Of a DNA stretch of 64,000 nt, positions 1-64,000 are shown one piece after another. Positions within the stretch are counted from its first letter, which is position 1. Every line of letters begins with the position of its first letter. Made by a program: the position numbers and the translations under genes. Origin of the DNA: Pseudoflavonifractor sp. Lineage in GTDB: Bacteria; Bacillota; Clostridia; Oscillospirales; Oscillospiraceae. The notes under the pieces were generated by a model. The model ran no database searches and was not told the origin of the DNA. It saw nothing but the letters and a program-made list of their open reading frames with translations. The DNA is taken from contig NZ_JBMNPX010000010.1 of assembly GCF_050943825.1 (NCBI RefSeq), positions 7,771 to 71,770 on the forward strand. The letters are read 5' to 3'.

Positions 1-1
1 T

Positions 2-127
2 ACCGCTGAGACCACTCACAAATTTTTGCGCGAGAGTCACTGGCCTGCCCGTGTTGAATATGTGTTGAACGAGTATAAAATAGTTGGAAATAAAAGAACG
101 ACTGAACACCAAATCTTGCGGAAGTAA
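2..127 (+). CDS. Possible 3' end of an unidentified ORF entering from outside the window
   Basis: Open frame from position 2 (TAETTHKFLRESHWPARVEYVLNEYKIVGNKRTTEHQILRK) to TAA at 125-127. The start is not visible and the family is not recognised. Confidence 0.3.
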   Translation, partial: TAETTHKFLRESHWPARVEYVLNEYKIVGNKRTTEHQILRK

Positions 128-177
128 AAGGAATTCCATACATAACTTCTGATGTTTCTGTAATTTTTGATTTCTTA

Positions 178-268
178 CTTGAATGGCATTCAAGAGGTCA
201 GCGGTTCGATCCCGCTTATCTCCACCAAAAAGGCTTGAAATCGTAAGATTTCAGGCCTTTTTTCTTTT
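178..268 (+). repeat. att-like direct repeat: 3' 50 nt of tRNA-Ala(GGC) plus downstream terminator hairpin
   Basis: 178-227 is identical to 19337-19386 (CTTGAATGGCATTCAAG...TCTCCACCA). Similarity continues through aggc(t/c)tgaaatcgtaagatttcagg(c/t)cttt. The acceptor 5' strand, D-arm and promoter are missing. Confidence 0.9.
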
Positions 269-438
269 CTTCTGAACAAGCAGGGCAGGAGGCATGCCTG
301 TTCCTCGTCGGAATAGCTGATATAGCGGTCAGCAAAAGTGTCCATGGGGAGGTATCAATAGTTTAGAATAAAAGCTGGTTGAGATTGTTTCCACGCCTGA
401 ATTTGACGCGTTGGAACAAGAGATAACATAAGAATGGT

Positions 439-476
439 ACAGGGCGGTGCAGTTTATTTCTGCACCGCCCTGTTTT
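439..476 (+). terminator. Intrinsic terminator-like hairpin
   Basis: 14-bp perfect stem acagggcggtgcag / ctgcaccgccctgt, 7-nt loop, followed by a T run. Confidence 0.7.
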
Positions 477-655
477 CAGGTCTCCTACAAAAGTATTAAA
501 GCCGGTCGAAAATTTAACTTCTATGTCGAATAGGCACATAACATACGACATGGTACTATAATGTTGCACAATAAAAAACGCATCACGAGCTGAAAAATAG
601 GCATACTGATGGTTTTGTGAGGCCCAATAACCCATAAAAAAGTGGAGGGATTCAA

Positions 656-1915
656 ATGTCGATGATCGAGCGAGCGGAAAAGTTAAAGGATTTTATCAAC
701 TGTGCTTATGGTGAAGAGTTTAGAGAGTATTACTACGGCAAGTTCTTCACCGGAAGTATGAGCTTTACGGAAGATGACGAATCCTGCACGATTTACCTTG
801 AGCGGGGCGTGGTGACGAAGGTGGAAACGGGCCTCCCTGAGGGCGGAATTGACATTGGTCTGGCCGGAACCAAAAAGGGCTGGGATATGTGGGCGCCCTG
901 CCGCCGCAGCCTGTCCATTGTGTGCTACCAGATCCGTCAGGGCGGAAACCCGGAGGACTTTAAGACCATCGGCGAGCCCATCCGTTACCGCCAGAACAAC
1001 AACGCCCTGGCCCAGGCCGGACGGCTCTACTCCTATATCCGCGACGGCGTGACCCCTGGGAGCGATATGCCCAAGCGGGATGAGAGCAAGCCGGTGCCGC
1101 CTGACGGAGACGTGGCGATCCGCGGCTTCTATAAGCGCATCAACGGAGTCAAGATCTACTTTGAGACCAACGACGCCCCAGATGACAAGGCCACGCTGCT
1201 GTGCCTCCATACCGCAGGCCGTGAGAACCGCCAGTATCACGACATGATGGAGATTTTCAAGGACAAGTACCGGATGTATTCCGTGGACATGCCCGGTCAC
1301 GGAAAGAGCTGGCCTCTGCCCGGCAACAACGTAATCAATAACTACAAGGAATACGGCAAGTGGATTTGGGACTGTGTGGAGGCCCTGGGCCTGGAGAACC
1401 CCATCGTCATTGGCTGCTCCATGGCCGGCGGCATTACCTATCATATTGCCCAGGAGCACCCGGTGCGGGGCATCGTGTGCATGCAGGGCAATGACAACAC
1501 CGAGGACGGGATGGGCAATGTCCGCGAGATGCTCTTCCATCCCTATGTCTGCCCCCAGCATTCCCATCTGGAATTTACCGAGTCCCTGGTGGGGACCAGA
1601 ACCAGCCAGGATCGGGTGGACTTCATCAACTGGGGCGCTCTCTGCGAAATCGGCAAAATCAAGCAGGGCGACCTGACCGAGACCGGTACCTTCAACGTGA
1701 GCGACAAGATGGACCGCATCACCTGCCCGGTTATGATTATTGAGGGCATCGACGACCAGGCCTACACCGCCGAAATGGCTCAGGCCAGTCTGGACCGGCT
1801 TGTTAACTGCAAGAACAAGCGGATGAAGCTCTATGAGGGCTACGGCCACTTCATTGCCGTGGAAAATCCCGAGGCTGTCTGCGAGGCGCTTGACGAATTC
1901 ATCCAGTCTATCTGA
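656..1915 (+). CDS. Alpha/beta-fold hydrolase with an extra ~130-aa N-terminal domain (possibly SCP2-like)
   Basis: RBS GGAGG. Motifs LCLHTAG, VDMPGHGKS, nucleophile elbow GCSMAG, acid EGIDD and C-terminal GYGHF. The N-terminal domain assignment is tentative. Confidence 0.85.
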   Translation: MSMIERAEKLKDFINCAYGEEFREYYYGKFFTGSMSFTEDDESCTIYLERGVVTKVETGLPEGGIDIGLAGTKKGWDMWAPCRRSLSIVCYQIRQGGNPEDFKTIGEPIRYRQNNNALAQAGRLYSYIRDGVTPGSDMPKRDESKPVPPDGDVAIRGFYKRINGVKIYFETNDAPDDKATLLCLHTAGRENRQYHDMMEIFKDKYRMYSVDMPGHGKSWPLPGNNVINNYKEYGKWIWDCVEALGLENPIVIGCSMAGGITYHIAQEHPVRGIVCMQGNDNTEDGMGNVREMLFHPYVCPQHSHLEFTESLVGTRTSQDRVDFINWGALCEIGKIKQGDLTETGTFNVSDKMDRITCPVMIIEGIDDQAYTAEMAQASLDRLVNCKNKRMKLYEGYGHFIAVENPEAVCEALDEFIQSI

Positions 1916-1928
1916 TAGGAGTCGAATT

Positions 1929-3359
1929 ATGAGTATTGGAATTACAGGAACAGGCGTATATGTTCCGTACTACTATATAAAAAGAGAGACCATTGGCCGC
2001 CAGTGGGATGCCAAGGGCGCCAAGGGAGAGCGGAGCCTGTGCAACGCCGATGAGGACAGCGTGACCATGGCGGCGGAGGCCGCCATCAACTGCCTGGCAG
2101 GTCAGGACCGGGAGGCAGTTGACGGACTGTACTTTGCTTCTACCACCGCCCCCTATGCCGAAAAGTCCCACGCTTCCATTCTGGCCAAGGTCTGCGACCT
2201 GGCGGATTCCTGCCAGATTGCCGATTTCCTGGCCTCCACAAGAGCAGGCGTAAGCGCGGTAAAGGCGGCTTACAGCGCCGTGAAGGCCGGCATGTGCAAA
2301 AATGTGCTGGTGACCAGCGCAGATCAGCGAAACGGCTATCCCAAGTCCCAGCTGGAGCAGATGTTCGGCGATGCCGGTGCCGCCCTGATGGTGGGCACCC
2401 AGGATGTGGTGGCGTCCATCGAGGCGTTTGAGACGGTGAACGTGGAAATTCACGACGCCTGGAGAAACATCAAGGACGACTATGTGCGCACCGGTGAGAG
2501 CCGCTTTGTCAAGAGCAAGGGGTACACCTACGCCCTTGTGCGGGCCCTGAAGCAGCTGATGGCGTCTCAGTCCCTTACGCCGGATGATGTGACCAAGCTG
2601 ATTTTGCCCTCCACTTCCGCCAAGGACCACCTGGGTGTGGCCAAGGCCCTGGGTATCAGCCCGGAGAAGGTACAGGACCCCCTGCTGACGAACATCGGCG
2701 ATTGCGGAACCGCCCAGCCCCTGCTGCTTTTGGCGGCGGCGCTGGACGAGGCCAAGCCCGGCGACCTGATTCTCTGGTCCGCTTACGGCAGCGGAGCCGA
2801 GGCAGTTTTGCTGAAGGTGACGGAGCATGTGGAACATCTGCGGAACAAGGGCTTGATTCACAAGTATCTGTCCACCCGCCACGAGCTGACCGGTTATCCT
2901 CGTTTCCTGTCCTTCCGTGGACTTATCGAGGCTGAGCCCGGTGAGCCCTATAAGATCAACCCTTCCGGTTCCCTCTACTGGCGTGAGCAGAACTGCATTC
3001 TTTCTCTCCACGGCAGCAAGTGCAAAAAGTGCGGTCAGATTATGTTCCCCATCAACAGGGTCTGTTACAGCTGCCACTCCAAGGACGAGTATGAAGAGGT
3101 CCGGCTCTATGAGCGGGAGTTCAAGCTGTTTACCTATTCCATTGACCGGCTGGCGGGACGCAGCGACGATCCCATGATTGGCCAGGCAGTAGCCGAGGAC
3201 AGCCAGGGGACCAGAATCTACATGCTGATCACCGACTTCCAGGAGAGCGACATCAAAGTCGGCATGAACCTGGAGTTCAGCTTCCGTAAGATGCACAATC
3301 TTGGCGATTTCGTAAACTATTACTGGAAGCTCAGACCCGTGCGCAGAGGGGAGGAATAA
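1929..3359 (+). CDS. HMG-CoA-synthase-like (non-catalytic, PhlA-like) domain fused to a DUF35 Zn-ribbon/OB-fold domain (PhlB/BbsA-like)
   Basis: HMGS-fold motifs DEDSVTMA, GDAGAAL and NIGDCG. C-terminal CKKC...CYSC Zn ribbon followed by an OB fold (VGMNLEFSFRK). ATG at 1929. Confidence 0.88.
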   Translation: MSIGITGTGVYVPYYYIKRETIGRQWDAKGAKGERSLCNADEDSVTMAAEAAINCLAGQDREAVDGLYFASTTAPYAEKSHASILAKVCDLADSCQIADFLASTRAGVSAVKAAYSAVKAGMCKNVLVTSADQRNGYPKSQLEQMFGDAGAALMVGTQDVVASIEAFETVNVEIHDAWRNIKDDYVRTGESRFVKSKGYTYALVRALKQLMASQSLTPDDVTKLILPSTSAKDHLGVAKALGISPEKVQDPLLTNIGDCGTAQPLLLLAAALDEAKPGDLILWSAYGSGAEAVLLKVTEHVEHLRNKGLIHKYLSTRHELTGYPRFLSFRGLIEAEPGEPYKINPSGSLYWREQNCILSLHGSKCKKCGQIMFPINRVCYSCHSKDEYEEVRLYEREFKLFTYSIDRLAGRSDDPMIGQAVAEDSQGTRIYMLITDFQESDIKVGMNLEFSFRKMHNLGDFVNYYWKLRPVRRGEE

Positions 3360-3361
3360 GG

Positions 3362-4546
3362 GTGTCTATCAAGGATAAGGTTGCAATTGTGGGAATGGGC
3401 TGTTCCAAATTCGGAGAACGATGGGACTGCGGCATTTCGGATCTGATTATTGAATCCGCTTACGAGGCGTTTGAGGATGCCCATGTAAAGCCAGAGGACA
3501 TTCAGGCTGTGTTTTTCAGCGAGGGCAACCAGCCAAACGGCGGAACGGGCGCAACTCCTGTGGCGGACACGCTCAAGCTCTCCGGCATCCCCATGATGCG
3601 CAACGAGAGCTTCTGTACCTCCGGACATGTGGCGCTGATCCAGGCGGCCATGGCCATTGCCAGCGGCGAGTACGACGTTGTCATGGCCATCGGCGTGGAG
3701 AAGCTGAAGGATACCGGTTATGGCGGCCTGGGCGTGGGCCGCGGCTGGAATCCCGTGTATGAGGCCAGAAGAACGGGCCCCGGCTCCTTTGCCATGATTG
3801 CCTCCAGATATTTTGCCAAGTACGGCCTCAGCCCCGAGGAGGGAAAGCGGCTTATCGCCAAAATCGCGGTGAAGAATCACCACAACGGTATGCTCTCACC
3901 CAAGGCACATTTCCACAAGGAACTGACTGTGGATGACGTCATGAAGGCGCCCATCATCGCCTACCCGCTGGGCCTCTTTGACTGCTGCGGCAACAGCGAC
4001 GGCTCCGCCTGCGCCATTCTCACCCGGGCGGACATGGCGGCCAAGTACACCGACAAGCCCATCTATATCAAGGGCTACGGCATGGCGGTAGACTCCACGC
4101 TGAGCCAGAGCCGCCCCAATTTTGAGTGGACAGGCTTTGACGCCCTGAAGGACTCCTCCCGTCAGGCCTACAAGATGGCCGGCATTACGAATCCCAGGGA
4201 GCAGATCGATCTGGCCGAGGTCCACGACTGCTTTACCTGCACCGAGATGATTATCTATGAGGACTTCGGCTTCAGCCAGCCAGGGCATGCGGCGGAGGAC
4301 ATTGAGTCTGGCTTTTTCGAGCGGGACGGCGGTCTGCCTGTAAATGTGGACGGCGGCCTGAAGTGCTTTGGCCACCCTGTGGGCGCCAGCGGAATCCGGA
4401 TGACGTATGAAATTTTCAAGCAGCTCCAGGGGCGCGTGGACAACCCCGCCCGTCAGATTAAGGACTGCAAGATTGGACTCTCCCACACCTTCGGCGGTTC
4501 TCCTCAGGTGAGCGCCGTGCTGATTGCGGGAAATGAACTGGGGTGA
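3362..4546 (+). CDS. SCP2-type (non-classical) thiolase
   Basis: VAIVGMG, catalytic ESFCTSG, GVEK, AVKNH, EVHDCFT, GHPVGASG. No C-terminal CxGGG. GTG start with RBS GGAGGA. Confidence 0.92.
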   Translation: MSIKDKVAIVGMGCSKFGERWDCGISDLIIESAYEAFEDAHVKPEDIQAVFFSEGNQPNGGTGATPVADTLKLSGIPMMRNESFCTSGHVALIQAAMAIASGEYDVVMAIGVEKLKDTGYGGLGVGRGWNPVYEARRTGPGSFAMIASRYFAKYGLSPEEGKRLIAKIAVKNHHNGMLSPKAHFHKELTVDDVMKAPIIAYPLGLFDCCGNSDGSACAILTRADMAAKYTDKPIYIKGYGMAVDSTLSQSRPNFEWTGFDALKDSSRQAYKMAGITNPREQIDLAEVHDCFTCTEMIIYEDFGFSQPGHAAEDIESGFFERDGGLPVNVDGGLKCFGHPVGASGIRMTYEIFKQLQGRVDNPARQIKDCKIGLSHTFGGSPQVSAVLIAGNELG

Positions 4547-4551
4547 GCGGT

Positions 4552-5739
4552 ATGAGTGAAAAAGCACTGGAAGGAATTAAGGTTCTGGATATGAGCCGGG
4601 TCCTGGCCGGCCCCCACTGCGCCGCCATACTGGCCGATCTGGGCGCGGAGGTGCTCAAAATTGAGGAACCCGGCATGGGCGATGAGGCCAGATTCCTCAG
4701 GCCCTTCTCCAACGGTGAGAGCGCCTATTACATGAACTTCAACCGGGGCAAAAAGGGAATTACCCTGAACCTGAAGAGCGGAAAGGATATTTTCCTCCAG
4801 CTGGTGAAGGACGCGGACATTCTGGTGGAGAACTTCCGGCCGGGCGTCATGGCCAGACTGGGCCTGGACTACGAGACCTTGTCCAAGCTCAATCCGGGGC
4901 TCATCTATGTGGCCATTTCCGGCTACGGCCAGAGCGGCAGCAACAGCCAGCTGCCCGGCTACGACCCCATCGCCCAGGCCATGAGCGGCATTTGCAGCGT
5001 GACCGGCTGGCCTGATGCCGAGCCCGCCAGGTGCGGCGCGCCCGTGGCCGACGTGCTGGCAGGCATCAACGGCGCGGTGGGCGCTCTGGCGGCGCTGAAC
5101 TACCGCAACCGCACCGGCAAGGGCCAGATGATTGATGTCTCACTGGTGGATGTCTCGGTCAGCGCGCTGGCCAGCCTGAACCAGGTCTACCTGTCCGAGG
5201 GCCGGGTGCCGTCCCGTCAGGGCAACGGCACGGAGGCCGCGGCGCCTGGCGGCAGCTGCCACGCCAAAGACGGCACGGTGATTTTTGCCGCCGGAAACGA
5301 CAGGCTGTGGCCCAAGCTGGCCGCGCTGATGGGCCGGCCAGAGCTGGCGGAGGACGAGCGGTTCAGCAAAAACGCCCAGCGGGTAAAGCACCGCCGGGAG
5401 CTGGAGGAGATCATTGACCAGTGGGCCGGCCAGCTTACGGCCGATGAGGTTGTGGCCCAGATGCGCAGTGTTAAAATTCCGGCCGGGCCTGTCTACACCA
5501 TTGACCAGGTCGTAAATGATGCGTGCATTGCCAAAGAGCGCAATATGTTTGTCACCATCCAGCATCCTGCGGCGGGTGAGGTGCGCATCACCAACAATCC
5601 CCTCAAGATGTCTCTGACGCCTCCCCAGGTGCAGGGCAGCTCGCCCACGCTGGGGCAGGACAACGAGAGCGTTTACGGCGGGATACTTCACATGGACAGC
5701 GCGCAGATCCGGGCGCTGAGAGAGGAAAAAATCATTTAA
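4552..5739 (+). CDS. Family III (CaiB/BaiF) CoA-transferase 1
   Basis: VLDMSRVLAGP, GAEVLKIE, ENFRPG, SGYGQSG and active-site Asp in VADVLAG. Alternative GTG start at 4543. Confidence 0.93.
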   Translation: MSEKALEGIKVLDMSRVLAGPHCAAILADLGAEVLKIEEPGMGDEARFLRPFSNGESAYYMNFNRGKKGITLNLKSGKDIFLQLVKDADILVENFRPGVMARLGLDYETLSKLNPGLIYVAISGYGQSGSNSQLPGYDPIAQAMSGICSVTGWPDAEPARCGAPVADVLAGINGAVGALAALNYRNRTGKGQMIDVSLVDVSVSALASLNQVYLSEGRVPSRQGNGTEAAAPGGSCHAKDGTVIFAAGNDRLWPKLAALMGRPELAEDERFSKNAQRVKHRRELEEIIDQWAGQLTADEVVAQMRSVKIPAGPVYTIDQVVNDACIAKERNMFVTIQHPAAGEVRITNNPLKMSLTPPQVQGSSPTLGQDNESVYGGILHMDSAQIRALREEKII

Positions 5740-5759
5740 GGCGAAGAGAGGCGAGGTAA

Positions 5760-7088
5760 ATGAAAAAAGCGAAAAAAGGCTTTCTCGGCTGGTACATGGT
5801 CATTCTGGCCAGCCTGATCACCACCTTCTCCGGCAACTTCGGCAGCAACGCCCAGGGCGTGGCCAACACACTGATGATGACGAGCCCGGAAAACACCGTA
5901 ACCCAGGTGGCGTATGGACTCTCATGGACCATTACCCAGATTGTGGCCGCGTTGGGCGGCCTGCTGATGGGCTCCTTCGTTGACAGATTCGGCGCAAAGA
6001 AAATGTTTATTGTGGGCAGCCTTCTGTCCATTCTCTCCGGCTTTGTGCTGGTGCAGTTCCAGGCGGGCAGCTCCCTGATGTTCCTGTTCAACTACGGCTT
6101 TGTGGTGGCGCTGAGCTACCAGTGCGTGTCCTTCGTGACCACCCAGTCGGTTGTCAGCAACTGGCTCCAGAAGCGCAGAGGCACCGGCGGCGCCATCGTC
6201 AACACCGGAACCGTTATCGCCGGTATTATTACCGCACCTATCGTGACCTGGCTCATCAACTCCGTCGGCAACGGCAACTGGAAGTATGGCTACTACTACT
6301 TCGGCGCTGCCAGCATTATCGGCCTGATTCTCTCCTTCTTCATCATTAACAAGCCTTCCGATGTGGGGCAGTATCCCGACGGCGTGGAGCCTGGCCGGGA
6401 TGCCGGAGACACGCCGAAGAAAGGACAGGCGGCAGCGGCCGTAAGCAGGGTGTTCAAAAATGTGCTGCCTGAAAATCACTACACCTTTAAGCAGGCGCTG
6501 CGCTCTCCTCTCCTGTGGGCCCTGATTGTCCTCCATGCGTGCTCCCTCTGCCTGTCCAACTATATCATGAACCCCGGCTCCCTGCTCTTTGTCCAGGCCG
6601 GCTTTGCCATGGAGACTGTGTCTACGGTGCTCTCCATCCGCCAGGTGATCCGCCTTCTGTTCCTGGCGTTCCTGATGCGTTACCTGGACAAGATTGAACC
6701 CGTTAAGCTCCTTACCTTTACCTGTGCCCTGGCCGGTGTGTGCTACCTGGTCTCCGCCAACCCCACCAGCTACTGGCAGATTCTGGTGTTTTACGCCGGC
6801 GGCAGCATTGTGATGTCCGCCCAGATGGCAATTCCCGGCGTCATGCTGGCGAATATCTTCGGCACGACCAACTTCGGCAAGATTTACGGCGCGTATTTGA
6901 TGGTGGCCACCCTGATTTCTTCCGTCTCTCCCACCATCAGCGGAACGATTGCCCAGAATACCGGATCTTATGTCATGGCAAACTACCTGTGGGCTTCCAT
7001 AGCTGTGGTTGCTCTGGTGGCCGGCCTTGTGAGCATCCGGCTCTTTAAGAAGGAGACCGGAAAGATTCTGGCTGTTACCGGGAAGTAA
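5760..7088 (+). CDS. MFS transporter
   Basis: About 12 hydrophobic segments, MFS motif A GSFVDRFGAK, NWLQKRRG and FGTTNFG. Confidence 0.9.
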   Translation: MKKAKKGFLGWYMVILASLITTFSGNFGSNAQGVANTLMMTSPENTVTQVAYGLSWTITQIVAALGGLLMGSFVDRFGAKKMFIVGSLLSILSGFVLVQFQAGSSLMFLFNYGFVVALSYQCVSFVTTQSVVSNWLQKRRGTGGAIVNTGTVIAGIITAPIVTWLINSVGNGNWKYGYYYFGAASIIGLILSFFIINKPSDVGQYPDGVEPGRDAGDTPKKGQAAAAVSRVFKNVLPENHYTFKQALRSPLLWALIVLHACSLCLSNYIMNPGSLLFVQAGFAMETVSTVLSIRQVIRLLFLAFLMRYLDKIEPVKLLTFTCALAGVCYLVSANPTSYWQILVFYAGGSIVMSAQMAIPGVMLANIFGTTNFGKIYGAYLMVATLISSVSPTISGTIAQNTGSYVMANYLWASIAVVALVAGLVSIRLFKKETGKILAVTGK

Positions 7089-7142
7089 AGAAAAACAGGC
7101 CATAGAAAGGGTCTGACTGGTTTGTATCAGGAGGAATGACAA

Positions 7143-8249
7143 ATGAGGATTATCGGCGTTGAAGCAATCCCTGTCAACATCCCCTTTGCCGGGACGATCA
7201 ACTGGAAATCCGGCCATATGGCCGGCGCGGACAACGTAGTTGTGAAAATCACCGCAGAGGACGGTACTTACGGCGTTGGAGAGGCCACTCCCCGCATCGG
7301 AATCTACGGAGAAACGCAGCAGTCCATCTACTACGTCATCAAAGATGTCCTCGCGCCCATGCTGATCGGGGAGGACTCCTTCAATCTGCAGAAGCTCTGG
7401 GACAAAATGAGCTTTGCCGTCTGGAATCCCACGGCAAAGGGCGCCATCGACATTGCGCTCTACGACCTGAACGGGCGTCTGTGCGGTCTGCCCATCTGCA
7501 AGATGCTGGGTGGTCCGTACAGAACGGAAGTCCCCCTGTCCTGGACCATGGCCGGCACCTACGGCAGTTATCAGGACCAGGTGGATGAGGTGGTGCGCAA
7601 GACCGCGGAGGGATACAGGAGCTTCAAAATCAAGACGGGCAACGGCGACGTGGACGAGGACATCCGCCTGCTCAAGGAGATGAAGGCCAACTGCCCCGAG
7701 GGCACCACTCTCTATATTGACGTCAATATGGCCTATACCCGTGAGGAGGCCTTCAAGGTACTGCGGGCGCTGGAGGGGGTTATTTCCTGCGCGGAGGAGC
7801 CGCTGCCCAGCACGGACAACGAGGGCCGCGCGGCCCTGGCCAAAGCCACGTCCGTCCCCATTCTCAGCGATGAGAGCACCATCACCGTCAATGACGTCTA
7901 CCGGCAGATCCAGCTGGGCGCCATCAGCCGTGTGGGCATCAAGCTGCCCCGGACCGGTTTCTTCCTCTCCACCAAGATTGTGCACCTGGCGGAAAGCGCA
8001 AACCTGCCCTGCCAGATCAGCACCCAGCTGGAGAGCGATCTGGGTACCGCCAACTGCGTGCAGCTTGCAGCCGCCTTCAAACAGATATCCCTGCCCTGTG
8101 AGATCGCATTCTATGACGAGAACTTCAGTGCGTCTCTCATCAAGAAGCCTCTGGTTATTCAAAACGGCTGCCTGCCGCTCCCCGATGGGCCGGGCAGCGG
8201 CGTAGAGATTGACTGGGACAGCGTGGACAAATATCGGGTAAAAATCTGA
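7143..8249 (+). CDS. Enolase-superfamily enzyme, muconate-lactonising (MLE) subgroup
   Basis: GVGEA, AIDIALYD, KxK (FKIKTG), metal ligands DVN / EEP / DES, second Lys GIKL and PDGPGSG. Confidence 0.9.
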   Translation: MRIIGVEAIPVNIPFAGTINWKSGHMAGADNVVVKITAEDGTYGVGEATPRIGIYGETQQSIYYVIKDVLAPMLIGEDSFNLQKLWDKMSFAVWNPTAKGAIDIALYDLNGRLCGLPICKMLGGPYRTEVPLSWTMAGTYGSYQDQVDEVVRKTAEGYRSFKIKTGNGDVDEDIRLLKEMKANCPEGTTLYIDVNMAYTREEAFKVLRALEGVISCAEEPLPSTDNEGRAALAKATSVPILSDESTITVNDVYRQIQLGAISRVGIKLPRTGFFLSTKIVHLAESANLPCQISTQLESDLGTANCVQLAAAFKQISLPCEIAFYDENFSASLIKKPLVIQNGCLPLPDGPGSGVEIDWDSVDKYRVKI

Positions 8250-8267
8250 GCGCCGCCTCTGCCCAGT

Positions 8268-8310
8268 CCCCCGGGCTGTCTGACAGCCCGGGGGCGGCGG
8301 CTTGTTTTTG
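8268..8310 (+). terminator. Intrinsic terminator ending the hydrolase-to-enolase operon
   Basis: Perfect 13-bp arms cccccgggctgtc / gacagcccggggg (8268-8294), followed by cttgtttttg. Confidence 0.75.
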
Positions 8311-8364
8311 CACGGGGGTTGTGCTATCTTCTTTTTACTTATTTGTTTGAAAGGAGTGCACTCT

Positions 8365-9981
8365 GTGGGAATTTCTGCTTTGCGGCTCAAGGAGCTGTTT
8401 GAGGACAGGCTTTCTCTTCGCCTGAAGGCCGGAGAGGCAGGCATGGGGCGCGTGGTGGAGAAGCTTGCCGTCATGGAGACGGAGGACTTTTATCTGGGAG
8501 CAGAGCCGCGGGGGATGTTTGTGCTGACAACCCTCTCTTTTGTGCAGAAGGACGGGGCCGGGATGGAAGCAGTCATAGGCTTGATACGGGCAGGTGTATC
8601 CGTCCTCGGGGTAAAAATCAACCGGTACTTCAACGAAATCCCCCGTGATATTGTTGACGTGGCAGACCAGTACGGGATTCCGCTGTTTGAAATTGGATCC
8701 GATATACACTTCAGCAATGTCATCCGGCTGATTACCGAGGAAATTGTTATGGAGTCCGCCGGAGGCAAAGACGAGACAGCGAGCAGGCATGCACAGCTTC
8801 TGCGGAAGTATATGAATGATGAGCCATTGGAAGCAATTCTCGGCTCTCTGGGGGAAATGATAGGCGCGTCCTGCTTCTTCATTGATGTCCAGAGCCGTAT
8901 TCTGGCCAGCTATCAATTTCCGCAGCGCGCTTCAAACCGGAACATTTCCCTTCTTGGGAATAAGCTGCTGAAAAAAAGCCTGAACTATGGCAGAAAAAAG
9001 CACTGCTTTTATGACGAAAAGGATGCTGTGTTTCTCTGCCAGGCAGGTGAAACTCTTTTGGGTGTGCTGGTCATTATGGATCAGGGGCAGCTGCCCAGGG
9101 AGTGCGAAGAGGTGGTTTGGCAGGCGCTGTCATATATAGTGGTGCGGGTATGTGAGCAGCGGATCACAGAGCGCCAGAGCGCGATGGATCAAGGCAGCGG
9201 CCTGTTGGATCAGGTGCTTTTTCAGCAGCAGCGGGAGGGCGCGGTCATCCGAAATCACCTGAAAAACGGTGGATTTGAGCTACTGGACCGGTATACGTTC
9301 ATTGTTGTGGCGCGAAGGGAGACTGGCGGCGGTGAGGTAAGCTCCGCACCTATGGAATACTGTGGGGCGCAGCTCAGGAACTGCTTTGAGCGGTGCATTA
9401 TAAAGTGGGATAGTCACGGCATAAAGTGCTTGATCACCTTTCCGAAAGACAGTTCCATGGCCCAAAGCGGAGTGCTGGCAGACCGGATGATCGCATTCAG
9501 GAACCAATATCTCTCGTCGGACGAGCACTTTTTTGACATTGGATTGAGCCTGGTACAGGAGGATCCCTGTGAGATAACAAGGAGCTTTCTTCAGGCCCAG
9601 GCCGCAATTGAGCACGGAAGAATATACAGGCCAGAAAAGCATATTTACGACTATGCGGCATTTTTGGTCCAGGGTCTCCTCCATCAGGCGCAGGGTACCC
9701 AGGAGTACAACTGGCTCTGTCAGAATGTTGTGGAGCCGATCAGCGAGCGGGACCGTCTATATGAGAGCGGACTGTGGGAGACCCTTGATGTGCTTTTCCG
9801 CGTACGCTCCCTGAAGGTGGCCGCCAACGACCTGCATATTCATATCAGTACGCTCAGGTATCGCCTGCAAAAGGTAAAAGACGTTACGGGGCTTGATTTC
9901 CTTACGGCATACGGGAATTATGTGCTCCATACGGCCTATTTAATATGGATGGAGAACAATATCCGATATGGAAGCGAGTGA
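8365..9981 (+). CDS. PucR/CdaR-family transcriptional regulator
   Basis: N-terminal PucR sensor domain (GIPLFEIG..FSNVI) and C-terminal HTH (AANDLHIHISTLRYRLQK). GTG at 8365 with RBS AAGGAG. Confidence 0.9.
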   Translation: MGISALRLKELFEDRLSLRLKAGEAGMGRVVEKLAVMETEDFYLGAEPRGMFVLTTLSFVQKDGAGMEAVIGLIRAGVSVLGVKINRYFNEIPRDIVDVADQYGIPLFEIGSDIHFSNVIRLITEEIVMESAGGKDETASRHAQLLRKYMNDEPLEAILGSLGEMIGASCFFIDVQSRILASYQFPQRASNRNISLLGNKLLKKSLNYGRKKHCFYDEKDAVFLCQAGETLLGVLVIMDQGQLPRECEEVVWQALSYIVVRVCEQRITERQSAMDQGSGLLDQVLFQQQREGAVIRNHLKNGGFELLDRYTFIVVARRETGGGEVSSAPMEYCGAQLRNCFERCIIKWDSHGIKCLITFPKDSSMAQSGVLADRMIAFRNQYLSSDEHFFDIGLSLVQEDPCEITRSFLQAQAAIEHGRIYRPEKHIYDYAAFLVQGLLHQAQGTQEYNWLCQNVVEPISERDRLYESGLWETLDVLFRVRSLKVAANDLHIHISTLRYRLQKVKDVTGLDFLTAYGNYVLHTAYLIWMENNIRYGSE

Positions 9982-10006
9982 CCCGCAACTGCCATGGAGG
10001 AGTTTT

Positions 10007-11350
10007 ATGGTAGGCAATCAGAGAGAACTGAAGGACTACAAAGTATGGACAAAAGCAAAATTTTGGCTGTTCAGCTGCATAGGTATTCTAATCTTTGTTG
10101 TTCCGATTTCCATTGACGGCGTAAGCCAGATTGGCCTTGTCCACATTGGCAACCGGATTACGGCATTGCTGGGTTCCGCCGCAGACTATATTATCTATGC
10201 ATTTGCTGTATGGGGCGTAATTTTAATCTTCAAAGAACGCAAAAAGAGGTTTAAAGGGTTTTTCAATATCCTGATGAGCGCACTCTCTCTGCTGGGCATT
10301 GTGTGCATGACTCTGTATATCTTTGGAGCCGCCCCGGACTTCCTTGCGGACGAGCGGTTTATGCCATTCATTATGGACCAGGTACTCTATCCCACCCTGC
10401 TTTATACCGGGATTTCACCCTTGTTTATGCCGTTTTTGCTTAACTCCGGCCTGCTGGAATTTGTAGGTGTTGCGCTTCGCCCCCTGCTCCGTCCGGTCTT
10501 CAAGCTGCCGGGCAGAGCGGCGGTTATCACAGTTTCCGCCTTTTTCGGCTCTGCACCGGTCGGAATCGTGGTGGTGGACAACCTCTATAAAGACGGACGC
10601 TTTACCTATAAGGAGGCGTTTCTGATGGGAACCGGATTTGCCACCACAGCCATCTCCTTTATGGTAATTCTCAGCGATCTGGGCGGAATCTCGGACTACT
10701 GGGGACTGTATCTCTTTGCGTGCCTTCTGGGTCTGGCCGTAATTGCAATTCTGCAGGTGCGCATTTATCCCACCAGTAAAATACCTGAGAGCACCTACAA
10801 CGGTATGGAATATGTACAGGAGACGGAGGGGAAGAAGGGCGGAATACTCATCAAGAGAATGCTGTTGGCGGGATATGAACGGGCGGAATCTATGGAGCAT
10901 TTGGGGAAAGAGTGCCTTGGAATGCTGAAGACCTCCGGCAAGCTGCTGGGCAATATTATGGCCAGCACCTGCGGCATGGTAGTGGTGGGACTGGTGCTGA
11001 ATTACTACACTCCGCTGCTGGACATTCTGGGGTATTTGTTTTATCCATTTGCCCTCCTGGCTGGGCTGGCAGACCCTCTGACAGTGGGGAAAGGAGCCGC
11101 CTCGGCGCTTCTCGTGCCCTCTCTTCCGGCGGTATATGCAGGAACAGCAGGAGCTCTGGCCTCCAAGGTGGTTCTGTGCGCAATGCCGGTTCTGGGCATT
11201 ATCAGCATTCCGCTGACCATGCCGGTATTTTTCAACTCTGCGGTGAAATATACCGCAAAAGACCTGTTTATTGTCTACGTGGAGCGCATGATTCTTACCA
11301 TTTTGATTGTTGCGGTCATTGTCCACGGATATGTATGGCTCTTTATGTGA
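10007..11350 (+). CDS. YjiH-family (gate-domain) membrane transporter
   Basis: Multi-TM protein with LLEFVG..LRPLLRPVFKLPGRAA and F GSAPVG motifs. ATG at 10007 with RBS GGAGG. Confidence 0.8.
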   Translation: MVGNQRELKDYKVWTKAKFWLFSCIGILIFVVPISIDGVSQIGLVHIGNRITALLGSAADYIIYAFAVWGVILIFKERKKRFKGFFNILMSALSLLGIVCMTLYIFGAAPDFLADERFMPFIMDQVLYPTLLYTGISPLFMPFLLNSGLLEFVGVALRPLLRPVFKLPGRAAVITVSAFFGSAPVGIVVVDNLYKDGRFTYKEAFLMGTGFATTAISFMVILSDLGGISDYWGLYLFACLLGLAVIAILQVRIYPTSKIPESTYNGMEYVQETEGKKGGILIKRMLLAGYERAESMEHLGKECLGMLKTSGKLLGNIMASTCGMVVVGLVLNYYTPLLDILGYLFYPFALLAGLADPLTVGKGAASALLVPSLPAVYAGTAGALASKVVLCAMPVLGIISIPLTMPVFFNSAVKYTAKDLFIVYVERMILTILIVAVIVHGYVWLFM

Positions 11351-11364
11351 GAGGCGGTGGCAAG

Positions 11365-12576
11365 ATGAAAGACATTTTACCGGACGTCCCCAGAGGGGCG
11401 CTGGAGGGGCTTAATGTTTTGGATTTGGGGCGCATGGTGGCCGCCCCTTACTGTGCCATGATGCTTGCCAATCTGGGCGCCCATGTTATTAAAATTGAGG
11501 AGCCCGGAGGAGGAGATATTTCCCGGGAAAGCATGCCCAAAAAGGACGGAGAGAGCACATACTATATCAATTATAACTGCAGTAAGTATAGCCTGACGCT
11601 AAACCTGAAGCATGAAGAGGGAAAGCGTATTCTTGCAAAGCTGATAGAAAAAGCTGACGTCCTGGTAGAAAATTTTCGGCCCGGCGTAATGAAGCGGCTG
11701 GGTTTTTCTTATGAAGCGGCTGCAAAAATAAATCCAGGTCTCATTTACGTCTCCATATCCGGCTATGGACAGTCCGGACAACTGGCGGATCGGGCTGCCT
11801 TTGATCCGATTGCTCAGGCCATGAGCGGAATAACCAGCATTACCGGAGAGCCCGATGGGGAGCCCGTCAGGTGCGGCGCATCTATTGCAGACGTGCTTGC
11901 TGGACAGAACGCAGCTTTTGCCGTTCTCGCAGCACTGAGATACCGGGAGCAATGCGGAAAAGGTCAATGGATTGACATCGCGCTGGCGGATTCGTGCATT
12001 TCCGCTATGACCGGTATAAATCAGATCTATCTGACCGAAGGGCGGATTCCCGGACCTTTGGGCAACGGTTTTGCGGCCAACGCGCCAGGAAACGCATACC
12101 ACTGCAAAGATGGGAAGATTATGCTGCTGGCAGGACGAAACAGCGAGTGGGAACGGCTGGCCAAGGTGCTGGGCTGTCCTCAGTGGCTGGAGCGGGAGGA
12201 ATTTTCCGATGTGGCCGCCAGAACCAGAAACAGAGACTTGCTTGACCGCACCATCGACCAGGAGACGCGAAAGTATACTGTGGAGGAACTGCTGTCTAAG
12301 TTCCTTGACGCGAGGCTGCCTGCAGGAGAGATCTATAATGTAAAGCAGGTGGTAGAGCACCCTCACTTCAACAAGGAACGAAATATGTTTGTGGACGTGG
12401 AACATCCCAGGCTGGGCAGCCTGAAGGTCACCAATCTGCCCATACATATGTCGGAGACCCCACCTAAAATGTACAAGTGTGCGCCCTGTTTGGGAGAGGA
12501 CACCGATAAAATTTTAGCTCAGTTGGGCTATGATACGGAGGAAATCTCCACATTGCGCAGAGACCATGTGATTTAA
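11365..12576 (+). CDS. Family III (CaiB/BaiF) CoA-transferase 2
   Basis: VLDLGRMVAAP, ENFRPG, SGYGQSG, IADVLAG. ATG at 11365; the ORF-track upstream extension overlaps the previous gene. Confidence 0.93.
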   Translation: MKDILPDVPRGALEGLNVLDLGRMVAAPYCAMMLANLGAHVIKIEEPGGGDISRESMPKKDGESTYYINYNCSKYSLTLNLKHEEGKRILAKLIEKADVLVENFRPGVMKRLGFSYEAAAKINPGLIYVSISGYGQSGQLADRAAFDPIAQAMSGITSITGEPDGEPVRCGASIADVLAGQNAAFAVLAALRYREQCGKGQWIDIALADSCISAMTGINQIYLTEGRIPGPLGNGFAANAPGNAYHCKDGKIMLLAGRNSEWERLAKVLGCPQWLEREEFSDVAARTRNRDLLDRTIDQETRKYTVEELLSKFLDARLPAGEIYNVKQVVEHPHFNKERNMFVDVEHPRLGSLKVTNLPIHMSETPPKMYKCAPCLGEDTDKILAQLGYDTEEISTLRRDHVI

Positions 12577-12706
12577 AGATGTATGTCTCCCCGAGTATGG
12601 GGTAATAGGGGGGCATTAAAACCGTTTTCATATCCCCTGTCCTGCATCTTAGCGATATCGGAGGGGGAAAACCGTATATATCATCTTGTCCGGTACGAAG
12701 ATAGAC

Positions 12707-12740
12707 AAGGAGCTGCCTCTTGTGGGAGGCAGCTCCTTTC
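12707..12740. terminator. Terminator hairpin between convergent genes
   Basis: aaggagctgcctc / gaggcagctcctt 13-bp stem. Confidence 0.7.
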
Positions 12741-12745
12741 TTTCG

Positions 12746-14365
12746 TTATCCAGCGTATCGAATTGCGATATCCATGGTCTCGGTAAGGCCGGCTTCCAAA
12801 CTGGTGATATATACCGTAACAACAGTATTCTCAGCAGCGGAGTTCATAACATAGAAACCCAGCGTGAGGTAGTCACCGACTGCAAGGTAACGAGTGTCCG
12901 TTTCCGATGTAGAAATCAAGTAATACTTCGTGATGCATTCCGGCTTTACATACCCTTGGGCAGTGATATCGCTTTTGGCGATGTTTGCATCGGCATCAGG
13001 ATAGACGTAGATGTTGCCGATAACGTCAAGGCCATTGCTCGTATAGTGGGCAGAATCCTTGCTGGTGAATTTGGTGCCTTTGTCGGTATACCAAACCTGT
13101 GCCAGGCGGTAATACTCCGGGCTGGGAGACACGTAGTAGACTGGCTCGTTGTCGGTATCCAGACGGAAATTAGCGGTTTCGCCTTCGGCAGGGCGCCGCT
13201 CAAAGACCCTGATCTGCACGGAAAAAATCATTTCGCTATCAGCATCGGTGCTGTTGTCATAGACCACAGCAGCACCGCCGGATTTCTTGGCGGTGATGTT
13301 GGCACGGTGATCATCGATATTAGTGACAGCCGCAATATCGCTCTGGAAAGATTTCCACTTTCCAATTTTAACAAAGCCGCAGTCCTCAGAGTTCAGCGAA
13401 AATGTATCACCGGGGAACAAATTGATTTCCAGAGTGGTGCTGCGCACAGTCATCTTGGGGTTGAATGTGGTGGTCATCACACCGATGATACCGTTGCCCA
13501 GGTCCACATAGACCTGCTGCTCTACCACGTCATCCCCGACAGCCATCTCCGTGCCGGCCGGAATTAACCCTTTGGAACTTTTGCCCGGGCGGACCTGAGT
13601 ATCATTGACGCCGGGAGCAATCGTTTCGAACGCCTCCTTGACGGAAATGGGTTCATCCTTCACGACAATGCCGCCGGGGAGGGTAAGCTCCGTTCCACTC
13701 TGGCCGCTGGAGGAGCTGTCAGAAGAATCGCCTCCGTTCAGCTTCTGGTCCATGCGCATAAAAACAGTTGCCGCCTCTGCTCGGGTCAGCTCCTTGTTGG
13801 GATTAAAATTGCCTGCAGAGTCGCCCGCCATCAGGCCAATGGCCTGCATATACTTGACGCCTTCCAGCGCCCAGGAAGGGATTGCCGCAATATCATTGAA
13901 TGCCGCAGAATTCCCATCCTCTTCGAGGTCTGCGTTGATGCTGTGGAGGTAATTGGAGAGGATAACCGCGATTTGAGCACGAGTCACAACAGAATTGGGG
14001 CTGAAGGTATTCGCGCCGGTGCCGGAAACATACCCCTGCTCATAGGCCCAGTCAATGGCGTCCGCATACCAGTCAGAGGGCTGCACATCGCTGAAGCTGG
14101 CGTCCTTGGCCGAGGATACGTCCGCCTTCGCCACGTTGCTTAAAACCACCACAATCATGCCGCGGGTCATAGGCGTTGAGGGCGAGAAGGTGCCGGCCCC
14201 GGTGCCCGAAAACATTCCGTGGCTCACGGCGTAGTCCACGGCCTGGGAGTACCAGGCGTCATCGGGCACGTCGGTAAATGCTGCGGCGTGAGCGGCTGTA
14301 CTGGCTGCGGCAATATTGACCGTCATGGCTCCCGCCAGCAAAAGACTGGCAATCTTTCTTTTCAT
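12746..14365 (-). CDS. Secreted SLH-domain surface protein
   Basis: Signal peptide MKRKIASLLLAG, three N-terminal SLH repeats (FTDV...WY; MTRGM; VTRAQ; LTRAE), Ser/Gly linker and an unknown C-terminal region. Confidence 0.9.
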   Translation of the reverse strand: MKRKIASLLLAGAMTVNIAAASTAAHAAAFTDVPDDAWYSQAVDYAVSHGMFSGTGAGTFSPSTPMTRGMIVVVLSNVAKADVSSAKDASFSDVQPSDWYADAIDWAYEQGYVSGTGANTFSPNSVVTRAQIAVILSNYLHSINADLEEDGNSAAFNDIAAIPSWALEGVKYMQAIGLMAGDSAGNFNPNKELTRAEAATVFMRMDQKLNGGDSSDSSSSGQSGTELTLPGGIVVKDEPISVKEAFETIAPGVNDTQVRPGKSSKGLIPAGTEMAVGDDVVEQQVYVDLGNGIIGVMTTTFNPKMTVRSTTLEINLFPGDTFSLNSEDCGFVKIGKWKSFQSDIAAVTNIDDHRANITAKKSGGAAVVYDNSTDADSEMIFSVQIRVFERRPAEGETANFRLDTDNEPVYYVSPSPEYYRLAQVWYTDKGTKFTSKDSAHYTSNGLDVIGNIYVYPDADANIAKSDITAQGYVKPECITKYYLISTSETDTRYLAVGDYLTLGFYVMNSAAENTVVTVYITSLEAGLTETMDIAIRYAG

Positions 14366-14658
14366 GAATCCTCTCTCCTTACTTGAAAATGTTTTTGAGG
14401 GCCCGCCCTCGGGATAACGCAGCAACAATATACGGAAGGTTACAAGCTGCAGAAACGTTTTCCCTTGCTGAACATATATCTTACCACACTGGGGATTTGT
14501 ATGTAAATGCCTTTCAGAGAGCAGCTTTTTGCTGCAGCAGCCCTCTGAGTCTGTATTGCAGCAATTTTACATGTTTGATATACTGTAAGTGCAAAAAACA
14601 AGAGATTTGATGCCATCTGTTGACGCTGGATACCAATAGAGTGACGGGGGGTTATACG

Positions 14659-16635
14659 ATGAAACGCTGTATCGCCTGCTTTCTGTGTCTGCTGCTCTGC
14701 ATCGCGGCCTTGCCTGTAACGGCAGCGGGGGCGTCCGCGCCGTCCGCCTGGGCGGAAGCTGAGGTAAAGGAGGCCATATCCATCGGCTTTGTGCCGGAGG
14801 AGCTCCAGTCGAACTACCAGCAGGACATCACCCGGGAGGAGTTTGCCCAGCTGGCTGTCCGGCTGTGTATGGCACAGCTTCGCTATGTGGGGAGCCCGGA
14901 GCAGTTTCTGGAGGACTACCGGCGCTACTATCGGGATAAGGAGGGAAATCCGGCCGGTGCTGTCCCGACAGAGTTCTCCGACGCCGCGCCCTGGGGGACC
15001 GCGGCCTCTGCCCTGGGGATTGTCCAGGGGCGGGGAGACGGCACCTTTGACCCGGATGGGCTCATCACCCGTCAGGAGGCGGCGGCCATGGTGGCACGCA
15101 CCTACCTGGCCTATTCCGGTCAGACCGCTCTGACGGAACCCGGCAGCGGTCCGGCCTATGGGGATGCAGATCAGTTCCCCGACTGGGCGGCGGAAGCCAT
15201 CGGCTGGCTGAGGTATCAGGCCGTCATGGAAGGGGACAACTACGGAAATTTCCTGCCCCAGAGCCATCTGACCCGGGAACAGGCCATCCTCATCTTCCTG
15301 CGGCTGGCAAGGGAGGTGTACACCCGGGAAATCGGGCTGGTGCCCTATGAAGAGGAGCTGGAGCGCATCCTGTTTCCGGCAGAGGGCGATTTCAGCCTGA
15401 CGAAGATGGTGGAGAGCGAAAGTGCCGCGGCTATACAGGGGATAGAGGCGGACGGCACAGCCGTGCTCTGGGTGGTGTACCGGACCGGCGGACGGACCGA
15501 GCTGTACGGCAGGCTGGAGAAAGAAATTCCGGGTATCACCGCGGTGGATATCCTGTCTCTGGATGACCAGGGCCTTGCGCTGGGCGCAGCTGGGGAGCTG
15601 GGGATGTATGTCCGCTGGTTTTCCCTGTGGGGCAGCATCTACACCTCCATGACGCAGGTCCTGAACCCGCAGCCTGCTCTGGACGGCATGGCCGTCACGG
15701 GCTTTGACGGGACCTATGTGTTTGCGTCGGAGGCGGACGGCATGGCCGTCTATGACCTGACGGGGCGGCGGATCTTCTCCGCTCCGCCGGGGACGGTGAC
15801 CTGGCAGAAGGAGGGCGGCGTGTTCCGCCACGAGGGCGCCGGCGGCGTCATGTACTATACGGCGGAGGGGCAGCCCTTCCGCCAGACGCCCTGGGCCGCA
15901 GGAACCGATTTCTGTATCGGTCAGGCCGCCGTACAGGAGGAGGCGGGCGGCCCCATCACGGTGCTCAACACCCTCGGTGAGACCCTCAATACCCTGGACA
16001 GCTTTGGCGGTACCATCGCGGACTGTTCCATGGGGTGTGGCTGGCTGCTGTTGGCCAAGGACGGCCGCCATTACCTCCTCAGCATAGGTGACGGCAGCCT
16101 GTTCGGCGGGGAATACCTGGATGTGGGGCCCTTTGTGGGCACCCATGCGGCGGTGCGCACCAAGGATGGCTGGGGATTTATCGACCAGTTCTTCCAGAAT
16201 ACCATCTCGTGCCAGTATCAGGCGGTGTATCCGTTCAACCATATTCAGGCAGTGGTGCAGCAGTCCGACGGGACCTTTACCACGGTGGATGCCCACGGGA
16301 AGGGCGGCACCATAGGCTCCGGCTGGACGGCGCTTACACCGCTTACCATCCAGGGGTATGCCCTGGGTGTCCGGACAGGAGAGGACGGGACGGCCCAGAC
16401 CATGCTGATATCCTTGGTGGCTCCACCGGCGCCTCTGCCGGGGGAGCGGTCGGAATACGCACTGTACGGCGCCACAGCGGTGCGCACAGCGGGCGGAGAA
16501 GTCAGCCTCTTCGGCAAGGGCGGCGCCCAGGTGTTTCCGGAGCTGGACCTGGAAGGGGCATGGGGTACGGCGGACAGCGCCGCGGTGCTGCTGAAGACAG
16601 ACGGGCGGTATTACCTCTACAACCCGCCCAGATAA
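14659..16635 (+). CDS. Secreted SLH-domain protein with WG-repeat-like C-terminal region
   Basis: Signal peptide MKRCIACFLCLLL, SLH motifs (ITREEFA, ITRQEAA, LTREQA) and repeats such as DGWGFID / DGRHYLL / DGRYYLY. Confidence 0.85.
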   Translation: MKRCIACFLCLLLCIAALPVTAAGASAPSAWAEAEVKEAISIGFVPEELQSNYQQDITREEFAQLAVRLCMAQLRYVGSPEQFLEDYRRYYRDKEGNPAGAVPTEFSDAAPWGTAASALGIVQGRGDGTFDPDGLITRQEAAAMVARTYLAYSGQTALTEPGSGPAYGDADQFPDWAAEAIGWLRYQAVMEGDNYGNFLPQSHLTREQAILIFLRLAREVYTREIGLVPYEEELERILFPAEGDFSLTKMVESESAAAIQGIEADGTAVLWVVYRTGGRTELYGRLEKEIPGITAVDILSLDDQGLALGAAGELGMYVRWFSLWGSIYTSMTQVLNPQPALDGMAVTGFDGTYVFASEADGMAVYDLTGRRIFSAPPGTVTWQKEGGVFRHEGAGGVMYYTAEGQPFRQTPWAAGTDFCIGQAAVQEEAGGPITVLNTLGETLNTLDSFGGTIADCSMGCGWLLLAKDGRHYLLSIGDGSLFGGEYLDVGPFVGTHAAVRTKDGWGFIDQFFQNTISCQYQAVYPFNHIQAVVQQSDGTFTTVDAHGKGGTIGSGWTALTPLTIQGYALGVRTGEDGTAQTMLISLVAPPAPLPGERSEYALYGATAVRTAGGEVSLFGKGGAQVFPELDLEGAWGTADSAAVLLKTDGRYYLYNPPR

Positions 16636-16640
16636 CAGAA

Positions 16641-16681
16641 AAACGGGCTGGATTCCGGAGTATCCGGAATCCAGCCCGTTT
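16641..16681. terminator. Bidirectional terminator
   Basis: 19-bp perfect inverted repeat aaacgggctggattccgga / tccggaatccagcccgttt. Confidence 0.8.
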
Positions 16682-16687
16682 GCTGTT

Positions 16688-17029
16688 TCAGCCGAGGCTC
16701 ACTTCCAGCCTGACTGCGGCCGAATCCGCCGCGCCGTTGTGAGTGAGGAACAGGCCGTAGGTGTGGGCGGGGTCCACATAGAACCGCTGGTGGGACAGCG
16801 TTTCAAGGGGCAGACAGGCGGCAATCTGCCGGGTGTCCCAGTCGTATACAATAAGGTTGGCACTCCCCTCGGGCAGCTCCTGGGCGTCCAGCAGGATGAC
16901 GTCCACGAGACCGCAGGAATCATACCCAAAGCGCATCTCAGGCACGGCGCAGCGGGCCTGGGTCATGGGCGACCCATGCCTGGGGACGCCGTTCGTAGCT
17001 GACCGTGAGCTTGTCGTGGGCCTCTTCAT
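16688..17029 (-). pseudogene. Possible frameshifted remnant or small hypothetical protein
   Basis: The C-terminal ~80 codons have host-like codon usage but there is no good RBS. It lies between the upstream SLH gene stop and the terminator. Confidence 0.35.
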
Positions 17030-17105
17030 CCCGAAGAAGGTCCGCTGGCTGGTCGGCGCCGTAATACGGACTGCCCGGGATGCACATGAATACGTCGGTC
17101 TCAGC

Positions 17106-19037
17106 TCAGCTTACCTCCCGGTCAGCCGAAGTATTCGCCTCGTCCTGGGACACCGGCGCAGGAAGCCGCCGGTCGGGCAGCGTCAGACGGACCACAACAG
17201 CGGCGGCCTCCGCCCGGGTGATGTTCCAGTCTGGGTGATAGTTGCCTTGCGCATCGCAGCCCTGGACAATGCCCAGACTGTAGAGTTTGATGATCTCGTA
17301 GGCATGGGGTGTTGCGCGGGCAAAGGCTGATGCGTAATCTTCCACGTCAGGCGGAGAAATATAAAGGTCCGAATACATTTCATAGTCAGGCAGCGCGGGG
17401 TACAGAATGGCCGCCATCTCGCCCCGGGTGGCCGGGCGGGAGAAGTCGGTAAATTCATCGGGTTCGAGGATGCCTGCATCCAGCGCGTAGGCCACATAGG
17501 TGTCCCACCAGTGCTCGCCCGAGGTCTGATCAAAGGTGTACTGGTCGGCGCGGTAGGTGGAGCGGATGACGGCGGCCAGCTTTACCACCTCGGCCAGCGT
17601 CAGGTTGGCGTCGGGGAGGAAATCACCCTGTCCGTTTCCGGCAAAGAGACCCAGCGCGGTGGCATCCCGGACAGAGCCCTCCTGTCCCGTGCCGTACCAC
17701 AGGCTTTCGTCAATATCCCGGTATCCGGAGTAGGGCTGATCCATGGTGAAGTTGGACAGGGAGCCCTCCAGGACAAAGCGGGCTTTCAGGGTGTGGTTTT
17801 CCGTGGCTGGCGGGAAGGTGTACTGGGTGACCGGGCCAACGCTGACGCCGTCCACCAGTACATCGTAGAGCCGGTATCCCGGGTGGGTGTGGATATACAC
17901 GGTGCGGCTCTCTGTCTCCAGAAGGGGAAAACTGGTGACATTGTAATTGTAGTCGATGATATCGCCGCCAGAGTCATCTATAGGAGTGAACTCCCCCTCT
18001 GTGCCCCGGGCGATATATGCGCCTGTCTCCGTGGAGAGCGAGACATAGTATGGCGAGGGGCTGAACTGGGGGTAGCTGCCTGGAAGCTGTGTCCACCTGA
18101 CATACCCCTCATCCGGGTGGCTGTCCACCCAGGCGTTGAGGGCCTCCAGCAGCGTGCCTTCCTCGGTTAGGGGAGTCCCGTCCGCTTTGTAAAGGGCGCC
18201 GTCCAAGCCGGTAAACAAACCACAGCCATTCTCGTATGCATCAGGGGAAAAGATATCAGTACTTTCAGATGGCAGCCATTCTGGAAATATGAAGGAGAAG
18301 CAGTGCTCAATGTCGGTTTGTTGGGCGGCAAATGTGGGATAAAGATTGGATGTATAACAGTTTTCTGCCCTGGCTTTGGAGCCGTCCCGATTTCCGCCGA
18401 AAAATCCGCCGTTGAGAATGTCGGCAGATGTGACATAACAGTTTGCAATTAGGCTATCTGAATTGGTGGTGACCAGAGCGCAGGTATAGCCAAGATTGCG
18501 GCCGTCTATCCACGCAGCGCTAACCCCGCCGCTAAAGGTACAGTTCCGGAGCACTGAGCCGTCGCACAGAGTATACACCAGTCCCGACGCATTGAATGCT
18601 TTAATTTCACCGATGACATACAGGTTTTCCACAACGCCCCCCTCCACAGTGCCGAAAAAAGCGGCTGAGGAACCCACACCGGGTTCAATAAGCGCGGGAA
18701 GGTCAACCTTTACTCCGGTGATAAAGTGAAAGCCGCCGTCAAAGGTGCCGCGGAAGCTGTGCGCATCGTCCATACCGATGGGCGTCCACAGCTCTTCGCC
18801 CAGATCCAGATCGGCGGTCAGGCGGTAGGAGGCAGAACGATAGGCCTCATCCCCGCTATTGACCAGGGACGCAAATTGCCATAGCTGTTCCACCGTGGCG
18901 ATTTGATAGGGGTCCTCCGCAGTGCCGGAGCCGCCGGCAAAGACGGAAGAGGGTGTCTCCGCCGCCTGGGAGACAGCCGGGAACATGGCAGCGGCCAGAC
19001 ACATACACAGCAGCAATGAGAGAAAACGTTTGTACAC
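17106..19037 (-). CDS. Secreted SLH-domain surface protein with GLUG/M26-like N-terminal region and an InlB-B-repeat-like module
   Basis: GTG start with RBS AAGGAG, signal peptide, FAGGSGTAEDPYQI motif, WTPIG, GYRLYDVLVDG repeat module, C-terminal SLH (LTLAE, ATRGE, ITRAE). Confidence 0.88.
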   Translation of the reverse strand: MYKRFLSLLLCMCLAAAMFPAVSQAAETPSSVFAGGSGTAEDPYQIATVEQLWQFASLVNSGDEAYRSASYRLTADLDLGEELWTPIGMDDAHSFRGTFDGGFHFITGVKVDLPALIEPGVGSSAAFFGTVEGGVVENLYVIGEIKAFNASGLVYTLCDGSVLRNCTFSGGVSAAWIDGRNLGYTCALVTTNSDSLIANCYVTSADILNGGFFGGNRDGSKARAENCYTSNLYPTFAAQQTDIEHCFSFIFPEWLPSESTDIFSPDAYENGCGLFTGLDGALYKADGTPLTEEGTLLEALNAWVDSHPDEGYVRWTQLPGSYPQFSPSPYYVSLSTETGAYIARGTEGEFTPIDDSGGDIIDYNYNVTSFPLLETESRTVYIHTHPGYRLYDVLVDGVSVGPVTQYTFPPATENHTLKARFVLEGSLSNFTMDQPYSGYRDIDESLWYGTGQEGSVRDATALGLFAGNGQGDFLPDANLTLAEVVKLAAVIRSTYRADQYTFDQTSGEHWWDTYVAYALDAGILEPDEFTDFSRPATRGEMAAILYPALPDYEMYSDLYISPPDVEDYASAFARATPHAYEIIKLYSLGIVQGCDAQGNYHPDWNITRAEAAAVVVRLTLPDRRLPAPVSQDEANTSADREVS

Positions 19038-19251
19038 GATAGGCGCTCCTTTCTGACGCACGGCCCGGAGCATATCAAATGCCGGGCTTATGGTGTCGGG
19101 TTTCCTGCATTCCCAGAACATTATATCATATAAAAAGGGAAGCGGGAGAGAAACGCCGTACTGCAGCCGCCGGAAATTGTGCTGCGCCGCTGGGCAGCAG
19201 CTGTCACAGCGGATTGCCCGAGAGAAAAATAGGGAAATTTTAAATTTTCAG

Positions 19252-19280
19252 TTGACAGCAGAGAGATGGCCTGCTATAAT
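19252..19280 (+). promoter_or_regulatory. Consensus sigma70/sigmaA promoter of tRNA-Ala
   Basis: TTGACA (19252-19257), 17 bp, TATAAT (19275-19280). Confidence 0.9.
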
Positions 19281-19310
19281 GTACAAGTCGTCACAAGATG
19301 ACAGCAATAT

Positions 19311-19386
<76 letters not shown>

Positions 19387-19581
19387 AAAAAGGCCTGAAA
19401 TCGTAAGATTTCAGGTCTTTTTCTTTTTTGAAATTGAAACAGAGAATATAACTCAGCTGCCCGGCGGACTCAAGGGAGCAGCCCGCTTTCTTGCCGGGAT
19501 ATATGAAGACGCCGCCCGTAATCCGGTTGGGCGGCGCCTTTTTTAAATGAATTTATGAAATCTCGTTCCGCTTTTATGCAC

Positions 19582-19899
19582 TTACTTTTTTGCGGCTTTA
19601 TAAAACATATAAACTGCACACCCGCCGCCAATCGCAAATGGCCCGATGGCTCCCACAATTTTAAGAAGTATGAGACCAATCGTAAGATGAAGGACTTCCT
19701 TCAGAGCGTCTAAAACCACATATGACGATAATGACAGCCCGCCGCAAACGAGGCTCAACGTGAGTCTGCCGCACATTCTTTCTACTTTGCGTGTTTCCTT
19801 TTTAGAAAGTGCCTGTAATATATGATTGACAAGTACAAAACACGCAATGAGAGAAACCGCACAAATACCCAACAGCACAAAAGACAATGCATCTGTCAT
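19582..19899 (-). CDS. Small AT-rich membrane protein (about 3 TM), unknown function
   Basis: RBS GAGGGG, own promoter, three hydrophobic segments, locally AT-rich DNA. Confidence 0.75.
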   Translation of the reverse strand: MTDALSFVLLGICAVSLIACFVLVNHILQALSKKETRKVERMCGRLTLSLVCGGLSLSSYVVLDALKEVLHLTIGLILLKIVGAIGPFAIGGGCAVYMFYKAAKK

Positions 19900-19974
19900 A
19901 GTGACCCCTCATCAGCTTTCTATGAACATGATAATCAAGTGTGTATTTGTAATTCTAAGGCAGTTAACATCCAT

Positions 19975-20003
19975 AGTATAGCTCAAATTAGCGGGGGTGG
20001 CAA
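19975..20003 (-). promoter_or_regulatory. sigma70-type promoter of the orphan membrane gene
   Basis: Minus strand TTGCCA, 17 bp, TATACT. Confidence 0.65.
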
Positions 20004-20078
20004 GGTGTGCACCCTTTTGCGGGCTTGCCGCAGACATTCAAATAGTGCATAAAATGTAGTCAGAGGAATGATAGAAGG

Positions 20079-20120
20079 TAAAACGAAGGAGGGTACCGCA
20101 AGGTACCCTCCTTCGTTTTT
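20079..20120 (-). terminator. Terminator of the MATE-STAND operon
   Basis: aaaacgaaggagggtacc-GCAA-ggtaccctccttcgtttt, 18-bp stem. Confidence 0.8.
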
Positions 20121-20174
20121 AGAGTGCTTCAGTACGCTGTGAACAAAGGCAGATGCTGCTGCGTCAAACAGGGC

Positions 20175-21128
20175 CTACTGCCTTGCCTTTTTCTTTTCTC
20201 CATCCAGGGTTTTGAAATGCAGAAATCGCAATTCCGGGTGTCCGCAGTGGAGCAGGAATGTGTCCATGAGGCGGCAGGTGCGGCGGAGCCACGCGTGGCA
20301 GCCGGAGGGGGGCTTTCCCGCGCACTCCTGCTGATACCGCTCCAACAGGCTCAGAACCAGAAAATCCGTCCGCTCGCCAAAACGGCTCTCATGCCGCTCA
20401 TCCAGGGGGAGATATCCCAGCGTTGTCAGGCCCCGGTCGAGGATGGACGGAGAGACAAACGGGGCGGACAGCAAAAACAGGTGGCGCAGCATTGTTTTTC
20501 TGGGGATTTCACCCAGCAGAAAGCGAAGCCGCTGAAACTCGTTGACGTAGTTTGCGCTGTTGAGATGGCTGGTCTCATCCAATTTGTTTTTGGTGTCCAC
20601 ATACTGTCTGGCGTCCTGGACATAGCAGTGGCGCAGATATTCCCCGGATTTTTCCCAGGGAATATTCAGACATTCCAGCTCCAGCGGATGAACCATGGCC
20701 AGATATTGGGCCTCCAAATCCTCCAGATACCGCCTCCGCCGGCAGTAGACCGGGTCTTCATAATCCGCAGCATCAAACACCATGTCGGCGCTGTCGTAGT
20801 ACCCCTTCAGGAGGAAGGCTTCATCTGCCGGATTCAGCGCCAGCGCCCGCCCCAGCGCCAGACACTGCTCCCGGCTCTGGGGCTTGTGCCGTCCGGTGCG
20901 CCAGTATCGCACGGCCAGCTGCTCCGTGCTCTTCTCCGGCTGCCGTCCGTACAGCCGCTCAAATACCAGCCGGTCCAGCGCGCCCCGTCCGCTTAAGCTT
21001 TGAGACCGGGCCACATCCTCAAATCGTTCCCGAATCCATGCGGTCTCACGGGACTCCCACCCGGGCTCGGTGCAGAGGGCCAGAGTGTTCTCCAGCCAGT
21101 CCAGGGTTTCCTTTTGGTACTGTTCCAT
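20175..21128 (-). CDS. Hypothetical helical protein with two HTH-like segments
   Basis: RBS GGAGG. VRYWRTGRHKPQSREQCLALGRAL resembles XRE helix-3/4. A second related segment is PRKTMLRHLF...LGYLPL. Confidence 0.75.
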   Translation of the reverse strand: MEQYQKETLDWLENTLALCTEPGWESRETAWIRERFEDVARSQSLSGRGALDRLVFERLYGRQPEKSTEQLAVRYWRTGRHKPQSREQCLALGRALALNPADEAFLLKGYYDSADMVFDAADYEDPVYCRRRRYLEDLEAQYLAMVHPLELECLNIPWEKSGEYLRHCYVQDARQYVDTKNKLDETSHLNSANYVNEFQRLRFLLGEIPRKTMLRHLFLLSAPFVSPSILDRGLTTLGYLPLDERHESRFGERTDFLVLSLLERYQQECAGKPPSGCHAWLRRTCRLMDTFLLHCGHPELRFLHFKTLDGEKKKARQ

Positions 21129-21143
21129 CCTGATCCTCCCGGC

Positions 21144-23252
21144 TCAAAGCGCCGCTTCCTTCTCGCGGAGCGTCTCATACCACTGGGTCTGGCGGGGATA
21201 GTACTGGGTCAGCTTGTGGAGAATCTGACGGTACAGCGTCCGGGCAGCCTCCGCTTCTCCGGCAGCAGCCCAGGCGTCCGCCAGAACCTCCTGGCAGCTC
21301 AGGGTCTCCTTGGCGGCTTCTCCCCGCATGGCCTGGGTGACCTCCGTGCAGCTCCGGGCCAGCTCCATTGCCCCCGGAACCTCTCCCTGCCTGAGCAGAA
21401 TTTCAGCGCGCAGCAGGTCCAGCTCCACGCTGAAATGCCGCTGCTCCCCGAAGGGTTCCGTGCAGAAGTCCTCCCGCAGCTGACGGCACACCTCCAGCGC
21501 CTGCCGGTATTGCCTCCGGCAAGCCAACAGCTTGGCCTGCTCCAGATGGAGAAAATAGCCGGTTTTGCGGTGCGGAAGGGGGAGGTGCCCCACCAGATTC
21601 TCATACCGCCCAAAGGCCTCCAGAGCCTCCCGGCAGTAGGCCAATGCCGAAACATACCTGCCCTCATGGCGGTCATTGCGGCACATTTTGTGGGCCGCCT
21701 GGGCCAGCCGGTAGAAGTAGAGGGCGTTGTAGGGCCTGCACTTCCGCAGAATCTCCAGAGCCTTTTGATACCAGGCCTTGGCGCTGGAAAACTGCATGCT
21801 GTTGTGGTACACCGCCCCCACCCGCATGGCAATGCTGCCGGTGACCTGATGCACCGCCCCGTAATGCTCCTCACAGCTTTGGTAGAGCCGGAGCATGTAT
21901 TGCAGGGACTCCCCGAAATATCCTCCGATCCATAAAACGGTGGCGAAGGTATCGTAGCTGTCGGCCAGCCAGGCACGGGGCGTGGGCCAGGCGTCCAGCA
22001 GTGAAAAGCAGACGGGCACGGCTTTGACCACCTCACCATAGGGTTCGTCCCAGATGTGGGCGTATTCCTCCTGCATCCCCCGGAGAAATCGGCGGCAGTT
22101 CTCCGGGGCAGGGGGGTAGCAGCGCCGGACGCTCTCCGCAATCACCGGATGGAGCCCGCACAGGGATTGTCCGTCCTGCTGCCGCACCCACACCAGCGAC
22201 ATGGCGCAAAGACGCTCCAGTGCGGCCGCTTTCAGCCCTGACGCCCGGAGAAAGCGCCCGGTCTCCATGCCGCCCGCCGGCAGCAGCGCCAGACAGCGGA
22301 GGACGCGGATATCGGTCTGGCTCATCAGGGGCCTGCGGATAAAGTATCGGGTCAGGTCGTCCTTTCCGGCGCCCAGCGCCGGCGGCTGGTCCGGGCTGCA
22401 CAGGGCCAGACGCATCAGAAGGGGATTGCCCTGCACTCCGGCGCAGAATGCGTCCAGACGCTGGATTTCGCCGGGGGTCAGAGGGCTCTGGCCGCAGCAG
22501 CGGTAAAAATCCCGCCAGTACCTCCGGTCCAGCGGGGGCAGGCGGTGCACCGCCACCGGCCAGTCCGCTCCGCACACCCGCCCGGTCATCAGCAGGGCGC
22601 AGGGCAGCTGCCACAGCAGGGGGAAAACCCGGTCCTTCAGCTGGTTCACATCGTCCAGAATCAGCAGCACCCGCCGGTTTTCCAAAAGCCCGGTGAACAC
22701 CTTCCACTTTTTCTTGAAGTACTGGGCCTGATCCGCGTACTGCCCGGAATTCCAGGACAGGTTCCGGATGTTCAGCTCTCCGTCGTCGCAGAAGGTGTGG
22801 GTCAGGTCCTGTCGGACATTCAGCCACACAACGGTGCCGTAGGCCCCGGCAAACCGGGCGGCGTAAGCACGGGCCAGGGTGGTCTTGCCCAGACCGCCCA
22901 TGCCGTGAAGCAGCACCCGGCCGGGCCCGCTTCCGCCGCTCAGCTGCCGGTGGATGGCCGCCAGCTCCTCCTCACGGCCCACAAATTGTTCCGGCGGAAG
23001 AATGGGCCTGGGGAAGAGCGCATGCTCATGGGTCCTCCGATAGGCGGCGTACTGCTCCTCCCAGAGTGCCACGGCCCGCTGCTGTTCTTCCGGACCGGAA
23101 AACCCCGGAGGTGTATCGGGATACCGGCTTTGCAGCACGATTTGGTTCCAGCTCCAAATCAGCTCCCGGTCCAGCCCCAGGGCCAACCCCTCCTGAGGCG
23201 TCAGCAGCTGCTCCGTGCTCAGGCCGTCCGGCCGGACCGTATCAGCGTGCAT
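21144..23252 (-). CDS. STAND (NB-ARC-like) P-loop NTPase with C-terminal TPR region
   Basis: FVGREEEL, Walker A GMGGLGKTT, Walker B LLILDDV, GNPLLM (GxP), followed by TPR-like helical repeats. RBS GGAGG. Confidence 0.88.
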   Translation of the reverse strand: MHADTVRPDGLSTEQLLTPQEGLALGLDRELIWSWNQIVLQSRYPDTPPGFSGPEEQQRAVALWEEQYAAYRRTHEHALFPRPILPPEQFVGREEELAAIHRQLSGGSGPGRVLLHGMGGLGKTTLARAYAARFAGAYGTVVWLNVRQDLTHTFCDDGELNIRNLSWNSGQYADQAQYFKKKWKVFTGLLENRRVLLILDDVNQLKDRVFPLLWQLPCALLMTGRVCGADWPVAVHRLPPLDRRYWRDFYRCCGQSPLTPGEIQRLDAFCAGVQGNPLLMRLALCSPDQPPALGAGKDDLTRYFIRRPLMSQTDIRVLRCLALLPAGGMETGRFLRASGLKAAALERLCAMSLVWVRQQDGQSLCGLHPVIAESVRRCYPPAPENCRRFLRGMQEEYAHIWDEPYGEVVKAVPVCFSLLDAWPTPRAWLADSYDTFATVLWIGGYFGESLQYMLRLYQSCEEHYGAVHQVTGSIAMRVGAVYHNSMQFSSAKAWYQKALEILRKCRPYNALYFYRLAQAAHKMCRNDRHEGRYVSALAYCREALEAFGRYENLVGHLPLPHRKTGYFLHLEQAKLLACRRQYRQALEVCRQLREDFCTEPFGEQRHFSVELDLLRAEILLRQGEVPGAMELARSCTEVTQAMRGEAAKETLSCQEVLADAWAAAGEAEAARTLYRQILHKLTQYYPRQTQWYETLREKEAAL

Positions 23253-24570
23253 TCCAATCGCCTCCTCTCAGGGTACGCCGAAACAACGCGCTGCCCAGAA
23301 GGGCGGAGGCCCCCCAGCTCAGCACCACGCCCAGCGCTCCGCCCATATAGCCGAAGGCGGGAATGAGAAGCCAGGCGGCAGCGGCGCTGCACAGCACCTC
23401 CATACCGCCCAGGGCCACCACGCCGCCATACCGACCCATGGCCTGCAGGGCGTTGCGGTAGAGAATGGCGAAGCTCACCGGAAACACCAGCACGGTGAGG
23501 CGGAGCCACAAGAGGGATGCCTCTGTCACTTCGGAAGGCTGTCCCGGTCCGGCCACCAGCCCCACAAGGGGGCGACCCGCAATCCAGACCAGGGCTGCCG
23601 CTGCCAGGCCCAGAATCACAAAGAGCCGGACCAACCGCCGGTGGCAGGCCAGGATATTTTCCCGGTTGCCCGCACCCACATTCTGGCCGGTGATCACGCC
23701 GGAGGCGGTGCCCAGCTCCCCCTGGGGCGCGATGAGGACCGCCTGCAGGGAGAGGGCGATGGCCTGGGCGGCAATCAGCCGGGGAGACAGGGTGTTCACC
23801 GCCCGCTGGAGCACCAGGGCGCCCAACGCGCTGAGGAAGAAGTAGACGGTTTTGGCGCCGCCGTTTTGCAGCAGACCCCGCCACACCGTACCCGGAATTT
23901 CACGGGGACCCACAGTCCGCAGCAGCCGGGGCCGGTTCCGCCGGACGTACCGCAGCAAAAGCAGGGCCAGCAGGGCGTTGGTCAGCACCGTGGCCAGCGC
24001 CGCCCAGGCCACGCCGCCCTTCCACACGCCGATGAACAGTACCACCAGCGCCGTGTTGGTCACCGCGCCCAGGACGGCCAGTGCGCTGAAATAGCCCGTG
24101 TCTCCCACCGCCTGGAGGAGCACCATCAGCAGCAGCTTGGCGGCGGTGGCCCCCGCTCCGGCAAAGGAGAGAATCAGGTAGGGCGCCGCCGCGGGGCGCA
24201 GCTGGGGCGGGAGATTGCCCAGGGCCATCAGGCCATTTACCCCCAGCGCGGCCAGCAGGCCCAGGCCGGAGAGAATCAGCGTATACCGCAGGGCGGCGGA
24301 GAAGGCGGCGGGGAGACGTTTGGGGTCCCCGCTGCCTACGGCCGTGCCCAGGCAGATGCCGAACCCGTAAAACATCCCGGCCAGCACCTTGCCCCGAATG
24401 GTCAGCAGGCCGCCGCAGGCCCCCATGACCGCCAGAGCCGTATCGTCCAGGGCATAGCTGACCACGGCGGTGTTGATCAGGCCGTAGACCTGCTGGAAGA
24501 GCTCCGCCGCCATCAGCGGGATCAGGAACCGGGCAAGGGCCTTCGGGCAACAGGCTCCGGTAAAATCCAC
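23242..24570 (-). CDS. MATE-family efflux transporter
   Basis: QQVYGLINTAVV, GDT...N, GVAWAALAT and GQNVGAGN MATE motifs, about 12 TM. GTG start; overlaps the STAND start by 11 nt. Confidence 0.88.
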   Translation of the reverse strand: MDFTGACCPKALARFLIPLMAAELFQQVYGLINTAVVSYALDDTALAVMGACGGLLTIRGKVLAGMFYGFGICLGTAVGSGDPKRLPAAFSAALRYTLILSGLGLLAALGVNGLMALGNLPPQLRPAAAPYLILSFAGAGATAAKLLLMVLLQAVGDTGYFSALAVLGAVTNTALVVLFIGVWKGGVAWAALATVLTNALLALLLLRYVRRNRPRLLRTVGPREIPGTVWRGLLQNGGAKTVYFFLSALGALVLQRAVNTLSPRLIAAQAIALSLQAVLIAPQGELGTASGVITGQNVGAGNRENILACHRRLVRLFVILGLAAAALVWIAGRPLVGLVAGPGQPSEVTEASLLWLRLTVLVFPVSFAILYRNALQAMGRYGGVVALGGMEVLCSAAAAWLLIPAFGYMGGALGVVLSWGASALLGSALFRRTLRGGDWNAR

Positions 24571-24593
24571 GCAAATCCCCCCCTTTTTTGGAA

Positions 24594-24693
24594 AACGTAC
24601 CATGTACAAAGCAATCTGTCAACGAAGTAAGTTTTAACCAAGTGGGATTTACGGAATATTTTTTGCTTTGGTTAAAACTTACATCATTGACAG
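24594..24693. promoter_or_regulatory. Divergent promoter region built as a 26-bp inverted repeat with an outward TTGACA in each arm
   Basis: Arms 24616-24641 and 24668-24693 match at 24 of 26 positions. The leftward promoter is TTGACA, 17 bp, TG-n-TACGTT. Confidence 0.75.
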
Positions 24694-24834
24694 GGCCTTG
24701 GAGGCTGTGTTTAAGTTGGACGAATTACGGAGACACATCCCGCAGTCCCTGCCGTGCTGCGGAGCCATCTCCCGGAAAGGAGGCCCCATTCGGACAGCGC
24801 TACGGCAGAATTGTTGGAGAAAGGAAGTTTGTCT

Positions 24835-25809
24835 ATGAAATACGGGAAGAAAATTCTGTCTCTTCTGCTGGCCGCCGTGCTGGCGGCCGGTGTGCTGGCG
24901 ACGGGTGCGTTTGCCGGCGAGATTGACACGGACACGGTGGATTTGGGGAATGTGAAGTTCATCGGCGTCTACGCCCAGGAGGAGGAGACCCTGCAGCTCA
25001 CCTACACGGACTACGAGAGCGGGGAGACCGTCAAGGAAGAGATCACGGCCACGGTCTACACCCTGTTCAACACCGCCGACACCGTGGTGTACACGCACAG
25101 CGCCGTGAGCAAGTTTATGCCCTACCGTCTGCAGGCCGACGGCTCCTACAAGCAGGAGGGGCTGGGCGTTCAGGGCGGCTTCAAGTGGACTGTAAAGACC
25201 TTTGCCGATCGCCCCGCTGAGCTCTATCGTCTCACGCCGGACCGGGACGCGGCCGACGTGTTTTTCCGGGTGAAGGACCTGACCACTGGGGGCGGCGTCA
25301 AATTTTCCGACGTGCCCGACGGCGCGTGGTATGCGGACACCGTGAAGTGGGCGGTGGAGAAGGGGATCACCACCGGCACCAGCGCCACCACCTTCTCTCC
25401 GGACACCCCCTGCACCACCGCCGAGATTATCACCTTCTTCTGGCGTGCGGCCGGTTCCCCGGCGTCCGGCGCGGAGCTCACCTACAAGGACGTGCCTGAC
25501 GACGCGTGGTACCGTGACGCCGCGGTGTGGGCCTGCGAGAAGGGCCTGGTGGAGGGCGACACCTTCGGCGGAGACACCCCCTGCACCCGTCTGAGCACCG
25601 TAATCTACCTGTGGACCCTGGAGGGCAAGCCCAGACACGGCTCGAACCACTTCCAGGATGTGGAGATCAACGGGCCGTACCACTATCCCGTGGGCTGGGC
25701 CGTGGCGGAGGAAATCACCACCGGTACCAGCGACACCACCTTCTCCCCGGACCTGGTGTGCAGCCGTGCGCAGATTGTGACCTTCCTGTACCGGTACATG
25801 ATGCGGTAA
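24835..25809 (+). CDS. Secreted protein with three C-terminal SLH domains
   Basis: Signal peptide MKYGKKILSLLL; FSDVPDGAWY, GITTGTS..TFSPD and CSRAQIVTFL SLH motifs. Confidence 0.9.
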   Translation: MKYGKKILSLLLAAVLAAGVLATGAFAGEIDTDTVDLGNVKFIGVYAQEEETLQLTYTDYESGETVKEEITATVYTLFNTADTVVYTHSAVSKFMPYRLQADGSYKQEGLGVQGGFKWTVKTFADRPAELYRLTPDRDAADVFFRVKDLTTGGGVKFSDVPDGAWYADTVKWAVEKGITTGTSATTFSPDTPCTTAEIITFFWRAAGSPASGAELTYKDVPDDAWYRDAAVWACEKGLVEGDTFGGDTPCTRLSTVIYLWTLEGKPRHGSNHFQDVEINGPYHYPVGWAVAEEITTGTSDTTFSPDLVCSRAQIVTFLYRYMMR

Positions 25810-25889
25810 CGGGCAGCCGCTCCCCGCGGATGGTTCTATGGGGGGAGCGAAACATCACCGGCAGTCTGCCGGAAGAGAGGAGAACTGTT

Positions 25890-28800
25890 ATGAGACGAAC
25901 ACGGACAAGGCTTTGGGCCCTGCTGCTGAGCGTGAGCCTGCTGCTGAGCCTGCTGCCCGCCCAAGCGCTGGCGGCGGCGCTGCCGGAAGCCGGGCAGACA
26001 GTGTTCCTGCCGGTCATTGAGGAGGGGGAGGAGGCCCCTGCGCCCCAGGGCGCGGGCGGAATCTCCGCCTTTGGCCTGGTGGAAAATCAGGAAGGCTCCG
26101 AGTATGTCTATGCGGGCAGCGCGGTTATTTCCTACAACGGAAGAGCCTTCATCAAAACCCCTGACGGTGAATCCTATGTGACGGAGAAGCCGGAATCCAA
26201 CGGCATTCTTCAGCTGCTGGATGAGGAGGGCACGGCCGTGGCCTCCAGCAGGGCGCTCTCCAGCTATTACTCCGATTATGAGACGAAGCATTATTACATT
26301 TCCGGAGCGCGTTTTGATAACGCTGCGGAGCTGCCGGCGGGAAGCTACACCCTCCAGCTGGTGGCCGGAAATGTGACCTACCCCTGCACCGGCACCATGG
26401 AGATTGTGGGCGACGGGGCGCTGCTGATTTCCGATGCATACCTCGACAAGCTGTATACCGGCGCCCAGGAGCTTGATCTCCGCCTGACGGTCTATGGATT
26501 CGAGCGGGAGGAGGAGCTGGAGGGCCTGACCTTCTCCCTCATGGACGGAGACACCGTGGTGGCCCAGTCCACGGGCACATACCGGGATATCAGTGCCAAT
26601 TACGAGAGCAGCCAATGGTATCTGTGTGCCCAGATGAAGGTGGCCGAGGGGCAGAGCATCCAGAGTGGCCCCAGATACAGCCTGGCCATCCGCTACACCG
26701 GCGATAAGGTGATGGTGGACGGCGTAGGAGCCGCATCCAGCAGCGCCTCCGCCCCCAGGGCCTCCGTTGAGGGCTTCCGGGTTCTGGACCCCCAGACGGC
26801 CCGTGTGGCGGTGGAGCTGTCCTGTCTGACGGCGGGTACCGGCTATCGCGTCGCGGTCAGCAGCGACTCCCAGGGGACCAATCTGTACGCCGACCAGACC
26901 TTCACGGCGGAAAGCGACACCCAGACGGTGGAGCTGCAGCTGACAACCGGCGGCATGGTGGTGCCCATGACCGGCTACGAGAGCCTTTTGTGGGTAAAGG
27001 TCTATGCAGACGGGGATGAGTACGGCAGCACACCGCAAAGCTTCACAAATCCCTACGCCAACCTCCGCCAGGAGACGGTCTATTTTTATCCCTACGCCAT
27101 GAAACCCACCGCCAGGGACCTGGCGTTCCGGCTGGAGTACTACAACGGCTGCTCCTTCTACAAGGGGAGCGGGGACGTGCTGGAGCTGCGGGACAGCAAC
27201 GGAACCGTACTGGGCCGCTGTGAGGCGCTGACGCAGACCGTGTCAAATGGCGAACAGGGCGTCATCACCGGCACCCTGCATATCACCGGCAGCCTGGCCG
27301 TGCGGAGAACCTATTATCTCTATCTCAACGGCGTCCAGTTCAATACGGTCTACACGACGGATGAACTGTGGCTCATGAATACGATTCCTATGGTAGACTA
27401 TGGTGCTCACACCATATGGACCAACCTGGGTGAGTTCCCCATTTACACGGAGGTCCTCAATTCCGGCGGTACCGGCCGGTTCGTCTTCAAAAACGGCGAT
27501 ACCGACGTGCTGACCAGCCCGATCATCACCGGCCAGCCCAGCGGAGTTCAGGACATGCTGGTCTATGCCCACACCTTTACCGCCGGGGACTTCGGGAAAC
27601 TGACGCCCGGCACGGCCTATACCCTTGTGTTCCGGGACGGCAGCGGTACCGAGGCTCCTATCAACGACAAGGACTTCACCTATACGGCGGACAAGGTGCC
27701 CCTGGACCTGAGCAACAGCAGTCATGCATATTTTGAATGGCATGCGCTGAAGCCGGGTAAGGATACCGTGGCGGGCCGGCTCTATGTAAACAGCAGATCC
27801 TTCAGGAACATCGAAAGAGCCGATCTGGAGGCGCTCAAGTCCATCACCCTCTCCAACGGCACGGACACCTTTGCCGTCGCAAGCTATACCGCAGAGTGGA
27901 ACAGCGGAAGCTATTAGTACGATCTGACCCTCACCCTGGACAAGCCGGTCACCGCCGGAACCTATACGGCGTATCTCGACGGCAGGCAGCTTGCGGGGGG
28001 CATTTCCGTCAAACCAAATGAGACGAGCAGTCCGCGCCTGTATGGATCGGACAGTGGGGCCAACGGGTATCTGATGGGCTCCTGTCTGCCCGTGGACGCC
28101 GAGTACACCGGCAAGCTGTACAGCGGCTACACCTGCCTGACTCCGGAGGGCTTCCCCATGACGCTCCAGGGCGAGGCGGACGGCAGCACCCAGTACCTGT
28201 ACTTCAACAAGGGCGTCTTTGCCGATCGTCCCGCGGGAAGCTATGAGCTGCGGGTCTATATGGACGGCAAGGTCCTGGGCAGGAGTACCGTCACCGTGCA
28301 GGCGGAGACCAGCCCCATCATTACCCTGAACGATGAGGATGACGCCTGGGGGGATGACAGCGGCGATCCCGTCATGCACGCCGAGGAGGTGCGGATCGAG
28401 GGCGTCAACATGGGCGCGTACGGCTATCTGCGCTGGGCCGAGACCCGGGAGGCTCTGGCGGAAGAGCGCTTCCAACCCTATTTTGCAAACCGCTACTACG
28501 CACATACCTTTGAGGGTGAGGACGGCCCCCGCACGCTGTATGTGGAGCTTTCCAAGAGCGGAAAGAGCGGCGACAGCGAGAATCTGACCTACACCTTCAA
28601 CCTGTGGCTGTGTATTGCCAGGGACTACGATGTCCGGGTGCCCGAGCGCGTCCAGGGCGTTCAGTCCGCGGACAGCCAGTACACCATCACCGCCACCACC
28701 TCTCTGCCGGCTACCCGGCTGTGGGTGTCCTTCTACGACGCCGACGGCAGGCATGCCAGCCAGCAGATGGGCTATGTGGGTCCCACTGAGGACGGGCGGT

Positions 28801-31800
28801 ACGAATTCAGCCTGACCTTCAACCCCAGGTCCGACTTCTGGGATTCCCAGTCCTATGGCGGCAGCTTTTACTATGAGAACACCCAGTCCATCCGGGTGTT
28901 TGCCGTCGACATGAGCAACGAATACCAAGATAACGAAGCGTACCGGGGCGTGGTTATGGGCGAGCCGGTGGAGCGGATTCTGGTGTTCGGCAATCCGGAC
29001 AATGTGATTCTGCCCCAGTTTGCCAATGGCGGCGTCCTGATCAACCAGACCAGCTATACGCTCTTTGGCTATGCCTCGCCCAACGGCAGCGTCACAATCA
29101 CCGAGCAGGGCGAGACGCTGGCCACGGCGCAGACCAACGAGTACGGCTATTTCAGCGCAAGCCTGACCGGCCTTTCTGAAGGGTCCCACACCCTGACCGT
29201 GGCCGACGACAGCGGAGCCGTGGGCAGCAGGACGGTCTATCTGACGGTGGATACCACCCCGCCCACGGTCAGCGATGTGACCTTCACCTTCCTGGAGGAC
29301 AATGCCGCCGTGCTCCACTGGACGTGCAGCGACAAGGATGTGGACTATTTCCAGATCTACAAGAATGACGTTCCTCTGGGCAGGGCAGAGGCCGGCTCCA
29401 CCTCCTACAATGTGGCGGCGTCGGCGGACGACGGCAACCGCTTTACCATTGAGGCGGTGGACCTGGCGGGCAACAAGTCCCAGAAGACCGTCTCCACTGC
29501 CGACCAGGAGCCGCCCACCGCGCCGGAGTCCCTGACGGTCACCGGCCGCACCACCACCACCGTGACCCTGAGCTGGACGGCAGGTACCGATAATATGGGT
29601 GTGGCGGGCTACAATGTCCTGATGAACGGCGAACTGGTGGAGCAGCTGACCGGCGACAATACCACTTATACGGTCACCGGTCTGCAGCATAAAACGAAAT
29701 ACACCTTTACCGTGCAGACCCGGGACAAGGCGGGCAACACCTCGGTCAACTCTCCCGCCGCAGAGACCAGCACCGCGGAGCTGAGCATTGCCGACGATCT
29801 CCAGAGCAGCTACACGGTCCGGGGAAGCGGCGCTGTGATGTCCATTCCTCTGACGGTGACCGCGGTCTCCGACGTGGAGGAATACACGCCCACCCTGCAG
29901 CAGGTGACCCTTCAGTATCAGACCGGCGGCGAGACCCCCGGTATCTGGCAGAACGGCGACCTGACGGTGGATTACAGCGGCGACCGGGCCACGGTCACAT
30001 GGGCCGCGCCGGTGGACGCGGACCATCTCCCCATACAGTACAATGTCCGCATGAGTATCACCGACAGCGAGGGCGCCCATGCCATGGGCCAGACCAGAAC
30101 GGTGAATCTCGTGGAGGGCCGCGTGACCTTTACGGTGGAGGACAGCAATACCATCGCCCCCATCTCCGGCGCCGCGGTGGCCCTCTATCAGGACGGCGCG
30201 CTGAAGGCATCGGCCACCACGGACCAGCGGGGCGTGGCCAAGCTGGATGTGCCCGACGGTACTTACAGCGTAATGGTTCTGGCCGACGGCTATCAGCCCC
30301 GCCGGATTCCCAATCTGGCCATCTCGGAGAACAAAAAGACCTTCACCATCCCCATGAGCACCGAGGATATTCTCCAGGTGGAGACCACCGTCAAGGAGAT
30401 GACCTATGACGACATGGTGGCGGCCGGCATCGACCCCAACGCCCCCGGCAACAGCCATGTGTTTGAGAGCACGGTGATTCTGGACTTTGTGGAGGTGAAA
30501 TACTACTACAACGACGACGGCCAGGTGGTCAAGGGCGACCCGGCTCCCTTTGAGGACGGCGTCCTCTATCCCGTGGCCAAGGATATCTTCCTGATTGTAC
30601 CCTCCCGGGTCACCTGGCTCAAGGAGATGTTCGACGTCCAGCTGCTGGTGACCAACACCTCCGCCATGGAGACTGTGGAGAACTGCACCGCCCAGCTGAA
30701 CCTGCCTGCCGGCCTGTCCCTGGCCGACATGATGGAGGGACAGCAGTCCGCCACGGTGGAGCTGGGCGACATCGCCCCCTCCGGCGCGGCCGTCCACCAC
30801 TGGTATGTGCGGGGCGATACCGAAGGCGACTACACCCTGAGCGGAACCGTCACCGGCACCCGTACCTCCGAGGACGTTGAGGAGCCCATGGCGGTTGGCT
30901 TCACCACCAGAGACCCCATCAGCGTTCTGGCCGGCGACGCCATGAAGATGACCATCACGGCGGAAAGGACTGCCGTCACCGGTCAGCCCTACCGGATGCG
31001 CTATGAACTGCGCAATGTGTCCGGCAAGTCCCTCTACAACGTGAACTTTGAGGTGTTCGGCGGTACCTTCCGCCAGGCCTATACCATCGACGAGGTCCTG
31101 GCCTCCTACGACCTGAAGGGCCCCTTCCAGCCGGACGCCGGTACCGGTGCGCTGAAAAACGGCTTTACCCTCAGCGCCCAGGAGTTCAAACCCACCGAGG
31201 TTCTGGCCGGTACCTTTACCATCACCTTTGCCGAAGGACTGGACCTGTCCGACGGCATCGAGTACATGCTCAAGCGGGTGTTCCTGTTCACCGGCGCGGG
31301 CAGCACCACGGAGATTCCCGTGGAAATCAAACTGGTGGACAGCCTGGATGACGCCCATACCCATGAGTACGACAAGGGCGTTGTGACCAAGGAGGCCACC
31401 TGTACGGAAAAGGGCGTCATGACCTACACCTGTACGGTGGAAGGCTGCAAGGACACCCTGACTGTTGAGATTCCCGCTCTGGGCCACGATATGGGGGAGT
31501 GGACCATCACCAAGGAGGCCGCCTGTACGGAGACCGGCACCGCCGAGAGCAAGTGCACCAGATGCGATTACACCGAATCCATGACCCTGAGCGTGCTGGG
31601 CCACAGCTTCTCCGAGGATTGGACAACGGATGTGGAGCCCACCTGTACCGAGGCCGGTTCCAAGTCCCACCACTGCACCCGCTGTGACGCCAAGACCGAC
31701 GTGACCGAAATCCCTGCCACCGGACACACCTCCACGGAGAGTGACTGCACCAAGGACGATATCTGCTCTGTCTGTCACCAGGTGATCCGCAAGGCCGGTC

Positions 31801-34577
31801 AGCACGTCTGGGGTGAGCCGGACGTCACCAAGGAGGCCACCTGTACCGAGGCAGGCTCCCAGACGCTCACCTGTACCAGCTGCGGCGCCCAGGAGATTCA
31901 GGAGATTCCCGCCCTGAACCACGACTATCAGGATACTGTCACCCAGCCCACCTGCACCGAGCAGGGCTATACCACCCATACCTGTTCCCGCTGTGATGAC
32001 AGCTATGTGGACGCCTATGTAGACCTTCTGGGCCACGACTGGGGCGAGTGGGAGGTCACCAAGCCCGCCACCGAAACCGAGGACGGCTCCCAGACCCGCA
32101 CCTGCAAGCGCTGCGGCGCCACCGAGACCGAGACCATCTCCAAGTGGCCCAAGCAGGAGCTTTGGATTCCTGCGTCCTCCGTCACAAGAACCTACGGTTC
32201 GGAGGATGTGTACAACGAGGCCAAGAACCTGTCTGAGAGCGGCGGCGCGCTGACCTATACCAGCGCCGATCCCGGCGTGGCGGTGGTGGATGCAGCCAGC
32301 GGCAGGGTCACCATCAAGGGCGCCGGTACCACCACCATCACCGTCACGGCGGCCACTGTGCCCGGCAAATACGCCCAGACCTCCGTCAGCTACGAGCTGA
32401 TCATCAACAAGGCACCGCTCACCATCCGTGCCGACGATGCCGCCGTGGTCTATGGCCAGGCCGCCCCTGCCTTTGGCTGGACAGCTGAAGGCTGGCAGTA
32501 TGAGGAAGATGAGAGTGTCCTCACCGGCCAGGCCGTATATGACTGCGGCTATCAGGCCCTGGATGCTGTGGGCGCGTATCCCATCGCAGTTTCCGGCCTG
32601 ACGTCCAAAAACTACGACATTACCTTTGAAAACGGCACGCTGACGGTCTCCAGGGCGGAAGACTACACCATCACCCTGGGCAATCTGGAGCAGCTGGCGG
32701 GCCATACCTCGGCTGTCACCGCTGCCGTTACCCCCTATGACAACACGGCCGTGATTTCCGTGGAGTACCTGGTGGACGAGGTGTGGACCGATACCGTTCC
32801 CTCTGAGGCCGGCACCTACTCCGTCCGGGCGGCTCTGACCGCAAGCAGCAACCTGGCGGCAGATCCCGCGGACTACACCGAGGGCACACTGACGGTCAAG
32901 CAGGGCGTGACCGTGGACACCGGCGACGGAACGGAAAACGTGGACGTGGCGGTGGATGTGGAGGACGGAACCGCTCATATCACCATTCCGGAAGACGATA
33001 TTGCCAAGATTGCCGGGAATGCCAACGGAACGGTGTCCATCGACCTGGGCGGCGCATCCGGTGTGGATGAGCTGGTGCTGCCCGGCAGCCTGGTCAGCGA
33101 GCTGAGCAAGAGCGAAAACGCCGACGGTCTGACCGTCTCCACCGAGGATGCCTCCATCACCATGAGCGATTCTGTTCTGGACACGGTGGCCGATGCGATC
33201 ACCAGCGGAGAGGATACCATTTCCGTGGTCCTCAAGAGCGTGGACGAAGCGGACCTGACCGAGGCCCAGAAAGAGGCGCTGGAGAGCATCCCCAATGAGG
33301 CCAAGGTGGTGGACGTCTCCATCGTTGTCACCCATCCCGACGGAAGCCGGGATGTGCTCCATGAGCTGGGCGGCGACGTGACCATCACCGTCCCCTATGA
33401 CCAGGTGCCCGAGATTGTGAACGGCAAGTATGTGGTGGCCTGCCACGTCTCCGACAACGGCGTCATCACCTATCTGTTCGCCACCTGCGATGAAGAAAAC
33501 CGCACCATCACCTTCACCACCAACCACCTGTCCAACTATGCCGTCTTTGTCAGCGAGAAACCCGCTGTGATTGTCACGGACGGCAGTGGCTCCGGCCTGT
33601 ATGAGGTGGGCGCCACCGTCACCATCACCGCCGGCAGCAAGAGCGGCTATACCTTCAGCGGCTGGACGGTCGTCTCCGGCGATGTGACCCTTGCCGATGC
33701 CAACGCGGCCGAGACCACCTTCACCATGCCCGCCGGTCAGGTGGAGGTGAAGGCCAATTACAGCGTAAACTCTTCCGGCGGCACTGTAACGCCCAGCTAT
33801 TCCGTCTCCGTGGCAGATACCGAAAACGGAACTGTCACCGCACAGCCCCAGAGAGCCGCCAAGGGTGCTGTCGTGACCCTGACCGTGAAGCCGGACCAGG
33901 GTTACAAGCTGGACACGCTGACCGTTACCGACCAGAGCGGCAGAGAAATTCCTGTCGCGGAGCAGGACGGCAAGTACACCTTTACCATGCCCGCCTCCAA
34001 GGTTACGGTCAAGGCCACCTTCATCAAGAGCGAGCAGACCGGGGAGACGGTATTTACCGATGTCCCTGCCGGCGCTTACTATGCGGAGGCCGTGAAGTGG
34101 GCCGTCGCCCAGGGCGTCACCACCGGCACCGGCGCGGCCACATTCAGCCCCGATATGGCCTGCACCCGTGCTCAGGTGGTCACCTTCCTGTGGCGCGCTG
34201 CCGGCAGCCCCGTGGAGGACGATGGGGACATGAGCTTCACCGATGTGCCCGCAGATGCTTACTATACCCAGGCTGTCCGCTGGGCGGTTGCCCAGGGCAT
34301 CACCACCGGCACCGGCGCTGCCACGTTCAGCCCCGACGCGGTCTGCACCCGCGCACAGATCGCCGTGTTCCTGTACCGGGCAAACGGTTCGAAAGCGCCG
34401 GATACCAGGGACAACCCGTTCAGCGACGTGGCGGAGGGCAGCTACTACTATGACGCGGTGCTGTGGGCGGTGGAGAACGGCGTCACCACCGGCACCGGCG
34501 CGGCCGCGTTCAGCCCCGATGTGGTCTGCACCCGCGCACAGATTGTCACCTTCCTGTTCCGGGCGATGAGCAAGTAA
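25890..34577 (+). pseudogene. Giant (~2895-codon) SLH-anchored surface protein/adhesin interrupted by one in-frame TAG at 27915-27917
   Basis: ORFs 25527-27917 and 28074-34577 share a frame. The 52 codons between them are open and protein-like (YDLTLTLDKPVTAGTY...). Domains: signal peptide, Ig-like, FnIII (PPTAPESL...LSW), carboxypeptidase-regulatory-like, Cys-rich CTExG repeats, MBG-like, InlB-B-like and three SLH. Confidence 0.85.
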
Positions 34578-34598
34578 GCGCAGATGTCCGGAAAATAG

Positions 34599-34648
34599 CA
34601 CAAACAGCAGGACGGCGGTTCATTCGAACCGCCGTCCTGCTGTTTGTG
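34599..34648. terminator. Bidirectional terminator
   Basis: Inverted repeat of about 23 bp: cacaaacagcaggacggcggttc / gaaccgccgtcctgctgtttgtg. Confidence 0.8.
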
Positions 34649-34730
34649 GGGAAAACCAATAGAATGGAGCGCCGGCATCCGTGCCGAAGGCGCGCGAATC
34701 AGGCGGAAAACGCCCCGGAAGGAGGGAGGC

Positions 34731-35624
34731 TTACCCGCCGGTCAGCTCCAGCACGGCCCGGATGCTGCCGTCCACACAGTTGTACCAGAAATAGCCGTCG
34801 TGCCGCTGGCCGTCCTGGCCGGTGAAGGTGTAGTAAATCAGCATGGACTGGCTGTCCAGCCCCCACTGGAGAAACTGAAAGTCAATGTCCGGCTGTCCAT
34901 CCGTCTCCGTCCAGCCGTACTGGTTCAGGTCGCTGTTCTGCGCCATGGCCGAGGCCAGTTGGACGGGCAGGTTGTGCTCCGAGCTGTACTCCAGCAAGGC
35001 CAGGGCCAGATAGGTCCTGCCGCCGTAGTCCAGGGCCAGGACGTATTTGGAGCTGTCCGGCGCCCACCAGAGCCCCTGGAAGGCGTGGTCGCCGTAGGTG
35101 ATGAACAGTTTTACGCCGTTGTCGTGCCGGACGATGAGGGACGTGGCGTCCGCCAGCCCAAAGCCGCCGGAGACCAGGTCCTTGCTGTACACTGTGACCT
35201 CCTCGCTCCCGTCGGGGGAGGTGCTTCTGGCCACCACAAAGAGCGCGCCGCTCCGCCACAGGGCAGTCCCGCCCAGCACCAGCACCAGGACCACAGCCGC
35301 CGTGGCCAGCAGCCACCAGCGCCGGGTGAGCCTGACCCGGCGGCGCACCTGCTGGATGGAGTAGTGGAGCACGTCCCTGGTGCGGGCCTCCTCCTGACTG
35401 TCCGCCGCCCTGGCTGTCCGCTCCCCGGCCATCAGGTCCAGGACGGAGCAGCCCAGCGCCTCCGCCAGGGGCTCCAGCAGGGAGATCTCCGGCGCGCACA
35501 GACCCCGCTCCCACTTGGACACGGCCCGGTCCGTGATATGGAGCCTGTCCGCCAGCTCCTTCTGGGTCATGCCCCTCTCCTTGCGCAGGTCCCTGATAAA
35601 TTGTCCGGTTTTCATGTTGTCCAT
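34731..35624 (-). CDS. XRE-family HTH regulator fused to a TM helix and an extracytoplasmic domain
   Basis: LRKERGMTQKELADRLHITDRAVSKWERG; one TM segment; RBS AGGAGG. Confidence 0.88.
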   Translation of the reverse strand: MDNMKTGQFIRDLRKERGMTQKELADRLHITDRAVSKWERGLCAPEISLLEPLAEALGCSVLDLMAGERTARAADSQEEARTRDVLHYSIQQVRRRVRLTRRWWLLATAAVVLVLVLGGTALWRSGALFVVARSTSPDGSEEVTVYSKDLVSGGFGLADATSLIVRHDNGVKLFITYGDHAFQGLWWAPDSSKYVLALDYGGRTYLALALLEYSSEHNLPVQLASAMAQNSDLNQYGWTETDGQPDIDFQFLQWGLDSQSMLIYYTFTGQDGQRHDGYFWYNCVDGSIRAVLELTGG

Positions 35625-35821
35625 GGCTGTACCTCCTGTGTGCCGGTACCTATATTATAAGGGATGGGCGGGAGAAAAGCACCAAACCAGCGGTTGAGTT
35701 TGACGGCCCGGCGACAAAATCCACGTTGCGCCCGGCGGGAAATTCGTTTACAATAATGTCTGCAATGTCTGCCGCGTCCGGTGAGACCGCGGCCTGAAAT
35801 CCAGACTGGAAGTGGAAAAGC

Positions 35822-36952
35822 ATGAACGAAAAAGAAATCGCGGAAATCCGCCGCCGTTTTCGTCCCGACAAGACCAGCATCACCCATGTGCGGGGCTGCT
35901 ATGTCAACGAGCTGGGAGAGATTGTGGCCCGGTTCAACCAATCCCTGGCCCTGATGAGCCAGGAGGAGAGCGAGAAATTCCTGGGCATCCTCAAGCGCAC
36001 CCTGTCGGGCACTTTGGGGAAGAACCTGATGGACATTGAATTCACCACCCGGCAGGTGGCGGAGGGGGAGGAGCACAAGCTGCTCATGGCCCTGCGCAGC
36101 TCGGGCCTGAAGGACGAGGAGGCGGTGCAGGCCTTCTTCCAGAAGGTCATCGGCTCCCTGACCATCGAGGGCAACTATCTGATTCTCCTGGCCCACGACG
36201 CCTACGACGTCCCCTACCGGGCCAAGGACGGGGAGGAGATGGAGGACAGCTCCGAGCAGGTCTACTCCTACATCCTGTGCAGCGTCTGCCCGGTGAAGCA
36301 GACCAAGCCCGCCCTGAGCTACCACGTGCGGGAGAACGAGTTCCGCAACCGGACCGCAGACTGGCTGGTGTCCGCCCCCGAGCTGGGGTTCCTGTTCCCA
36401 GCCTTTGACGACCGCAGCACCAACCTCTACAACGCCCTCTACTACAACAAGGACATCAAGGAGAACCACAAGGACTTTGTGGACGCGGTGTTCCGCGCCG
36501 AGATTCCCATGCCGGCTGCCGCCCAGAAGGAGACCTTCCAGTCCATCCTGGGGGACGCCCTGGCCGAGGACTGCCGCTTCGACGTGGTGCAGGCGGTGCA
36601 GGACCAGCTGTGCGGCCTTATCGAGGAGCACAAGGCCAGCCACGAGGAGGAGCCCCTGGTGGTGTCCAAGGGCACGGTGAAGAGCGTGCTCCGGTCCTGC
36701 GGCGTGGCCGACTCCCACGTGGAGGCCTTTGACGCCAAGTACGACGGCGCGTTCGGCGACGACACCAGGCTCAGCCCCCGCAACCTGGTGGACACCCGCC
36801 AGCTGGAGGTGCGTACCCCCGACGTGGTCATCAAGGTGGCCCCCGACCGGGGCGACCTGGTGGAGACCCGGGTCATCGACGGCAAGAAGTACATCCTCAT
36901 CCGAGCTGACGAGGGCGTGGAGGTCAACGGCGTGGGCATCCACATCGACTGA
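35822..36952 (+). CDS. DUF4317-family protein
   Basis: MNEKEIAEIRRRF and FLFPAFDDRSTN family motifs. Promoter TTGCGC-17-TACAAT at 35726-35754. Confidence 0.85.
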   Translation: MNEKEIAEIRRRFRPDKTSITHVRGCYVNELGEIVARFNQSLALMSQEESEKFLGILKRTLSGTLGKNLMDIEFTTRQVAEGEEHKLLMALRSSGLKDEEAVQAFFQKVIGSLTIEGNYLILLAHDAYDVPYRAKDGEEMEDSSEQVYSYILCSVCPVKQTKPALSYHVRENEFRNRTADWLVSAPELGFLFPAFDDRSTNLYNALYYNKDIKENHKDFVDAVFRAEIPMPAAAQKETFQSILGDALAEDCRFDVVQAVQDQLCGLIEEHKASHEEEPLVVSKGTVKSVLRSCGVADSHVEAFDAKYDGAFGDDTRLSPRNLVDTRQLEVRTPDVVIKVAPDRGDLVETRVIDGKKYILIRADEGVEVNGVGIHID

Positions 36953-37090
36953 CCGGGCTGAAAAACTGTAAGGCAGAATTACATTACATAGGCTGCAATC
37001 ACAAGCATATATTGAAAAACAAAGCCGCTGGTCACTGTGAAGGGAAAACCTTTACAGTGACCAGCGGCATTTTATCGTTTGACGACCCTC

Positions 37091-38584
37091 TTACACCTGC
37101 TCCAGGAAGCGGAGGAAGGCGGCGCGGCCCTCGTCGGTGCGCTTGTACACACCGGCGTGCTCCAGGACGGTGGCAAAGACCTTGCCGGTCTCCTGCTTGA
37201 CAATGTCCAGGGCGTTGTCGGCGGTGATGGTGTAGCTGCCCTTGAAGCCCTCGGCCCAGTCAGCGTGCTTGGCGGTGCGCTCGTCGGCGCGCAGGTCGGC
37301 GCCGGAGGCCAGGGCGTCGGCCACGGCGGTCAGCTCCTCCTTCAGGCGGGCGGGGAGCACGGCCAGACCCATGACCTCGATGAGGCCGATGTTCTCCTTC
37401 TTGATGTGGTGGAGCTCGGCGTGGGGGTGGTACACGCCCAGGGGGTGCTCCTCAGTGGTGATGTTGTTGCGCAGCACCAGGTCCAGCTCATAGCGGCCGT
37501 CCCGCATGCGGGCGATGGGGGTGATGGTGTTGTGGGGCACACCCTCGGTCTCGGCGAAGATGAAGGCGGCCTCGTCGGTGTAGCCGCGCCAGGAGGCCAG
37601 GATGCGGTCGGCCAGGTCCACCAGCCGCTCCGGGTTGCCGCAGGAGATGCGGATGACCGACATGGGCCACTTGACGATGCCGGCCTTGACGTCGGCAAAG
37701 CCGGGGAAGGTGAACTCCTGCTCAATGGGGGCCTTGGCCATGGCGAAGGTGTAGTGGCCGCCCTGGAAGTGGTCGTGGGCCAGGATGGAGCCGCCCACGA
37801 TGGGCAGGTCGGCGTTGGAGCCCACGAAGTAGTGGGGGAACTGGCCCACAAAGTCCAGCAGCTTGGCGAAGCAGGCCCGGTCAATCTTCATGGGGGTGTG
37901 CTCGCTGTTGAGGCAGATGCAGTGCTCGTTGTAGTAGACGTAGGGGGAGTACTGCAGGAACCAGGGGGAGTTGTTGATGGTGATGGGCACGATGCGGTGG
38001 TTCTCACGGGCGGGGTGGTTGACCCGGCCGGCGTAGCCCTCGTTCTCGGCGCACAGCTGGCAGCGGGGATAGGCGGAGGCGGGCAGGTTGCGGGCGGCGG
38101 CGATGGCCTTGGGGTCCTTCTCCGGCTTGGAGAGGTTGATGGTGATATCCAGGTCGCCGTACTCGGTGGGGGTGACCCACTTCATGTCCTTGGCAATCCG
38201 GTCCCGGCGGATGTAGTTGGTGTCCTGGCTGAACTGGTAGTACCAGTCGGTGGCCTTCTGGGGACTCTGGGCGTAGAGGGTCTTGAACTTCTCCACCACC
38301 TGGGCGGGGCGGGGGGTGAGACGGCCCATGAGCATGGTGTCGAACAGGTCACGGTAGACCACGGAGTCCTCGGGCAGTACGCCACGGGCGTGGGCGTCGT
38401 CCATCAGCTCGCCCAGCACGGCGGCCAGGTCGATGTCCCCGGACACGGGGGTCTCGGGGGCGGTGTAGCTGTCCAGCTTGAGGGCCTCCAGCAGGGTGTT
38501 CACGGCCCAGTTCCGCTCGCAGGGCTCAATCAGGCCGGTGCGCTCGGCGTAGGCCACCAGGCTTGCAATGGCGGTGTCGATCAT
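37091..38584 (-). CDS. galT: Galactose-1-phosphate uridylyltransferase (type II)
   Basis: ITINLSKPEKDP, YPRCQLC, ILAHDHFQGG, KKENIGLIEVMGLAVLP. ATG at 38584 with RBS GAGGT. Confidence 0.96.
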   Translation of the reverse strand: MIDTAIASLVAYAERTGLIEPCERNWAVNTLLEALKLDSYTAPETPVSGDIDLAAVLGELMDDAHARGVLPEDSVVYRDLFDTMLMGRLTPRPAQVVEKFKTLYAQSPQKATDWYYQFSQDTNYIRRDRIAKDMKWVTPTEYGDLDITINLSKPEKDPKAIAAARNLPASAYPRCQLCAENEGYAGRVNHPARENHRIVPITINNSPWFLQYSPYVYYNEHCICLNSEHTPMKIDRACFAKLLDFVGQFPHYFVGSNADLPIVGGSILAHDHFQGGHYTFAMAKAPIEQEFTFPGFADVKAGIVKWPMSVIRISCGNPERLVDLADRILASWRGYTDEAAFIFAETEGVPHNTITPIARMRDGRYELDLVLRNNITTEEHPLGVYHPHAELHHIKKENIGLIEVMGLAVLPARLKEELTAVADALASGADLRADERTAKHADWAEGFKGSYTITADNALDIVKQETGKVFATVLEHAGVYKRTDEGRAAFLRFLEQV

Positions 38585-38616
38585 GTCTATCAACCTCACA
38601 TTTTATTGTTGGCCCG

Positions 38617-39606
38617 TCAGGCGTTGTAGCCGTTGGGGTGGGCCTTGTGCCAGGCCCAGGCGGTGGAGATGATGGTCTCCAGATTGTCGTACTGGGGCTT
38701 CCAGCCCAGAACGGTCTTGGCCTTCTCCGAGGAGGCCACCAGCTGGGCCGGGTCGCCGGCACGGCGGGGGGAGACCACGGCGGGGATGGGGTGGCCGGTC
38801 ACCTTGCGGGCGCACTCGATGACCTCGTTGACGGTGAAGCCCACGCCGTTGCCCAGGTTGAACACGTTGTTCTCCCCGCCCTGGAGCAGGTAGTCCAGCG
38901 CCAGGATGTGGGCCTGGGCCAGGTCGGTGACGTGGATGTAGTCCCGGACGCAGGTGCCGTCCCGGGTGGGATAGTCGTCGCCGAACACGCTCACCGCCTC
39001 ACGCTGGCCGTTGGGCACCTGGAGGATGATGGGCACCAGATGGGTCTCCGGGTTGTGGGCCTCGCCAATGGCGCCGGAGGGATGGGCGCCGCAGGCGTTG
39101 AAGTACCGCAGGGCCACGTACCGCAGGCCGTGGGCGCGGGACACCCAGCTCATCATGTGCTCCATGGCCAGCTTGGTCTCGCCGTAGCAGTTGGTGGGCT
39201 GGGTCTTGTCGCCCTCCAGGATGGGCACCTGCTCGGGCTCACCGTAGGTGGCGGCGGTGGAGGAGAAGACAATCTTGTCCACACCGTGGGCCACCATGGA
39301 GGCCAGGAGCACCATAGTGCCGCCCAGGTTGTTGTCGTAGTACTTGAGGGGGTCGCTCATGCTTTCGCCCACCTGGGAGGAGGCGGCGAAGTGGATGACG
39401 CCCTCGATGTTCTCCTTCTCGAACAGGGCGTCCATGGCGGCGCGGTCCCGGATGTCCGCCTGATAGAACCGGGCCTTGGGGTGGACCGCCGCCTTGAAGC
39501 CGGTCTGCAGGTTATCGGCCACAACCACGTCCCGGCCGGCGTCGATGAGCTCATATACCGTGTGGGAGCCGATGTACCCGGCTCCGCCCAATACCAGAAT
39601 CGCCAT
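38617..39606 (-). CDS. galE: UDP-glucose 4-epimerase
   Basis: GGAGYIGSH, FSSTAATYG, YGETK, RYFN, GTCVRDYIHV. Confidence 0.97.
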   Translation of the reverse strand: MAILVLGGAGYIGSHTVYELIDAGRDVVVADNLQTGFKAAVHPKARFYQADIRDRAAMDALFEKENIEGVIHFAASSQVGESMSDPLKYYDNNLGGTMVLLASMVAHGVDKIVFSSTAATYGEPEQVPILEGDKTQPTNCYGETKLAMEHMMSWVSRAHGLRYVALRYFNACGAHPSGAIGEAHNPETHLVPIILQVPNGQREAVSVFGDDYPTRDGTCVRDYIHVTDLAQAHILALDYLLQGGENNVFNLGNGVGFTVNEVIECARKVTGHPIPAVVSPRRAGDPAQLVASSEKAKTVLGWKPQYDNLETIISTAWAWHKAHPNGYNA

Positions 39607-39641
39607 GGAAATTACCTCCTAGTTTTTTGATTGCCTGCGGC

Positions 39642-40940
39642 TCAGCCCGCCACCAGGCAGCCGCCCTCGGGGCGGATGGACAGCATGTGGCACATATCCT
39701 TGCCCAGCAGCTCCTCCATAGCGGAGAGGAAGGCGGGCAGCTTGTCGTTGGGCACGAAGGCCTGGACGGTGCCGGCGAAGCCGCCGCCGTGGACCCGGAC
39801 GGCGCCGGTGCCCTGGAGCACCTCTTCAGCGGCCCACAGCACCATGGGGATGGCCTGCTGCTTGGGGTCGGAGGGGGCGAAGGTGTTCTGGAGGTACAGG
39901 CTGGAGGACATGCCGGAGGCCCGCACCAGGGCCAGGAAGGCGGCGAAGTCGCCCTTCTCCAGGGCCTGGGCCTCCTGCACAGCCCGGCGGTTCTCGTCGA
40001 AGAAGTGGATGGCCCGCAGCACCGCCCGGTCGCCCAGAGCCTTGCGCAGCTCGGGGATGGTGGCCCGGAAGGTGGTCTCGTCCACGTCGCGCAGCACTTC
40101 CTTGCCGAAGCAGGCGGCCACCGACTTCATCTCGTTGGTGATGGCGGCGTAGGCGTCGGTCAGGTCGGCGTGGTCGGCGCCCGAGTTGATGATGCACAGG
40201 GTGTGGCCGGTGGCGGGGAAGTCGAAGTCCACCTTGCGCACCACGGGGGCGGAGGGGTCCTGGAAGTCGATGGACACCACGCCGCCCACGGCGGAGGCGG
40301 TCTCGTCCATCAGGCCGCAGGGCTTGCCGAAGAACACGTTCTCGGCGTACTGGCCAATCTGGGCCACCTGGACGGGGGTAAAGACCTGATTGCAGAAGAG
40401 CACGTTGAAGATGGTGCCCACCAGCACCTCGTAGGCGGCGGAGGAGGACAGGCCGGACCCGGCGGGCACGGAGGAGCAGACGTAGGCGTCAAAGCCTGCG
40501 GGAGCCTGGCCCAGCTCGGTCATCCGGGCGGCCACGCCCCGCACCAGGGAGGCGGAGGTCTCCTTCTCGCTCTCAACGGGGGAGAGATTGGACAGGTCCA
40601 CCGTCAGTACCGGGTAGCCCTCCGAGTGGATGCGCACCTGATTGGTGCCGTTGGGGGCGGCTACGGACAGCATGTCCATGTTCACGCTGGCGGCCAGCAC
40701 GCAGCCGTGCTGGTGGTCGGTGTGGTTGCCGCCCAGCTCGGTGCGGCCGGGGCTGCTGAACAGGGCCACCTGGACGTCGTCCCCGGCTGAGAAGAGCTCC
40801 TGGTAGCGCTTCACGGCCTCAATGGCCCGGGCGCGGACGGCCTCCAGTTTTTCGCCGCCATTGCAGCAGTACAGGTGATTGAGTCGCTCGTCCCAGGTGC
40901 CGCCGGAGAGCTGATCCATCAGAGTTTTACAGGAAAGCAT
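39642..40940 (-). CDS. galK: Galactokinase
   Basis: PGRTELGGNHTDH, PAGSGLSSSA, GKPCGLMD, GGGFAG GHMP motifs. Confidence 0.95.
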   Translation of the reverse strand: MLSCKTLMDQLSGGTWDERLNHLYCCNGGEKLEAVRARAIEAVKRYQELFSAGDDVQVALFSSPGRTELGGNHTDHQHGCVLAASVNMDMLSVAAPNGTNQVRIHSEGYPVLTVDLSNLSPVESEKETSASLVRGVAARMTELGQAPAGFDAYVCSSVPAGSGLSSSAAYEVLVGTIFNVLFCNQVFTPVQVAQIGQYAENVFFGKPCGLMDETASAVGGVVSIDFQDPSAPVVRKVDFDFPATGHTLCIINSGADHADLTDAYAAITNEMKSVAACFGKEVLRDVDETTFRATIPELRKALGDRAVLRAIHFFDENRRAVQEAQALEKGDFAAFLALVRASGMSSSLYLQNTFAPSDPKQQAIPMVLWAAEEVLQGTGAVRVHGGGFAGTVQAFVPNDKLPAFLSAMEELLGKDMCHMLSIRPEGGCLVAG

Positions 40941-40997
40941 GTGCAATCACTCCCAAATCAAATTATGGTGATGCCTTATCGTGCCTTTAGTATATTT

Positions 40998-41014
40998 AAT
41001 TTTTACTAAAAATT
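40998..41014. promoter_or_regulatory. Probable GalR/LacI operator upstream of galK
   Basis: Palindrome AATTTTT-ACT-AAAAATT, with a matching site upstream of the LacI gene. Confidence 0.65.
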
Positions 41015-41105
41015 CAACTGCAATATTTGCCCTTTCCGCAAGTTCAGCGTTCCACACAAAAACAGACGGCCCAATTGTGCAGAAAAGCAAAGAAGGGGGC
41101 AGAAT

Positions 41106-42146
41106 TTACCTTGAAACAGGGGCTGCGGTGCTCTCGCGGACGGCCAGGGTGGGGGGGACCACCACCTTCTGGGGCAGGGTACGCACCGGGCGGCCCGCCA
41201 CGGAGGAGCAGCGCTCCCCCAGCAGGCCCACGGCGGTGCGGGCCATCTCGTCGGCGTGGGTGGACACCGAGGTGAGGGGCGGGGTCATGAGCTGGGACAG
41301 GGGGGTGTCGTTGAAGGAGACCAGGGACACGTCTCCGGGCACCGACAGCCCTCTGGCCTCCAGGGCACGGCTGGCGCCCATGGCGTTCTCCTCGTTGGCG
41401 GCCAGGAAGGCGGTGGGCGGATTGGGGCACCGGTCCAGGAAGGCGGACATGGCTGCCGCCGTGGCCCGGCTCTCCATGGGGGCCTCCACCAGCAGGGAGG
41501 GGTCCAGCAGGCCCCGCTCCTCCATCATGGACATAAAGCAGCTCCGCCGCACCTCGGGGGCAGGCTCCTTGCAGTCCCCCAGCTTCTCCGCCGGGCCGAT
41601 GAAGCCAATGCGGGTGTGGCCCAGGGAGAGGAGATGGTCCAGGGCCAGGCGGATGCCCAGGGCATAGTTGAGCACCACCGAGTCAAAACGGGCCTCATCG
41701 GGGGAGGAGTCCAGAAACACCAGGTTGGGGTGAATGGCGGCCAGAGCCGCCTGCTGTTCCCGGGTGAAAATTCCGATGGCGATGATGCCGTCCAGCGCGG
41801 CGCCCTCCGGCGGGGCAAAGTCCTCCTCGCCGCGCCGTTCCAGCGGGAGAAAGGCGTACTTGCGCTCCCCGCACGCCTGCTCCACAAAATTGCGCAGATA
41901 GAGGTAATAGGGGTCGGCCAGCTGCTGCTCGGGCGTGAGCATTTCTGCCACGCCCACCCGCAGCAGTACCTTGGGCGTCCGTCCCCGGCGGCTGCGGGTG
42001 GCGGCATAATCCAGACGCCCCGCCTCCTCCAGCACCCGCTTTCTTGCCTCATCGCTGACCGCAAGCGACGGATCCCCCGTCAGAATCCGGGAGATGGTGG
42101 CAGGGGAGTAGCCCGTGCGGTCAGAGAGCTCTTTCAGCGTTGCCAT
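41106..42146 (-). CDS. LacI-family regulator (GalR/EbgR-like)
   Basis: ATLKELSDRTGYSPATISRIL HTH, IGFIG, SLVSFND..P.LTSV. Adjacent to galKET. Confidence 0.93.
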   Translation of the reverse strand: MATLKELSDRTGYSPATISRILTGDPSLAVSDEARKRVLEEAGRLDYAATRSRRGRTPKVLLRVGVAEMLTPEQQLADPYYLYLRNFVEQACGERKYAFLPLERRGEEDFAPPEGAALDGIIAIGIFTREQQAALAAIHPNLVFLDSSPDEARFDSVVLNYALGIRLALDHLLSLGHTRIGFIGPAEKLGDCKEPAPEVRRSCFMSMMEERGLLDPSLLVEAPMESRATAAAMSAFLDRCPNPPTAFLAANEENAMGASRALEARGLSVPGDVSLVSFNDTPLSQLMTPPLTSVSTHADEMARTAVGLLGERCSSVAGRPVRTLPQKVVVPPTLAVRESTAAPVSR

Positions 42147-42157
42147 AGCGGTCCTCC

Positions 42158-42174
42158 TTTTTTTAGTAAAAAAA
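42158..42174. promoter_or_regulatory. Probable autoregulatory LacI operator
   Basis: TTTTTTT-AGT-AAAAAAA immediately upstream of the regulator RBS. Confidence 0.6.
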
Positions 42175-42263
42175 TTGTACCACAGTTTCAACAAAGACAC
42201 AAGAAGGAAGCACAGAGAAAATAGGAGTTTTGCAGCGAGAATGTAAAACTATTGTAAAGTCTA

Positions 42264-42293
42264 TTGACGCTGGATTTTACAATTTGATATACT
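42264..42293 (+). promoter_or_regulatory. Promoter of the Na/Pi cotransporter leader
   Basis: TTGACG, 18 bp, extended -10 TG-a-TATACT. Confidence 0.6.
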
Positions 42294-42401
42294 TTACCCG
42301 TATCGTCTGATGAACATGATTTAAGAGAGGGTTATGCACATGATGGATGACGCCGCGTGCTGGCGCCTGCATCAGCTGCCGGACAGAATAAGAGAAATCT
42401 G

Positions 42402-42458
42402 AGAGTATGACCTGCGTTCCGGGCTTCCGGGAGGCGGGCTGTACTCTTTTTTCTTTTT
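42402..42458 (+). terminator. Leader (attenuator-type) terminator upstream of the Na/Pi gene
   Basis: Stems agagtat/gtactct, cctgc/gcggg and ttccgg/ccggga, loop gctt, then TTTTTTCTTTTT, about 50 nt before the ATG. Confidence 0.6.
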
Positions 42459-42508
42459 GTCGAAACCGGCGGAAAAAGAACTGTGTGTAAGGAGTAAGGA
42501 GAAAGAGA

Positions 42509-44149
42509 ATGAAAATTACCGACATATTGAGTCTGTTGGGCGGTCTGGCCCTGTTCCTCCACGGAATGCAGATGATGAGCTCCGGCCTGGAGGCCGCCGC
42601 GGGCAACCGCATGAAGAGCATCCTGGAGAAGCTCACCTCCAACCGCCTGCTGGGCGTGCTGGTGGGCGCGGTCATCACCGCCGTCATCCAGTCCTCCTCC
42701 GCCACCACGGTCATGGTGGTGGGCTTCGTCAACTCGGGCATGATGAACCTGCGCCAGGCCGTGTGGATTATCATGGGCGCCAACATCGGCACCACCATCA
42801 CCGGTCAGCTCATCGCCCTGGACGTAGGCGTACTGGCCCCGCTGCTCGCTTTCCTCGGCATTGCGCCCATGGTGTTCATGAAAAATCCAAAAGTCCACCA
42901 CATCGGCAGCATCCTGGCCGGTCTGGGCATCCTGTTCATCGGCATGGACATGATGAGCGCCGCCATGGAGCCCCTGCGGGATTCCCAGACCTTTATTAAC
43001 CTGGTGTCCACTTTCTCCAACCCCCTGGTGGGCATTCTCACCGGCGCCATTTTCACCGCCATCATCCAGTCCTCCTCTGCGTCGGTGGGCATCCTTCAGG
43101 CCTTGGCCATGAGCGGCGTGGTGACACTGCCTACGGCTGTGTATGTCCTTTTCGGCCAGAACATCGGTACCTGCATCACCGCCGTGCTGGCCGCCATCGG
43201 CACCAGCCGCAATGCCAAGCGCACCACCGTTATCCATCTCTCCTTTAATATTATCGGTACTATCATCTTCACCATTGCCTGTATGTCTACACCTCTGACC
43301 CGCTTTGTCGCGAACCTGACGCCGGACAATGCTGCCGCCCAGATTGCCAACATGCACACCCTCTTCAACGTGGTCACCACCCTGCTGCTCCTGCCTGTGG
43401 GCGGTCATCTGGTCAACCTGGCCATGCACATCCTTCCCGACCGGAAGGAGGAGAAGGAGGAGGGTATGCACCTGCAGTACCTCAAGCCCATCACCGTGGA
43501 CAAGGACCGCTCCATCGCCATCGGTACCTCCGCTATCTACCTCAACCAGATCCGCAGCGAGCTCCACCGCATGCTGGGCAAGGCCCGGGGCAATATCGAC
43601 CTGGCCTTCCAGGCTGTGCTGGAGGTCAAGCCTGAGCTGCTGGAAAAGGCCGAGGAGACCGAGACCTATATCGACTACCTGAACAAGGAGATCTCCCAGT
43701 ATATCTCCAAGGTCATCGCCCACGAGACCAATGAGACCGACTCCGCCGCCGTGTCCGCCTACTTCAAGATTACCGGCAACATCGAGCGCATCGGCGACCA
43801 CGCCGTGAATATCTGTGAGTACAGCACCATGATGGAGAAGAAGGGCATCCATTTCTCCGAGGGCGCCAAGGACGAGCTGCGGGAGATGCGGGACGTGTGC
43901 CTGGAGGCGCTGGACACCCTGGCCGCCGACGCCGACGTGTCCCAGGGCTGGCTCAGCTCCATGGAAAAGCTGGAGCAGCGCATTGACGACATGACCGCAG
44001 AGTTCCGTCAGAACCAGCTGGACCGCATGAAGAGCGGCTCCTGCTCCGACGAGGCCTGCATCCTCTTCTCCGAGCTGCTCACCGACTTTGAGCGTATCGG
44101 CGACCACGCCCTGAACATCGCCCAGGAGCGCACCGCCGCCGCACGGTAA
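42509..44149 (+). CDS. Na+/Pi cotransporter family protein with PhoU-like C-terminal domains
   Basis: QSSSATT, GANIGTT, QSSSASV, GQNIGTC repeats; two LERIGDHA-type PhoU motifs. Confidence 0.93.
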   Translation: MKITDILSLLGGLALFLHGMQMMSSGLEAAAGNRMKSILEKLTSNRLLGVLVGAVITAVIQSSSATTVMVVGFVNSGMMNLRQAVWIIMGANIGTTITGQLIALDVGVLAPLLAFLGIAPMVFMKNPKVHHIGSILAGLGILFIGMDMMSAAMEPLRDSQTFINLVSTFSNPLVGILTGAIFTAIIQSSSASVGILQALAMSGVVTLPTAVYVLFGQNIGTCITAVLAAIGTSRNAKRTTVIHLSFNIIGTIIFTIACMSTPLTRFVANLTPDNAAAQIANMHTLFNVVTTLLLLPVGGHLVNLAMHILPDRKEEKEEGMHLQYLKPITVDKDRSIAIGTSAIYLNQIRSELHRMLGKARGNIDLAFQAVLEVKPELLEKAEETETYIDYLNKEISQYISKVIAHETNETDSAAVSAYFKITGNIERIGDHAVNICEYSTMMEKKGIHFSEGAKDELREMRDVCLEALDTLAADADVSQGWLSSMEKLEQRIDDMTAEFRQNQLDRMKSGSCSDEACILFSELLTDFERIGDHALNIAQERTAAAR

Positions 44150-44158
44150 TACAGCTTT

Positions 44159-44248
44159 CCGCGCCCCACATGGGTGGGGATGTACCGTCGTAATTGATGT
44201 GAAAGTAACCTTCCGTACCGCAAACCCCACAGGAGTGGGGACAACCTG
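44159..44248 (+). CRISPR. Orphan degenerate type I-E-like mini-array (2 repeats, 1 spacer)
   Basis: R1 44159-44187 CCGCG-CCCCAC-ATGG-GTGGGG-ATGTACCG; 32-nt spacer 44188-44219; R2 44220-44248 GCAAA-CCCCAC-AGGA-GTGGGG-ACAACCTG. Period 61 bp. No cas gene in the window. Confidence 0.55.
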
Positions 44249-44293
44249 TTCCGTGCCCCTCAGCCGGGCATGGAGCAGACACACAAAAAACAG

Positions 44294-44332
44294 TCCGGCC
44301 CAGTCCCGAAAGGGACCGGGCCGGATTTTTTT
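44294..44332 (+). terminator. Terminator after the Na/Pi gene and mini-array
   Basis: tccggcccagtccc-GAAA-gggaccgggccgga followed by TTTTTTT. Confidence 0.8.
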
Positions 44333-44362
44333 GCTGTGGGCGGCGGAGACATGGGGCGTCCG

Positions 44363-44827
44363 TCACCTGGGCGGATGGCATTTGGAGCAGGGGGTATAGC
44401 CGCTGGCTTTGGCCTCCTCAAGAGAGATGGGAATCTGGCTCCTGCTGAGGTACTGGCACCCGTCCGAGTGGTACTTCTCACCGGTCCTGGTGACATAGAC
44501 CACTACCTCCACCGGCTCCTCCGAGAGGGTCGTGACAGGGGATTCCGAGACCGGAGCTGTGCTGGGAGAGGGCTCCGGGACCGGGCCGGAAGGAGTGGGA
44601 GAGGGATCCGGCGCCGGGGCAGAAGGACTGGGGGAGACGTCTGACTGGAGCGGAGACGGGTCGGGCTGGTCTGGAGTCAGGGCAGGGGTGCCGGTGGACT
44701 GCACCTGGACGGCGGACGGACCGGCGGGAGACGCGCTGGGGGAGACGGAGACGGTACCGGCAGCGCAGGAACAGAGCAGCACCAGGGAGACGAGCAGGGG
44801 GAGAAGGCGCTTTTTGATGGAATCCAT
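44363..44827 (-). CDS. Probable lipoprotein with a Pro/Ser-rich linker and C-terminal Cys/His metal-binding domain
   Basis: Lipobox LLCSC; VYVTRTGEKYH..C..L...GYTPCSKC; RBS AAGGAGG. Confidence 0.8.
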   Translation of the reverse strand: MDSIKKRLLPLLVSLVLLCSCAAGTVSVSPSASPAGPSAVQVQSTGTPALTPDQPDPSPLQSDVSPSPSAPAPDPSPTPSGPVPEPSPSTAPVSESPVTTLSEEPVEVVVYVTRTGEKYHSDGCQYLSRSQIPISLEEAKASGYTPCSKCHPPR

Positions 44828-44999
44828 AGAAAACCCTCCTTTTTCCATGCCTCCAGTATAGAGAATATAGGGGGCGAGGAAGGTCGAAAAGGGACGAAGC
44901 ACCCGGAAGGACGACAGAACAGGAGAGCGGTGAGGAAATAAATGGACGGAATAAAAAAGAAAAAACCCGAAGTCCTTGAAATCAAAGACTTCGGGTTTT

Positions 45000-45090
45000 T
45001 GGCGCAGAAGGAGGGATTTGAACCCTCGCACGGTTTTACCCGCCTACTCCCTTAGCAGGGGAGCCCCTTCGGCCACTTGGGTACTTCTGC
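45000..45090 (-). tRNA. tRNA-Ser (GCT)
   Basis: GCAGAAG/CTTCTGC acceptor stem, CTCCC-CT GCT AA-GGGAG, long variable arm, CCA. Confidence 0.97.
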
Positions 45091-45153
45091 GTATCGGCCG
45101 GGATGCGCATGTGCATCTTACAACTCTCTTGTCCATTTTTCGAAGAGAAAAAA

Positions 45154-45240
45154 TGGCGGAGAGAGTGGGATTCGAACCCACGGCTCTTGCGAGTCACCGG
45201 TTTTCAAGACCGGCTCCTTAAACCACTCGGACATCTCTCC
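45154..45240 (-). tRNA. tRNA-Ser (TGA)
   Basis: GGAGAGA/TCTCTCC acceptor stem, CCGGT-CT TGA AA-ACCGG, long variable arm, CCA. Confidence 0.97.
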
Positions 45241-45270
45241 ACGCCCGGGTTCCAATCAGATGCGAAAAGA

Positions 45271-45299
45271 ATAATATCACATCCTGGTCGGCTTGTCAA
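45271..45299 (-). promoter_or_regulatory. Promoter of the tRNA-Ser pair
   Basis: TTGACA, 17 bp, TG-a-TATTAT on the minus strand. Confidence 0.8.
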
Positions 45300-45496
45300 C
45301 TACAAAATTGCAAAATGAGAAAAAAGAGGGGAGCCAGGTGTGGGCGGTGAGCTCCGGCAGGAGGAAGAAACCACCAAAAAGGGTGCTGGGCGGCGAAATA
45401 AGTTTGAAAAAGCAGAAAATGGACTTGCCAAGCGCACATATAAAGGGTAGAATATAACGGTTAACGAAAAATGGAACGGACTGACGGGGGTTTGTC

Positions 45497-47335
45497 ATGA
45501 ATCGTAGTCTGGAACGCATCCTGCCCAGGGTGCAGAAGCCTGCCCGGTACACGGGCGGAGAATACAACGCGGTGGTCAAGGACCGGCGGAAGGTGGAGGT
45601 GCGGTATGCCCTCTGCTTCCCGGATACCTATGAAATCGGCATGTCCAATCTGGGTGTGCGCATCCTCTACGGCGTGATGAACAACCTGCCCTGGTGCTGG
45701 TGTGAGCGGGTGTTCGCCCCCTGGGGGGACATGGAGGAGGAGATGCGCGCCGAGGGCCTGCCTCTCTACGGCCTGGAGAGCGGCGACTCCATCGCGGATT
45801 TTGACCTCATCGGCTTCTCGCTGGGCTACGAGATGGCCTACACCAACGTGCTTAATATGCTGGACCTGGCCGGTCTGCCCGTGCGGGCGGAGGAGCGGCA
45901 TGCGCTGTCTCCTATTATCGTAGCGGGCGGCACCTGCGCCTTCAACCCGGAGCCGCTGGCCCCCTTTGTGGACATCTTCTCCCTGGGCGAGGGTGAGGAC
46001 GTGTCGGTGGAGCTGCTGGAGCTGTACCGCAAGGCCAAGAGCGAGGGCTGGGAGAAGGAGGAGTTCCTTCTGGCCGCGGCCAAGATTCCCGGGCTGTACG
46101 TGCCCTCCCTCTATGATATCTCTTACCATGAGGACGGCACTGTGGCGGCCATCACGCCCCGGGACGGCGCGCCCGAGGTGGTGACCAAGCGGATTGTCCA
46201 GGACTTTAACAAGTCCTATTTCCCGGTCAAGACCATCGTGCCCTCCACTGAGATCACCCAGGACAAGGTGACTCTGGAGGTGTTCCGCGGCTGTATCCGC
46301 GGCTGCCGGTTCTGTCAGGCGGGGTACGCCTACCGGCCCGTCCGGTCCCGCGACCCGGAGCTGCTGGTGAAGTACGGCATTGAGGCCTGCAAGGACTCGG
46401 GCTACCAGGAGATGACCCTGTCGTCCCTGTCCACCAGCGACTACCGCCACCTGCTCAAGCTGTGCGACGGGCTGCTGGAGTGGTGCGAGCCGGAGAAGGT
46501 GAGCCTGGCGCTGCCCTCCCTGCGGGCGGACAACTTCTCCATGAACCTGATGCACCGCCTTCAGCACGGCAAGAAGTCCGGACTGACCTTTGCGCCCGAG
46601 GCGGGTACCCAGCGCCTGCGGGACGCCATCAATAAGAACGTCACCGAGGAGGACCTGCTCCAGTCCTGCCGTACCGCCTTCTCAGGCGGCTGGTCGTCGG
46701 TGAAGCTGTACTTCATGCTGGGCCTGCCCACCGAGACCGACGAGGACGTGCTGGGCATTGCCGACCTGGCGGAGAAGGTGTATCAGGCCTGGCGTGAGAC
46801 CACGCCGGAGCCCCGCCGCGGCGTGCGGATTACGGTCTCCACCTCCTTCTTTGTGCCCAAGCCCCACACCGCCTTCCAGTGGGAGGCGCAGATCTCCATG
46901 GAGGAGTACCAGCGGCGGGTGAAGCTGCTGCGGGACAACATGCGGGGCCGTTCCATCAGCTACAACTGGCACGACCCGGACACCAGCGTGCTGGAGGCGG
47001 TGTTTGCCCGGGGTGACCGCCGTGTGGCCGACGTCATCGAGGAGGCCTGGCGGAACGGGGCCAAGTTCGACTCCTGGAGCGAGTACTTTGACTTCCAGCG
47101 CTGGCAGGACGCCTTTGCCGCCTGCGGATTGTCCATGGACTTCTACGCCACCCGCCAGCGGGACAAGGACGAGATTCTGCCCTGGGACATGATCTCCACC
47201 GGCGTGCGCAAGCCCTTCCTGTGGCGTGAGCGGGAGCAGTGCTACCAGAACAGGATTACCCCCGACTGCCGGAAGCAGTGCACCGGCTGCGGGGCGGACA
47301 AGCTCTATCCGGGAGGTAAGTGCGATGCGGAATAG
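45497..47335 (+). CDS. TIGR03960-family B12-binding-like radical SAM protein
   Basis: VQKPARYTGGE, FPDTYEIGMS, CIRGCRFC (CxxxCxxC), GLTFAPEAG. Promoter TTGCCA-17-TAGAAT at 45425-45453. Confidence 0.92.
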   Translation: MNRSLERILPRVQKPARYTGGEYNAVVKDRRKVEVRYALCFPDTYEIGMSNLGVRILYGVMNNLPWCWCERVFAPWGDMEEEMRAEGLPLYGLESGDSIADFDLIGFSLGYEMAYTNVLNMLDLAGLPVRAEERHALSPIIVAGGTCAFNPEPLAPFVDIFSLGEGEDVSVELLELYRKAKSEGWEKEEFLLAAAKIPGLYVPSLYDISYHEDGTVAAITPRDGAPEVVTKRIVQDFNKSYFPVKTIVPSTEITQDKVTLEVFRGCIRGCRFCQAGYAYRPVRSRDPELLVKYGIEACKDSGYQEMTLSSLSTSDYRHLLKLCDGLLEWCEPEKVSLALPSLRADNFSMNLMHRLQHGKKSGLTFAPEAGTQRLRDAINKNVTEEDLLQSCRTAFSGGWSSVKLYFMLGLPTETDEDVLGIADLAEKVYQAWRETTPEPRRGVRITVSTSFFVPKPHTAFQWEAQISMEEYQRRVKLLRDNMRGRSISYNWHDPDTSVLEAVFARGDRRVADVIEEAWRNGAKFDSWSEYFDFQRWQDAFAACGLSMDFYATRQRDKDEILPWDMISTGVRKPFLWREREQCYQNRITPDCRKQCTGCGADKLYPGGKCDAE

Positions 47336-47996
47336 TAACCGGCTGCGTTTTTCCAAGACCGGGCGGGCCAAGTACATCTCCCACCTGGACCTGATGCGCA
47401 CCTTCCAGCGGGCCTTCCTCCGTGCCGGGATTGAGATCACCCACACCGAGGGCTTCAATCCCCACGCCTTTGTGTCCATTCCGCTGCCTCTGTCCGTGGG
47501 CTTTTCCAGCCAGTGCGAGGTGCTGGAGTTTGAGCTGCGGGGCGGCGCGGAGCTCTCCCAGGTGCCCGGGCGGATGAACGCGGTGCTGCCCGAGGGAATT
47601 ATGGTGCAGAAGTGCTACGAGGCGGCCAAGCCTGTGAAGGCCCTGACCTACGTCAACTACATCGTCACCCTGGAGTACGAGAACGGCGCGCCCTTTGGGG
47701 CGGAGACCGCCATCCGGGACCTGCTGAGCCGGGAGAGCCTGGTGGTGATCAAGAAGTCCAAGAAGGCCAAGAGCGGCCAGGTGGAGGTGGACCTGATTCC
47801 CCTCATCGCCAAGTTCACCGTGGAGGGACGGCGGGACACCATCGCCCTGGACCTCATCATCCGGGCCCAGAACCCGGGCTTGAACCCGGAGCTGATTGTG
47901 TCTGCCATCCGGGAGCACTGCCCCGAGGCATCTCCGGACTATGTGGCCTTCCACCGGAAGGACGTGCTGGACGCCCAGTTCCAGCCCTGGGAATAA
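47325..47996 (+). CDS. TIGR03936-family radical SAM-linked protein (DUF2344)
   Basis: RLRFSKTGRAKYISHLDLMR..RA..R, GFNPH. Overlaps the radical SAM stop; RBS GGAGGT. Confidence 0.9.
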   Translation: MRNSNRLRFSKTGRAKYISHLDLMRTFQRAFLRAGIEITHTEGFNPHAFVSIPLPLSVGFSSQCEVLEFELRGGAELSQVPGRMNAVLPEGIMVQKCYEAAKPVKALTYVNYIVTLEYENGAPFGAETAIRDLLSRESLVVIKKSKKAKSGQVEVDLIPLIAKFTVEGRRDTIALDLIIRAQNPGLNPELIVSAIREHCPEASPDYVAFHRKDVLDAQFQPWE

Positions 47997-48071
47997 CCAT
48001 AATATAAAAGGAGAGGTCTCCGCTGTGTGCGGAGACCTCTTTTTTAATGCCCGTATGTTTGAGAAGCGAAT

Positions 48072-49523
48072 TTACCCTCTGCGGTAGGTCCTGGTGATAT
48101 CGGCCAGCCTGCGGGCCACATCGGGGTTGAAGGCGGCGGCACGGCAGCGCCAGGTCCAGTTGTGGGGGCCTGCGGTGCCGGGGGTGTTCATGCGGGCGTC
48201 CGCGCCCAGACCCAGCAGGTCCTGCATGGGCGCCATAGCCAGGCGGCTCATGGTGCTCCAGGCGCCGCACACGGCGCCCCAGCCGTAGCCCTCGTCCTCC
48301 CGGAGGCGGAGGTAGCGCATGGCATAGTCCCGCTCACCGGGGGAGGCCTCCTGGAAGAGCCACTGGACAAAGGTGGGGGTGTCGTGGGTGCCGGTGTACA
48401 CCACCGAGTCGGGCTGGCAGTTGTGGGGCAGGTAGGCGCTCTCGCCGCAGGGGTCAAAGGCGTAGACCAGCACCTTCATGCCGGGCAGGCCGCTCTTGGC
48501 GATGAACTCCAGCACATCCTCCTCCAGAGCGCCCAGGTCCTCGGCGATGATGTCCAGGCCGGGCACCTCCTTGTGGAAGCGGTGGATGAGCTCCATGCCG
48601 GGGCCGGGCTCCCAGTGGCCGTAGGTGGCCACCTTATCCCCGGCGGGAATGGACCAGTAGTTGTAGAAAGCGCGGAAGTGGTCGATGCGCACCACGTCGT
48701 ACAGCTCGGCGGCCCAGGCCATCCGCTCCACCCACCAGTCAAAGACCTCCTTCCGGTGGCCCTCCCAGTCGTAGAGGGGGTTGCCCCAGTGCTGGCCGGT
48801 CTCGGAGAAGGCGTCGGGTGGAACTCCCGCCACAGCGGCGGGATGCCCCTTCTCGTCAATCTGGAACAGCTCGGGGTGGGCCCAGAACTCGGCGCTGTCC
48901 TCGGAGACGTAGATGGGCAGGTCGCCGATGATGGATACGTTTCTCTCGTTGGCGTACCGCTTGAGGGCGTGCCACTGGCGGAAGAAGGCGGCCTGGAGGA
49001 AGAGGTGGAAGTTGACGTCGTCCTCGCCCGGCTCGGGCGCGGGGGAGGGCCACTCAGCCGGGGGCAGGTCCAGCTCCTCCCGCAGGGCGGAGAAGCGGGC
49101 GTAGTCCTCCGCCCAGTGGGCGAAGGTACAGAAGGCCTGGATGCGGGGGGCCCACAGCTCCCTGCCGCGCTCCCACGCCTTGCGCAGGAGGGGGAGGCGG
49201 GTGCGGCGGAGGAAGTCGTAGTCCACCCGGTCGGGGCTGTCCAGCTGGGCGGAGAGCAGCTCGTCACGGGTGAGGAGCCCCTCCTCGGCCAGCTCGCCCA
49301 GGTCCAGGAAGAAGGGGTTGCCCGCGAAGGAGGAGGGGGACATATAGGGGGAGTCACCTCCGCCCGGGGGCACCAGGGGGAGAATCTGCCAGTAGTGCTG
49401 GTTGGCCGAGGCCAGAAAGTCGATAAAGTTGCGGGCTTCCTTGCCCATGGTGCCGGCGCCGTAGGGACCCGGCAGAGAGAAGACGGGGAGAAGGATTCCG
49501 CTGGAGCGTCCTTCCATCTGCAT
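48072..49523 (-). CDS. malQ: 4-alpha-glucanotransferase (amylomaltase, GH77)
   Basis: WQILPL, SPY...SSFAGN, GDLPIYV, GVPPDAFSETGQHWGNPLY, RIDHFR, EDLG, YTGTHD. Confidence 0.96.
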   Translation of the reverse strand: MQMEGRSSGILLPVFSLPGPYGAGTMGKEARNFIDFLASANQHYWQILPLVPPGGGDSPYMSPSSFAGNPFFLDLGELAEEGLLTRDELLSAQLDSPDRVDYDFLRRTRLPLLRKAWERGRELWAPRIQAFCTFAHWAEDYARFSALREELDLPPAEWPSPAPEPGEDDVNFHLFLQAAFFRQWHALKRYANERNVSIIGDLPIYVSEDSAEFWAHPELFQIDEKGHPAAVAGVPPDAFSETGQHWGNPLYDWEGHRKEVFDWWVERMAWAAELYDVVRIDHFRAFYNYWSIPAGDKVATYGHWEPGPGMELIHRFHKEVPGLDIIAEDLGALEEDVLEFIAKSGLPGMKVLVYAFDPCGESAYLPHNCQPDSVVYTGTHDTPTFVQWLFQEASPGERDYAMRYLRLREDEGYGWGAVCGAWSTMSRLAMAPMQDLLGLGADARMNTPGTAGPHNWTWRCRAAAFNPDVARRLADITRTYRRG

Positions 49524-49748
49524 TCCATCCTTTCCGAAGGCGGAGGAACCGGCTGTGTCCCGCCGCCCGGTAATTTTTGTATCCCGTATATTATAATCCG
49601 GCGGGGGAAATGTGGCAACCCGAAAAATCCGGGGCAGGGGGCAGGCGGGGACGGAAACGGCCAAGAGCGTACGAAATTACCTTGCGGCAGCGGCGCCGGT
49701 AGGGTACAATCAAAAGTGGATAATAAGGCCGAAAGGTGGGGACAGACA

Positions 49749-50348
49749 ATGAAAATGCTTCTGCTGGGCGGATTTCTCGGCTCCGGCAAGACCGCGGTGC
49801 TCAACCGTGTCATCCGGGCCATCTCCCAGGTGGGAGGGACCTCTGCGGTCATAGAAAACGAGATTGGCCAGCTGGGCGTGGACGACGCCCTTGTGCGGGA
49901 GACGGGAATCAGGGTGACGCCCCTGTTCGGCGGCTGCGTCTGCTGCGAGATCTCCGGGGACCTGGTCCAGGCCGTGGGACAGATTGCGGACGAGGTGAAC
50001 CCGGACTGGCTGGTGGTGGAGATGACCGGTCTGGCCCTGATGACCGACGTGCTCTCCGTCCTGAGCCGGTACGGCCGTCCGGACATCCCGGTCCATCCGG
50101 TGTCCGTGGTGGACGCGTCCCGGTTCGGCATGCTCAGCGGGGTCATGGCCCCGGTGCTGGAGCGGCAGCTCAGGGGTGCGGAGCTGGTGCTGGTCAACAA
50201 GGCGGACGTGGTCCAGCCCACCCAGGAGCAGCTGGACCTGATTGCCGGCTGGGCGCCCGGCGCCCGGATACGGACGGTCAGCGCCGAAAAAACGGAGGAC
50301 ACGGTTCTCTGGCAGACCATTCTGGAAGGGGTAGGTGAGGCACAGTGA
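49749..50348 (+). CDS. COG0523/CobW-type G3E GTPase (GTPase domain only)
   Basis: GGFLGSGKT, IENE.G, GGCVCC (CxCC), EMTG, VVDA, NKAD. Promoter TTGCGG-17-TACAAT at 49682-49710. Confidence 0.9.
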   Translation: MKMLLLGGFLGSGKTAVLNRVIRAISQVGGTSAVIENEIGQLGVDDALVRETGIRVTPLFGGCVCCEISGDLVQAVGQIADEVNPDWLVVEMTGLALMTDVLSVLSRYGRPDIPVHPVSVVDASRFGMLSGVMAPVLERQLRGAELVLVNKADVVQPTQEQLDLIAGWAPGARIRTVSAEKTEDTVLWQTILEGVGEAQ

Positions 50349-50833
50349 GCGGCCATGTCCATGAAGAGAACCACAGCCACGGTCCCGGCTGCACCTGCGG
50401 GTGCCATGACCATGACCATCATCATCACCACCATGACCACGACCACGCAGGCGACCCGGCCCACAGCCTGGTAGACAACGCGCTGGTGCTCAGCGGAAAA
50501 TGGACGGTCCATCTGCCGGAGCCGGCCACCGCTGCGGAGGTGGCCAACCGTGTGGCGGCCAGGCTGGCGGCGGTGGCCCAGCCTCTGGCGGTGGACGGCG
50601 CGGTGGCGGGCCATGTGAAGGCGCTGATCGCGTGCGGCGGCCAGTCGGCTGCCCTTTCCATCACCCGGCTTGGGACGGTGGACGGCGCCCGGGGTGTGGG
50701 CTGGAAGCCGGACACTCTGGTGAGACGGTATGATGTGACGGTGAACGTGCTCTCCCTGCTGAACACGGACGCTGTCACCCGTGAGGATTTGGACCGCCTG
50801 TTCGGCGGGGAAGAGGGGGCGGAAACGGTATGA
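50345..50833 (+). CDS. His-rich putative metal-binding protein
   Basis: N-terminal HSHGPGCTCGCHDHDHHHHHHDHDH; GHVKA motif; GTGA overlap with the CobW stop. Confidence 0.8.
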   Translation: MSGHVHEENHSHGPGCTCGCHDHDHHHHHHDHDHAGDPAHSLVDNALVLSGKWTVHLPEPATAAEVANRVAARLAAVAQPLAVDGAVAGHVKALIACGGQSAALSITRLGTVDGARGVGWKPDTLVRRYDVTVNVLSLLNTDAVTREDLDRLFGGEEGAETV

Positions 50834-51660
50834 GCATCCGGCTGATTGCGGTGGATTTGGACGGCACCCTGCTCTCCTCGGACAGCGCCACGGTGCATGA
50901 GCGGAACATCCGTGCCCTGCGGCGTGCGGCGGAGAAGGGGGCCAAAATTGTGCTGGCCAGCGGCCGGTCCATGGTGATGATGGAGGACGCGGCGGAGCAG
51001 CTGGGCTGCGTGAGCTATATCATCTCTTCTCTGGGGGGCGCGGTGACCGACTACGCCACCCGGAAGATGCTGGCGGAGACGGGAATTGACCCGGACAAGC
51101 GCCGGGCCATTCTGGAGGTGCTGCGGCCCTTCAAGCCCCTCATTGAGGTCTACTGTGACAACCGCATCTACGCCGAGCGGGCCATCATCACGGCCCACCC
51201 GCCCGCCTCGGATTTTGACTTCCTGCGGGCCAAGTATGACGACGTGGTGGAGGATCTGGAGACTGCCATCGGGGAGCGGATGACGGAGAAGCTGGACGTG
51301 GACTTCATCCCGGACGACGAGACCATGGAGCTGATCCGCACCCGGGTGGAGGCCCTGGGTGACCTGTGTGTGCTGGCCTATCCCGGGAATGGGAACATTG
51401 AGATCAGCCACATCGACGCCACCAAGGGGCACGCCCTCCAGTTCCTGTGCGGGTACCTGGGGATAGACGCCGAAGAGGTGCTGGCCCTGGGGGACAGCGA
51501 CAACGACCTGGACATGTTCGAATGGGTGGGCTGTTCCGTGGCCATGGCCAAGTCCTCGCCCCTGGCCCGTCAGGCGGCGGACATGGTGACCGGCTCCAAC
51601 AACGACGGCGGCGTGGGCCAGGCCGTGGAGGAGCTGATGGACCGGATTGGCGGCCAATGA
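50830..51660 (+). CDS. Cof-type HAD hydrolase
   Basis: DLDGTLL, LASGR, EISH...KG, GDSDNDLDM. Confidence 0.93.
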   Translation: MSIRLIAVDLDGTLLSSDSATVHERNIRALRRAAEKGAKIVLASGRSMVMMEDAAEQLGCVSYIISSLGGAVTDYATRKMLAETGIDPDKRRAILEVLRPFKPLIEVYCDNRIYAERAIITAHPPASDFDFLRAKYDDVVEDLETAIGERMTEKLDVDFIPDDETMELIRTRVEALGDLCVLAYPGNGNIEISHIDATKGHALQFLCGYLGIDAEEVLALGDSDNDLDMFEWVGCSVAMAKSSPLARQAADMVTGSNNDGGVGQAVEELMDRIGGQ

Positions 51661-51722
51661 AAAAGCAGAACGGAGCCCTGTGCATCAAATGCACAGGGCT
51701 CCGTTTGTCTGTCTTGAGGGGC

Positions 51723-52160
51723 TCAGGGGTCCTCCACGCTGGCACCGCCGGTCAGGTTCTTGTAGAGCCGGACCAGGAACTGGTAGAACTGGGCCTTTTC
51801 CTCCTCGGAGAAGCCGGCCAGCTCTATGGCCTCCATCCGGGCCCGCAGCTCGGTGGCCTGCTCATGGCGGGCATAGCCGCTGGGGGTGAGGGAGATGGCG
51901 GTGGCCCGCTTGTTGCCCGCCACTGCCTGGCGGGAGATAAGGCCGTCGGCCTCCATCTTGTCCAGCAGGCGGGAGATGGTGGCGGGCTCGATGTCGCACA
52001 TGGCGGCCAGGTCCTTCTGCATGCAGCCGTCGTGGCGGGTGAGGAAGCCGAGAATCTTGGGCTGGCCCACGGACAAACCCAGTTCGGCAATCATGGGACG
52101 AAAGACATTGTTCTGCGCGTGGTAGGATTTCAGCAGGGCGATACTGAAGGGGACATCCAT
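51723..52160 (-). CDS. MarR-family regulator
   Basis: QKDLAAMCDIEPATISRLLDKMEADGLISR...D/NKR...LTPSG winged helix. Confidence 0.9.
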   Translation of the reverse strand: MDVPFSIALLKSYHAQNNVFRPMIAELGLSVGQPKILGFLTRHDGCMQKDLAAMCDIEPATISRLLDKMEADGLISRQAVAGNKRATAISLTPSGYARHEQATELRARMEAIELAGFSEEEKAQFYQFLVRLYKNLTGGASVEDP

Positions 52161-52306
52161 AAAACAGCAGTCCTTTGCAAATAAGAGAGGCTCCGCAGCG
52201 GGAGCCTCACAGATGGTTTTCACGCCAACTGTTAGCAATACAATTTTAGCAGATGTGAAAAAAATGTCAATTCTTTTTTTGCCCCGTTCTGTCGCCCCGC
52301 CGGCGA

Positions 52307-52819
52307 TCAGCCCTTGGCGCCCGCCTCGATGGCGGAGCGGATGGCGGTGAATACCTGGTCCTGCCCCTCGCACATGACCAGCAGGATGGTGCCGTCCTCC
52401 AGGGTTTCAAGCCGGGCGTTGTTGGCGATGTCGTACTGGTCGGCCAGATACTGCTCAAAACTCTGCTTCTGCCGGTCCACAAACCCCTCCAGAGCATCCT
52501 TTACCTCCTCGTCCTTCCCCTCGGCGGGGTAGACGGCGGCAATGCCGTAGGCTTTGACGTTCATGGCGGAGGCGGAGATGGCAAAGGCGCTCATGTCCTC
52601 GGCGGACAGGCCCATCAACTCCAGCAGAAAGGAGGCCGTGTCGTCATCGGCCGAGGTGATGATGGGGAATGCGTCGTTGGCGTCCTGGTCCCGGGCGTCC
52701 TGGATGGCGGAGCGGTAGAGCTCGGTCCGCTCCTGGGCGGTGAGCTGGGACTCCGGCGCAGAGGAACAGCCGGCGAGCAGCAGGATGGGGAGAAGCATGA
52801 GAGAAAAGAACCGTTTCAT
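52307..52819 (-). CDS. Lipoprotein (DUF4358-like)
   Basis: Lipobox LLAGC; QKQSFEQYLADQY...NA.L. The family call is tentative. Confidence 0.75.
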   Translation of the reverse strand: MKRFFSLMLLPILLLAGCSSAPESQLTAQERTELYRSAIQDARDQDANDAFPIITSADDDTASFLLELMGLSAEDMSAFAISASAMNVKAYGIAAVYPAEGKDEEVKDALEGFVDRQKQSFEQYLADQYDIANNARLETLEDGTILLVMCEGQDQVFTAIRSAIEAGAKG

Positions 52820-52840
52820 GTCAAAAACTCCTTTGTTGTG

Positions 52841-55324
52841 TTATGCCTCGGGGACGGTGGGCACGGCGGTGTTCTCGGGGCTGACGGTGAGGGTGTCTCC
52901 GTCCGTGTCCACCACCGCCGTGCTCCCTTTGACCAGAGCGCCCGTGAGCAGCAGCTCGGCGGCTGGATCCTCCACCTGGGCGCGGATGGTGCGGCGAAGG
53001 GGCCGGGCGCCGTAGTCGGGCTCAAAGCCCTGCCGGGAGAGCAGGTCCAGGGCCCGGTCGGTGACCCGGAGGGATACCCCCAGCGTCTCCATCCGCTCGG
53101 CCACATCCCGGAGCATCCGTCCGGCAATGGCGCGGATTTCCTCCCGGCTCAGCTGGCGGAACACAATGGTCTCGTCCACCCGGTTGAGAAACTCGGGTCG
53201 GAACACTTTTTTCAGGTCCTCCAGTACGGCGCCCCGCAGCTCCTCCGGCGGCCGGGTCTCCCCGGCGGCGGCGGGGCGGAAGCCCAGACGGCCGCCCTTT
53301 CCCGTAATCCGGGCCGCGCCCACGTTGCTGGTCATGACCACCACCGTGTTGCGGAAGTCTGTCCTGCGGCCCTGGGCGTCGGTGAGCACGCCGTCCTCCA
53401 TAATCTGGAGCAGGATGCCCCAGATATCCTGGTGGGCCTTCTCAATCTCGTCGAAGAGCACCAGGGAGTAGGGACGGCGGCGTACCTTCTCGGTGAGCTG
53501 GCCGCCCTCCTCGTGGCCCACATAGCCCGGCGGCGCGCCCACCAGCCGGGACACGGTGTGCCGCTCCATATACTCGGACATGTCGAACCGGAGCAGGGCG
53601 TCGGCGCTGCCGAAGAGGGCGGCGGCCAGGGCCTTGCACAGCTCGGTCTTGCCCACGCCGGTGGGGCCCAGGAAGAGAAATACGCCGGTGGGGCGGCCGG
53701 GCTCCTTCAGACCCACACGGCCTCGGCGCACCGCCCGTGCCACCGCCTTTACCGCATCCTCCTGGCCCACCACCTGCCGGTGGAGCTCCTCCTCCAGGCC
53801 CATGAGCCGCTGGGACTCCTCCTGGGTCAGGGTGGTGACGGGCACCCCCGTCCACTCGGCCACCACCGCCGCCACATCCTCGGCGGACACACAGCCGCCC
53901 CGCTGTCCGGCCCGCAGGGCGGCCTTTTTCAGATCCAGCTCCTTGCGGAAGTCGGCCTCCGCGTCCCGGAGCATGGCGGCCTTCTCAAAGTCCTGGCCCC
54001 GGATGGCCTCCTCCTTCTCCTGGCAGGCCCGCTCCGCCCGCTCCTCCAGCTGGCGCAGGGCGGGGGGTGTGGCCAGCCGCTCCATGCGCACCCGGGAGGC
54101 GGCCTCATCCATCAGGTCGATGGCCTTGTCGGGCAGGCGGCGGTCGCCGATATACCGGGCGGACAGGGCCACCGCCGCCTCGATGGCGTCGTCGCTGATG
54201 GTCAGCTTGTGGTGTGCCTCGTACCGGTCCCGGACGCCCCGGAGGATGGCGGAGGCGGTCTGGTGGTCGGGCTCGGCCACGGTCACCGGCTGGAACCGGC
54301 GCTCCAGTGCCGCGTCTTTTTCGATATATTTGCGGTACTCGTCCAGGGTGGTGGCGCCGATGACCTGGAGGTCTCCCCGGCCCAGAGCGGGCTTGATGAT
54401 GTTGGCCGCGTCGATGGCGCCCTCCGCCGACCCGGCGCCCACGATGGTGTGGAGCTCGTCGATGAAGAGGATGATGTTGCCCGCCCGGCGGACCTCTGAG
54501 AGAATATTCTTCACCCGCTCCTCAAATTCGCCCCGGTACTTGGTGCCCGCCACCATGGAGGACAGGTCCAGGGACAGCAGCCGCTTGGTGCGCAGCTCGT
54601 CGGGCACCTCTCCGGCGGCGATGCGCAGGGCCAGACCCTCTGCGATGGCGGTCTTGCCCACGCCGGGCTCACCGATGAGGGCGGGGTTGTTCTTGGTGCG
54701 CCGGGAGAGAATCTGGATGACCCGGCGGATTTCCTTGTCCCGCCCCACCACCGGGTCCAGCAGGTGACCTGCGGCCAGACGGGTCAGGTCCTTGGAGAAC
54801 TGGTCAACCAGCTTGGTATCCCGGCTTCCCTCGGTGAAATCACGCTCCTGACGGGGGCGGCCCGGGCTGCGGTAGAAGGAGGCACCGTCGCCGCCCAGGG
54901 CGCTCATCACGTCGCCGTACAGCCTGCGGGCATCCACGCCGCTGTCGGCAATGACCCGTGCGGCCACCCCGTCCCCCTCCTGGAGGATACCCAGCAGCAG
55001 GTGCTCGGTGCCCACATAGGAGCAGCCCAGCCGGGCGGACTGGGCCAGCGCCAGCTCGATGATTTTCTTGCACCTGGGGGTGAGCCCCTGGGAGGGCTGG
55101 CCGCCCGGCGCGCCCACCCCCACCATGCCGGCGATGGCGGTGCGGATGGTCTCAGAGGAGAGGCCGGCGGTGCGCAGCACCCGGGCGGCCATGCCCTGCT
55201 CCTCCCGGGCCAGGCCCAGCAGCAGGTGCTCGCTGCCCACATAGCCGTGGCCCAGCTCGGCGGCACAGTTCTGAGCCAGCATCAGGGCCGTCCGGGCCCG
55301 CTGTGTAAATCTGGTTCCACTCAC
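52841..55324 (-). CDS. clpC: ClpC-type AAA+ chaperone / Clp protease ATPase subunit
   Basis: Two Clp N-repeats (EHLLLG), NBD1 GEPGVGKT, M-domain, NBD2 [11 protein letters not shown] loop. GTG start at 55324. Confidence 0.93.
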
Positions 55325-55328
55325 GGCC

Positions 55329-55511
55329 TCACGCCCTTCCGTTGCCGGAGTGGGGCTGGACCGCCTTGTCTGCCTGTTCTTTTTCAATGTGTGAATGCTC
55401 CTTTGCAGCTCCTCTGTTTTGGTGCCGGGCGCTGACGGGCGCGCCCTCCAGGTCGGGGGCCAGACTGCCCGCCGTCTCCATGTGAAAGAGAGAATTAGGA
55501 ATTTTTTCCAT
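55329..55511 (-). CDS. Small 60-aa ORF directly upstream of clpC
   Basis: Strong RBS AGGAGGG 7 nt before the ATG; stop 4 nt from the clpC start. No recognised family. Confidence 0.5.
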   Translation of the reverse strand: MEKIPNSLFHMETAGSLAPDLEGAPVSARHQNRGAAKEHSHIEKEQADKAVQPHSGNGRA

Positions 55512-55651
55512 CTAACAGCCCTCCTGACTTCCAATGGTCCCTATATTTTTTCCGCCCACAGGGAAATATACCCGCCTTCCGCACAATTTAGCATTGCAAT
55601 TTGAAAAACTTGTGGTACAATGAAATCACACTTGAATTGGAGGTGTTTCCA

Positions 55652-55822
55652 ATGGCCTATGTTATCGGTAATGACTGCGTGAGCTGCGGTTCCTGCGAGG
55701 GCGCCTGCCCCGTGTCCGCTATCTCCCAGGGTGACGAGCACTATGTCATCGACGCTGATACCTGCATCGACTGCGGTACCTGCGCTGATACCTGCCCCGT
55801 GGGCGCCATCGCTCAGGGCTGA
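55652..55822 (+). CDS. fdx: Clostridial-type 2[4Fe-4S] ferredoxin
   Basis: CVSCGSCEGACP and CIDCGTCADTCP; RBS GGAGGT; promoter TTGCAA...TG-g-TACAAT. Confidence 0.96.
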   Translation: MAYVIGNDCVSCGSCEGACPVSAISQGDEHYVIDADTCIDCGTCADTCPVGAIAQG

Positions 55823-55932
55823 TGTACTCTGATGAAAAACAGCGGCGCCGGTGACGGCGCCGCTGTTTTTTTCTCCAAACCAGGAAAAGGAAGCCGGCGC
55901 AGGTGCTGCCGGCGGGAAACGGGAGGTCGTGT

Positions 55933-57258
55933 ATGAAGGAGCTGAAGGGGAAGGAACTGCTGCTGGTTGGGTTCACTCTGTTCTCCATGTTTTTTGGCGC
56001 GGGGAACCTGATATTCCCGCCCTTTACAGGCGCCCAGGCGGGCACGGCCACCTGGATTGCCTTTGCGGGTCTGGCGGTGTCGGCGGTGGGCTTTCCCATT
56101 CTGGGCGTGGTGGCGGTGGCCCGCTCCGGCGGGCTGGATAAGCTGGCGGGCCGGGTGAGCGCCCGGTTTGCGGCGGTGTTCACCTTTTTGATTTACCTGT
56201 CCATCGGCCCCTGCCTGGCCATTCCCAGAACAGCCAGCACCTCCTTTGAGATGGCGGTCACCCCCTTCCTGGGGGAGAACGCTCCTGTCGGGCTGCTCCA
56301 GCTGATTTACTCCGTACTGTTCTTTGCCGCCGCGCTGGCGCTGGCGCTGCAGCCCGAGCGGCTCACCGACCGGCTGGGCAAGGTGCTCTGTCCCATCCTC
56401 ATCGCCCTGATTGTGGTGCTCTTTGTGGGCTGCCTGGTCAGGCCGGTGGGCGGCTACGCCGCCCCTGCCGGGAATTACACCGGAAACCAGGCTGTCCAGG
56501 GCTTCCTGGACGGCTACCAGACCATGGACACCATCGCCGCCCTGAATTTCGGTATCATCATCGCCCTGAATATCAAGGCCAGGGGGGTGGAGAGCGAGAA
56601 GCGGGTGGTGCGGGGCACCATCCGGGCGGGCTGGATTGCAGGGGCCATGCTGCTGGTGATTTACGCCATGCTGGCCCACATCGGAGCCATGGCCAGCAGC
56701 GCCTTCCCGGGCGCGGCCAACGGCGCGGAGATTCTCACCAAGATGGTGCCCGCCGTGTTCGGCCCCTGGGGCAGCGCCATTCTGGCGGCGGTGTTTGTCA
56801 TCGCCTGCTTCAACACCTGCGTGGGCCTTATCAGCTGCTGCAGCGAGTACTTCTGCGGGCTGTTCCCCAAAATCTCCTACCGGTGGTGGGCGGTGTTCTT
56901 CGCCGTGGTGAGCATGGCGGTGTCCAACGCGGGCCTGAACATGATTCTCAAGGTGTCAGTGCCCGTGCTCAACGCCATCTATCCGGTGGCCATTGTGCTT
57001 ATTCTCCTGTCCTTCTGCCAGAAGTGGCTGGAGGGCCTGCGGTATGTGTACCCCGTCACCATTCTCTTCACCGGCGTGTCCAGCGTGCTCTCCGCCCTGC
57101 GGGGCGCGTCCCTGCTGCCCGCTGGGGTGGCTGAGCTGCTGATCAAAGCGCCCCTGGCGTCCATGGGGCTGGGCTGGGTGATTCCGGCGGTGGTGGGCGC
57201 CGCCATCGGCATCATCCTGTCTCTGGTGATGGGCGGACACCGTACTCAGTTTGAATAA
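55933..57258 (+). CDS. brnQ: Branched-chain amino acid transporter
   Basis: FSMFFGAGNLIFPP, AIPRTA, GYQTMD, ACFNTCVGL. Confidence 0.95.
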   Translation: MKELKGKELLLVGFTLFSMFFGAGNLIFPPFTGAQAGTATWIAFAGLAVSAVGFPILGVVAVARSGGLDKLAGRVSARFAAVFTFLIYLSIGPCLAIPRTASTSFEMAVTPFLGENAPVGLLQLIYSVLFFAAALALALQPERLTDRLGKVLCPILIALIVVLFVGCLVRPVGGYAAPAGNYTGNQAVQGFLDGYQTMDTIAALNFGIIIALNIKARGVESEKRVVRGTIRAGWIAGAMLLVIYAMLAHIGAMASSAFPGAANGAEILTKMVPAVFGPWGSAILAAVFVIACFNTCVGLISCCSEYFCGLFPKISYRWWAVFFAVVSMAVSNAGLNMILKVSVPVLNAIYPVAIVLILLSFCQKWLEGLRYVYPVTILFTGVSSVLSALRGASLLPAGVAELLIKAPLASMGLGWVIPAVVGAAIGIILSLVMGGHRTQFE

Positions 57259-57314
57259 AGAAAAGAAAAAGCAGCCCTCCGTACCAGGTACGGAAGGCTG
57301 CTTTGCTGTTTGGT

Positions 57315-58280
57315 TTAAAACTGTTCCAGCAGGAAGCGGCCGATGCTCTCCATGGCCAGATTGGCCTTGCGGGTGGGGAACATCTGGAACACATGCCACA
57401 TGTCGTTCCAAACCTCCAGGCGGCAAGGCACCTGGGCGGCGTTCATCCGGTCCCGGAGGCGGATGGAGTCGGAGAGGAGCAGCTCGTTGCTGCCGGCCTG
57501 AATCAGGGTGGGCGGGAAGCCGGTAAAGTCCCCGAAGAGGGGGGAGAGGAGGGGGTTGGTCAGATCGTGATCCCTGGCGTAGGCGGCCCGGACGGCCTTG
57601 ATGTACTCCAGGGTGATGGTGGGGTCCAGGGCGGCCCGCTCGGTGTAGGACTTGCCGCTGGCGGTCATGTCGGTCCAGGGGGACATGAGGATGAGCCGGG
57701 CGGGCAGCCTGCGGCCCATGGCCTTGAGCCGGTGGCAGAGCACCAGGGCCATGTTGCCTCCGGCGGAGTCGCCGGCCACTACAATGTCCCGTGCGCCGTA
57801 GCCCTGGTACATCAGGTAGTCCCAGGCCTTCATGGCGTCGTCGGCAGCGGCGGGGAAGGGGTGCTCGGGGGCCAGGCGGTACTCAAAGGCCAGCACCTCC
57901 CAGCCGGTGACGCTGGCCAGCTTGGCGGCCAGGGGGCGGGAGTAGCCCAGATTGCCGGTGGTGTAGCCGCCGCCGTGGCAGTAGAGCACGGCCCGGCGCC
58001 GGTCGTGGCCCCGCTCGGGCCGGACCCAGGCGGCGTTCATGCCCTCCAGGCAGAAGGACTCCCACTTCATGCCCAGCATGGGGGCTGCCAGACGGCCCAG
58101 CAGCTGCTGGGCGGCACGCTGCCGCTCCAGATCCTCCGGCGCCATGGACTCGGGCAGGGTGGCGGAGTGGATGGCCTTGAGGGCCCGCATCATGGGGGCC
58201 AGCCGCCGGTCCTCGGCGGTCTCCCTGCGGGCGATGGGACGGATGAGCTTCATCCGGCGTTTTTCGGGTTTGTGTTCCAT
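57315..58280 (-). CDS. HSL-family esterase/lipase (Abhydrolase_3)
   Basis: HGGG, YRLAPEHPFPAA, GDSAG, E.L.SD, MWHVF. Confidence 0.92.
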   Translation of the reverse strand: MEHKPEKRRMKLIRPIARRETAEDRRLAPMMRALKAIHSATLPESMAPEDLERQRAAQQLLGRLAAPMLGMKWESFCLEGMNAAWVRPERGHDRRRAVLYCHGGGYTTGNLGYSRPLAAKLASVTGWEVLAFEYRLAPEHPFPAAADDAMKAWDYLMYQGYGARDIVVAGDSAGGNMALVLCHRLKAMGRRLPARLILMSPWTDMTASGKSYTERAALDPTITLEYIKAVRAAYARDHDLTNPLLSPLFGDFTGFPPTLIQAGSNELLLSDSIRLRDRMNAAQVPCRLEVWNDMWHVFQMFPTRKANLAMESIGRFLLEQF

Positions 58281-58486
58281 GGGAACCTCCTTGGAAAGAT
58301 AGGGGGAAAATGCCCGCAGACGGGGCATCAGGTGACGTTGAGGATAGATTATATCATACTATGCCCGGCGGGAAAAGAAAAGAGGGAGAATTTGCGGCGG
58401 CCGGGCGGGTTGTAGTTTTGGGCGGAGCATGTTACAATGTTGGATGCTGAAACGGCCCTCATCGGGCCGGGAGAAGAGGGAAGACG

Positions 58487-59776
58487 ATGCCCAGACAGAA
58501 GAAGGAAAAGCCGGACTGGTATCCGCTGGACAATGCGGGCGTGCTCTACGCCTCCATCCAGAAGGAGAAGTACTCGGCCATCTACCGGTTTTCGGCGGTG
58601 ATGACGGAGGAAGTGGACCCTGCGGCCCTCCAGCGGGCGGTGGACAAGACCATGCCCCGGTTTCCCGGCTTCCGGGTGCGGATCAAGCAGGGACTGTTCT
58701 GGTACTACCTGGAGCCCAACGACGCCCCGGGCCCCTTTGTCCGGCCGGATATCGCCAACCCCTGCCAGCCGGTGCGGTTCAAGGAGGACAACGGCTGGCT
58801 GGTGCGGTTTTACTACTACCGGCGGCGCATCTCACTGGAGGTGTTCCACGCCCTGTCGGACGGCAGCGGCGCGCTGACCTTTTTCCGCACCCTGCTGGCG
58901 GTGTACCTGCGGGAGACGGGGGTGGATGTGCCCGAGGGCGGCGGCGTGCTGGATATCAGCGAGCCTCCGCCCAGGGAGGAGATGGAGGACGCCTATTCCT
59001 GCTATGTGGGAAGCAGGGTGCTCCGTGGCGGCTGGCAGAAGAAGGCCTATCCCAACACCAGTGAAGCGGAACCCTTTTACACCCTGAACGTGACCATGGG
59101 CTTCATGCCGGTGGATAAGCTCAAGGAGGTGGCCAAACGCCACGGCGCGTCCATCACCGAGTATCTGGCGGCGGTGCTGATGCAGGCCATCATGGAGAAC
59201 CAGGCGGCGGAGAAGCCCCACCGGCCCCGTCCGGTGGCACTGGCCATCCCCATCAACCTGCGGGGCTGGTTCCCGTCCAAAACCCTGCGGAATTTCATCC
59301 TTACGGTGCGGCCCTGCATCGACCCGTCTCTGGGGGAGTACAGCTTTCAGGAGATTGTGGACCGGGTGCACCACTTCATGCGGCTGAGCATCAACCGGCA
59401 GGAGATGCGGGCGGTGTTCACGGGCAACGTGCGCTTCACCACCAACCGGTTCCTCCAGATTATCCCCGTGGTGCTGAAGAACCCGGTCATGTCCCTGTCC
59501 TACCGGCTGCTGGCGGCCCGGCCCTACTCGGCCACCTACACCAACCCGGGCCAGTTCAAGGTGCCGCCCGAGATGGCGCCCCACATCCAGCGGATGGAGG
59601 TCATTCTGGGCCAGGCCACCCGGCCGTCGCCCCACTGCGCCTCCATGAGCTACGGGAATGTGATGGAGGTGACCTTCGCGGGCACAGGGGTGTCCAGCGA
59701 GACGGAGCGGCGGTTCTTCACCCACCTGGTCAAAGAGGGAATACCGGTGCGGGTGGAGAGCAATCGAACAAACTGA
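58487..59776 (+). CDS. Alcohol-acetyltransferase / condensation-domain-like acyltransferase
   Basis: HxxxDG motif FHALSDG, IPINLR; stand-alone, ~430 aa. Confidence 0.78.
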   Translation: MPRQKKEKPDWYPLDNAGVLYASIQKEKYSAIYRFSAVMTEEVDPAALQRAVDKTMPRFPGFRVRIKQGLFWYYLEPNDAPGPFVRPDIANPCQPVRFKEDNGWLVRFYYYRRRISLEVFHALSDGSGALTFFRTLLAVYLRETGVDVPEGGGVLDISEPPPREEMEDAYSCYVGSRVLRGGWQKKAYPNTSEAEPFYTLNVTMGFMPVDKLKEVAKRHGASITEYLAAVLMQAIMENQAAEKPHRPRPVALAIPINLRGWFPSKTLRNFILTVRPCIDPSLGEYSFQEIVDRVHHFMRLSINRQEMRAVFTGNVRFTTNRFLQIIPVVLKNPVMSLSYRLLAARPYSATYTNPGQFKVPPEMAPHIQRMEVILGQATRPSPHCASMSYGNVMEVTFAGTGVSSETERRFFTHLVKEGIPVRVESNRTN

Positions 59777-59808
59777 CGGCCTGCGGGCTGTCTCAGAGGT
59801 GAGAGGAA

Positions 59809-60513
59809 ATGTCATACTGCGTCAACTGCGGTGTGGAGCTGGACGACACGGCCCAGGCCTGTCCGCTGTGCCACACGCCGGTGCTCAACCCCAACAAGCC
59901 GGTGGACATGTGGGGACCCAAGCCCTTTCCCACGGAGAAGGGGGAGGTGCCGCCGGTGTCCCGGTGGGAGCTCTCTCTGCTCATCAGCGCCATGCTGCTG
60001 TCGGTGTCGGTGTGCTGCGGGGTGCTGAATCTGTTCCTGCGGCCGGACCGGGGCTGGTCGCTGTACATCATCGGCGCGGCGGTGATGCTGTGGATCTGGT
60101 TTGTGCCGCCGCTGCTGCTGCGGCGGATGCACATCTGCCTGCGGCTGGGATTTGACGTGCTGGCCATTGCCCTGTATGTGTTCCTTATCTCGGTGGACCT
60201 GAACGGCAGCGACTGGTACTGGCATCTGGCGCTGCCCATCATCCTGCTGGGCGGCGCGATTCTGCTGTGCCTGGCGCTGATTTTCCGGGGCGGAAAGCGG
60301 TCCATCCTCACCACCACCACCCTCATCATCGGCGCCATTGGGCTGTTCCTGCTGGGGGTGGAACTGTTTGTGGACCACTTCCTCACCGGTACATGGCAGC
60401 CCGGCTGGTCCCTGGTGGTGGTGACGGTGTGCGTGGCACTGGTGATTCCCCTGGTGATTGTCCGCCGGGTGCCCTCCCTGCGGGAAGAGGTCCGGCGCAG
60501 GTTCCATATGTAA
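59809..60513 (+). CDS. Zn-ribbon membrane protein (DUF6320-like)
   Basis: CVNCG...CPLC N-terminus followed by about 6 TM helices and a ..RRRFHM end. Confidence 0.78.
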   Translation: MSYCVNCGVELDDTAQACPLCHTPVLNPNKPVDMWGPKPFPTEKGEVPPVSRWELSLLISAMLLSVSVCCGVLNLFLRPDRGWSLYIIGAAVMLWIWFVPPLLLRRMHICLRLGFDVLAIALYVFLISVDLNGSDWYWHLALPIILLGGAILLCLALIFRGGKRSILTTTTLIIGAIGLFLLGVELFVDHFLTGTWQPGWSLVVVTVCVALVIPLVIVRRVPSLREEVRRRFHM

Positions 60514-60562
60514 GAAAAAACCGCCTGCCGGCATTGCGCCGGCAGGCGGTTCTGACGTCTTA

Positions 60563-60757
60563 TAGCTCCCCGCTCTGGCCGTGTGGACCCATTTAAAACC
60601 TGCACGAAATGGCAGGTGGGTTGCCTCCATGATGTTTCTCCGCTTCCAACTTCCGACCTCGGGAGTCGGGAGGCCTGCGATCCGCACCATGAGTGGGGCA
60701 TCCCGTTTCAGAAATGTGGGTTTAAATAAAGCCCATCACGCACCGAGCAGGGAGGGG
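60563..60757 (-). ncRNA. ssrS: 6S RNA
   Basis: About 190-nt irregular hairpin: closing stem CTCCCTGCTC/GAGCGGGGAG and ATTTAAACC/GGTTTTAAAT pairing. Firmicute 6S-like motifs ACATTT..GGGATGCCC, GGCAACCCACCTGC..GCAGGTT and ACGGC. Ends approximate. Confidence 0.8.
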
Positions 60758-60769
60758 AAAAGAAAGACC

Positions 60770-61075
60770 TTACTGGTCCTCCTCCTCGTCCGCAAACAGC
60801 TGCTCCATAAACTGCTGGTACACCAGCTCCAGCTCCTCATCGCTGTCCAGGGTGGAGAGCTGCTCCTCGCCGTTCTCCTCCACAACCTTCATGATGATGA
60901 GGCCGTACTCCTCGTCCAGATCCACATCCTCCACATCCTTGCCGTCCTCGACGGTGGGGAAGAAGGCCATGTAGGTCTCGCCGTTGTACTCCAGGGTGTC
61001 CAGATGCTCCAGCTCAAACTCGTTGCCGTCCTCGTCCGTGACGGTGATAAAATCCGGGCCGTACTCTTCGCTCAT
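60770..61075 (-). CDS. DUF1292-domain acidic protein
   Basis: ITVTDEDGNEFELE...YNGETY...LDSDEE; highly acidic. Confidence 0.9.
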   Translation of the reverse strand: MSEEYGPDFITVTDEDGNEFELEHLDTLEYNGETYMAFFPTVEDGKDVEDVDLDEEYGLIIMKVVEENGEEQLSTLDSDEELELVYQQFMEQLFADEEEDQ

Positions 61076-61324
61076 AGTCTGCACCGTTTCCTTTCCGATG
61101 TTTACATTGGTATTGTAACCTGAATGCAGAAAAAATGCAAGAGAGGGACGAGCCAAATTTTATCCGGCGTTTACAACGGGCAGGAATTGTAAATCATTAG
61201 GGTGGACAAGAAGGCAATTTATGTTTATAATACCTTTTATGCTGGTGGGGTGTAACCATTGGCGCATGGAGACTGGAAAGTGCAACGAATTGTATAGAGC
61301 ACCATAGCTTACGGAGGTGTTATT

Positions 61325-64000
61325 TTGGCCAATACCAACGAGACCCGGGGCGGAAGTCCGGGTCAGACCCCAGCGCCGCGGCGCAGAAAACGCAGAAAAC
61401 GGGGCAGTACGGTGGGCCGTGTCTTTGCCACCATCGGCAAGGTCGTGGGCACGCTGCTCCTGGTGGGCATCACCACCTGTGCATTTCTGGCCTGCTTTGC
61501 GGCGGTCTATATTCAGCAGGTGATCATGCCCCAGACCGACCTGAATCTGGGCGACTTTATTGTAGATATGTCTCTCTCCAGCACCATGTATTACACCGAC
61601 AGCAGCGGCAACCTTCAGGAGCTGCGCACCATCTACGGCTCCGACGGCAACCGCGTCTGGGTGGAGTATGAGGACATTCCTGAGAACCTGATCAACGCCA
61701 CCATCGCCATTGAGGACCACCGCTTCCGGGAGCACCACGGCGTGGACTGGATCCGCACAGCCAAGGGCGTGCTGCTCATGTTCACCGGCGGCGACATCCA
61801 GGGCGGCTCCACCATCACCCAGCAGCTCATCAAGAACCTGACCACCGACAAGGAGGTCACGGTGCAGCGGAAGATTCTGGAGATTTTCCGCGCACTGGAG
61901 TTTGAGAAGAAGTACTCCAAGGACCAGATTCTGGAGGCGTATCTCAACTATATCTACCTGGGCGAGCGCTGCAACGGCGTCTATACCGCGGCCTATACCT
62001 ACTTCGGCAAGGACGTGTCCCAGCTCTCCCTGGCCGAGTGCGCCAGTCTCATCAGCATCACCAACAACCCCTCACTCTACAACCCCTATATCAACCGGGA
62101 GAACAACACCAAGCGCGCCAACCTGGTCATCAGCCGAATGCTGGAGCTGGAGATGATCTCCCAGGAGGAGTACGACCAGGCCAAGGCCGAGCTGGACGCC
62201 GGACTGAACTTTGTCCGGGGCGAGGACGAGGAGCGGGACGAGACCGCCTACACCTGGTATGAGGACCAGGTGATTGACGACGTGGTGGCCGACCTGATGG
62301 AGAAGTACGACTACTCCGAGACCACCGCGCTGAACATGATCTACTACGGCGGCCTGACTATTGAGACCTGTCTGGACATGGACATCCAGAACATCGTGGA
62401 TTCGGTCTATCAGGACATGGACAATCTGCCCTACATCTCCTCCTCCGGCCAGCAGCTCCAGTCCGCTATCGTCATCGTGGACCCGGACGGCAACATTGTG
62501 GCCCTGTCCGGCGGCATGGGAGAGAAGGAGGGCAGCCGTATCTGGAGCCGCGCCACCGACAGTAAGCGGGCCCCCGGCTCTGCCTTCAAGCCCCTGTCGG
62601 TGTACGCCCCTGCCATTGACATGGGCCTCATCACCCCGGGCACTGTGTTTGACGACAGTCCCTATCAGCTGGAGGGGGGCAGCCCCTACCCCAGCAACTC
62701 CTACGGCAGCTACCTGGGCCGCATGACCGTCCGGGACGCCGTCAAGATCTCCTCCAACACCGTGGCCATCAAGACCCTGGCCATGCTGACACCCCAGGTC
62801 TCCTTTGACTTCCTGACCACCAAGCTGGGCTTTACCAACAGCGACGACGGCCTGGTGTACCAGAAGCAGGTGGGCGACCGGACCCTGACCGACGTGGCCC
62901 TGGCGCCTCTGTCCATGGGCGGCCTGACCAACGGCGTGTCCGTCCGTGAGATGGCCACCGCCTACTCCGTGTTCCCCCGGGGCGGCACCTATCTGGACAG
63001 CCGCACCTACTACCGGGTGCTGGACTCCAAGGGCAACGTCCTGCTGGATACCAATGAGGACCGTGTGCCCGTCACCGCCGTGAAGGACACCACCGCCTGG
63101 TATATCAACTCCATGCTGGAGGACGTGGTGAGCACCCAGCGGGTAAGCGGCAACATCGCCACCGGCTACGAGGCCGTTCTGGACAACATGACCGTGGCCG
63201 GCAAGACCGGTTCCACCAACTCCAACCGGGACCGCTGGTTCGTGGGCTACACGCCCTACTACACCGCCGCCGTCTGGTGCGGCTACGACCAGCAGGAGCG
63301 CATCACCTCCAAGGGCAACCCGGCGGCTCAGATGTGGACCAAGGTCATGAGCCAGGTCCACGCCGGACTGGAGAACAAGGACTTCCCCAAGCCGGACGGA
63401 CTGACTGAGGTGACCATCTGTACCGAGAGCGGCATGATTGCCACCGACGCCTGCGCCATGGACCCCCGCGGCCTTCAGACCGTGAAGGAGTACTACTTCG
63501 CAGGCGACGCGCCCACCGAGTACTGCACCGTCCACAATACCACCCCCTTCCCCGAGGGCGGACTGGTGACCGTGTGTCTGGACGATCCCTTCCTCAACAG
63601 CAGCGGCAATCCCACTGGCATGTACCACATCGCCGGGGAGAACTGCCCTGAGTCCAGCAAGGCCACCGTGTCGGTGCTGGATTTTGTCCGGGAGCGTGTG
63701 GGCAGCAATTACAGCATCGCCGACGATATCTTTACCAAGGACTATCTGATCCAGGCGGGTTCGGCGGCCTACTGTACCGTCCACAATGAGGTGCTGCCCT
63801 ATGACCCGGCCACCTTCAACATTGACGACAAGACCACCTGGCCCACCCAGGCCCAGTGGCCCGGCTTCAATCCGGAGGATGAGAGCACCTGGCCTTTTGT
63901 GGAGACAACAGAGCCGGAGCCCTATGACCCGGAGAGCTTTGACTTCCTCAACCCGGACACCTGGCCCACCCAGGAGCAGTGGCCCGGCTTTGACATTGAG
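61325..64000 (+). CDS. Class A penicillin-binding protein (PBP1A family), 3' end outside the window
   Basis: Not in the ORF track because it has no stop. TTG start with RBS GGAGGT, basic N-tail plus TM, transglycosylase motifs AIEDHRF, GGSTITQQ, RKILE, EAYLN, and transpeptidase motifs SAFK, SSN, KTG. Confidence 0.93.
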   Translation, partial: MANTNETRGGSPGQTPAPRRRKRRKRGSTVGRVFATIGKVVGTLLLVGITTCAFLACFAAVYIQQVIMPQTDLNLGDFIVDMSLSSTMYYTDSSGNLQELRTIYGSDGNRVWVEYEDIPENLINATIAIEDHRFREHHGVDWIRTAKGVLLMFTGGDIQGGSTITQQLIKNLTTDKEVTVQRKILEIFRALEFEKKYSKDQILEAYLNYIYLGERCNGVYTAAYTYFGKDVSQLSLAECASLISITNNPSLYNPYINRENNTKRANLVISRMLELEMISQEEYDQAKAELDAGLNFVRGEDEERDETAYTWYEDQVIDDVVADLMEKYDYSETTALNMIYYGGLTIETCLDMDIQNIVDSVYQDMDNLPYISSSGQQLQSAIVIVDPDGNIVALSGGMGEKEGSRIWSRATDSKRAPGSAFKPLSVYAPAIDMGLITPGTVFDDSPYQLEGGSPYPSNSYGSYLGRMTVRDAVKISSNTVAIKTLAMLTPQVSFDFLTTKLGFTNSDDGLVYQKQVGDRTLTDVALAPLSMGGLTNGVSVREMATAYSVFPRGGTYLDSRTYYRVLDSKGNVLLDTNEDRVPVTAVKDTTAWYINSMLEDVVSTQRVSGNIATGYEAVLDNMTVAGKTGSTNSNRDRWFVGYTPYYTAAVWCGYDQQERITSKGNPAAQMWTKVMSQVHAGLENKDFPKPDGLTEVTICTESGMIATDACAMDPRGLQTVKEYYFAGDAPTEYCTVHNTTPFPEGGLVTVCLDDPFLNSSGNPTGMYHIAGENCPESSKATVSVLDFVRERVGSNYSIADDIFTKDYLIQAGSAAYCTVHNEVLPYDPATFNIDDKTTWPTQAQWPGFNPEDESTWPFVETTEPEPYDPESFDFLNPDTWPTQEQWPGFDIE

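Follow-up and report, generated by a model that had tools for sequence, protein, structure and literature searches.

Among the closest described systems is the Pseudomonas fluorescens ACAT/HMGS-DUF35 complex, which is capable of thiolytic acetoacetyl-CoA cleavage but not of condensation (Nat Commun 2026, PMC12960953). Most such loci (1,001 of 1,030) came without a pathway and were viewed as orphan "evolutionary intermediates" (PMC12960953). As judged from its described architecture, that complex shares with the present locus a fused HMGS-DUF35 protein that has lost the E-C-H-N tetrad, a partner thiolase that retains Cys, HDxF and GHx, and the lack of PKS/NRPS neighbours. The pair studied here differs in lying within a conserved, putatively catabolic cluster together with a transferase, an SCP2/hydrolase pair, an MLE-subgroup enzyme, transporters and a regulator. 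The archaeal acetoacetyl-CoA thiolase/HMGS/DUF35 complex (6esq) has the same three structural modules and gives the best PDB match of our thiolase (8e-60). However, it contains an active HMGS and serves biosynthesis (mevalonate pathway), whereas here the four catalytic HMGS residues are lost and the context appears catabolic. The Friedel-Crafts C-acetyltransferases PhlACB and MucABC also combine a dead HMGS-like subunit (PhlA being the top PDB match of our fusion protein), a thiolase-like subunit and DUF35. They use phenolic or tetramate acceptors, belong to biosynthetic clusters and have thiolase subunits without HDxF, a motif lost in PhlC and MucB (PMC12960953). In contrast, the thiolase here has both HDxF and GHP, and CoA-transferases are linked to it.

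The benzoylsuccinyl-CoA thiolase BbsAB and the CoA-transferase BbsEF of the anaerobic toluene pathway share with this locus an SCP2-type thiolase with HDxF that has a DUF35 zinc-ribbon partner, one or more family III CoA-transferases whose acyl-CoA product can be recycled as donor, and the absence of a CoA ligase. However, DUF35 here forms one protein with a dead HMGS domain, the equivalog scores (BbsB 151 against 750, BbsA 26 against 250) fall well short of the cut-offs, the oxidation enzymes BbsG, BbsH and BbsCD are absent, and CoA-transferase 2 is a paralogue that some relatives do without rather than an obligatory subunit. The lower beta-ketoadipate pathway (CatB, CatC, PcaD, PcaIJ, PcaF) and its methyl-muconolactone (mml) variant have in common with the locus the kinds of reaction (cycloisomerase, serine hydrolase, CoA-transferase and thiolase) and an MFS importer for a pre-formed intermediate. 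Here, in contrast, the hydrolase, the transferase (family III, not I) and the thiolase (SCP2-type, not thiolase I) are analogues and not orthologues, muconolactone isomerase and a ring-cleavage link are absent, the MLE is optional in the family, and the carriers are mostly anaerobes. The analogy to this pathway that the earlier note drew holds only in part. In the literature searched we found no characterised pathway that matches this gene set, in line with an earlier note on this DNA that had proposed an undescribed one.

Layout of the nine-gene unit

In the window (the whole stretch of 64,000 nucleotides that was analysed), domain searches of the products place nine genes at 656-12576, all on the plus strand. 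These genes and the elements around them are the following.

178-268, plus: 3' 50 nt of tRNA-Ala(GGC) with terminator hairpin; left boundary of the inserted block
656-1915, plus: SCP2-fold and alpha/beta hydrolase fusion, 419 aa (Pfam Abhydrolase_1/6, Hydrolase_4; AF2; Foldseek)
1929-3359, plus: fusion of an HMGS-like domain with a DUF35 zinc-ribbon/OB domain, 476 aa (PDB matches; tetrad loss)
3362-4546, plus: SCP2-type thiolase, 394 aa (NCBIfam PRK06157; PDB matches; Cys85, H288DCF, G337HP)
4543-5739, plus: family III CoA-transferase 1, 398 aa, catalytic Asp170 (Pfam CoA_transf_3, 7e-127)
5760-7088, plus: MFS transporter, monocarboxylate / oxalate-formate type, 442 aa (Pfam MFS_1)
7143-8249, plus: MLE-subgroup enolase-superfamily enzyme, 368 aa (Pfam MR_MLE_N, MR_MLE_C)
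8252-8309, plus: candidate terminator/attenuator hairpin, GC-rich, then UUGUUUUU (fold -38.3 kcal/mol, z = -1.9; U-run 3' of the stem)
8365-9981, plus: PucR-family transcriptional regulator, 538 aa (Pfam PucR, GGDEF_2, HTH_30)
9968-11350, plus: Gate-domain (YjiH-like) integral membrane protein, 460 aa (Pfam Gate, 2.9e-10)
11365-12576, plus: family III CoA-transferase 2, 403 aa, Asp176, paralogue of transferase 1 (domain and NCBIfam searches)
12707-12738, no strand: bidirectional terminator, 14-bp stem, shared with a convergent SLH gene; right end of the unit

The tightly spaced set of nine that the earlier note described was borne out: intergenic gaps range from -14 to +54 bp, except that the MLE and pucR genes are 115 bp apart. 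The set is flanked on its left by a hairpin terminator at 227-262 and on its right by one at 12707-12738, and from the tight spacing and these terminators we predict that the nine genes are a transcription unit. Pfam and NCBIfam searches also agreed with the claim that the cluster is free of dehydrogenase, hydratase, oxygenase and CoA ligase, none of these domains being found in the nine products.

Predicted functions of the products

The best PDB matches of the HMGS-DUF35 fusion are PhlA 5m3k_A (1.6e-33), archaeal HMGS 6esq_I (1.1e-30) and DUF35 6esq_E (1e-10). "Pseudo-HMGS", as the domain had been called, is right, since the archaeal tetrad E82/C114/H238/N270 is replaced at all four positions (T72/T104/P227/D258). 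Cys365/368/379/382 are invariant, and the fusion is presumed to be a scaffold partner of the thiolase. The latter scores 510 bits against NCBIfam PRK06157 (cut-off 403) and 35 against PcaF-type models (cut-off 605), and besides archaeal 6esq_A it matches BbsB 7pxp_C (5e-40) and PhlC/MucB-type chains (4e-42). Its Cys85, H288-D-C-F and G337-H-P are retained, with the motifs kept in 86 of 86 orthologues, and it is predicted to be the catalytic subunit that cleaves a 3-oxoacyl-CoA thiolytically. The likeness to BbsAB proposed earlier holds for a Bbs-like degradative thiolase, as these residues are intact and the published fused homologue cleaves acetoacetyl-CoA (PMC12960953).

The CoA-transferase 1 gene follows the thiolase gene in all related loci. 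Both transferases retain their aspartates (Asp170 and Asp176), are 50 % identical to each other and have dicarboxylate enzymes as closest models and structures (succinate-glutarate, mesaconate, YfdE, SUGCT). The second one is dispensable in some relatives, and its absence from the close relatives L011 and L016 does not support the earlier idea of a two-subunit, BbsEF-like transferase.

What had been noted as an alpha/beta hydrolase does contain such a domain (residues ~155-419), but an N-terminal SCP2 (sterol-carrier) fold at residues 1-135 (nt 656-1060) had been missed. The AF2 pLDDT is 94.7 for the entire protein and 95.5 for the N-domain, whose Foldseek matches are SCP2, UbiJ-SCP2 and the alkylsulfatase C-domain (E about 1e-4). 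The hydrolase part has an invariant Ser255/Asp367/His398 triad and a conserved HTAGRENRQYH motif; it is about 15 % identical to all its fold matches, with no close characterised relative, and scores 50 bits with the PcaD model (cut-off 256). Invariant residues of the SCP2 domain are Gly, Pro, Trp, Arg and Gln, and conserved arginines lie near the hydrolase oxyanion hole (Arg189, Arg192) and in the SCP2 domain (Arg112, Arg123). More distant clusters encode the N-domain in a gene of its own (~130 aa) directly upstream of the hydrolase gene; fusion here and neighbouring genes elsewhere indicate that the two act together.

The MLE protein keeps K162-x-K164, D193, E218/E219, D243 and K267, which are invariant among its orthologues, a discrete family at >=46 % identity. 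Its best matches are muconate/chloromuconate cycloisomerases (M. smegmatis 3dg3, 2e-55, 35 % identity; 4m0x, 6e-46), and the racemases 2p88 (2e-41) and 1sja (8e-27) fall about 45 bits or more below the cycloisomerase match. With 198.9 bits for TIGR02534 (cut-off 335) against 135.8 bits for the epimerase model, it is not the plain L-Ala-D/L-Glu epimerase that the earlier note had considered. Orthologues with 54-55 % identity also occur outside the cluster, in Paraburkholderia beside an MFS gene and a different CoA pathway, and on a contig with a sugar kinase and an ABC transporter as neighbours.

The MFS transporter, presumably a substrate importer or a substrate/product antiporter, has weak NCBIfam matches to L-lactate and oxalate/formate families, and its pairing with the MLE gene is also seen in L006, L009, L011 and L097. 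The Gate protein is presumably a further transporter, and the cluster is variable in this respect: its gene is present only in the closest relatives L006-L008 and absent from L011, and L009 has an MFS transporter in its place, downstream of CoA-transferase 2. The PucR protein, which probably controls the locus, shares 56 % identity with its counterpart in sister cluster L006, in an alignment that begins at ORF residue 22; its gene starts with GTG, preceded by an AAAGGAG site. The hairpin at 8252-8309 separates the enzyme genes from the pucR, gate and CoA-transferase 2 genes.

Recurrence in other genomes and genomic setting

We found the gene set also in metagenome contigs and in Actinomycetota, Bacillota, Synergistota, Pseudomonadota and Thermodesulfobacteriota, mostly in anaerobes. 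These 31 loci (class A) cover at least five phyla and form one clade in the fusion-protein tree (100/99 support). The strict core of dead-HMGS/DUF35, thiolase and CoA-transferase 1 is present in 31/31 with an invariant fusion-thiolase-transferase order. The SCP2 protein and hydrolase occur in 25/31, PucR in 22/31 and the accessory MLE gene in 16/31. In relatives with 65-79 % fusion-protein identity, the order of a seven-gene core that includes PucR and MLE is kept. The arrangement is not due to chance, because the same set recurs elsewhere; the genes form a unit conserved across phyla, and the possibility raised earlier that they do not co-occur elsewhere therefore fails. Class A loci also come with carboxylate transporters (MFS, AtoE, CitMHS and TRAP-TAXI types), and no ring-cleavage dioxygenase is among the conserved neighbour families of the 31. 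In sister clusters the place of the MLE is taken by MmgE/PrpD, a D-2-hydroxyacid dehydrogenase, an aminotransferase or a nitroreductase. Since some of these are redox enzymes, the earlier label "redox-free" holds for this locus and not for the family. In a sister clade of 54 loci (class B), the same pair is found with enoyl-CoA hydratase, acyl-CoA and 3-hydroxyacyl-CoA dehydrogenases and B12-dependent acyl-CoA mutases, a company that points to a beta-oxidation thiolase setting for the pair.

None of 300 genomes of the same order carries the cluster. It lies between repeats of about 95 % identity with an integrase adjoining: 178-268 is a direct repeat of window positions 19337-19427 (92-nt repeat, 95.7 % identity). 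The tRNA-Ala fragment matches exactly the 3' half of full tRNA-Ala genes, and ARAGORN called no complete tRNA at 178-268. Because of this distribution and of the repeats beside an integrase, the cluster was probably acquired horizontally and is isolated in this genome.

Candidate pathway and its alternatives

We read the locus as a modular catabolic one for the import of a carboxylic acid and its conversion to a 3-oxo acid and then to acetyl-CoA, a dicarboxylate, tricarboxylate or lactone acid being the likeliest substrate. Judged from sequence, the chances that this reading holds are about even. In the best reading, a variable upper part makes the 3-oxo acid and the CoA-transferase/thiolase lower part cleaves it. 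The lower module is assigned by homology and is conserved in every relative. There, a family III CoA-transferase would form the CoA thioester of the 3-oxo acid, probably with succinyl- or acetyl-CoA as donor, and the SCP2-type thiolase, held in a complex by the dead HMGS/DUF35 fusion, would split it with CoA into acetyl-CoA and a second acyl-CoA. As the latter could be recycled as CoA donor, an ATP-dependent ligase would be unnecessary. We infer the upper module, which differs between relatives: the substrate would enter via the MFS and Gate proteins, the MLE-type enzyme would take a proton beside a carboxylate for lactone opening/closing or epimerisation, and the serine hydrolase, with its SCP2-fold domain for ligand binding, would cut an (enol-)lactone or ester to the 3-oxo acid. 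How the 3-oxo group arises is likewise our inference, and other regions of the genome could hold more genes of the pathway. CoA-transferase 2 and the Gate protein would probably serve a co-substrate or product. For an anaerobe, this would amount to a redox-neutral way to acetyl-CoA and from there, via acetate kinase, to ATP. The transferases' nearest relatives, which act on dicarboxylates, point to a substrate of that class. Several points count against this reading: the hydrolase has no close characterised relative, MLE orthologues also occur outside the cluster, family III CoA-transferases are not known to act on 3-oxo acids, and the ligand expected for an SCP2 fold is hydrophobic or an acyl-CoA, a poor fit with small hydrophilic acids, so that the hydrolase may work on a CoA ester instead.

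An alternative is a CoA-first order, in which the transferase acts on the imported acid and the SCP2/hydrolase protein then opens a ring or ester on the thioester to give the 3-oxoacyl-CoA for the thiolase; its SCP2 domain would bind acyl-CoA as in SCPx and MFE-2. Acyl-CoA binding is established for SCP2 domains in peroxisomal beta-oxidation enzymes, the N-domain has this fold, its arginines and those of the hydrolase could bind CoA phosphates, and a free, unstable 3-oxo acid would be avoided. However, carboxylates of the substrate are equally plausible ligands of the arginines, the sequence does not dictate the order of steps, and no alpha/beta hydrolase of this sort is known; we consider this order unlikely. 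A literal anaerobic beta-ketoadipate lower pathway, in which imported muconate is lactonised by the MLE, the lactone is isomerised to the enol-lactone, and the hydrolase yields 3-oxoadipate that transferase and thiolase turn into acetyl-CoA and succinyl-CoA, is quite unlikely. It draws on the true cycloisomerases among the MLE relatives, on weak hydrolase matches that include PcaD and PcaDC with a fold match to enol-lactonase 2xua, on a domain fusion reminiscent of PcaC-PcaD, and on the similarity of the transferases to succinyl-CoA-dependent dicarboxylate enzymes. Yet membership in that pathway, whose logic the earlier note had invoked, fails on every testable component: the muconolactone isomerase CatC (PF02426) is absent here and in 12/13 other carrier genomes, and the SCP2 domain lacks a conserved acid/base residue with which to take over its role; the MLE, PcaD-type and PcaF-type scores are all under their cut-offs; and the transferase is of family III, not PcaIJ, and the thiolase SCP2-type, not PcaF. 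Moreover, 15/31 related loci have no MLE, and no ring-cleavage dioxygenase family is conserved near the 31.

Degradation of N-acyl amino acids or N-(3-oxoacyl)-homoserine-lactone-like compounds would make the MLE an N-acylamino-acid racemase and the hydrolase an amidase or lactonase with a lipid-binding SCP2 domain, the released 3-oxo fatty acid passing to transferase and thiolase. N-succinyl and N-acyl amino-acid racemases (2p88, 1sja) do belong to the MLE subgroup, the AHL-degrading esterase Est816 is among the hydrolase fold matches, and SCP2 folds bind lipophilic chains. We nevertheless find it very unlikely given the lower racemase scores, the associated transporters, which are of small-carboxylate, citrate and TRAP types and do not import lipids or peptides, and the dicarboxylate-like transferases. 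Extremely improbable is a PhlACB/MucABC-like, CoA-independent C-acyltransferase working in reverse on acyl-phloroglucinols, tetramic acids or acetylated phenols: although PhlA heads the matches of the fusion and PhlC/MucB-type chains match the thiolase, the latter is closer to the archaeal enzyme, it and all its orthologues keep the HDxF and GHP motifs, a CoA-transferase accompanies the pair in all 31 loci, and no PKS/NRPS lies nearby. Finally, the island could be a mosaic of at least two unrelated modules rather than a single pathway, namely the enzymes, MFS and MLE at 656-8249 and PucR, Gate and transferase 2 at 8365-12576. The terminator-like hairpin between the MLE gene and pucR, the variation of the Gate protein and transferase 2 among relatives, the MLE orthologues in other gene contexts and the rearranged region around the cluster are consistent with this. 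It is highly improbable, however, in view of the conserved order of the seven-gene core, which includes PucR and the MLE, and of the linkage of the fusion, thiolase, transferase, SCP2 and hydrolase genes across phyla.

Nine-gene cluster and its predicted thiolase complex

By combining ORF listing with Pfam/NCBIfam scans, we found nine co-directional genes at 656-12576, confirming the gene set listed in the earlier note:

656-1915, + strand: alpha/beta hydrolase of 419 aa, with a predicted SCP2-fold domain in its first 135 residues
1929-3359, + strand: fusion protein of 476 aa, a KAS-III/HMGS-like domain fused to a ChsH2/DUF35 zinc ribbon (KAS-III/HMGS and zf-ChsH2 domains)
3362-4546, + strand: SCP2-type thiolase
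4543-5739, + strand: family III CoA-transferase (transferase 1; Pfam CoA_transf_3)
5760-7088, + strand: MFS transporter
7143-8249, + strand: MR_MLE enolase-superfamily protein (MLE)
8365-9981, + strand: PucR regulator, with a GTG start behind AAAGGAG
9968-11350, + strand: Gate-domain membrane protein
11365-12576, + strand: family III CoA-transferase (transferase 2; Pfam CoA_transf_3)

The cluster is flanked by hairpin terminators (227-262 and 12707-12738) and its intergenic gaps range from -14 to +54 bp, with the sole exception of the 115 bp between the MLE gene and pucR. This gap holds a stable GC-rich hairpin (8252-8309, -38 kcal/mol) followed by a U-run, which may either divide the cluster into two transcription units or have an attenuator function. 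An Rfam search of window positions 1-13500 returned no credible riboswitch or leader, the top match reaching 25.9 bits where the gathering score is 100. The claim that the cluster is free of redox and ligase enzymes also held, as Pfam/NCBIfam scans of the nine products found no dehydrogenase, hydratase, oxygenase or ligase domain.

The closest solved structures to the fusion protein are PhlA (1.6e-33) and an archaeal HMGS (1.1e-30), while its C-terminus matches archaeal DUF35. All four residues of the archaeal HMGS tetrad E82/C114/H238/N270 are replaced, by T72/T104/P227/D258, and in a 32-member alignment of the family the nucleophile position reads S-T-R-A-G throughout. The loss of the tetrad together with this family-wide motif argues that the HMGS domain is most probably a non-catalytic scaffold. 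The four zinc-ribbon cysteines are invariant in the same alignment. The adjacent thiolase, whose top structural match is an archaeal thiolase (8e-60) and which scores over the NCBIfam PRK06157 cut-off, retains Cys85, H288-D-C-F and G337-H-P; HDxF and GHP are found in 86/86 collected orthologues.

A complex of the same architecture from P. fluorescens cleaves acetoacetyl-CoA thiolytically without catalyzing the condensation, and its HDxF histidine is essential, whereas PhlC and MucB have lost HDxF and do not cleave (PMC12960953, a 2026 paper). The same study left 1,001 of 1,030 bacterial HMGS-ACAT-DUF35 loci as orphans with no known role. The pair in the window, that is the fusion protein and the thiolase, has every sequence feature of the P. 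fluorescens ACAT/HMGS-DUF35 type: a fused HMGS-DUF35 that has lost the E-C-H-N tetrad and an adjacent thiolase with Cys, HDxF and GHx (PMC12960953).

Three other known systems were compared with the pair. Since PhlA is the top PDB match of the fusion protein, we weighed a PhlACB-like role. However, the PhlACB/MucABC type has lost HDxF and lies in a PKS/NRPS context (PMC12960953), whereas the window's thiolase keeps HDCF and a Pfam scan of the nine genes found no PKS or NRPS domain; the retained HDxF and the strict linkage to a CoA-transferase led us to reject this reading. A mevalonate/HMG-CoA function was rejected because the tetrad is lost: the archaeal mevalonate complex relies on an active HMGS with Glu, Cys, His and Asn, all four of which are missing here. 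Similarity to the bbs pathway is also far from the level of BbsB (NF053628, 150.9 against a cut-off of 750) or BbsA (NF053627, 25.8 against 250).

The beta-ketoadipate-like logic proposed in the earlier note survives only in part. Muconolactone isomerase CatC (PF02426) gave no match in the whole source genome, although control genomes did, and it is absent from 12 of 13 other cluster-bearing genomes. The hydrolase reaches 50 bits with the PcaD enol-lactonase model TIGR02427 (cut-off 255.85), the thiolase 33-35 bits with the 3-oxoadipyl-CoA thiolase (PcaF) models (cut-offs 605-622), and both transferases belong to family III (CoA_transf_3) and not to family I like PcaIJ. The absence of CatC and the distance from PcaD, PcaIJ and PcaF argue that, as judged from the proteins' sequences, the likeness is one of reaction types and not of membership in that pathway.

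Recurrence in two genomic contexts

All nine genes recur in the same order in three metagenome contigs (L006-L008), with a fusion protein 79% identical to that of the window. In a fourth locus (L009), eight genes are kept and an MFS transporter, sited downstream of transferase 2, replaces the Gate protein. A seven-gene core is kept in L011, L012 and a Cellulomonas MAG (L016), all of which lack transferase 2. This speaks against the two-subunit, BbsEF-like transferase that had been suggested, as the subunits are not always paired. Transferases 1 and 2 share 50% identity. In two of the metagenome contigs with the closest sister cluster, the transferase 1 gene is broken into two overlapping ORFs (210+203 aa at L007:4777-5974 and 165+249 aa at L008:4777-5966); either the gene is a pseudogene with a frameshift or the assembly is in error.

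When one genome was scanned for each species, 463 fusion-protein loci came to light. By classifying the best 80 of these 463, together with the loci collected beforehand, according to their neighbours, we obtained 31 class A and 54 class B loci. Class A covers Oscillospiraceae, Ruthenibacterium, Lachnospiraceae, Solobacterium, Sporomusa, Bacillus/Psychrobacillus and Jeotgalibaca, as well as Synergistaceae, Cellulomonas, Rhodobium, Cohaesibacter, Breoghania and Desulfovibrionaceae, among others. The gene order fusion-thiolase-CoA-transferase is present in every class A locus (31/31), and these loci carry 47 transferase genes. The SCP2 protein and the hydrolase accompany it in 25/31, PucR in 22/31 and MLE in 16/31, with transporters of the MFS, AtoE, CitMHS or TRAP-TAXI types. 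Class A loci devoid of MLE have MmgE/PrpD, a second hydrolase with a nitroreductase, a D-2-hydroxyacid dehydrogenase or an aminotransferase.

MmgE/PrpD follows fusion-thiolase-transferase-transporter in L019, L038 and L040 (also in L017, L024, L044 and L047), and in some of these loci it replaces the SCP2, hydrolase and MLE genes. This arrangement suggests that swappable upper modules, the variable genes proposed to make a 3-oxo acid, feed one common lower module made of the transferase and the thiolase complex.

Class B, mostly from Desulfobacterales, Syntrophaceae and Chloroflexota, is a beta-oxidation setting and a second, different conserved context of the orphan complex. Here the pair neighbours enoyl-CoA hydratase, acyl-CoA and 3-hydroxyacyl-CoA dehydrogenases and B12-dependent acyl-CoA mutases. 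In L062, L070, L073, L081 and L086, for example, its linked genes encode a B12-dependent acyl-CoA mutase, MeaB and enzymes of beta-oxidation. A maximum-likelihood tree built on the fusion protein places every class A locus in a single clade (support 100/99), in which the few rows labelled B are mostly short or contig-end fragments, and the window's fusion protein clusters with those of L006, L009, L011 and the Cellulomonas MAG (support 100/100). In the literature searched, whose coverage is incomplete, we found no described pathway for this gene set.

Upper-module enzymes and a possible route

Residues 1-135 of the 419-aa hydrolase protein have no Pfam match by sequence. The AlphaFold (AF2) model has a pLDDT of 94.7 for the whole protein and 95.5 for this N-terminal domain, and the top Foldseek matches of the domain are all SCP2 domains (E 9e-5 to 1e-3, TM 0.45-0.67), the only ones being Thermus SCP2, UbiJ-SCP2, human SCP2 and the C-domain of an alkylsulfatase. 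On this model, the domain has the alpha/beta SCP2 sterol-carrier fold. In distant clusters it is encoded by a separate gene of ~130 aa, directly upstream of a hydrolase gene of 266-280 aa. Being fused in the window and adjacent elsewhere, as in a Rosetta-stone fusion, argues that the two probably work together. A profile search retrieved only 33 relatives of the domain among 1.84 billion representative proteins; if the catabolic role proposed below is true, this SCP2-fold partner of a serine hydrolase would be a new small protein family without a Pfam model. Its invariant residues are Trp76, Arg112, Gln113, Arg123 and six Gly and Pro positions, and a CatC-like isomerase role was considered but rejected, since none of the invariant residues is an acid/base. 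In the hydrolase itself, the Ser255/Asp367/His398 triad is invariant, and the enzyme also carries an H-T-A-G-R-x-x-R-Q-x-H segment. We found no close characterized relative, as profile and fold matches are all generic alpha/beta-hydrolases (11-19% identity, and about 12-19% for the fold matches of one search) that are uninformative about the substrate.

MLE shares 35% identity with M. smegmatis muconate cycloisomerase across 361 positions and retains the catalytic residues, and the KxK motif, three metal ligands and second lysine are invariant in 14 cluster orthologues. It scores 198.9 bits with the muconate cycloisomerase (CatB) model TIGR02534, below the cut-off of 334.95. As the earlier note required, it is not a plain L-Ala-D/L-Glu epimerase: both epimerase models score lower than the cycloisomerase model and remain under their cut-offs (NF041118, 135.8 against 500; NF011708, 46.4 against 343). 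Its orthologues form a discrete family, with identity dropping from at least 46% to at most 39% and nothing in between, and MLE is an optional upper-module enzyme outside the core. Two orthologues at 54-55% identity, L097 (Paraburkholderia sp. BL27I4N3) and L098, are encoded at loci that lack the thiolase cluster. One of them adjoins LysR, MFS and porin genes beside a CoA-ligase/MaoC/ACAD/HpcH-lyase operon and the other is flanked by an FGGY kinase and a sugar-type ABC transporter; these neighbours gave no pointer to the substrate.

Homology shows the CoA-transferase and a degradative thiolase complex as enzymes predicted to act on a 3-oxoacyl-CoA. Upstream of this step, the MFS and Gate proteins would import an acid, on which MLE might perform alpha-proton chemistry at a carboxylate, that is lactone opening/closing or epimerization. 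The SCP2-hydrolase could then hydrolyze an (enol-)lactone or ester to a 3-oxo acid, or act on a CoA ester, and the thiolysis product may be reused as CoA donor. The transporter types, arginine-rich sites and dicarboxylate-like transferases point to a polycarboxylate as substrate. In tension with this, the modelled SCP2 fold points to a substrate that may carry a lipophilic or CoA moiety.

We put forward only tentatively, and with more doubt than confidence, that the orphan bacterial complexes of dead-HMGS/DUF35 and SCP2-thiolase carry out the cleavage in a ligase-free catabolic route that is widespread but undescribed. A new SCP2-fold/serine-hydrolase pair, alone or helped by an MLE-type cycloisomerase, would generate a 3-oxo acid from an imported lactone or unsaturated polycarboxylate, and from this acid family III CoA-transferases and the thiolase complex would yield acetyl-CoA and a recyclable acyl-CoA with no net redox. 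If true, this would let anaerobes gain substrate-level ATP from a class of compounds that is so far not known to be fermented, and would assign a physiological function to the thiolase architecture, whose in vitro characterization dates only from 2026 and left it without a pathway (PMC12960953). It would also add a ligase-free route, redox-free in the window's locus, from an apparently widespread acid to acetyl-CoA, spanning Clostridia of the gut, acetogens, sulfate reducers and some aerobes. With its constant lower part and swappable upper parts, such a modular design opens the substrate question to direct testing.

Genomic setting of the cluster

The cluster has a G+C content of 56.1%, compared to 60.8% for the genome. 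The fusion gene is missing from 10 congeneric species and, at E <= 1e-50, from all 300 genomes (153 genera) sampled from the same order; of the 60 relatives searched, a single one, a genome of the same family, encodes a full-length homologue (37% identity, class B). The block 269-12702 lies between two direct-repeat units whose copies are 94-96% identical. In each unit, an SLH-protein gene precedes the 3' end of tRNA-Ala(GGC) and a terminator, at a distance that differs between the two. The duplicated SLH gene is seen in the match of C10:5466-7284, on the same contig, to window positions 12703-14515 (94-96% identity). Just upstream of the window (L096, G000:C10:1-8500 of the source genome) are a tyrosine integrase (L096:3515-4780, - strand), a RecD-like helicase and an HTH gene. 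Taken together, the G+C content, the rarity in relatives, the direct repeats and the nearby integrase fit horizontal acquisition of the block.

The full tRNA-Ala(GGC) gene is at 19311-19386, and its 3' 50 nt plus terminator are repeated just upstream of the cluster (178-268 versus 19311-19427); these repeats and the duplicated SLH gene bracket the cluster exactly. The cluster lies in a seemingly variable surface-protein region, with genes for SLH-domain cell-surface proteins at:

12746-14428, - strand
14620-16635, + strand
17106-19121, - strand
28074-34577, + strand

This run includes a 2167-aa protein with fn3, MBG, InlB-B-repeat and SLH domains. Shortly downstream of the full tRNA-Ala gene, we also noticed a gene for a 702-aa STAND-type NTPase (NB-ARC/AAA_16 and TPR; 21144-23252, - strand).

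Follow-up and report, generated by a model that had tools for sequence, protein, structure and literature searches.

The window, i.e. the whole 64,000-nucleotide stretch of DNA analysed here, carries near its beginning a run of genes read from one strand (Table 1), among which lies a pair composed of a fusion, joining a domain similar to HMG-CoA synthase (HMGS) to a DUF35 domain, and of an SCP2-type thiolase. The two genes are separated by 2 nt, and the stop codon of the thiolase shares the letters GTGA (4543-4546) with the gene that follows. A strong hairpin terminator is found at 12707-12738, 3' of the second CoA-transferase gene. No PKS or NRPS genes are present among the neighbours of the pair.

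Table 1. Features of the window around the fusion and thiolase genes.
Feature	Position	Strand	Evidence and remarks
att-type direct-repeat candidate	178..268	+	92-nt copy, 95.7% identity
SCP2-like domain::alpha/beta hydrolase	656..1915	+	profile and model evidence
HMGS-like::DUF35 fusion	1929..3359	+	476 aa; ORF, profile, alignment and model evidence
SCP2-type thiolase	3362..4546	+	394 aa, GTG start; NF004810, alignments; proposed catalytic subunit
CoAT1, family III CoA-transferase	4543..5739	+	start overlaps thiolase stop; profile evidence
MFS transporter	5760..7088	+	profile evidence
Enolase-superfamily (MR/MLE) enzyme, muconate-lactonizing subgroup	7143..8249	+	profile, residue and structure-database evidence
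PucR-family transcription regulator	8302..9981	+	start codon uncertain
Membrane protein with 'Gate' (nucleoside-recognition) domain	9968..11350	+	domain match
CoAT2, second family III CoA-transferase	11383..12576	+	neighbourhood evidence

Catalytic residues are conserved in the hydrolase, the MR/MLE enzyme and the CoA-transferase. The gene upstream of the pair encodes an SCP2-like part (residues ~1-130, nt 656-1045) followed by the hydrolase (residues ~160-419; Ser255, Asp367 and His398), and in most relatives these are separate adjacent genes. The small protein of ~130 aa has no Pfam match; its AlphaFold2 (AF2) model (pLDDT 87) takes an SCP2 fold (2cx7, TM 0.67; UbiJ-SCP2), a lipid-binding fold which could point to a more hydrophobic substrate. 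CoAT1 carries the conserved catalytic Asp141, and its closest characterised relatives are dicarboxylate/succinyl-CoA or oxalate/formyl-CoA enzymes. In the MR/MLE enzyme the KxK motif (K162/K164), D193, E218, D243 and K267 are all conserved, and its best solved relative is the muconate cycloisomerase of Mycobacterium smegmatis (3dg3, 191 bits, full length). The slot of the MFS transporter is filled in related operons by carriers of the CitMHS, TAXI-TRAP, DctPQM-TRAP, SSF or AtoE type, and the membrane protein with the Gate domain is probably a second carrier.

The HMGS-like domain occupies approximately residues 1-334 of the fusion (nt 1929-2930). These residues score 231.8 bits against the archaeal-type HMG-CoA synthase model NCBIfam NF003274, just below its cut-off of 244; against TIGR00748 the fusion reaches 178 bits (cut-off 353). 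A linker of low confidence in the model (residues 341-354) leads to DUF35, matched at residues 351-471 (6esq_E, 1.1e-10), which is made of a zinc ribbon (residues 362-386, nt 3012-3086, coinciding with a Pfam zf-ChsH2 match) and of an OB fold up to residue ~470. The original prediction had the catalytic Glu, Cys and His of HMGS replaced, and a HMMER alignment with 6esq_I, an active archaeal HMGS, from which all tetrad positions were read, agrees: they correspond to Thr72 (ASTTAPY vs GSESHPY in 6esq_I), Thr104 (LASTRAG vs EFACKAG) and Pro227 (LILPSTS vs CVFHQPN), none of the three being retained. To these must be added the fourth residue of the tetrad, Asn, now Asp258 (NIGDCGT vs YLGNTYS), which had gone unnoticed. 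The losses are family-wide among the relatives of the fusion (n=32, 48-83% identity), in all of which the four zinc cysteines C365, C368, C379 and C382 are invariant; the zinc ribbon and OB fold had been described as intact. Judging from these residues, the HMGS-like part has no catalytic function left and should make no HMG-CoA.

Some 30 residues, a good part of which are charged, do not vary among the same 32 relatives. Those in DED, PYAxK, AD, DxWR and RF are largely common to active archaeal HMGS, which argues for the retention of the fold, of an interface or of the CoA chamber and not for a new active site; the former Cys and His positions vary across the family (T/L/P and P/T/S/A, respectively). 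The AF2 model of the fusion (pLDDT 85, pTM 0.89) contains both domains. A structural alignment had been proposed as a check and was run on the fusion: the model superposes best on archaeal HMGS (target TM 0.89, 2.2 A, 28% identity), followed by PhlA (TM 0.86-0.87) and MucA (TM 0.83-0.85). By sequence, the nearest PDB match of the fusion is PhlA, though only just (119 vs 110 bits).

The thiolase scores 510 bits against NF004810, above the cut-off of 403. It retains Cys85 (FCTSG), the HDCF motif (His288-Asp-Cys290-Phe) and Gly-His338-Pro, as originally predicted, and alignment finds all three invariant in 26 out of 26 relatives of its own clade (clade A, see below). Its best sequence match is an archaeal thiolase (206 bits), PhlC scoring 134-148 bits. 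In 78 of 80 related loci the thiolase gene lies directly downstream of the fusion gene, with a median gap of 17 nt, and the other two loci end at contig ends. In each of these 78 loci sequence identity is higher for the thiolase than for the fusion (mean 66% vs 47%), as expected of a catalytic subunit and its scaffold. On these sequence grounds the thiolase is proposed to be the catalytic subunit of a two-gene heteromeric complex.

The fusion family comprises 503 clusters at 50% identity (E <= 1e-30), and the fusion has been kept beside the thiolase in hundreds of lineages. The family splits into two clades (support 100/100 and 100/97), whose contexts were surveyed in the 80 related loci. Clade A, which includes the window, is characterised by the CoA-transferase, the SCP2-like protein, the hydrolase, the MR/MLE enzyme, PucR and variable organic-anion transporters. 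CoAT1 is immediately 3' of the thiolase in every clade-A locus with enough flank, only half of the clade-A loci (13/26) carry the MR/MLE gene, and the PucR regulator is found in 18-20 related loci. Clade-B loci (n=38) encode instead enoyl-CoA hydratase (25/38), acyl-CoA dehydrogenase (19/38), 3-hydroxyacyl-CoA dehydrogenase (12/38) and a B12 mutase (20/38). Both clades sit in catabolic operons, that of clade B being of the beta-oxidation/B12-mutase type. One related locus, L086, ties the same gene set to the handling of succinyl-CoA, since it also has methylmalonyl-CoA mutase, epimerase and carboxyltransferase. A literature search on DUF35/CoA-transferase/thiolase operons, or on muconate or muconolactone in anaerobes and the gut, returned nothing describing the clade-A operon.

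The closest known system is the PfACAT/HMGS-DUF35 complex of Pseudomonas fluorescens (Liao et al., Nat Commun 2026; PMC12960953). This complex cleaves acetoacetyl-CoA thiolytically in vitro, makes no HMG-CoA and yields no detectable acetoacetyl-CoA from acetyl-CoA; a change of H to Y in HDxF nearly abolishes its thiolysis, and loss of this very histidine sets the acylases apart from the thiolytic complexes (PMC12960953). Like the pair in the window, it has the HMGS-like and DUF35 domains in one polypeptide with the E-C-H-N tetrad lost, an adjacent thiolase with Cys, HDxF and GHx, and no PKS/NRPS neighbours, the likeness being one of described architecture and residues. To its authors the fused class is an intermediate stage of evolution, 'not yet recruited into a defined pathway' (PMC12960953), whereas the pair studied here comes from a clade whose catabolic operon is conserved. 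What is new here is the genomic context, the fused dead-HMGS/DUF35 plus thiolase architecture having already been described in 2026. The acetoacetyl-CoA cleaved in vitro by the Pseudomonas homolog may differ from the physiological substrate.

The pattern of residues, the folds, the adjacency seen at nearly all loci and what the published complex of the same architecture does in vitro make it likely (a probability of roughly 0.8) that the pair is a heteromeric degradative thiolase, made of a catalytic thiolase and a dead HMGS/DUF35 scaffold, within an acid-catabolic operon. Cys85 would be the acyl-accepting nucleophile, the HDCF motif would supply His288 and the acid/base Cys290, with His338 contributed by the GHP motif, and a 3-oxoacyl-CoA and free CoA would give acetyl-CoA and a shortened acyl-CoA. 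The fusion would have no role in condensation; it may be regarded as an obligatory scaffold, probably forming part of the CoA-binding chamber, by analogy with PhlA plus PhlB and MucA plus MucC, which serve their thiolase-like subunits in the same way.

The kinship claimed in the original prediction for this two-gene system, with PhlA/PhlB/PhlC and with the archaeal HMGS/DUF35/thiolase complex, is supported. In PhlACB (PpATase, 5m3k/5mg5) and MucABC (SmaATase, 9vbo) the three-part architecture is homologous: an HMGS-like subunit that is dead and has Asp in place of the Asn, a DUF35 zinc ribbon/OB fold and a thiolase-like subunit with a nucleophilic Cys, although DUF35 is not fused to the HMGS-like part as it is in the window. 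The same subunit set, the tetrad lost as in PhlA down to the Asp, and PhlA as the top PDB sequence match of the fusion would all suit a Friedel-Crafts C-acyltransferase, in which Cys85 passes acetyl to or from a phenolic or dione acceptor and CoA thiolysis is not physiological; C-deacylation of aromatic ketones had been envisaged along the same line. This function is nonetheless very unlikely. The window thiolase keeps the Cys of HDxF and also its histidine, which PhlC and MucB have lost (AEVHDCF vs AQVYDLL in the PhlC ortholog 9skh_I); the residues with which PhlC binds its acceptor and shuttles protons, His56, Thr132, Asp137 and His144, align with a gap, Trp, Glu and Gly, so that His56, Thr132 and His144 are missing; the thiolase is nearer to its archaeal counterpart than to PhlC, and in structure the fusion is no nearer to PhlA than to archaeal HMGS. 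Moreover, the context is catabolic, the pair being co-transcribed with a CoA-transferase, and not an antibiotic biosynthesis cluster of PKS or NRPS-PKS type, and the published fused homolog is thiolytic (PMC12960953). Activity of the thiolase alone on acetoacetyl-CoA had been named as an argument against the acyltransferase; the homolog comes close to this in cleaving acetoacetyl-CoA, but it does so as a complex and not as a lone thiolase. Nor does an occurrence outside Pseudomonas amount to novelty, MucABC of Streptococcus being an already characterised PhlABC homolog. Since the fused type has been shown to be thiolytic, the pair should not be followed up as a new biocatalyst for Friedel-Crafts reactions.

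Two further readings concern what the complex does beyond, or in reverse of, thiolysis. That the dead domain has taken on a new task, in catalysis or in substrate delivery, e.g. binding the distal carboxylate or acyl end, or docking a pathway enzyme on the shared CoA chamber, seems unlikely: the many invariant charged residues, the persistence of the fusion next to the thiolase and the inactivity of MucB alone, without its partners, would fit, yet most of those residues are common to active archaeal HMGS and PhlA and so look inherited, the old Cys and His positions are variable, and in 78 out of 78 loci the thiolase is the slower-evolving of the two proteins. A biosynthetic use, in which the thiolase makes acetoacetyl-CoA, or some longer 3-oxoacyl-CoA, by condensing acyl-CoAs, and a free 3-oxo acid is then released as product by the CoA-transferase, could appeal to the reversibility of thiolase reactions and to descent from the archaeal condensing complex, but it is the least probable of the alternatives, given that the Pseudomonas homolog does not detectably condense acetyl-CoA (PMC12960953), that no active HMGS or reductase is there to pull an unfavourable condensation, that importers and a PucR-type catabolic regulator belong to the operon, and that the sister clade B lies in beta-oxidation operons.

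With the archaeal thiolase/HMGS/DUF35 complex (2018) the pair shares DUF35 and the best thiolase sequence and HMGS-fold matches; it differs in its fully replaced tetrad, in the fusion of DUF35 and in the lack of a mevalonate-pathway context. BbsAB (7pxp), the benzoylsuccinyl-CoA thiolase of anaerobic toluene degradation, is likewise of the SCP2 type, has HDxF and depends on a DUF35 zinc-finger protein as its partner, and it works with a family III CoA-transferase, BbsEF (9fn0), the succinyl-CoA released re-entering the transferase step, to which the window system can be likened. BbsA, however, is devoid of an HMGS-like domain, the window proteins stay far below the BbsB equivalog model (150.9 bits vs a cut-off of 750) and the BbsA model (25.8 vs 250), and the operon has no dehydrogenase or hydratase genes, unlike the benzoylsuccinyl-CoA system.

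For the operon as a whole, a degradative thiolase of this kind would come last in a short route. An imported organic anion would be turned into a 3-oxo acid by the SCP2-assisted serine hydrolase and, in genomes carrying its gene, by the muconate-cycloisomerase-like enzyme; the family III CoA-transferase would load the acid onto CoA, the donor being a product of thiolysis (succinyl- or acetyl-CoA); and the thiolase complex would then cleave it. Such a route would do without redox chemistry, as does the lower beta-ketoadipate pathway (CatB/CatC/CatD-PcaD/PcaIJ/PcaF), which also runs from a cycloisomerase through a serine hydrolase and a CoA-transferase to a thiolase. As in PcaC/PcaD, the hydrolase is fused or adjacent to a small partner protein, and an MFS carrier is present, the muconate carrier MucK being also an MFS protein. 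The resemblance is of logic only: scores fall below the cut-offs for muconate cycloisomerase (TIGR02534, 198.9 vs 334.95), PcaD/enol-lactonase (TIGR02427, 50 vs 255.85) and 3-oxoadipyl-CoA thiolase (NF006551, 35 vs 605), the CoA-transferase is of class III and not of class I, the SCP2-type thiolase has a dead-HMGS partner, and the genome lacks muconolactone isomerase (PF02426 absent) and intradiol dioxygenase. The small partner was considered as an analogue of muconolactone isomerase or of the decarboxylase and rejected, its fold being that of SCP2 and not of MIase or CMD.

A 3-oxoadipate-like dicarboxylate is the leading, if tentative, guess at the substrate of the operon. The dicarboxylate/succinyl-CoA enzymes nearest to the CoA-transferase, the real muconate cycloisomerase nearest to the MR/MLE enzyme and the succinyl-CoA link of L086 speak for the proposed route; the absence of methylmalonyl-CoA mutase from this genome and the patchy occurrence of the MR/MLE gene in clade A speak against it. 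It is conceivable, with the odds against it, that the window clade is the dedicated thiolase of an undescribed redox-free, O2-independent pathway in which the enzymes named above turn an imported dicarboxylic lactone or muconate-like acid into a 3-oxoadipate-like intermediate and then into acetyl-CoA and succinyl-CoA; the 'orphan' complexes would then be no evolutionary leftovers. If this were true, ring-cleavage products or related lactones that other organisms make could be exploited by strict anaerobes. The two operon contexts offer handles on the physiological role of about 1,000 'orphan' loci, and the class of substrate suggested by the conserved CoA-transferase/SCP2-hydrolase/cycloisomerase-like set lends itself to screening.

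The clade-A operon is mobile, horizontally spread and widely shared, its carriers being bacteria of the gut, rumen, sediment and soil that represent at least five phyla. In the window, the repeat upstream of the hydrolase gene copies the 3' portion of a tRNA-Ala(GGC) gene, located at 19311-19386, and the hairpin downstream of that gene, and from its sequence it looks like an att-type direct repeat bounding an island; ARAGORN finds no intact tRNA upstream of the window. The host genome encodes SLH-domain proteins and PucR regulators, while neither a haem-copper oxidase (COX1) nor a methylmalonyl-CoA mutase was found in it; the SLH proteins, the PucR regulators and the absence of COX1 suggest an anaerobic member of the Bacillota. 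Cultured carriers include Sporomusa rhizae DSM 16652, S. aerivorans DSM 13326 and Psychrobacillus sp. OK032.

The N-terminal 334 residues of the HMGS-like/DUF35 protein (the fusion) match archaeal-type HMG-CoA synthase with 231.8 bits, just below the NCBI cut-off of 244, and residues 351-471 match DUF35 (6esq_E, 1.1e-10; Pfam zf-ChsH2). In a HMMER alignment to the active archaeal HMGS 6esq_I, the catalytic Glu, Cys and His are replaced by Thr72, Thr104 and Pro227; Asp258 stands in place of the Asn, the fourth residue of the catalytic E-C-H-N tetrad, which the original prediction had not included. The three replacements, an intact zinc ribbon in the fusion and a thiolase retaining its own motifs (Cys85, His288-Asp-Cys290-Phe, Gly-His338-Pro) had all been read from the sequence, and this observation is confirmed in every detail. 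The 32 relatives compared (48-83% identity) nearly always have Thr in place of the Glu, varying residues in place of the Cys (T/L/P) and the His (P/T/S/A), and without exception the four zinc cysteines; replacement of the tetrad is a property of the fusion family. For the AlphaFold2 model of the fusion (pLDDT 85, pTM 0.89), archaeal HMGS gives the closest superposition (target TM 0.89, 2.2 A), followed by PhlA (TM 0.86-0.87) and MucA (0.83-0.85). The invariant residues (DED, PYAxK, AD, DxWR, RF) mostly recur in active archaeal HMGS and PhlA, which suggests that they are a legacy of the fold, an interface or the CoA chamber rather than a new active site.

The original prediction took the gene pair for a PhlABC-like Friedel-Crafts C-acyltransferase, and PhlA too has other residues at the four tetrad positions, namely Cys, Gly, Gln and Asp. 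In the comparison of the solved MucABC structure with PhlACB and the archaeal complex, however, the HDxF histidine of the thiolase subunit is lost in both acylases (Liao et al., Nat Commun 2026, PMC12960953). The window thiolase keeps it: a PhlC ortholog (9skh_I) has VYDL at the position of its VHDCF, and PhlC Thr132, His144 and His56 align with Trp, Gly and a gap, respectively. The window thiolase scores 206 bits against the archaeal thiolase, 134-148 against PhlC orthologs and 140 against BbsB. Liao et al. counted no secondary-metabolism genes in 1,001 of the 1,030 bacterial loci that combine a thiolase with HMGS and DUF35, and characterised one of these, P. fluorescens PfACAT/HMGS-DUF35, in which a fused HMGS-DUF35 without the tetrad accompanies a thiolase with Cys, HDxF and GHx; it made neither HMG-CoA nor acetoacetyl-CoA, and it cleaved acetoacetyl-CoA, an activity nearly abolished by H294Y (PMC12960953). 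This is exactly the architecture of the window's pair which, given also the retained HDxF, the absent PhlC residues and the highest score against archaeal thiolase, would by sequence belong to the thiolytic class; the Friedel-Crafts reading is left unsupported. The pair is a further example of the complex type described in 2026.

The fused protein is widespread: GTDB species representatives contain at least 517 relatives, and clustering at 50% identity gives 503 clusters (E <= 1e-30), nearly all of 460-490 aa. In 78 of 80 loci the next gene downstream encodes a thiolase (58-80% identity, median gap 17 nt), the other two loci being cut short by contig ends. Conservation is higher in the thiolase than in the fusion in 78/78 loci (mean identity 66% vs 47%), as would be expected of a catalytic subunit and its scaffold. 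An intact active site, a partner dead yet structurally conserved, strict gene adjacency and the published thiolytic activity of a complex with the same architecture (PMC12960953) together argue, at a probability of about 0.8, for a degradative thiolase complex in which the partner is an inert scaffold.

Coordinates of the operon and of surrounding features (window positions unless marked; L002 is the contig part upstream of the window)
Feature	Position	Strand	Remark
Tyrosine integrase, RecD-like SF1 helicase, Cro/C1-type HTH protein	L002 1640-4780		few kb upstream of window
Flanking SLH-domain protein	contig 5512-7197 (L002)	-	
Partial tRNA-Ala(GGC) copy	178-268		92 nt
Nine-gene unit	656-12576	+	tightly packed
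Alpha/beta hydrolase	656-1915	+	extra ~170-residue N-terminal part
HMGS-like/DUF35 fusion	1929-3359	+	476 aa
SCP2-type thiolase	3362-4546	+	394 aa
Family III CoA-transferase (CoAT1)	4543-5739	+	start overlaps thiolase stop
MFS carrier	5760-7088	+	
Enolase-superfamily MR/MLE enzyme	7143-8249	+	
PucR regulator	8302-9981	+	
'Gate'-domain membrane protein	9968-11350	+	
Second family III CoA-transferase (CoAT2)	11383-12576	+	
Hairpin, 14-bp stem	12707-12738		end of nine-gene unit
Flanking SLH-domain protein	12749-14428	-	
Further SLH protein	14620-16632	+	
Further SLH protein	17109-19121	-	
Intact tRNA-Ala(GGC) gene	19311-19386		with hairpin, 19311-19427
STAND NTPase	21147-23252	-	702 aa
Very long overlapping ORFs	27243-34601	both	2452 aa (-), 2167 aa (+)

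A maximum-likelihood tree of 66 fusions resolves two clades (support 100/100 and 100/97), and this split coincides with gene context. Clade B fusions, from Desulfobacterales, Syntrophaceae, Dehalococcoidia and others, are located in beta-oxidation operons, their neighbours over 38 loci being enoyl-CoA hydratase (25), a methylmalonyl-CoA-mutase-like enzyme (20) and its B12 subunit (12), acyl-CoA dehydrogenase (19), MeaB (13), 3-hydroxyacyl-CoA dehydrogenase (12), carboxyltransferase (9) and epimerase (7). The window belongs to clade A, with the order fusion-thiolase-CoA-transferase, frequently a second CoA-transferase, a PucR regulator in 18-20 loci and, in 21 of 26, a ~130-aa protein adjoining one or two alpha/beta hydrolases. 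The carrier differs by genome (MFS, CitMHS, TAXI-TRAP, DctPQM, SSF or AtoE-type) around a constant enzyme set, which suggests a small organic anion as substrate. It is this conserved operon that deserves experiment.

The ~130-aa protein, for which no Pfam family was found, corresponds to the N-terminal domain of the window hydrolase (fused also in loci L003 and L039) and has an SCP2 fold in its predicted structure (pLDDT 87). The window operon has only the Ser-form hydrolase, its Ser-Asp-His triad kept. In six related operons (L007, L030, L069, L071, L078, L082) the hydrolase gene that comes first, ahead of the SCP2-like gene, encodes a second paralog in which the nucleophile Ser is Ala (GCALGG/GAALGG) with His and Asp kept; this form may act without hydrolysis, as a lyase or decarboxylase, or serve as a binding subunit. 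The MR/MLE enzyme retains KxK, the three metal ligands and the second Lys. Over its full length it matches M. smegmatis muconate cycloisomerase (3dg3, 191 bits), and does so better than it matches chloromuconate cycloisomerase or racemase/epimerase members; its score of 199 with the curated subfamily model lies under the cut-off of 335. The nearest relatives of CoAT1 are succinate-glutarate and succinyl-CoA:mesaconate CoA-transferases, YfdE, SUGCT and formyl-CoA transferase.

An acid imported by the carrier would be hydrolysed to a 3-oxo acid, in operons with the MR/MLE enzyme after cycloisomerisation or racemisation; it would then receive CoA from the thiolysis product and be cleaved by the thiolase complex. 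The steps come in the same order as in the lower beta-ketoadipate pathway and involve no redox. Locus L086 (relative P0054) fits succinyl-CoA as a product: there, behind a sigma-54 activator, the clade A set is joined to the trio of methylmalonyl-CoA mutase, epimerase and carboxyltransferase, to a class I CoA-transferase and to beta-oxidation enzymes (3-hydroxyacyl-CoA dehydrogenase, two crotonases, a MaoC pair). Against literal identity with the beta-ketoadipate pathway, none of the operon's enzymes reaches the curated cut-off of a pathway enzyme, neither muconolactone isomerase nor intradiol dioxygenase was found in the genome, the MR/MLE gene is missing from half of the clade A loci (present in 13 of 26), and the modelled SCP2 fold may indicate that the substrate is more hydrophobic. 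A 3-oxoadipate-like dicarboxylate is a tentative candidate for the substrate, though less likely than not.

The operon is accessory, the fusion being absent from 10/10 same-genus genomes and 29 of 30 further relatives. Clade A spans Bacillota, Actinomycetota, Synergistota, Thermodesulfobacteriota and Pseudomonadota, its branching order disagrees with taxonomy, and the nearest relative of the window fusion is that of a Cellulomonas MAG (64% identity, identical gene order); the operon therefore moves horizontally. It is flanked by two paralogous SLH-domain protein genes whose products (562 and 560 aa) share 86% amino-acid identity and are almost the same at their ends. The partial copy near the window start matches the 3' part of tRNA-Ala(GGC), together with the hairpin that follows it, at 95.7%. 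The intact gene lies ~19 kb further downstream, and the two appear to form an att-like direct repeat around the operon and several SLH-protein genes. The integrase, helicase and HTH genes upstream probably belong to an integrative element that adjoins the operon. No haem-copper oxidase was found in the genome, consistent with an anaerobe. Beyond the intact tRNA gene lie a STAND NTPase with NB-ARC and TPR domains and a GC-rich stretch of very long ORFs overlapping on both strands.

Follow-up and report, generated by a model that had tools for sequence, protein, structure and literature searches.

The MATE, STAND and X317 genes and their products

On the minus strand of the window (the whole 64-kb stretch of DNA that was analysed), three co-directional and tightly packed genes, closed by a terminator, encode a MATE-family transporter, a STAND NTPase and a protein of 317 residues, here called X317. 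The first-pass annotation had read three translationally coupled genes at 20175-24570, and these coordinates were confirmed. The features of the operon and of the surface-protein genes that diverge from it are as follows.

20080..20115, minus strand: intrinsic terminator closing the operon, read from the sequence as cgaaggagggtacc-ttgc-ggtaccctccttcg-tttt
20175..21128, minus strand: X317 gene, 317 aa, no family match; last gene of the operon
21144..23252, minus strand: STAND NTPase gene, 702 aa, with Pfam NB-ARC, AAA_16 and TPR_12; its start overlaps the MATE stop
23242..24570, minus strand: MATE-family transporter gene, 442 aa from the GTG at 24570; first gene of the operon
24594..24641, minus strand: operon promoter with box TTGGTTAAAACTTAC, -35 TTGACA (24622-24617), 17-nt spacer and extended -10 TGgTACGTT (24602-24594)
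24668..24693, plus strand: mirror copy of box and -35 (TTGGTTAAAACTTACATCATTGACAG), found by repeat search and facing the divergent surface-protein genes
24835..25809, plus strand: SLH-domain surface protein (three Pfam SLH domains, E=1.4e-21), start read from the sequence
25890..34577, plus strand: giant SLH-anchored surface protein, with tblastn identity of 78-95% in the relatives L018-L020

The GTG start of the MATE gene at 24570 is accompanied by the ribosome-binding site AAGGGGGGG. The ATG of the STAND gene (23252), preceded by GAGAGGAGG, shares an 11-nt overlap (ATGcacgcTGA) with the end of the MATE gene, whose stop codon lies at 23244-23242, while the X317 start follows the STAND stop after 15 nt, with GGGAGGA upstream. 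The terminator hairpin has a GC-rich stem of 14 bp and a loop of 4 nt, and it is followed by a T-run.

The 702-aa protein contains an NB-ARC domain at residues 94-207 (Pfam E=5.5e-11), AAA_16, and TPR_12/TPR_10 repeats, and its C-terminal repeat sensor extends in Pfam over residues 429-682 as TPR_12 (435-504), TPR_10, TPR_1 and TPR_19. In an alignment of 17 sequences the Walker A motif G117xGGxGK123 (GMGGLGKT), D200 of Walker B (LLILDD), the TTR-like sensor-1 residues T223/R225, the GxP motif G275..L278 (GNPLL) and the MHD-like H368-P369 (LHP) of the winged-helix module are all invariant. With its P-loop, sensor-1, GxP and MHD-like motifs and its repeat sensor, the protein is by sequence a STAND NTPase of the NB-ARC (AP-ATPase) clade. 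The intact Walker A/B and GxP motifs and the TPR sensor that had been recognised at first reading are thus confirmed by Pfam and by the alignment, as is the N-terminus of approximately 90 residues, in which Pfam finds no recognisable domain, neither a DNA-binding domain nor a fused effector. This N-terminal arm is itself conserved, with the pattern ELxWx6Lx7TPxGF.

The transporter scores 74.2 bits with Pfam MatE (PF01554; cut-off 24.9) in two stretches, corresponding to the MatE domain pair, and 95.6 with TIGR00797; since the latter score is below the cut-off of 147.4, the protein represents a divergent MATE subfamily. The MATE of the L001 system is 32.5% identical to it (204 bits), whereas four other MATE paralogues in the genome reach at most 25% identity and 89 bits. 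The window MATE is classed, on its sequence, with a system-specific MATE subfamily or clade.

Fold of X317 and its linkage to the STAND protein

Profile searches returned no match for X317 in Pfam, NCBIfam, PADLOC, PHROGs or the PDB sequences, and none of its approximately 115 homologues has a family assignment or a name beyond 'hypothetical'. Its most conserved parts are IRYWRTGRHxPxxREQC at residues 73-89 and GEIPRKTMLRHL at residues 206-217, and the invariant arginine and tryptophan residues cluster within the putative recognition helix. The AlphaFold model (pLDDT 91.3, pTM 0.89) is all-helical, with 16 helices. Local fold matches of its N-terminal half are almost exclusively XRE-type DNA-binding domains, and the full-length model likewise matches XRE domains locally, with target TM of 0.55-0.66, rmsd of 3-5 Å, probability up to 0.9 and E of at least 0.9. 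In an hhalign comparison with 30 XRE domains over 26 columns, residues 76-102 are in register with XRE positions 32-57 (P about 1e-3, probability 10-20%). Neither by sequence nor by fold is X317 significantly similar to an HTH family, the best Foldseek E being 0.3-0.9. For the global fold, searches of PDB and BFVD gave no significant match, and neither X317 nor any of 41 family members matches the Pfam XRE profiles HTH_3, HTH_31 or HTH_19 at E<=10. In terms of the model, the N-terminal half of X317 (residues about 27-110) may be described as weakly XRE-like.

Folded alone (pLDDT 80), the C-terminal half gave zero HTH matches and zero TPR-like matches, and it is predicted to adopt a novel fold; Pfam finds no TPR domain in X317 or the 41 members. 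An internal duplication was rejected, the hhalign comparison of the two halves giving an E of 0.64. As to the two XRE-like helical segments originally ascribed to this protein, both motifs do exist and the first is weakly XRE-like according to hhalign and Foldseek, but the second has no support as an HTH fold. The designation of X317 as a tandem HTH protein was therefore abandoned, the C-terminal half alone lacking any HTH match and no duplication being detectable.

Compared with the XRE/Cro-C1 group, the five N-terminal helices of X317 match locally the P22 c2, C.AhdI and CI-type domains, and the motif WxxGxxxP...L..L..aL is in register with XRE helices 3-5; the differences are a longer putative turn and the lack of HTH_3, HTH_19 and HTH_31 matches mentioned above. 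The RRNPP receptors, such as Rgg, ComR and PrgX, combine an N-terminal XRE HTH and a C-terminal TPR peptide-binding domain in one protein of about 300 aa. X317 resembles them in size and all-helical build, and they are its top global Foldseek matches, but with E of at least 0.3 and global TM below 0.2; with a C-terminal domain that is not TPR-like by any test, X317 was rejected as an RRNPP receptor.

The gene neighbourhood, whose conservation the first-pass annotation had proposed to check for the triad, was surveyed around X317 at 80 genome loci, 43 of them being fully visible, i.e. with at least 3.7 kb on both sides. X317 is adjacent to and co-directional with a homologous STAND gene in seven gene orders among the 80 loci, and a STAND gene lies beside it in 34 of the 43 fully visible ones, so that the pair is kept across gene-order shuffling. 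The remaining nine fully visible loci contain X317 without STAND, and X317 therefore does not strictly need it. Furthermore, four distinct proteins in two divergent lineages (P0175/P0183 and P0187/P0212, the lineages being 27% identical to each other) represent natural fusions, in which the X317 domain is N-terminal and is followed by a complete STAND protein including its N-terminal arm. They are collinear with residues 27-702 of the window STAND protein at 28-29% identity, and both full-length fusion forms are uninterrupted ORFs on their contigs. The conserved pairing and the N-terminal fusions support the earlier idea of a split STAND system, with the 317-aa protein as output partner of an effector-less STAND. 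Many gut Lachnospiraceae and Oscillospiraceae possess a member of the X317 family. Its distribution is patchy, X317 being present in only two among 301 genomes of the order. An accessory trio found at distant loci (a145/a340/a500) is absent from the genome of the window.

The promoter box and its putative regulon

Upstream of the operon, a conserved element, GTTAAAnTTnAC, abuts the -35 of a sigma-A promoter with an extended -10. Positions 24616-24641 and 24668-24693, i.e. box and -35 with their mirror copy, form an inverted repeat of 78 bp overall, with 26-nt arms that are 92% complementary and a 26-nt spacer. In L018-L020 the spacer and the flanks have diverged, but the operon promoter element has been kept. 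A matrix trained on other genomes scores the operon arm at 15.1 bits and the mirror arm at 17.3 bits, both among its top three matches in the 3.3-Mb genome, and TTGGTTAAAACTTAC does not occur elsewhere in that genome at up to two mismatches. In the third matrix match, at C12:77553, the TTnAC half is missing, and this match is probably due to chance.

Alignment of 94 unique sites gives the consensus aAaTGTTAAAnTTnACnTtaTTGnc-N12-aatgtTAatnT, comprising box, -35 TTG, 17-nt spacer and extended -10. The box, centred near -47, is pseudo-palindromic (consensus ATGTTAAAnTTnACnT); it includes GTTAAAAC and TTAC, and it occurs in the variants GGTTAAAAC and TGTTAAAGT. A plain inverted-repeat search upstream of all loci was noisy and became useful once the shared box had been recognised. 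The sites are concentrated around X317 systems, 76 of 97 (78%) lying within 400 nt of one, a zone that makes up 5.6% of the scanned sequence. In six whole genomes the box pattern has 12 matches, eight of them inside X317 loci, versus 0 for the reversed control. No site reaches 20 bits in 33 of 85 loci, some of which have diverged variants or truncated contigs. The operon encoding a fused form (L016) likewise has the box upstream. A promoter for an alternative sigma factor of the TcdR/BotR type was rejected, because a spacing of 24 nt from TTTAC to the -10 is unsuitable for it and the sites have the canonical TTG-N17-TAnnnT.

The box is presumably the recognition site of X317, and activation, not repression, is suggested solely by its position upstream of the -35. 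X317 could also be merely a co-regulated gene, with another factor reading the box. A further reading arises from the STAND-less loci, in 10-12 of 16 of which X317 adjoins a membrane protein with Sigma70_r2/r4, transmembrane and extracytoplasmic domains; these sigma-type loci also carry the box upstream. X317 might here be a protein-protein adaptor, for example a co-activator or anti-factor in contact with sigma or RNA polymerase, that couples the STAND or sigma-like protein to RNA polymerase, the box being read by some other factor or by the sigma-like partner. The weak HTH evidence for X317 and one low-scoring Foldseek match (rank 12), to a chain of a transcription initiation complex, are in keeping with such a role. 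It is nevertheless considered unlikely: the STAND-type loci, that of the window's genome included, possess no such membrane-anchored sigma-like partner yet have the same box (elsewhere in that genome only generic ECF matches at <=29% identity were found), the promoters have an ordinary sigma-A -35 and extended -10, and X317 alone among the proteins recurs at every box-bearing locus.

The giant surface-protein gene is conserved beside the operon, in divergent orientation, throughout the four close relatives. In L018 and L019, which lack the SLH gene at 24835..25809, it diverges directly from the box; the SLH gene was found only in the window and in L020, the two encoded proteins being 97% identical. 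L020 is the locus of Pseudoflavonifractor capillosus ATCC 29799, whose system is 93% identical to that of the window. The giant frame is broken by a TAG at 27915-27917 in the genome of the window and is uninterrupted in three relatives. The mirrored box copies most likely drive the operon on one side and, on the other, the SLH and giant surface-protein genes, of which the SLH gene would probably be the first to be reached from the mirrored promoter. A connection of the system with these divergent genes had been suspected from the outset, and the mirrored box and the conserved divergence of the giant gene in L018-L020 speak in its favour.

Families that recur with the box, linked or unlinked, are MATE, SPFH plus zinc ribbon, and a small membrane protein. 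The MATE gene is present in 20 of the 43 fully visible loci, never without STAND, and in one genome a second, related MATE gene is unlinked yet has the same box upstream; the MATE therefore behaves as a regulon target. It is best regarded as an optional regulon member, i.e. a regulated output, and neither as a core part nor as a component of the switch. Of the conserved triad proposed initially, the X317-STAND pair remains and the MATE does not belong to the core. One might alternatively imagine an export-and-sensing circuit in which a small molecule or peptide, once exported by the MATE, is sensed again by the TPR domain, X317 being the regulator, as in RRNPP-style autoinduction and not in a stress-responsive efflux regulon. 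The MATE does lie inside a presumably autoregulated operon and belongs to a system-specific clade, the box would supply positive feedback, and the top, non-significant global matches of X317 are to RRNPP regulators, whose TPR sensors bind peptides. Such a circuit is improbable, however, as the MATE is missing from 14 of the 34 fully visible STAND-type loci and can also lie unlinked behind a box, as a target alongside SPFH and membrane proteins, as no conserved small peptide ORF was noticed, and as the TM to RRNPP proteins is so low.

A proposed split STAND-type activator and its relation to known systems

Most likely, X317 and the STAND protein together activate the genes of an efflux pump and of the cell surface via the promoter box. 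The system is read here, with a probability of roughly 60%, as a two-polypeptide STAND-type transcription activator composed of a STAND switch, X317 as box-reading output and a regulon of MATE and surface-protein genes. The 702-aa NB-ARC/TPR protein would be a ligand- and ATP-gated switch that presumably controls X317, its detachable output module, and X317 would recognise the pseudo-palindromic box abutting the -35 of sigma-A-type promoters. A cytoplasmic cue would trigger the TPR sensor, upon which the STAND protein would release X317 or assemble it on the box and transcription would be activated. Since the only two boxes of the window's genome mirror each other in one 78-bp repeat, the regulon would consist of the MATE-STAND-X317 operon and the divergent SLH and giant genes; the operon being among its own targets, positive autoregulation may be expected.

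STAND-type transcription activators comprise few single-polypeptide examples (MalT, AfsR, GutR). GutR of Bacillus subtilis and MalT of E. coli are STAND switches gated by ligand and ATP, and the regulon that each activates is small and local; the former, from Firmicutes, consists of an N-terminal HTH, NOD and TPRs, and the DNA-binding domain of the latter is a LuxR-type HTH. Both differ from the present system in being single polypeptides with recognisable HTH families, and profile searches found no sequence relationship between X317 and their DNA-binding domains. STAND activators are characterised by a DNA-binding domain fused to the NOD; in the window the candidate for such a module is a separate gene, and it is fused only in the relatives P0175 and P0187.

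In AfsR of Streptomyces coelicolor, the SARP domain is N-terminal to NOD-TPR, and ATP binding lifts the inhibition of the output by NOD/TPR (PMC10936776). An NB-ARC-type NOD and a TPR sensor are common to AfsR and the present proteins; in AfsR they control an N-terminal DNA-binding output, as they would here, and the X317-STAND fusions share its domain order. AfsR binds next to, or overlapping, the -35 of a promoter for the housekeeping sigma, and the box, the putative operator here, abuts the -35. In contrast to AfsR, most genomes have the presumed output encoded by a gene of its own, the presumed site is pseudo-palindromic and not a set of direct repeats, and the host is a gut Clostridium, not an actinomycete. 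The SARP domain, an OmpR-type winged helix plus BTA, is also unrelated to the all-helical X317 with no Pfam family.

In common with the Avs systems, the operon encodes a STAND NTPase whose sensor is a C-terminal repeat domain, and it is patchily distributed. An Avs-like anti-phage system, with X317 as trans-acting effector and the MATE as accessory, would agree with the effector-less NB-ARC/TPR protein, with the position beside a tRNA-Ala integration hot spot and with variable neighbour cargo (Hsp70-like, SPFH and radical SAM proteins) reminiscent of conflict systems. It is nonetheless highly improbable. PADLOC finds no defence system among the three proteins, the STAND protein giving only a weak P-loop match to TRIP13 (E=0.007) and X317 and the MATE none, and X317 has no PHROGs match. 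Nor does X317 bear a nuclease, TIR, Sir2 or pore-forming signature; it is compact and helical, with XRE-like local matches. No cell-killing effector domain is present here, unlike in Avs, and the conserved promoter element with its recurrent envelope targets fits gene regulation and not abortive infection. The suggestion of a defence system made in the first-pass annotation is consequently not upheld.

No description of the X317-STAND-box module was found in a full-text literature search, and MATE or HTH partners are not mentioned in a survey of STAND proteins (Nature 2026). A split variant of STAND transcription activators, with switch and output as separate genes, is regarded as new. The box is a sharply defined cis-element by which the members of the regulon (efflux pump, SPFH protein, lipoproteins, giant surface proteins) can be predicted in sequence data, and it offers a directly testable handle on envelope and surface-protein regulation in abundant, poorly studied gut anaerobes. 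The compact set of sensor, activator and promoter could be tried as a genetic tool for Clostridia.

That X317 is alternatively paired with a membrane-anchored sigma-like protein points to modularity as a regulatory principle. In a wider reading, which is offered tentatively as a possibility, X317 would represent a new family of portable promoter-recognition modules mounted on two unrelated chassis, namely STAND (split or fused) and a membrane-anchored ECF-sigma-like protein with a large extracytoplasmic domain, with one box and a variable envelope regulon of gut Clostridia (MATE efflux, SPFH, lipoproteins, S-layer-anchored adhesins). If true, this would be an undescribed signal-transduction architecture, possibly answering host- or bile-derived membrane-active compounds.

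Operon structure and linkage of X317 to STAND

The MATE, STAND and X317 genes are tightly packed and all lie on the minus strand, and the coordinates and gene calls of the first-pass annotation for these three genes were correct.

23242-24570, minus strand: MATE gene (Pfam MatE, 74 bits), GTG start at 24570 preceded by AAGGGGGGG
21144-23252, minus strand: gene of the STAND NTPase (702 aa), whose ATG shares 11 nt with the MATE stop
20175-21128, minus strand: gene of X317 (317 aa), starting 15 nt 3' of the STAND stop and preceded by GGGAGGA
20080-20115: terminator, a GC-rich hairpin with a T-run

Pfam places an NB-ARC domain at residues 94-207 and TPR matches at residues 429-682 of the STAND protein, and detects no recognisable domain in its first ~90 residues. 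In an alignment of 17 sequences, Walker A, Walker B, the sensor-1 Arg, GxP and the MHD-like His-Pro are invariant, as is the N-terminal motif ELxWx6Lx7TPxGF. Between the operon terminator and a tRNA-Ala gene (19311-19386) lies the gene of a predicted membrane protein of 105 aa (19582-19899, minus strand; promoter TTGCCA-17-TATACT at 20003-19975).

Searches of Pfam, NCBIfam, PADLOC and PHROGs assigned X317 to no family, and no PDB sequence matched it. Its ~115 homologues, none of them named, occur in gut Clostridia, and scanning a single genome for each species yielded 80 loci, of which the nearest are those of Pseudoflavonifractor capillosus ATCC 29799 (93%) and Flavonifractor sp. An92 (80%), the majority of the remainder belonging to Lachnospiraceae and Oscillospiraceae. 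The gene is present in 2 of 301 genomes of the window's own order and is single-copy in the window's genome. When the co-directional neighbours of X317 were assigned by tblastn, the architectures obtained were X317-STAND (22 loci), MATE-X317-STAND (11), X317-MATE-STAND (8), MATE-STAND-X317 as in the window (4), X317-STAND-MATE (4), STAND-X317 (3) and STAND-MATE-X317 (1). Of the 43 X317 loci flanked on both sides by 3.7 kb or more of sequence, 34 contain STAND, 20 contain both STAND and MATE, nine contain neither, and none contains MATE without STAND. The X317-STAND linkage persists through heavy gene reshuffling, which argues for function over inherited synteny, and the comparison shows X317 to be a genuine conserved family linked to STAND proteins of the window type. 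Two 360-aa proteins from genomes within the same family and order (L012:1351-2436 and L014:1318-2400) have in common with X317 just its first motif, LRKVxNWLxDRHxPxDRExxFRxxFAL (profile E about 1e-5 to 1e-6), and a second motif resembling PRKLLLLLY; they have no Pfam family and may represent a sister family.

The strongest support for the earlier suggestion of a split STAND system, with its output on a separate protein, comes from natural fusions. In an exhaustive search of representatives, P0175 (987 aa) and P0187 (999 aa) proved to carry X317 N-terminally fused to a complete STAND protein, and P0183 and P0212 to be partial forms of such fusions; the two full-length forms are uninterrupted open reading frames on independent contigs. 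The fusions are collinear with residues 27-702 of the window STAND at 28-29% identity, the N-terminal arm included, and form two lineages with a mutual identity of only 27%. X317 thereby takes the classical N-terminal effector position, like the SARP domain in AfsR (PMC10936776). The proposed system shares its working logic with AfsR, GutR and MalT; however, these carry a DNA-binding domain fused in cis, which the window STAND does not, and, unlike their outputs, X317 belongs to no described family. No paper describing such a module was found in a literature search, and the pair appears to be a STAND-activator-like system with a separate output of an undescribed family. Defence, the other function proposed at first, found no support in any test run, and an Avs-like system is very improbable.

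The promoter box and the divergent surface-protein genes

The divergent intergenic region of the window (264 bp) contains an inverted repeat whose arms (24616-24641 and 24668-24693; 26 nt each) are 92% complementary and lie 26 nt apart. Each arm, read outward, is TTGGTTAAAACTTAC(T/A)TC(G/A)TTGACAG, and downstream of the minus-strand arm come a 17-nt spacer and the extended -10 element TGgTACGTT, upstream of MATE. In the related loci L018-L020 the arms are conserved and the spacer and flanks have diverged. The conserved divergent target in this clade is a giant SLH-anchored surface protein, whose gene in L018 and L019 is the immediate divergent neighbour of the MATE operon; a 324-aa SLH gene (24835-25809) between box and giant gene is found only in the window and P. 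capillosus (L020). The giant gene (25890-34577) has an in-frame TAG at 27915-27917, and since the frames in L018, L019 and L020 are uninterrupted, this reflects either a nonsense mutation acquired recently or a sequencing error.

Even with two mismatches allowed, the 3.3-Mb genome contains no further copy of the 15-mer of the arms. The same element was found in upstream regions of distant loci, and a position matrix applied to 1.32 Mb of loci detected 109 sites of at least 18 bits. The consensus of 94 unique sites, aAaTGTTAAAnTTnACnTtaTTGnc-N12-aatgtTAatnT, describes a 16-bp pseudo-palindromic box adjoining a sigma-A -35 element, with an extended -10 beyond a 17-nt spacer. Three controls speak for the specificity of the element. 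At a threshold of 20 bits, 76 of 97 sites fall no more than 400 nt from the systems; such positions make up 5.6% of the sequence. The exact pattern matched 12 times in six whole genomes (8 of these inside X317 loci) versus zero for the reversed control. With a matrix trained on other genomes, the two window arms rank in the top three of five own-genome matches. The third, weaker match, located 5' of a gene for a secreted trypsin-like protease outside the window (C12:77553; 17.9 bits; AATTGTTAAAATAAAAAGGGTTGCAGG, -10 TGATATACT), lacks the TTnAC half and is probably due to chance. Boxes stand 5' of the first system gene or directly 3' of the last, ahead of cargo, often as a divergent pair; they also stand 5' of a fused-form operon (L016) and in front of the intermediate relatives L006 and L021. 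No site of at least 20 bits was present in 33 of 85 loci, some of them truncated or, like the window clade, with diverged boxes.

X317 as candidate reader of the box

In 10-12 of the 16 STAND-less X317 loci examined, X317 adjoins a sigma-like protein of about 590-700 aa with ECF-type Sigma70_r2/r4 regions, a single transmembrane helix and a large extracytoplasmic domain without known family (L005:8959-11052, minus strand; also L055, L056, L057, L064, L077, L079, L082, L084 and L088). These loci carry the same box. X317 is the one protein shared by the box-bearing loci of all three kinds (STAND-type, fused and sigma-type) and, given also its effector position in the fusions, is the best candidate for reading the box.

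The X317 model is all-helical (pLDDT 91.3, pTM 0.89) and no fold matches it significantly as a whole. Locally, nearly all of its matches are to XRE-type DNA-binding domains (TM 0.55-0.66 on the target), with probabilities up to 0.9, yet E ≥ 0.9; furthermore, hhalign placed residues 76-102 (WRTGRHKPQSREQCLALGRALALNPAD) in register with XRE helices 3-5 (P about 1e-3). The C-terminal half modelled alone (pLDDT 80) gave no HTH-like match, and hhalign detected no internal duplication. Thus, of two XRE-like segments noted originally, the first is weakly supported and the second found no counterpart; the model hints at one XRE-like domain preceding a novel C-terminal domain, plausibly a partner or dimerisation interface. 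That X317 is instead an adaptor or co-activator which does not bind DNA is unlikely. We favour, at a probability of about 0.6, a mechanism in which STAND would be gated by ligand and ATP and would control X317 as a detachable activator, which would bind the box centred near -47 and activate sigma-A promoters, resulting in positive autoregulation and an envelope and surface output.

Genes preceded by the box and the position of MATE

Using a crude ORF caller, 96 box sites were assigned a downstream ORF. The first ORF was X317 at 32 sites, MATE at 7, the 145-aa member of a trio at 5, the sigma-like protein at 3, a protein resembling a 327-aa neighbour in L005 at 2 and another protein at 47, the majority of this last class being lipoproteins, secreted or membrane proteins, and the class including Hsp70-like, TPR/Sel1-like and SPFH plus zinc-ribbon proteins as well as radical SAM and DUF5685 pairs.

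A Lachnoclostridium MAG with a single X317 copy has four unlinked boxes (C1:51125, C2:109497, C7:30841 and C14:30186), followed by genes for another system-like MATE, an SPFH/Band-7 protein with a double zinc ribbon, a small membrane protein whose family also appears elsewhere among the targets, and a Nudix protein resembling IPP isomerase, which suggests a dispersed regulon. MATE had been noted as one of three coupled genes; its presence in 20 of 43 loci and the unlinked box ahead of a second MATE are best explained if it is a regulon member that recurs but lies outside the switch. The in-operon MATE falls in a system-specific clade; a circuit of export and re-sensing is nevertheless rather improbable.

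The trio of conserved proteins (about 145, 340 and 500 aa; faint TPR in the largest) flanks the system 3' or 5' in several Lachnospiraceae (L001:14630-16933, L016:2674-5728, also L024, L032, L058 and L072), is preceded by the box and is absent from the window's genome. Radical SAM (PF04055) plus DUF5685 is a recurrent box-preceded cargo beside the system in at least three loci (L027 from 9903, L035 from 14486, and L041 at 6168 and 14318).

Follow-up and report, generated by a model that had tools for sequence, protein, structure and literature searches.

Canonical type I-E CRISPR arrays, of the T. thermophilus HB8 and E. coli K-12 type and including those of Pseudoflavonifractor capillosus An827 and Butyricicoccus pullicaecorum, are built of repeats 29 nt long, each with an 8-nt AUGNACCG handle and a hairpin made of a 6-bp CCCCAC/GTGGGG stem and a 4-nt loop; the repeats enclose 32-nt spacers at a period of 61 nt, and the cognate cas3-cse1-cse2-cas7-cas5-cas6e genes are encoded in the same genome. 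Orphan arrays remote from cas loci are also known, among them the second I-E array of E. coli and those recovered in surveys of arrays away from cas, and are presumably served in trans by the effector of the genome. Repeat-like hairpins outside normal arrays, bindable by Cas6 and Cascade subunits, occur as RNA anti-CRISPRs (Racr) or solitary repeat units, which are decoys encoded by phages or plasmids. Small RNAs derived from bacterial 3' UTRs, such as CpxQ and SroC, arise from mRNA tails upstream of the terminator without a promoter of their own; RNase E frees them from the transcript, and Hfq is their partner. Neo-CRISPR loci, reportedly described by Nivala and colleagues in 2018, are two-repeat, one-spacer units at non-CRISPR sites that are said to form by ectopic Cas1-Cas2 integration, with local sequence duplicated into two identical pseudo-repeats. 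Finally, mini-arrays of the CreR/CreA type, including CreTA of Haloarcula, carry two diverged repeat-like sequences around one spacer and are conserved in their lineages; the regulatory mini-arrays described to date lie inside cas loci, between cas3 and cas8, and their spacer matches the cas8 promoter (Shmakov et al. 2023, PMC10120712).

The element analyzed here lies in a 64,000-nt stretch of DNA (hereafter the window; C10:7771-71770, where C denotes a contig and coordinates without a prefix are those of the window) from a Pseudoflavonifractor genome of 3.30 Mb in 36 contigs, 99% complete. It is a genuine two-repeat, one-spacer type I-E CRISPR mini-array (44159-44248, + strand) and an orphan, and its type I-E identity, with the effector encoded in the same genome, is close to certain. 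It belongs to the known class of orphan CRISPR arrays and is unusual in having a single spacer and no leader, in occupying the 3' UTR of a core gene, and in residing in a genome without cas1-cas2. It differs from canonical I-E arrays in its two non-identical repeats, the lack of a leader or promoter, the lack of cas1-cas2, the location of the cas genes on another contig and its 3' UTR placement; and it differs from other orphan arrays, with which it shares its distance from the cas genes, in that its one spacer sits on a 130-nt insertion in the transcription unit of another gene. To our knowledge, no single-spacer array on an insertion inside another gene's transcription unit has been described.

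The first repeat, R1 (44159-44187, + strand), reads CCGCG-CCCCAC-ATGG-GTGGGG-ATGTACCG, with stem arms at 44164-44169 and 44174-44179, an ATGG loop, a degenerate 5' tail (CCGCG) and the 8-nt handle ATGTACCG at 44180-44187. The spacer, TCGTAATTGATGTGAAAGTAACCTTCCGTACC (44188-44219, + strand), is 32 nt long and has a GC content of 41%, compared with 60.8% for the genome. The second repeat, R2 (44220-44248, + strand), reads GCAAA-CCCCAC-AGGA-GTGGGG-ACAACCTG; its stem arms (44225-44230 and 44235-44240) are intact, its loop is AGGA, and its degenerate 3' handle, ACAACCTG, makes it a repeat of the terminal type. The two hairpins start at 44164 and 44225, a period of exactly 61 nt that, together with the 32-nt spacer, gives the regular spacing of type I-E arrays. 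R1 and R2 are identical at 18/29 positions, sharing their stem arms and differing in loops and flanks; the element thus lacks the combination of identical repeats, A+T-rich leader and cas1-cas2, with leader, promoter and cas1 all absent. Rfam CRISPR-DR models gave no match to the region at E <= 10, and the Rfam scan near the mini-array recovered two tRNA genes only (45003-45090 and 45157-45240, - strand; 57 and 62 bits), which lie about 0.7-1 kb downstream of it.

Comparison with related systems ties both repeats to a defined I-E repeat family. Relatives of the Cas6e of this genome, at 72-80% identity, are encoded by P. capillosus An827 and two B. pullicaecorum genomes; arrays directly follow cas6e in all three (26, 40 and 4 repeats, respectively), and their consensus repeat is GTAAACCCCAC-N4-GTGGGGATG[A/G]ACCG. 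A covariance model built from 24 distinct repeats, all from foreign arrays (An827 and B. pullicaecorum), placed nine of its ten best matches in this genome in three mini-arrays on contigs C1, C9 and C10, with R1 ranking third (20 bits, model positions 6-29) and R2 sixth. When applied to the three related genomes, this model recovered only the single cas-adjacent array, so that a spread over three loci is a peculiarity of the genome analyzed here. The genes of the I-E lineage of An827 and B. pullicaecorum are unusually arranged, in that cas6e and cas1 lie on either side of the array. In the 26-repeat array of An827 the older repeats are mutated mainly in the loop.

Scoring of the genome with CCCCAC-N4-GTGGGG-ATGAACCG, with up to four mismatches allowed, gave good matches in the same three places only, each with a 60-62-nt period: a cas-adjacent mini-array of three diverged repeats and two spacers (C1:79343-79495, + strand); a mini-array of three repeats and two 31-nt spacers (C9:56002-56150, - strand); and the two-repeat, one-spacer unit in the window. 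Looser hairpins of the form CCCCAC-N3-6-GTGGGG number nine in 3.3 Mb and exact CCCCAC-N4-GTGGGG hairpins six; five of these six lie in the three loci with 60-62-nt periodicity, which excludes a chance origin of the hairpin pair. In the seven well-preserved repeats of the genome, mismatches number 3/84 in the stems and 20/35 in the tails, and the loops bear no relation to one another. Five further candidate repeats (C12:42257, C1:495331, C7:28208, C19:39796 and C2:198178) lack a partner unit about 61 nt away and resemble coding sequence, and we consider them chance matches. A conventional CRISPR array was not found in the genome, where the only periodic 18-mers belong to 60-nt tandem coding repeats.

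These scans bear on whether the element is of CRISPR origin at all. The preliminary description had named recurrence of the hairpin as a REP element or an IS200/IS605 end as an outcome that would count against it; the nine sites in the genome, family-like only in three periodic clusters, rule out REP elements, IS200/IS605 ends and chance palindromes. We give next to no credence to a reading of the element as a non-CRISPR palindrome (REP-like, an IS200/IS605 end or a chance pair) or as an RNA anti-CRISPR decoy of the phage type: the presence of G+C-rich palindromes is all that favors it, and the element agrees with the I-E repeat family of this genome in stem, handle, tail and spacing, at a core-chromosome locus. 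The flanks of the mini-array are core genes common to congeners (the Na/Pi transporter, the tRNAs and a radical SAM gene), and phage or plasmid genes were not found near the locus. The suggestion of a Racr-like decoy accordingly fails on two counts, as the mini-array is not on a phage or plasmid and keeps a full guide layout in the UTR of a core chromosomal gene.

The effector that would serve the mini-array is encoded in trans. A cas3-cse1-cse2-cas7-cas5-cas6e operon lies on contig C1, just upstream of the C1 repeats, and its genes have near full-length Pfam matches; Cas3 contains the HD, helicase and C-terminal domains, and cas3 and cse1 abut. Alignment of Cas6e to the Cse3 proteins of solved Cascade/Cse3 structures shows that it retains two features of T. 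thermophilus Cse3: near the N terminus the ..QQLH26.. motif, whose His26 is catalytic in the T. thermophilus enzyme, and near the C terminus a glycine-rich loop, GxGxxKxxGxG. Cas1 could not be detected in any part of the genome, which is 99% complete. The I-E system here has thus lost cas1-cas2 and is left with three short diverged arrays, beside cas6e, on C9 and on C10. Of what the preliminary description proposed, the points on the identity and setting of the element are supported: a type I-E-like mini-array, here seen as two repeats, a 32-nt spacer and 61-nt spacing with stem and handle matching the cas-adjacent repeats; an orphan, on contig C10 with the cas genes on contig C1; a Cascade encoded elsewhere in the genome, found as the C1 operon with its matching repeat stem and handle; and a processing-competent orientation in a 3' UTR, on the + strand between the Na/Pi stop codon and its terminator. 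The lack of any I-E system, which it had listed as a contrary outcome, does not apply, as I-E cas genes are present in the same genome.

The cas-adjacent mini-array begins 7 nt past the cas6e stop codon, lacks the ~95-nt A+T-rich leader seen in relatives, and is followed by a serine recombinase gene at the place where B. pullicaecorum has cas1-cas2. The operon lies within a larger intervening element: the spore-coat gene cotJC (Mn_catalase family) is split by 16.4 kb (C1:65015-81434), with its N-terminal part (profile positions 1-150) at C1:81435-81842 and its C-terminal part (positions 148-200) at C1:64853-65014, both on the - strand. Within the intervening DNA are polyamine-synthesis genes and the whole I-E cas operon together with its mini-array, and the gene for a large serine recombinase occupies one end. 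In four congeners the DNA that interrupts cotJC at this point is only ~9 kb long, and in three the gene is uninterrupted; the 16.4-kb element looks like a skin-like sporulation intervening element that gained a ~7-kb I-E cassette in this species. The C9 mini-array has an A+T-rich leader-like stretch upstream and its own terminator downstream; the segment around it, ~660 bp long and specific to this species, lies upstream of the gene for a Crp-family regulator, and the alignment to congeners stops at the segment edge.

The host transcription unit of the C10 mini-array is that of a Na+/Pi cotransporter of 546 aa with two PhoU domains (42509-44149, + strand; Pfam Na_Pi_cotrans 2.9e-66, PhoU 1e-24), a core gene present in all congeners. 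Its TAA stop codon occupies 44147-44149, R1 begins after a further 9 nt on the same strand, and a bidirectional intrinsic terminator (44294-44332; 14-bp hairpin 44294-44325, T-run 44326-44332), identified by terminator scan and RNA folding, follows 45 nt past R2. This terminator also serves the convergent downstream gene and is older than the insertion, being kept in congeners without it. The terminator scan found none between the Na/Pi gene and the mini-array, and promoter prediction over 43900-44500 found no sigma-70-like promoter; the mini-array has neither a leader nor a promoter of its own. Given this lack of a promoter and its position upstream of the terminator, the mini-array would be transcribed as the tail of the Na/Pi mRNA. 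Folded as RNA, the whole 3' UTR (z-score -6.7) forms both repeat hairpins, the terminator and a 13-bp hairpin that lacks a T-run (44246-44278, + strand) and that closes the insertion at its 3' side.

This leaderless single-spacer array belongs to the genome's own type I-E system, and we propose that it probably yields a functional guide by the following route: read-through of the Na/Pi gene would carry the mini-array, upstream of the terminator, into the mRNA tail; Cas6e would bind each CCCCAC-N4-GTGGGG hairpin and cut just past its 3' end, after G44179 and G44240; and the released 61-nt crRNA (44180-44240, + strand) would join Cascade. The mature crRNA predicted from type I-E processing comprises the 5' handle AUGUACCG, the 32-nt guide and the 3' hairpin GCAAACCCCACAGGAGUGGGG. 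Once loaded, the guide would direct Cas3 interference against a foreign element, and the Na/Pi mRNA would be left ending in the R1 hairpin. The proposed RNA resembles CpxQ and SroC in coming from an mRNA tail upstream of a terminator with no promoter of its own, and differs from them in that the predicted nuclease is Cas6e and the predicted partner Cascade.

The distribution of repeat mutations is consistent with such processing. Compared with the family consensus, R1 is mismatched at 5/5 tail positions, 0/12 stem positions and 1/8 handle positions, and the handle mismatch falls at a position that is variable (A or G) among functional relatives; R2 matches at 4/5 tail positions and 12/12 stem positions and has four handle mismatches. 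Nine of the 11 departures from consensus in the two repeats fall in the 13 positions outside the predicted mature crRNA, namely the tail of R1 and the handle of R2 (P = 1.3e-5, hypergeometric), a skew that could in part reflect the normal decay of array ends or the cut point of an inserted fragment. Terminal repeats of related arrays lose the 3' handle, as R2 has done, and the R1 tail could be the breakpoint of the inserted fragment. The Cse3 of T. thermophilus binds a 21-nt hairpin, with cleavage after G21; it requires little of the sequence 3' of that site and still works when the 5' tail is mutated (PMC3683919). The conservation pattern of the mini-array fits these requirements.

Cleavage between the stop codon and the terminator would necessarily change the 3' end of the Na/Pi mRNA, and such reshaping might itself be the purpose of the element, with the terminator removed, the hairpin capped by Cas6e and expression of the transporter tied to Cas6e levels. 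In keeping with a cap, Cse3 remains bound to its product hairpin (PMC3683919). A single hairpin would suffice for this role, however; the precise 32-nt spacing and the preservation of the 5' handle and of the R2 tail are what a guide would show and a cleavage site would not, and congeners do without the element. We hold this reading to be highly improbable, and an effect on the mRNA 3' end is more likely a by-product of processing.

The mini-array arrived in the 3' UTR as part of a species-specific insertion of 130 nt (44150-44279, + strand), which comprises, in order, 9 nt, R1, the spacer, R2 and the 13-bp hairpin. In an alignment with seven congeners, the stop codon joins CACACAAAAAAC and the terminator directly, with no insertion. 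The insertion is absent from 10/10 other species of the genus, as is Cas6e, and this species alone has both; metagenome contigs encoding a transporter with the 'ERTAAAR' C-terminus all carry the insertion. A transposon or MITE origin of the 130 nt was rejected, as no target-site duplication, terminal inverted repeats or second copy of the insertion were seen. Ectopic integration by Cas1-Cas2, which would make the unit a neo-CRISPR locus, was likewise rejected: the site in congeners contains no hairpin or pseudo-repeat, all 130 nt are new, and the two repeats are non-identical. The insertion flanks show no similarity to the leaders or trailers of related arrays beyond the repeats. The 3' end of cas6e, GCCGGTAACAG (C1:79328-79338), and the 3' end of the Na/Pi gene in congeners, CCCGGTAACAC, at the position corresponding to 44141-44152, have in common a stretch of 9 nt, CCGGTAACA, that spans the stop codon in each; it could be the microhomology by which a cas6e-proximal piece of array was moved, a post hoc comparison that may reflect chance.

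Our proposal has one main rival, and a serious one: the mini-array may be an inert relic, the distal end of a former array brought into the 3' UTR by illegitimate recombination, too young to have decayed and conferring nothing, whether or not Cas6e cuts it. We regard this as possible and somewhat doubtful. The loss of cas1, cas2 and the leader of the cas-adjacent array points to a decaying system, and An827 decays likewise, with a degenerate array and no cas1 in its genome (an apparent short remnant of the cas1 start follows its array). Against a relic stand the intact cas genes and the state of the repeats, in which both stems are perfect and the handle matches at 7/8 positions while adjacent dispensable positions are saturated with changes.

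Variation among strains bears on both readings. Among seven close strain variants the 90-nt array shows no change, and 5/5 variable sites of the insertion fall in its 40 flanking nt (P = 0.002), a contrast that counts against a relic; local diversity is low, at ~2 sites per 100 nt, so that only about two changes would be expected in the array among these variants. Two of the five variable sites lie in the 13-bp hairpin, where one change keeps pairing as G-U and the other breaks it.

In a divergent lineage (L034), 10/90 array positions differ from this genome (11%), all ten by transitions. Three changes fall in the spacer, at positions 13, 19 and 20; three fall in the stems, all in 5' arms, and all retain pairing as G-U, which is possible only in the + strand RNA; and one alters the last handle base, which is also variable in active arrays. 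The pairing-compatible stem changes speak against a relic, and the three altered spacer positions speak for one. The divergence of the array (11%) compares with 12% at nearby third codon positions and ~10% in the flanks, i.e. it equals the local neutral level in this single divergent comparison, and hence there is no measurable purifying selection on the spacer. In L034, therefore, the hairpin geometry survives without measurable constraint on the spacer, and the overall evidence for selection on the mini-array is weak.

A protospacer for the C10 spacer was not found in INPHARED phages, PLSDB plasmids, IMG/VR, JGI metagenomes or 400 family genomes, in searches that included every-sixth-base variants and the L034 alleles; this would suit a relic. 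The other four spacers of the genome had no match in IMG/VR. The 38 spacers of the active B. pullicaecorum array also had no match in the phage collection, from which no PAM could be derived; as spacers of an active array behave in the same way, the missing C10 protospacer is weak evidence.

A chromosomal target would allow a different role, that of a CreR/CreA-type regulatory RNA, in which Cascade loaded with the guide binds a partly matching chromosomal site and represses without cleavage. The best non-self match of the C10 spacer, 21/27 scored positions including spacer positions 1-8, lies at C2:235556-235587 and overlaps both the start codon and the ribosome-binding site of a gene for an aminotransferase; 0/40 shuffled spacers reached 21, and the mini-array is fixed in the species, which also favors such a role. 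Five spacers were tested, however, so that the excess is marginal; the site is mid-operon rather than at a promoter, and its flanking triplet, TGC, is not among the known PAMs of type I-E systems. In the region upstream of cas3-cas6e the C10 spacer matches at most 8/10 seed positions, with no match of at least 10 nt with a PAM there or near the host gene; and for all spacers of the genome no convincing seed-plus-PAM match was found upstream of the cas genes or near the Na/Pi gene. CreR/CreA mini-arrays lie in cas loci, and their spacers match the cas8 or toxin promoter over at least 10 nt beside a PAM, neither of which holds here; cas3 and cse1 abut in this genome, in contrast to the described regulatory units, which lie between cas3 and cas8 (PMC10120712). 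The CreA/CreR-type guide put forward in the preliminary description was therefore not borne out, as the mini-array is not at the cas locus and partial matches of its spacer to promoters, those of cas genes included, were not significant, and we consider regulation of this type very unlikely.

Spacer 2 of the C9 mini-array matches 10/11 bases (TCaTAGCAGCC) over the ribosome-binding site and start codon of cas3 (positions 6337-6347 of the piece C1:66000-84000). We rejected this site as a target: about one such match is expected by chance in the scanned regions, the mismatch falls at seed position 3, and the flanking triplet, TCC, is not a PAM.

Should the predicted 61-nt RNA be made and be loaded into Cascade, it would show that a housekeeping mRNA tail can supply a guide that has neither leader nor promoter, and that an interference-only I-E system can work from few dispersed fixed guides long after the loss of cas1-cas2. 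We further consider, as an unlikely extension of our proposal, that the genome harbors a 'hard-wired' I-E system without adaptation, in which a few guides are scattered in host transcription units, this one being a 3'-UTR-derived crRNA released from every Na/Pi mRNA and kept by selection as a standing guard against one recurrent element or for control of a chromosomal site through a partial match. The mini-array also bears on the origin and persistence of orphan arrays, and units of this kind are missed by array finders that need three or more near-identical repeats. Even if only a relic, it would provide a cleanly dated case of CRISPR decay, a 130-nt insertion in one species set against ten congeners without it.

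Strain variation is uneven along the host gene. The middle of the Na/Pi gene (42800-43400) has 12-32 variable sites per 100 nt among strains, compared with 1-4 per 100 nt at the gene ends and in the 3' UTR, a pattern that suggests mosaic recombination within the gene.
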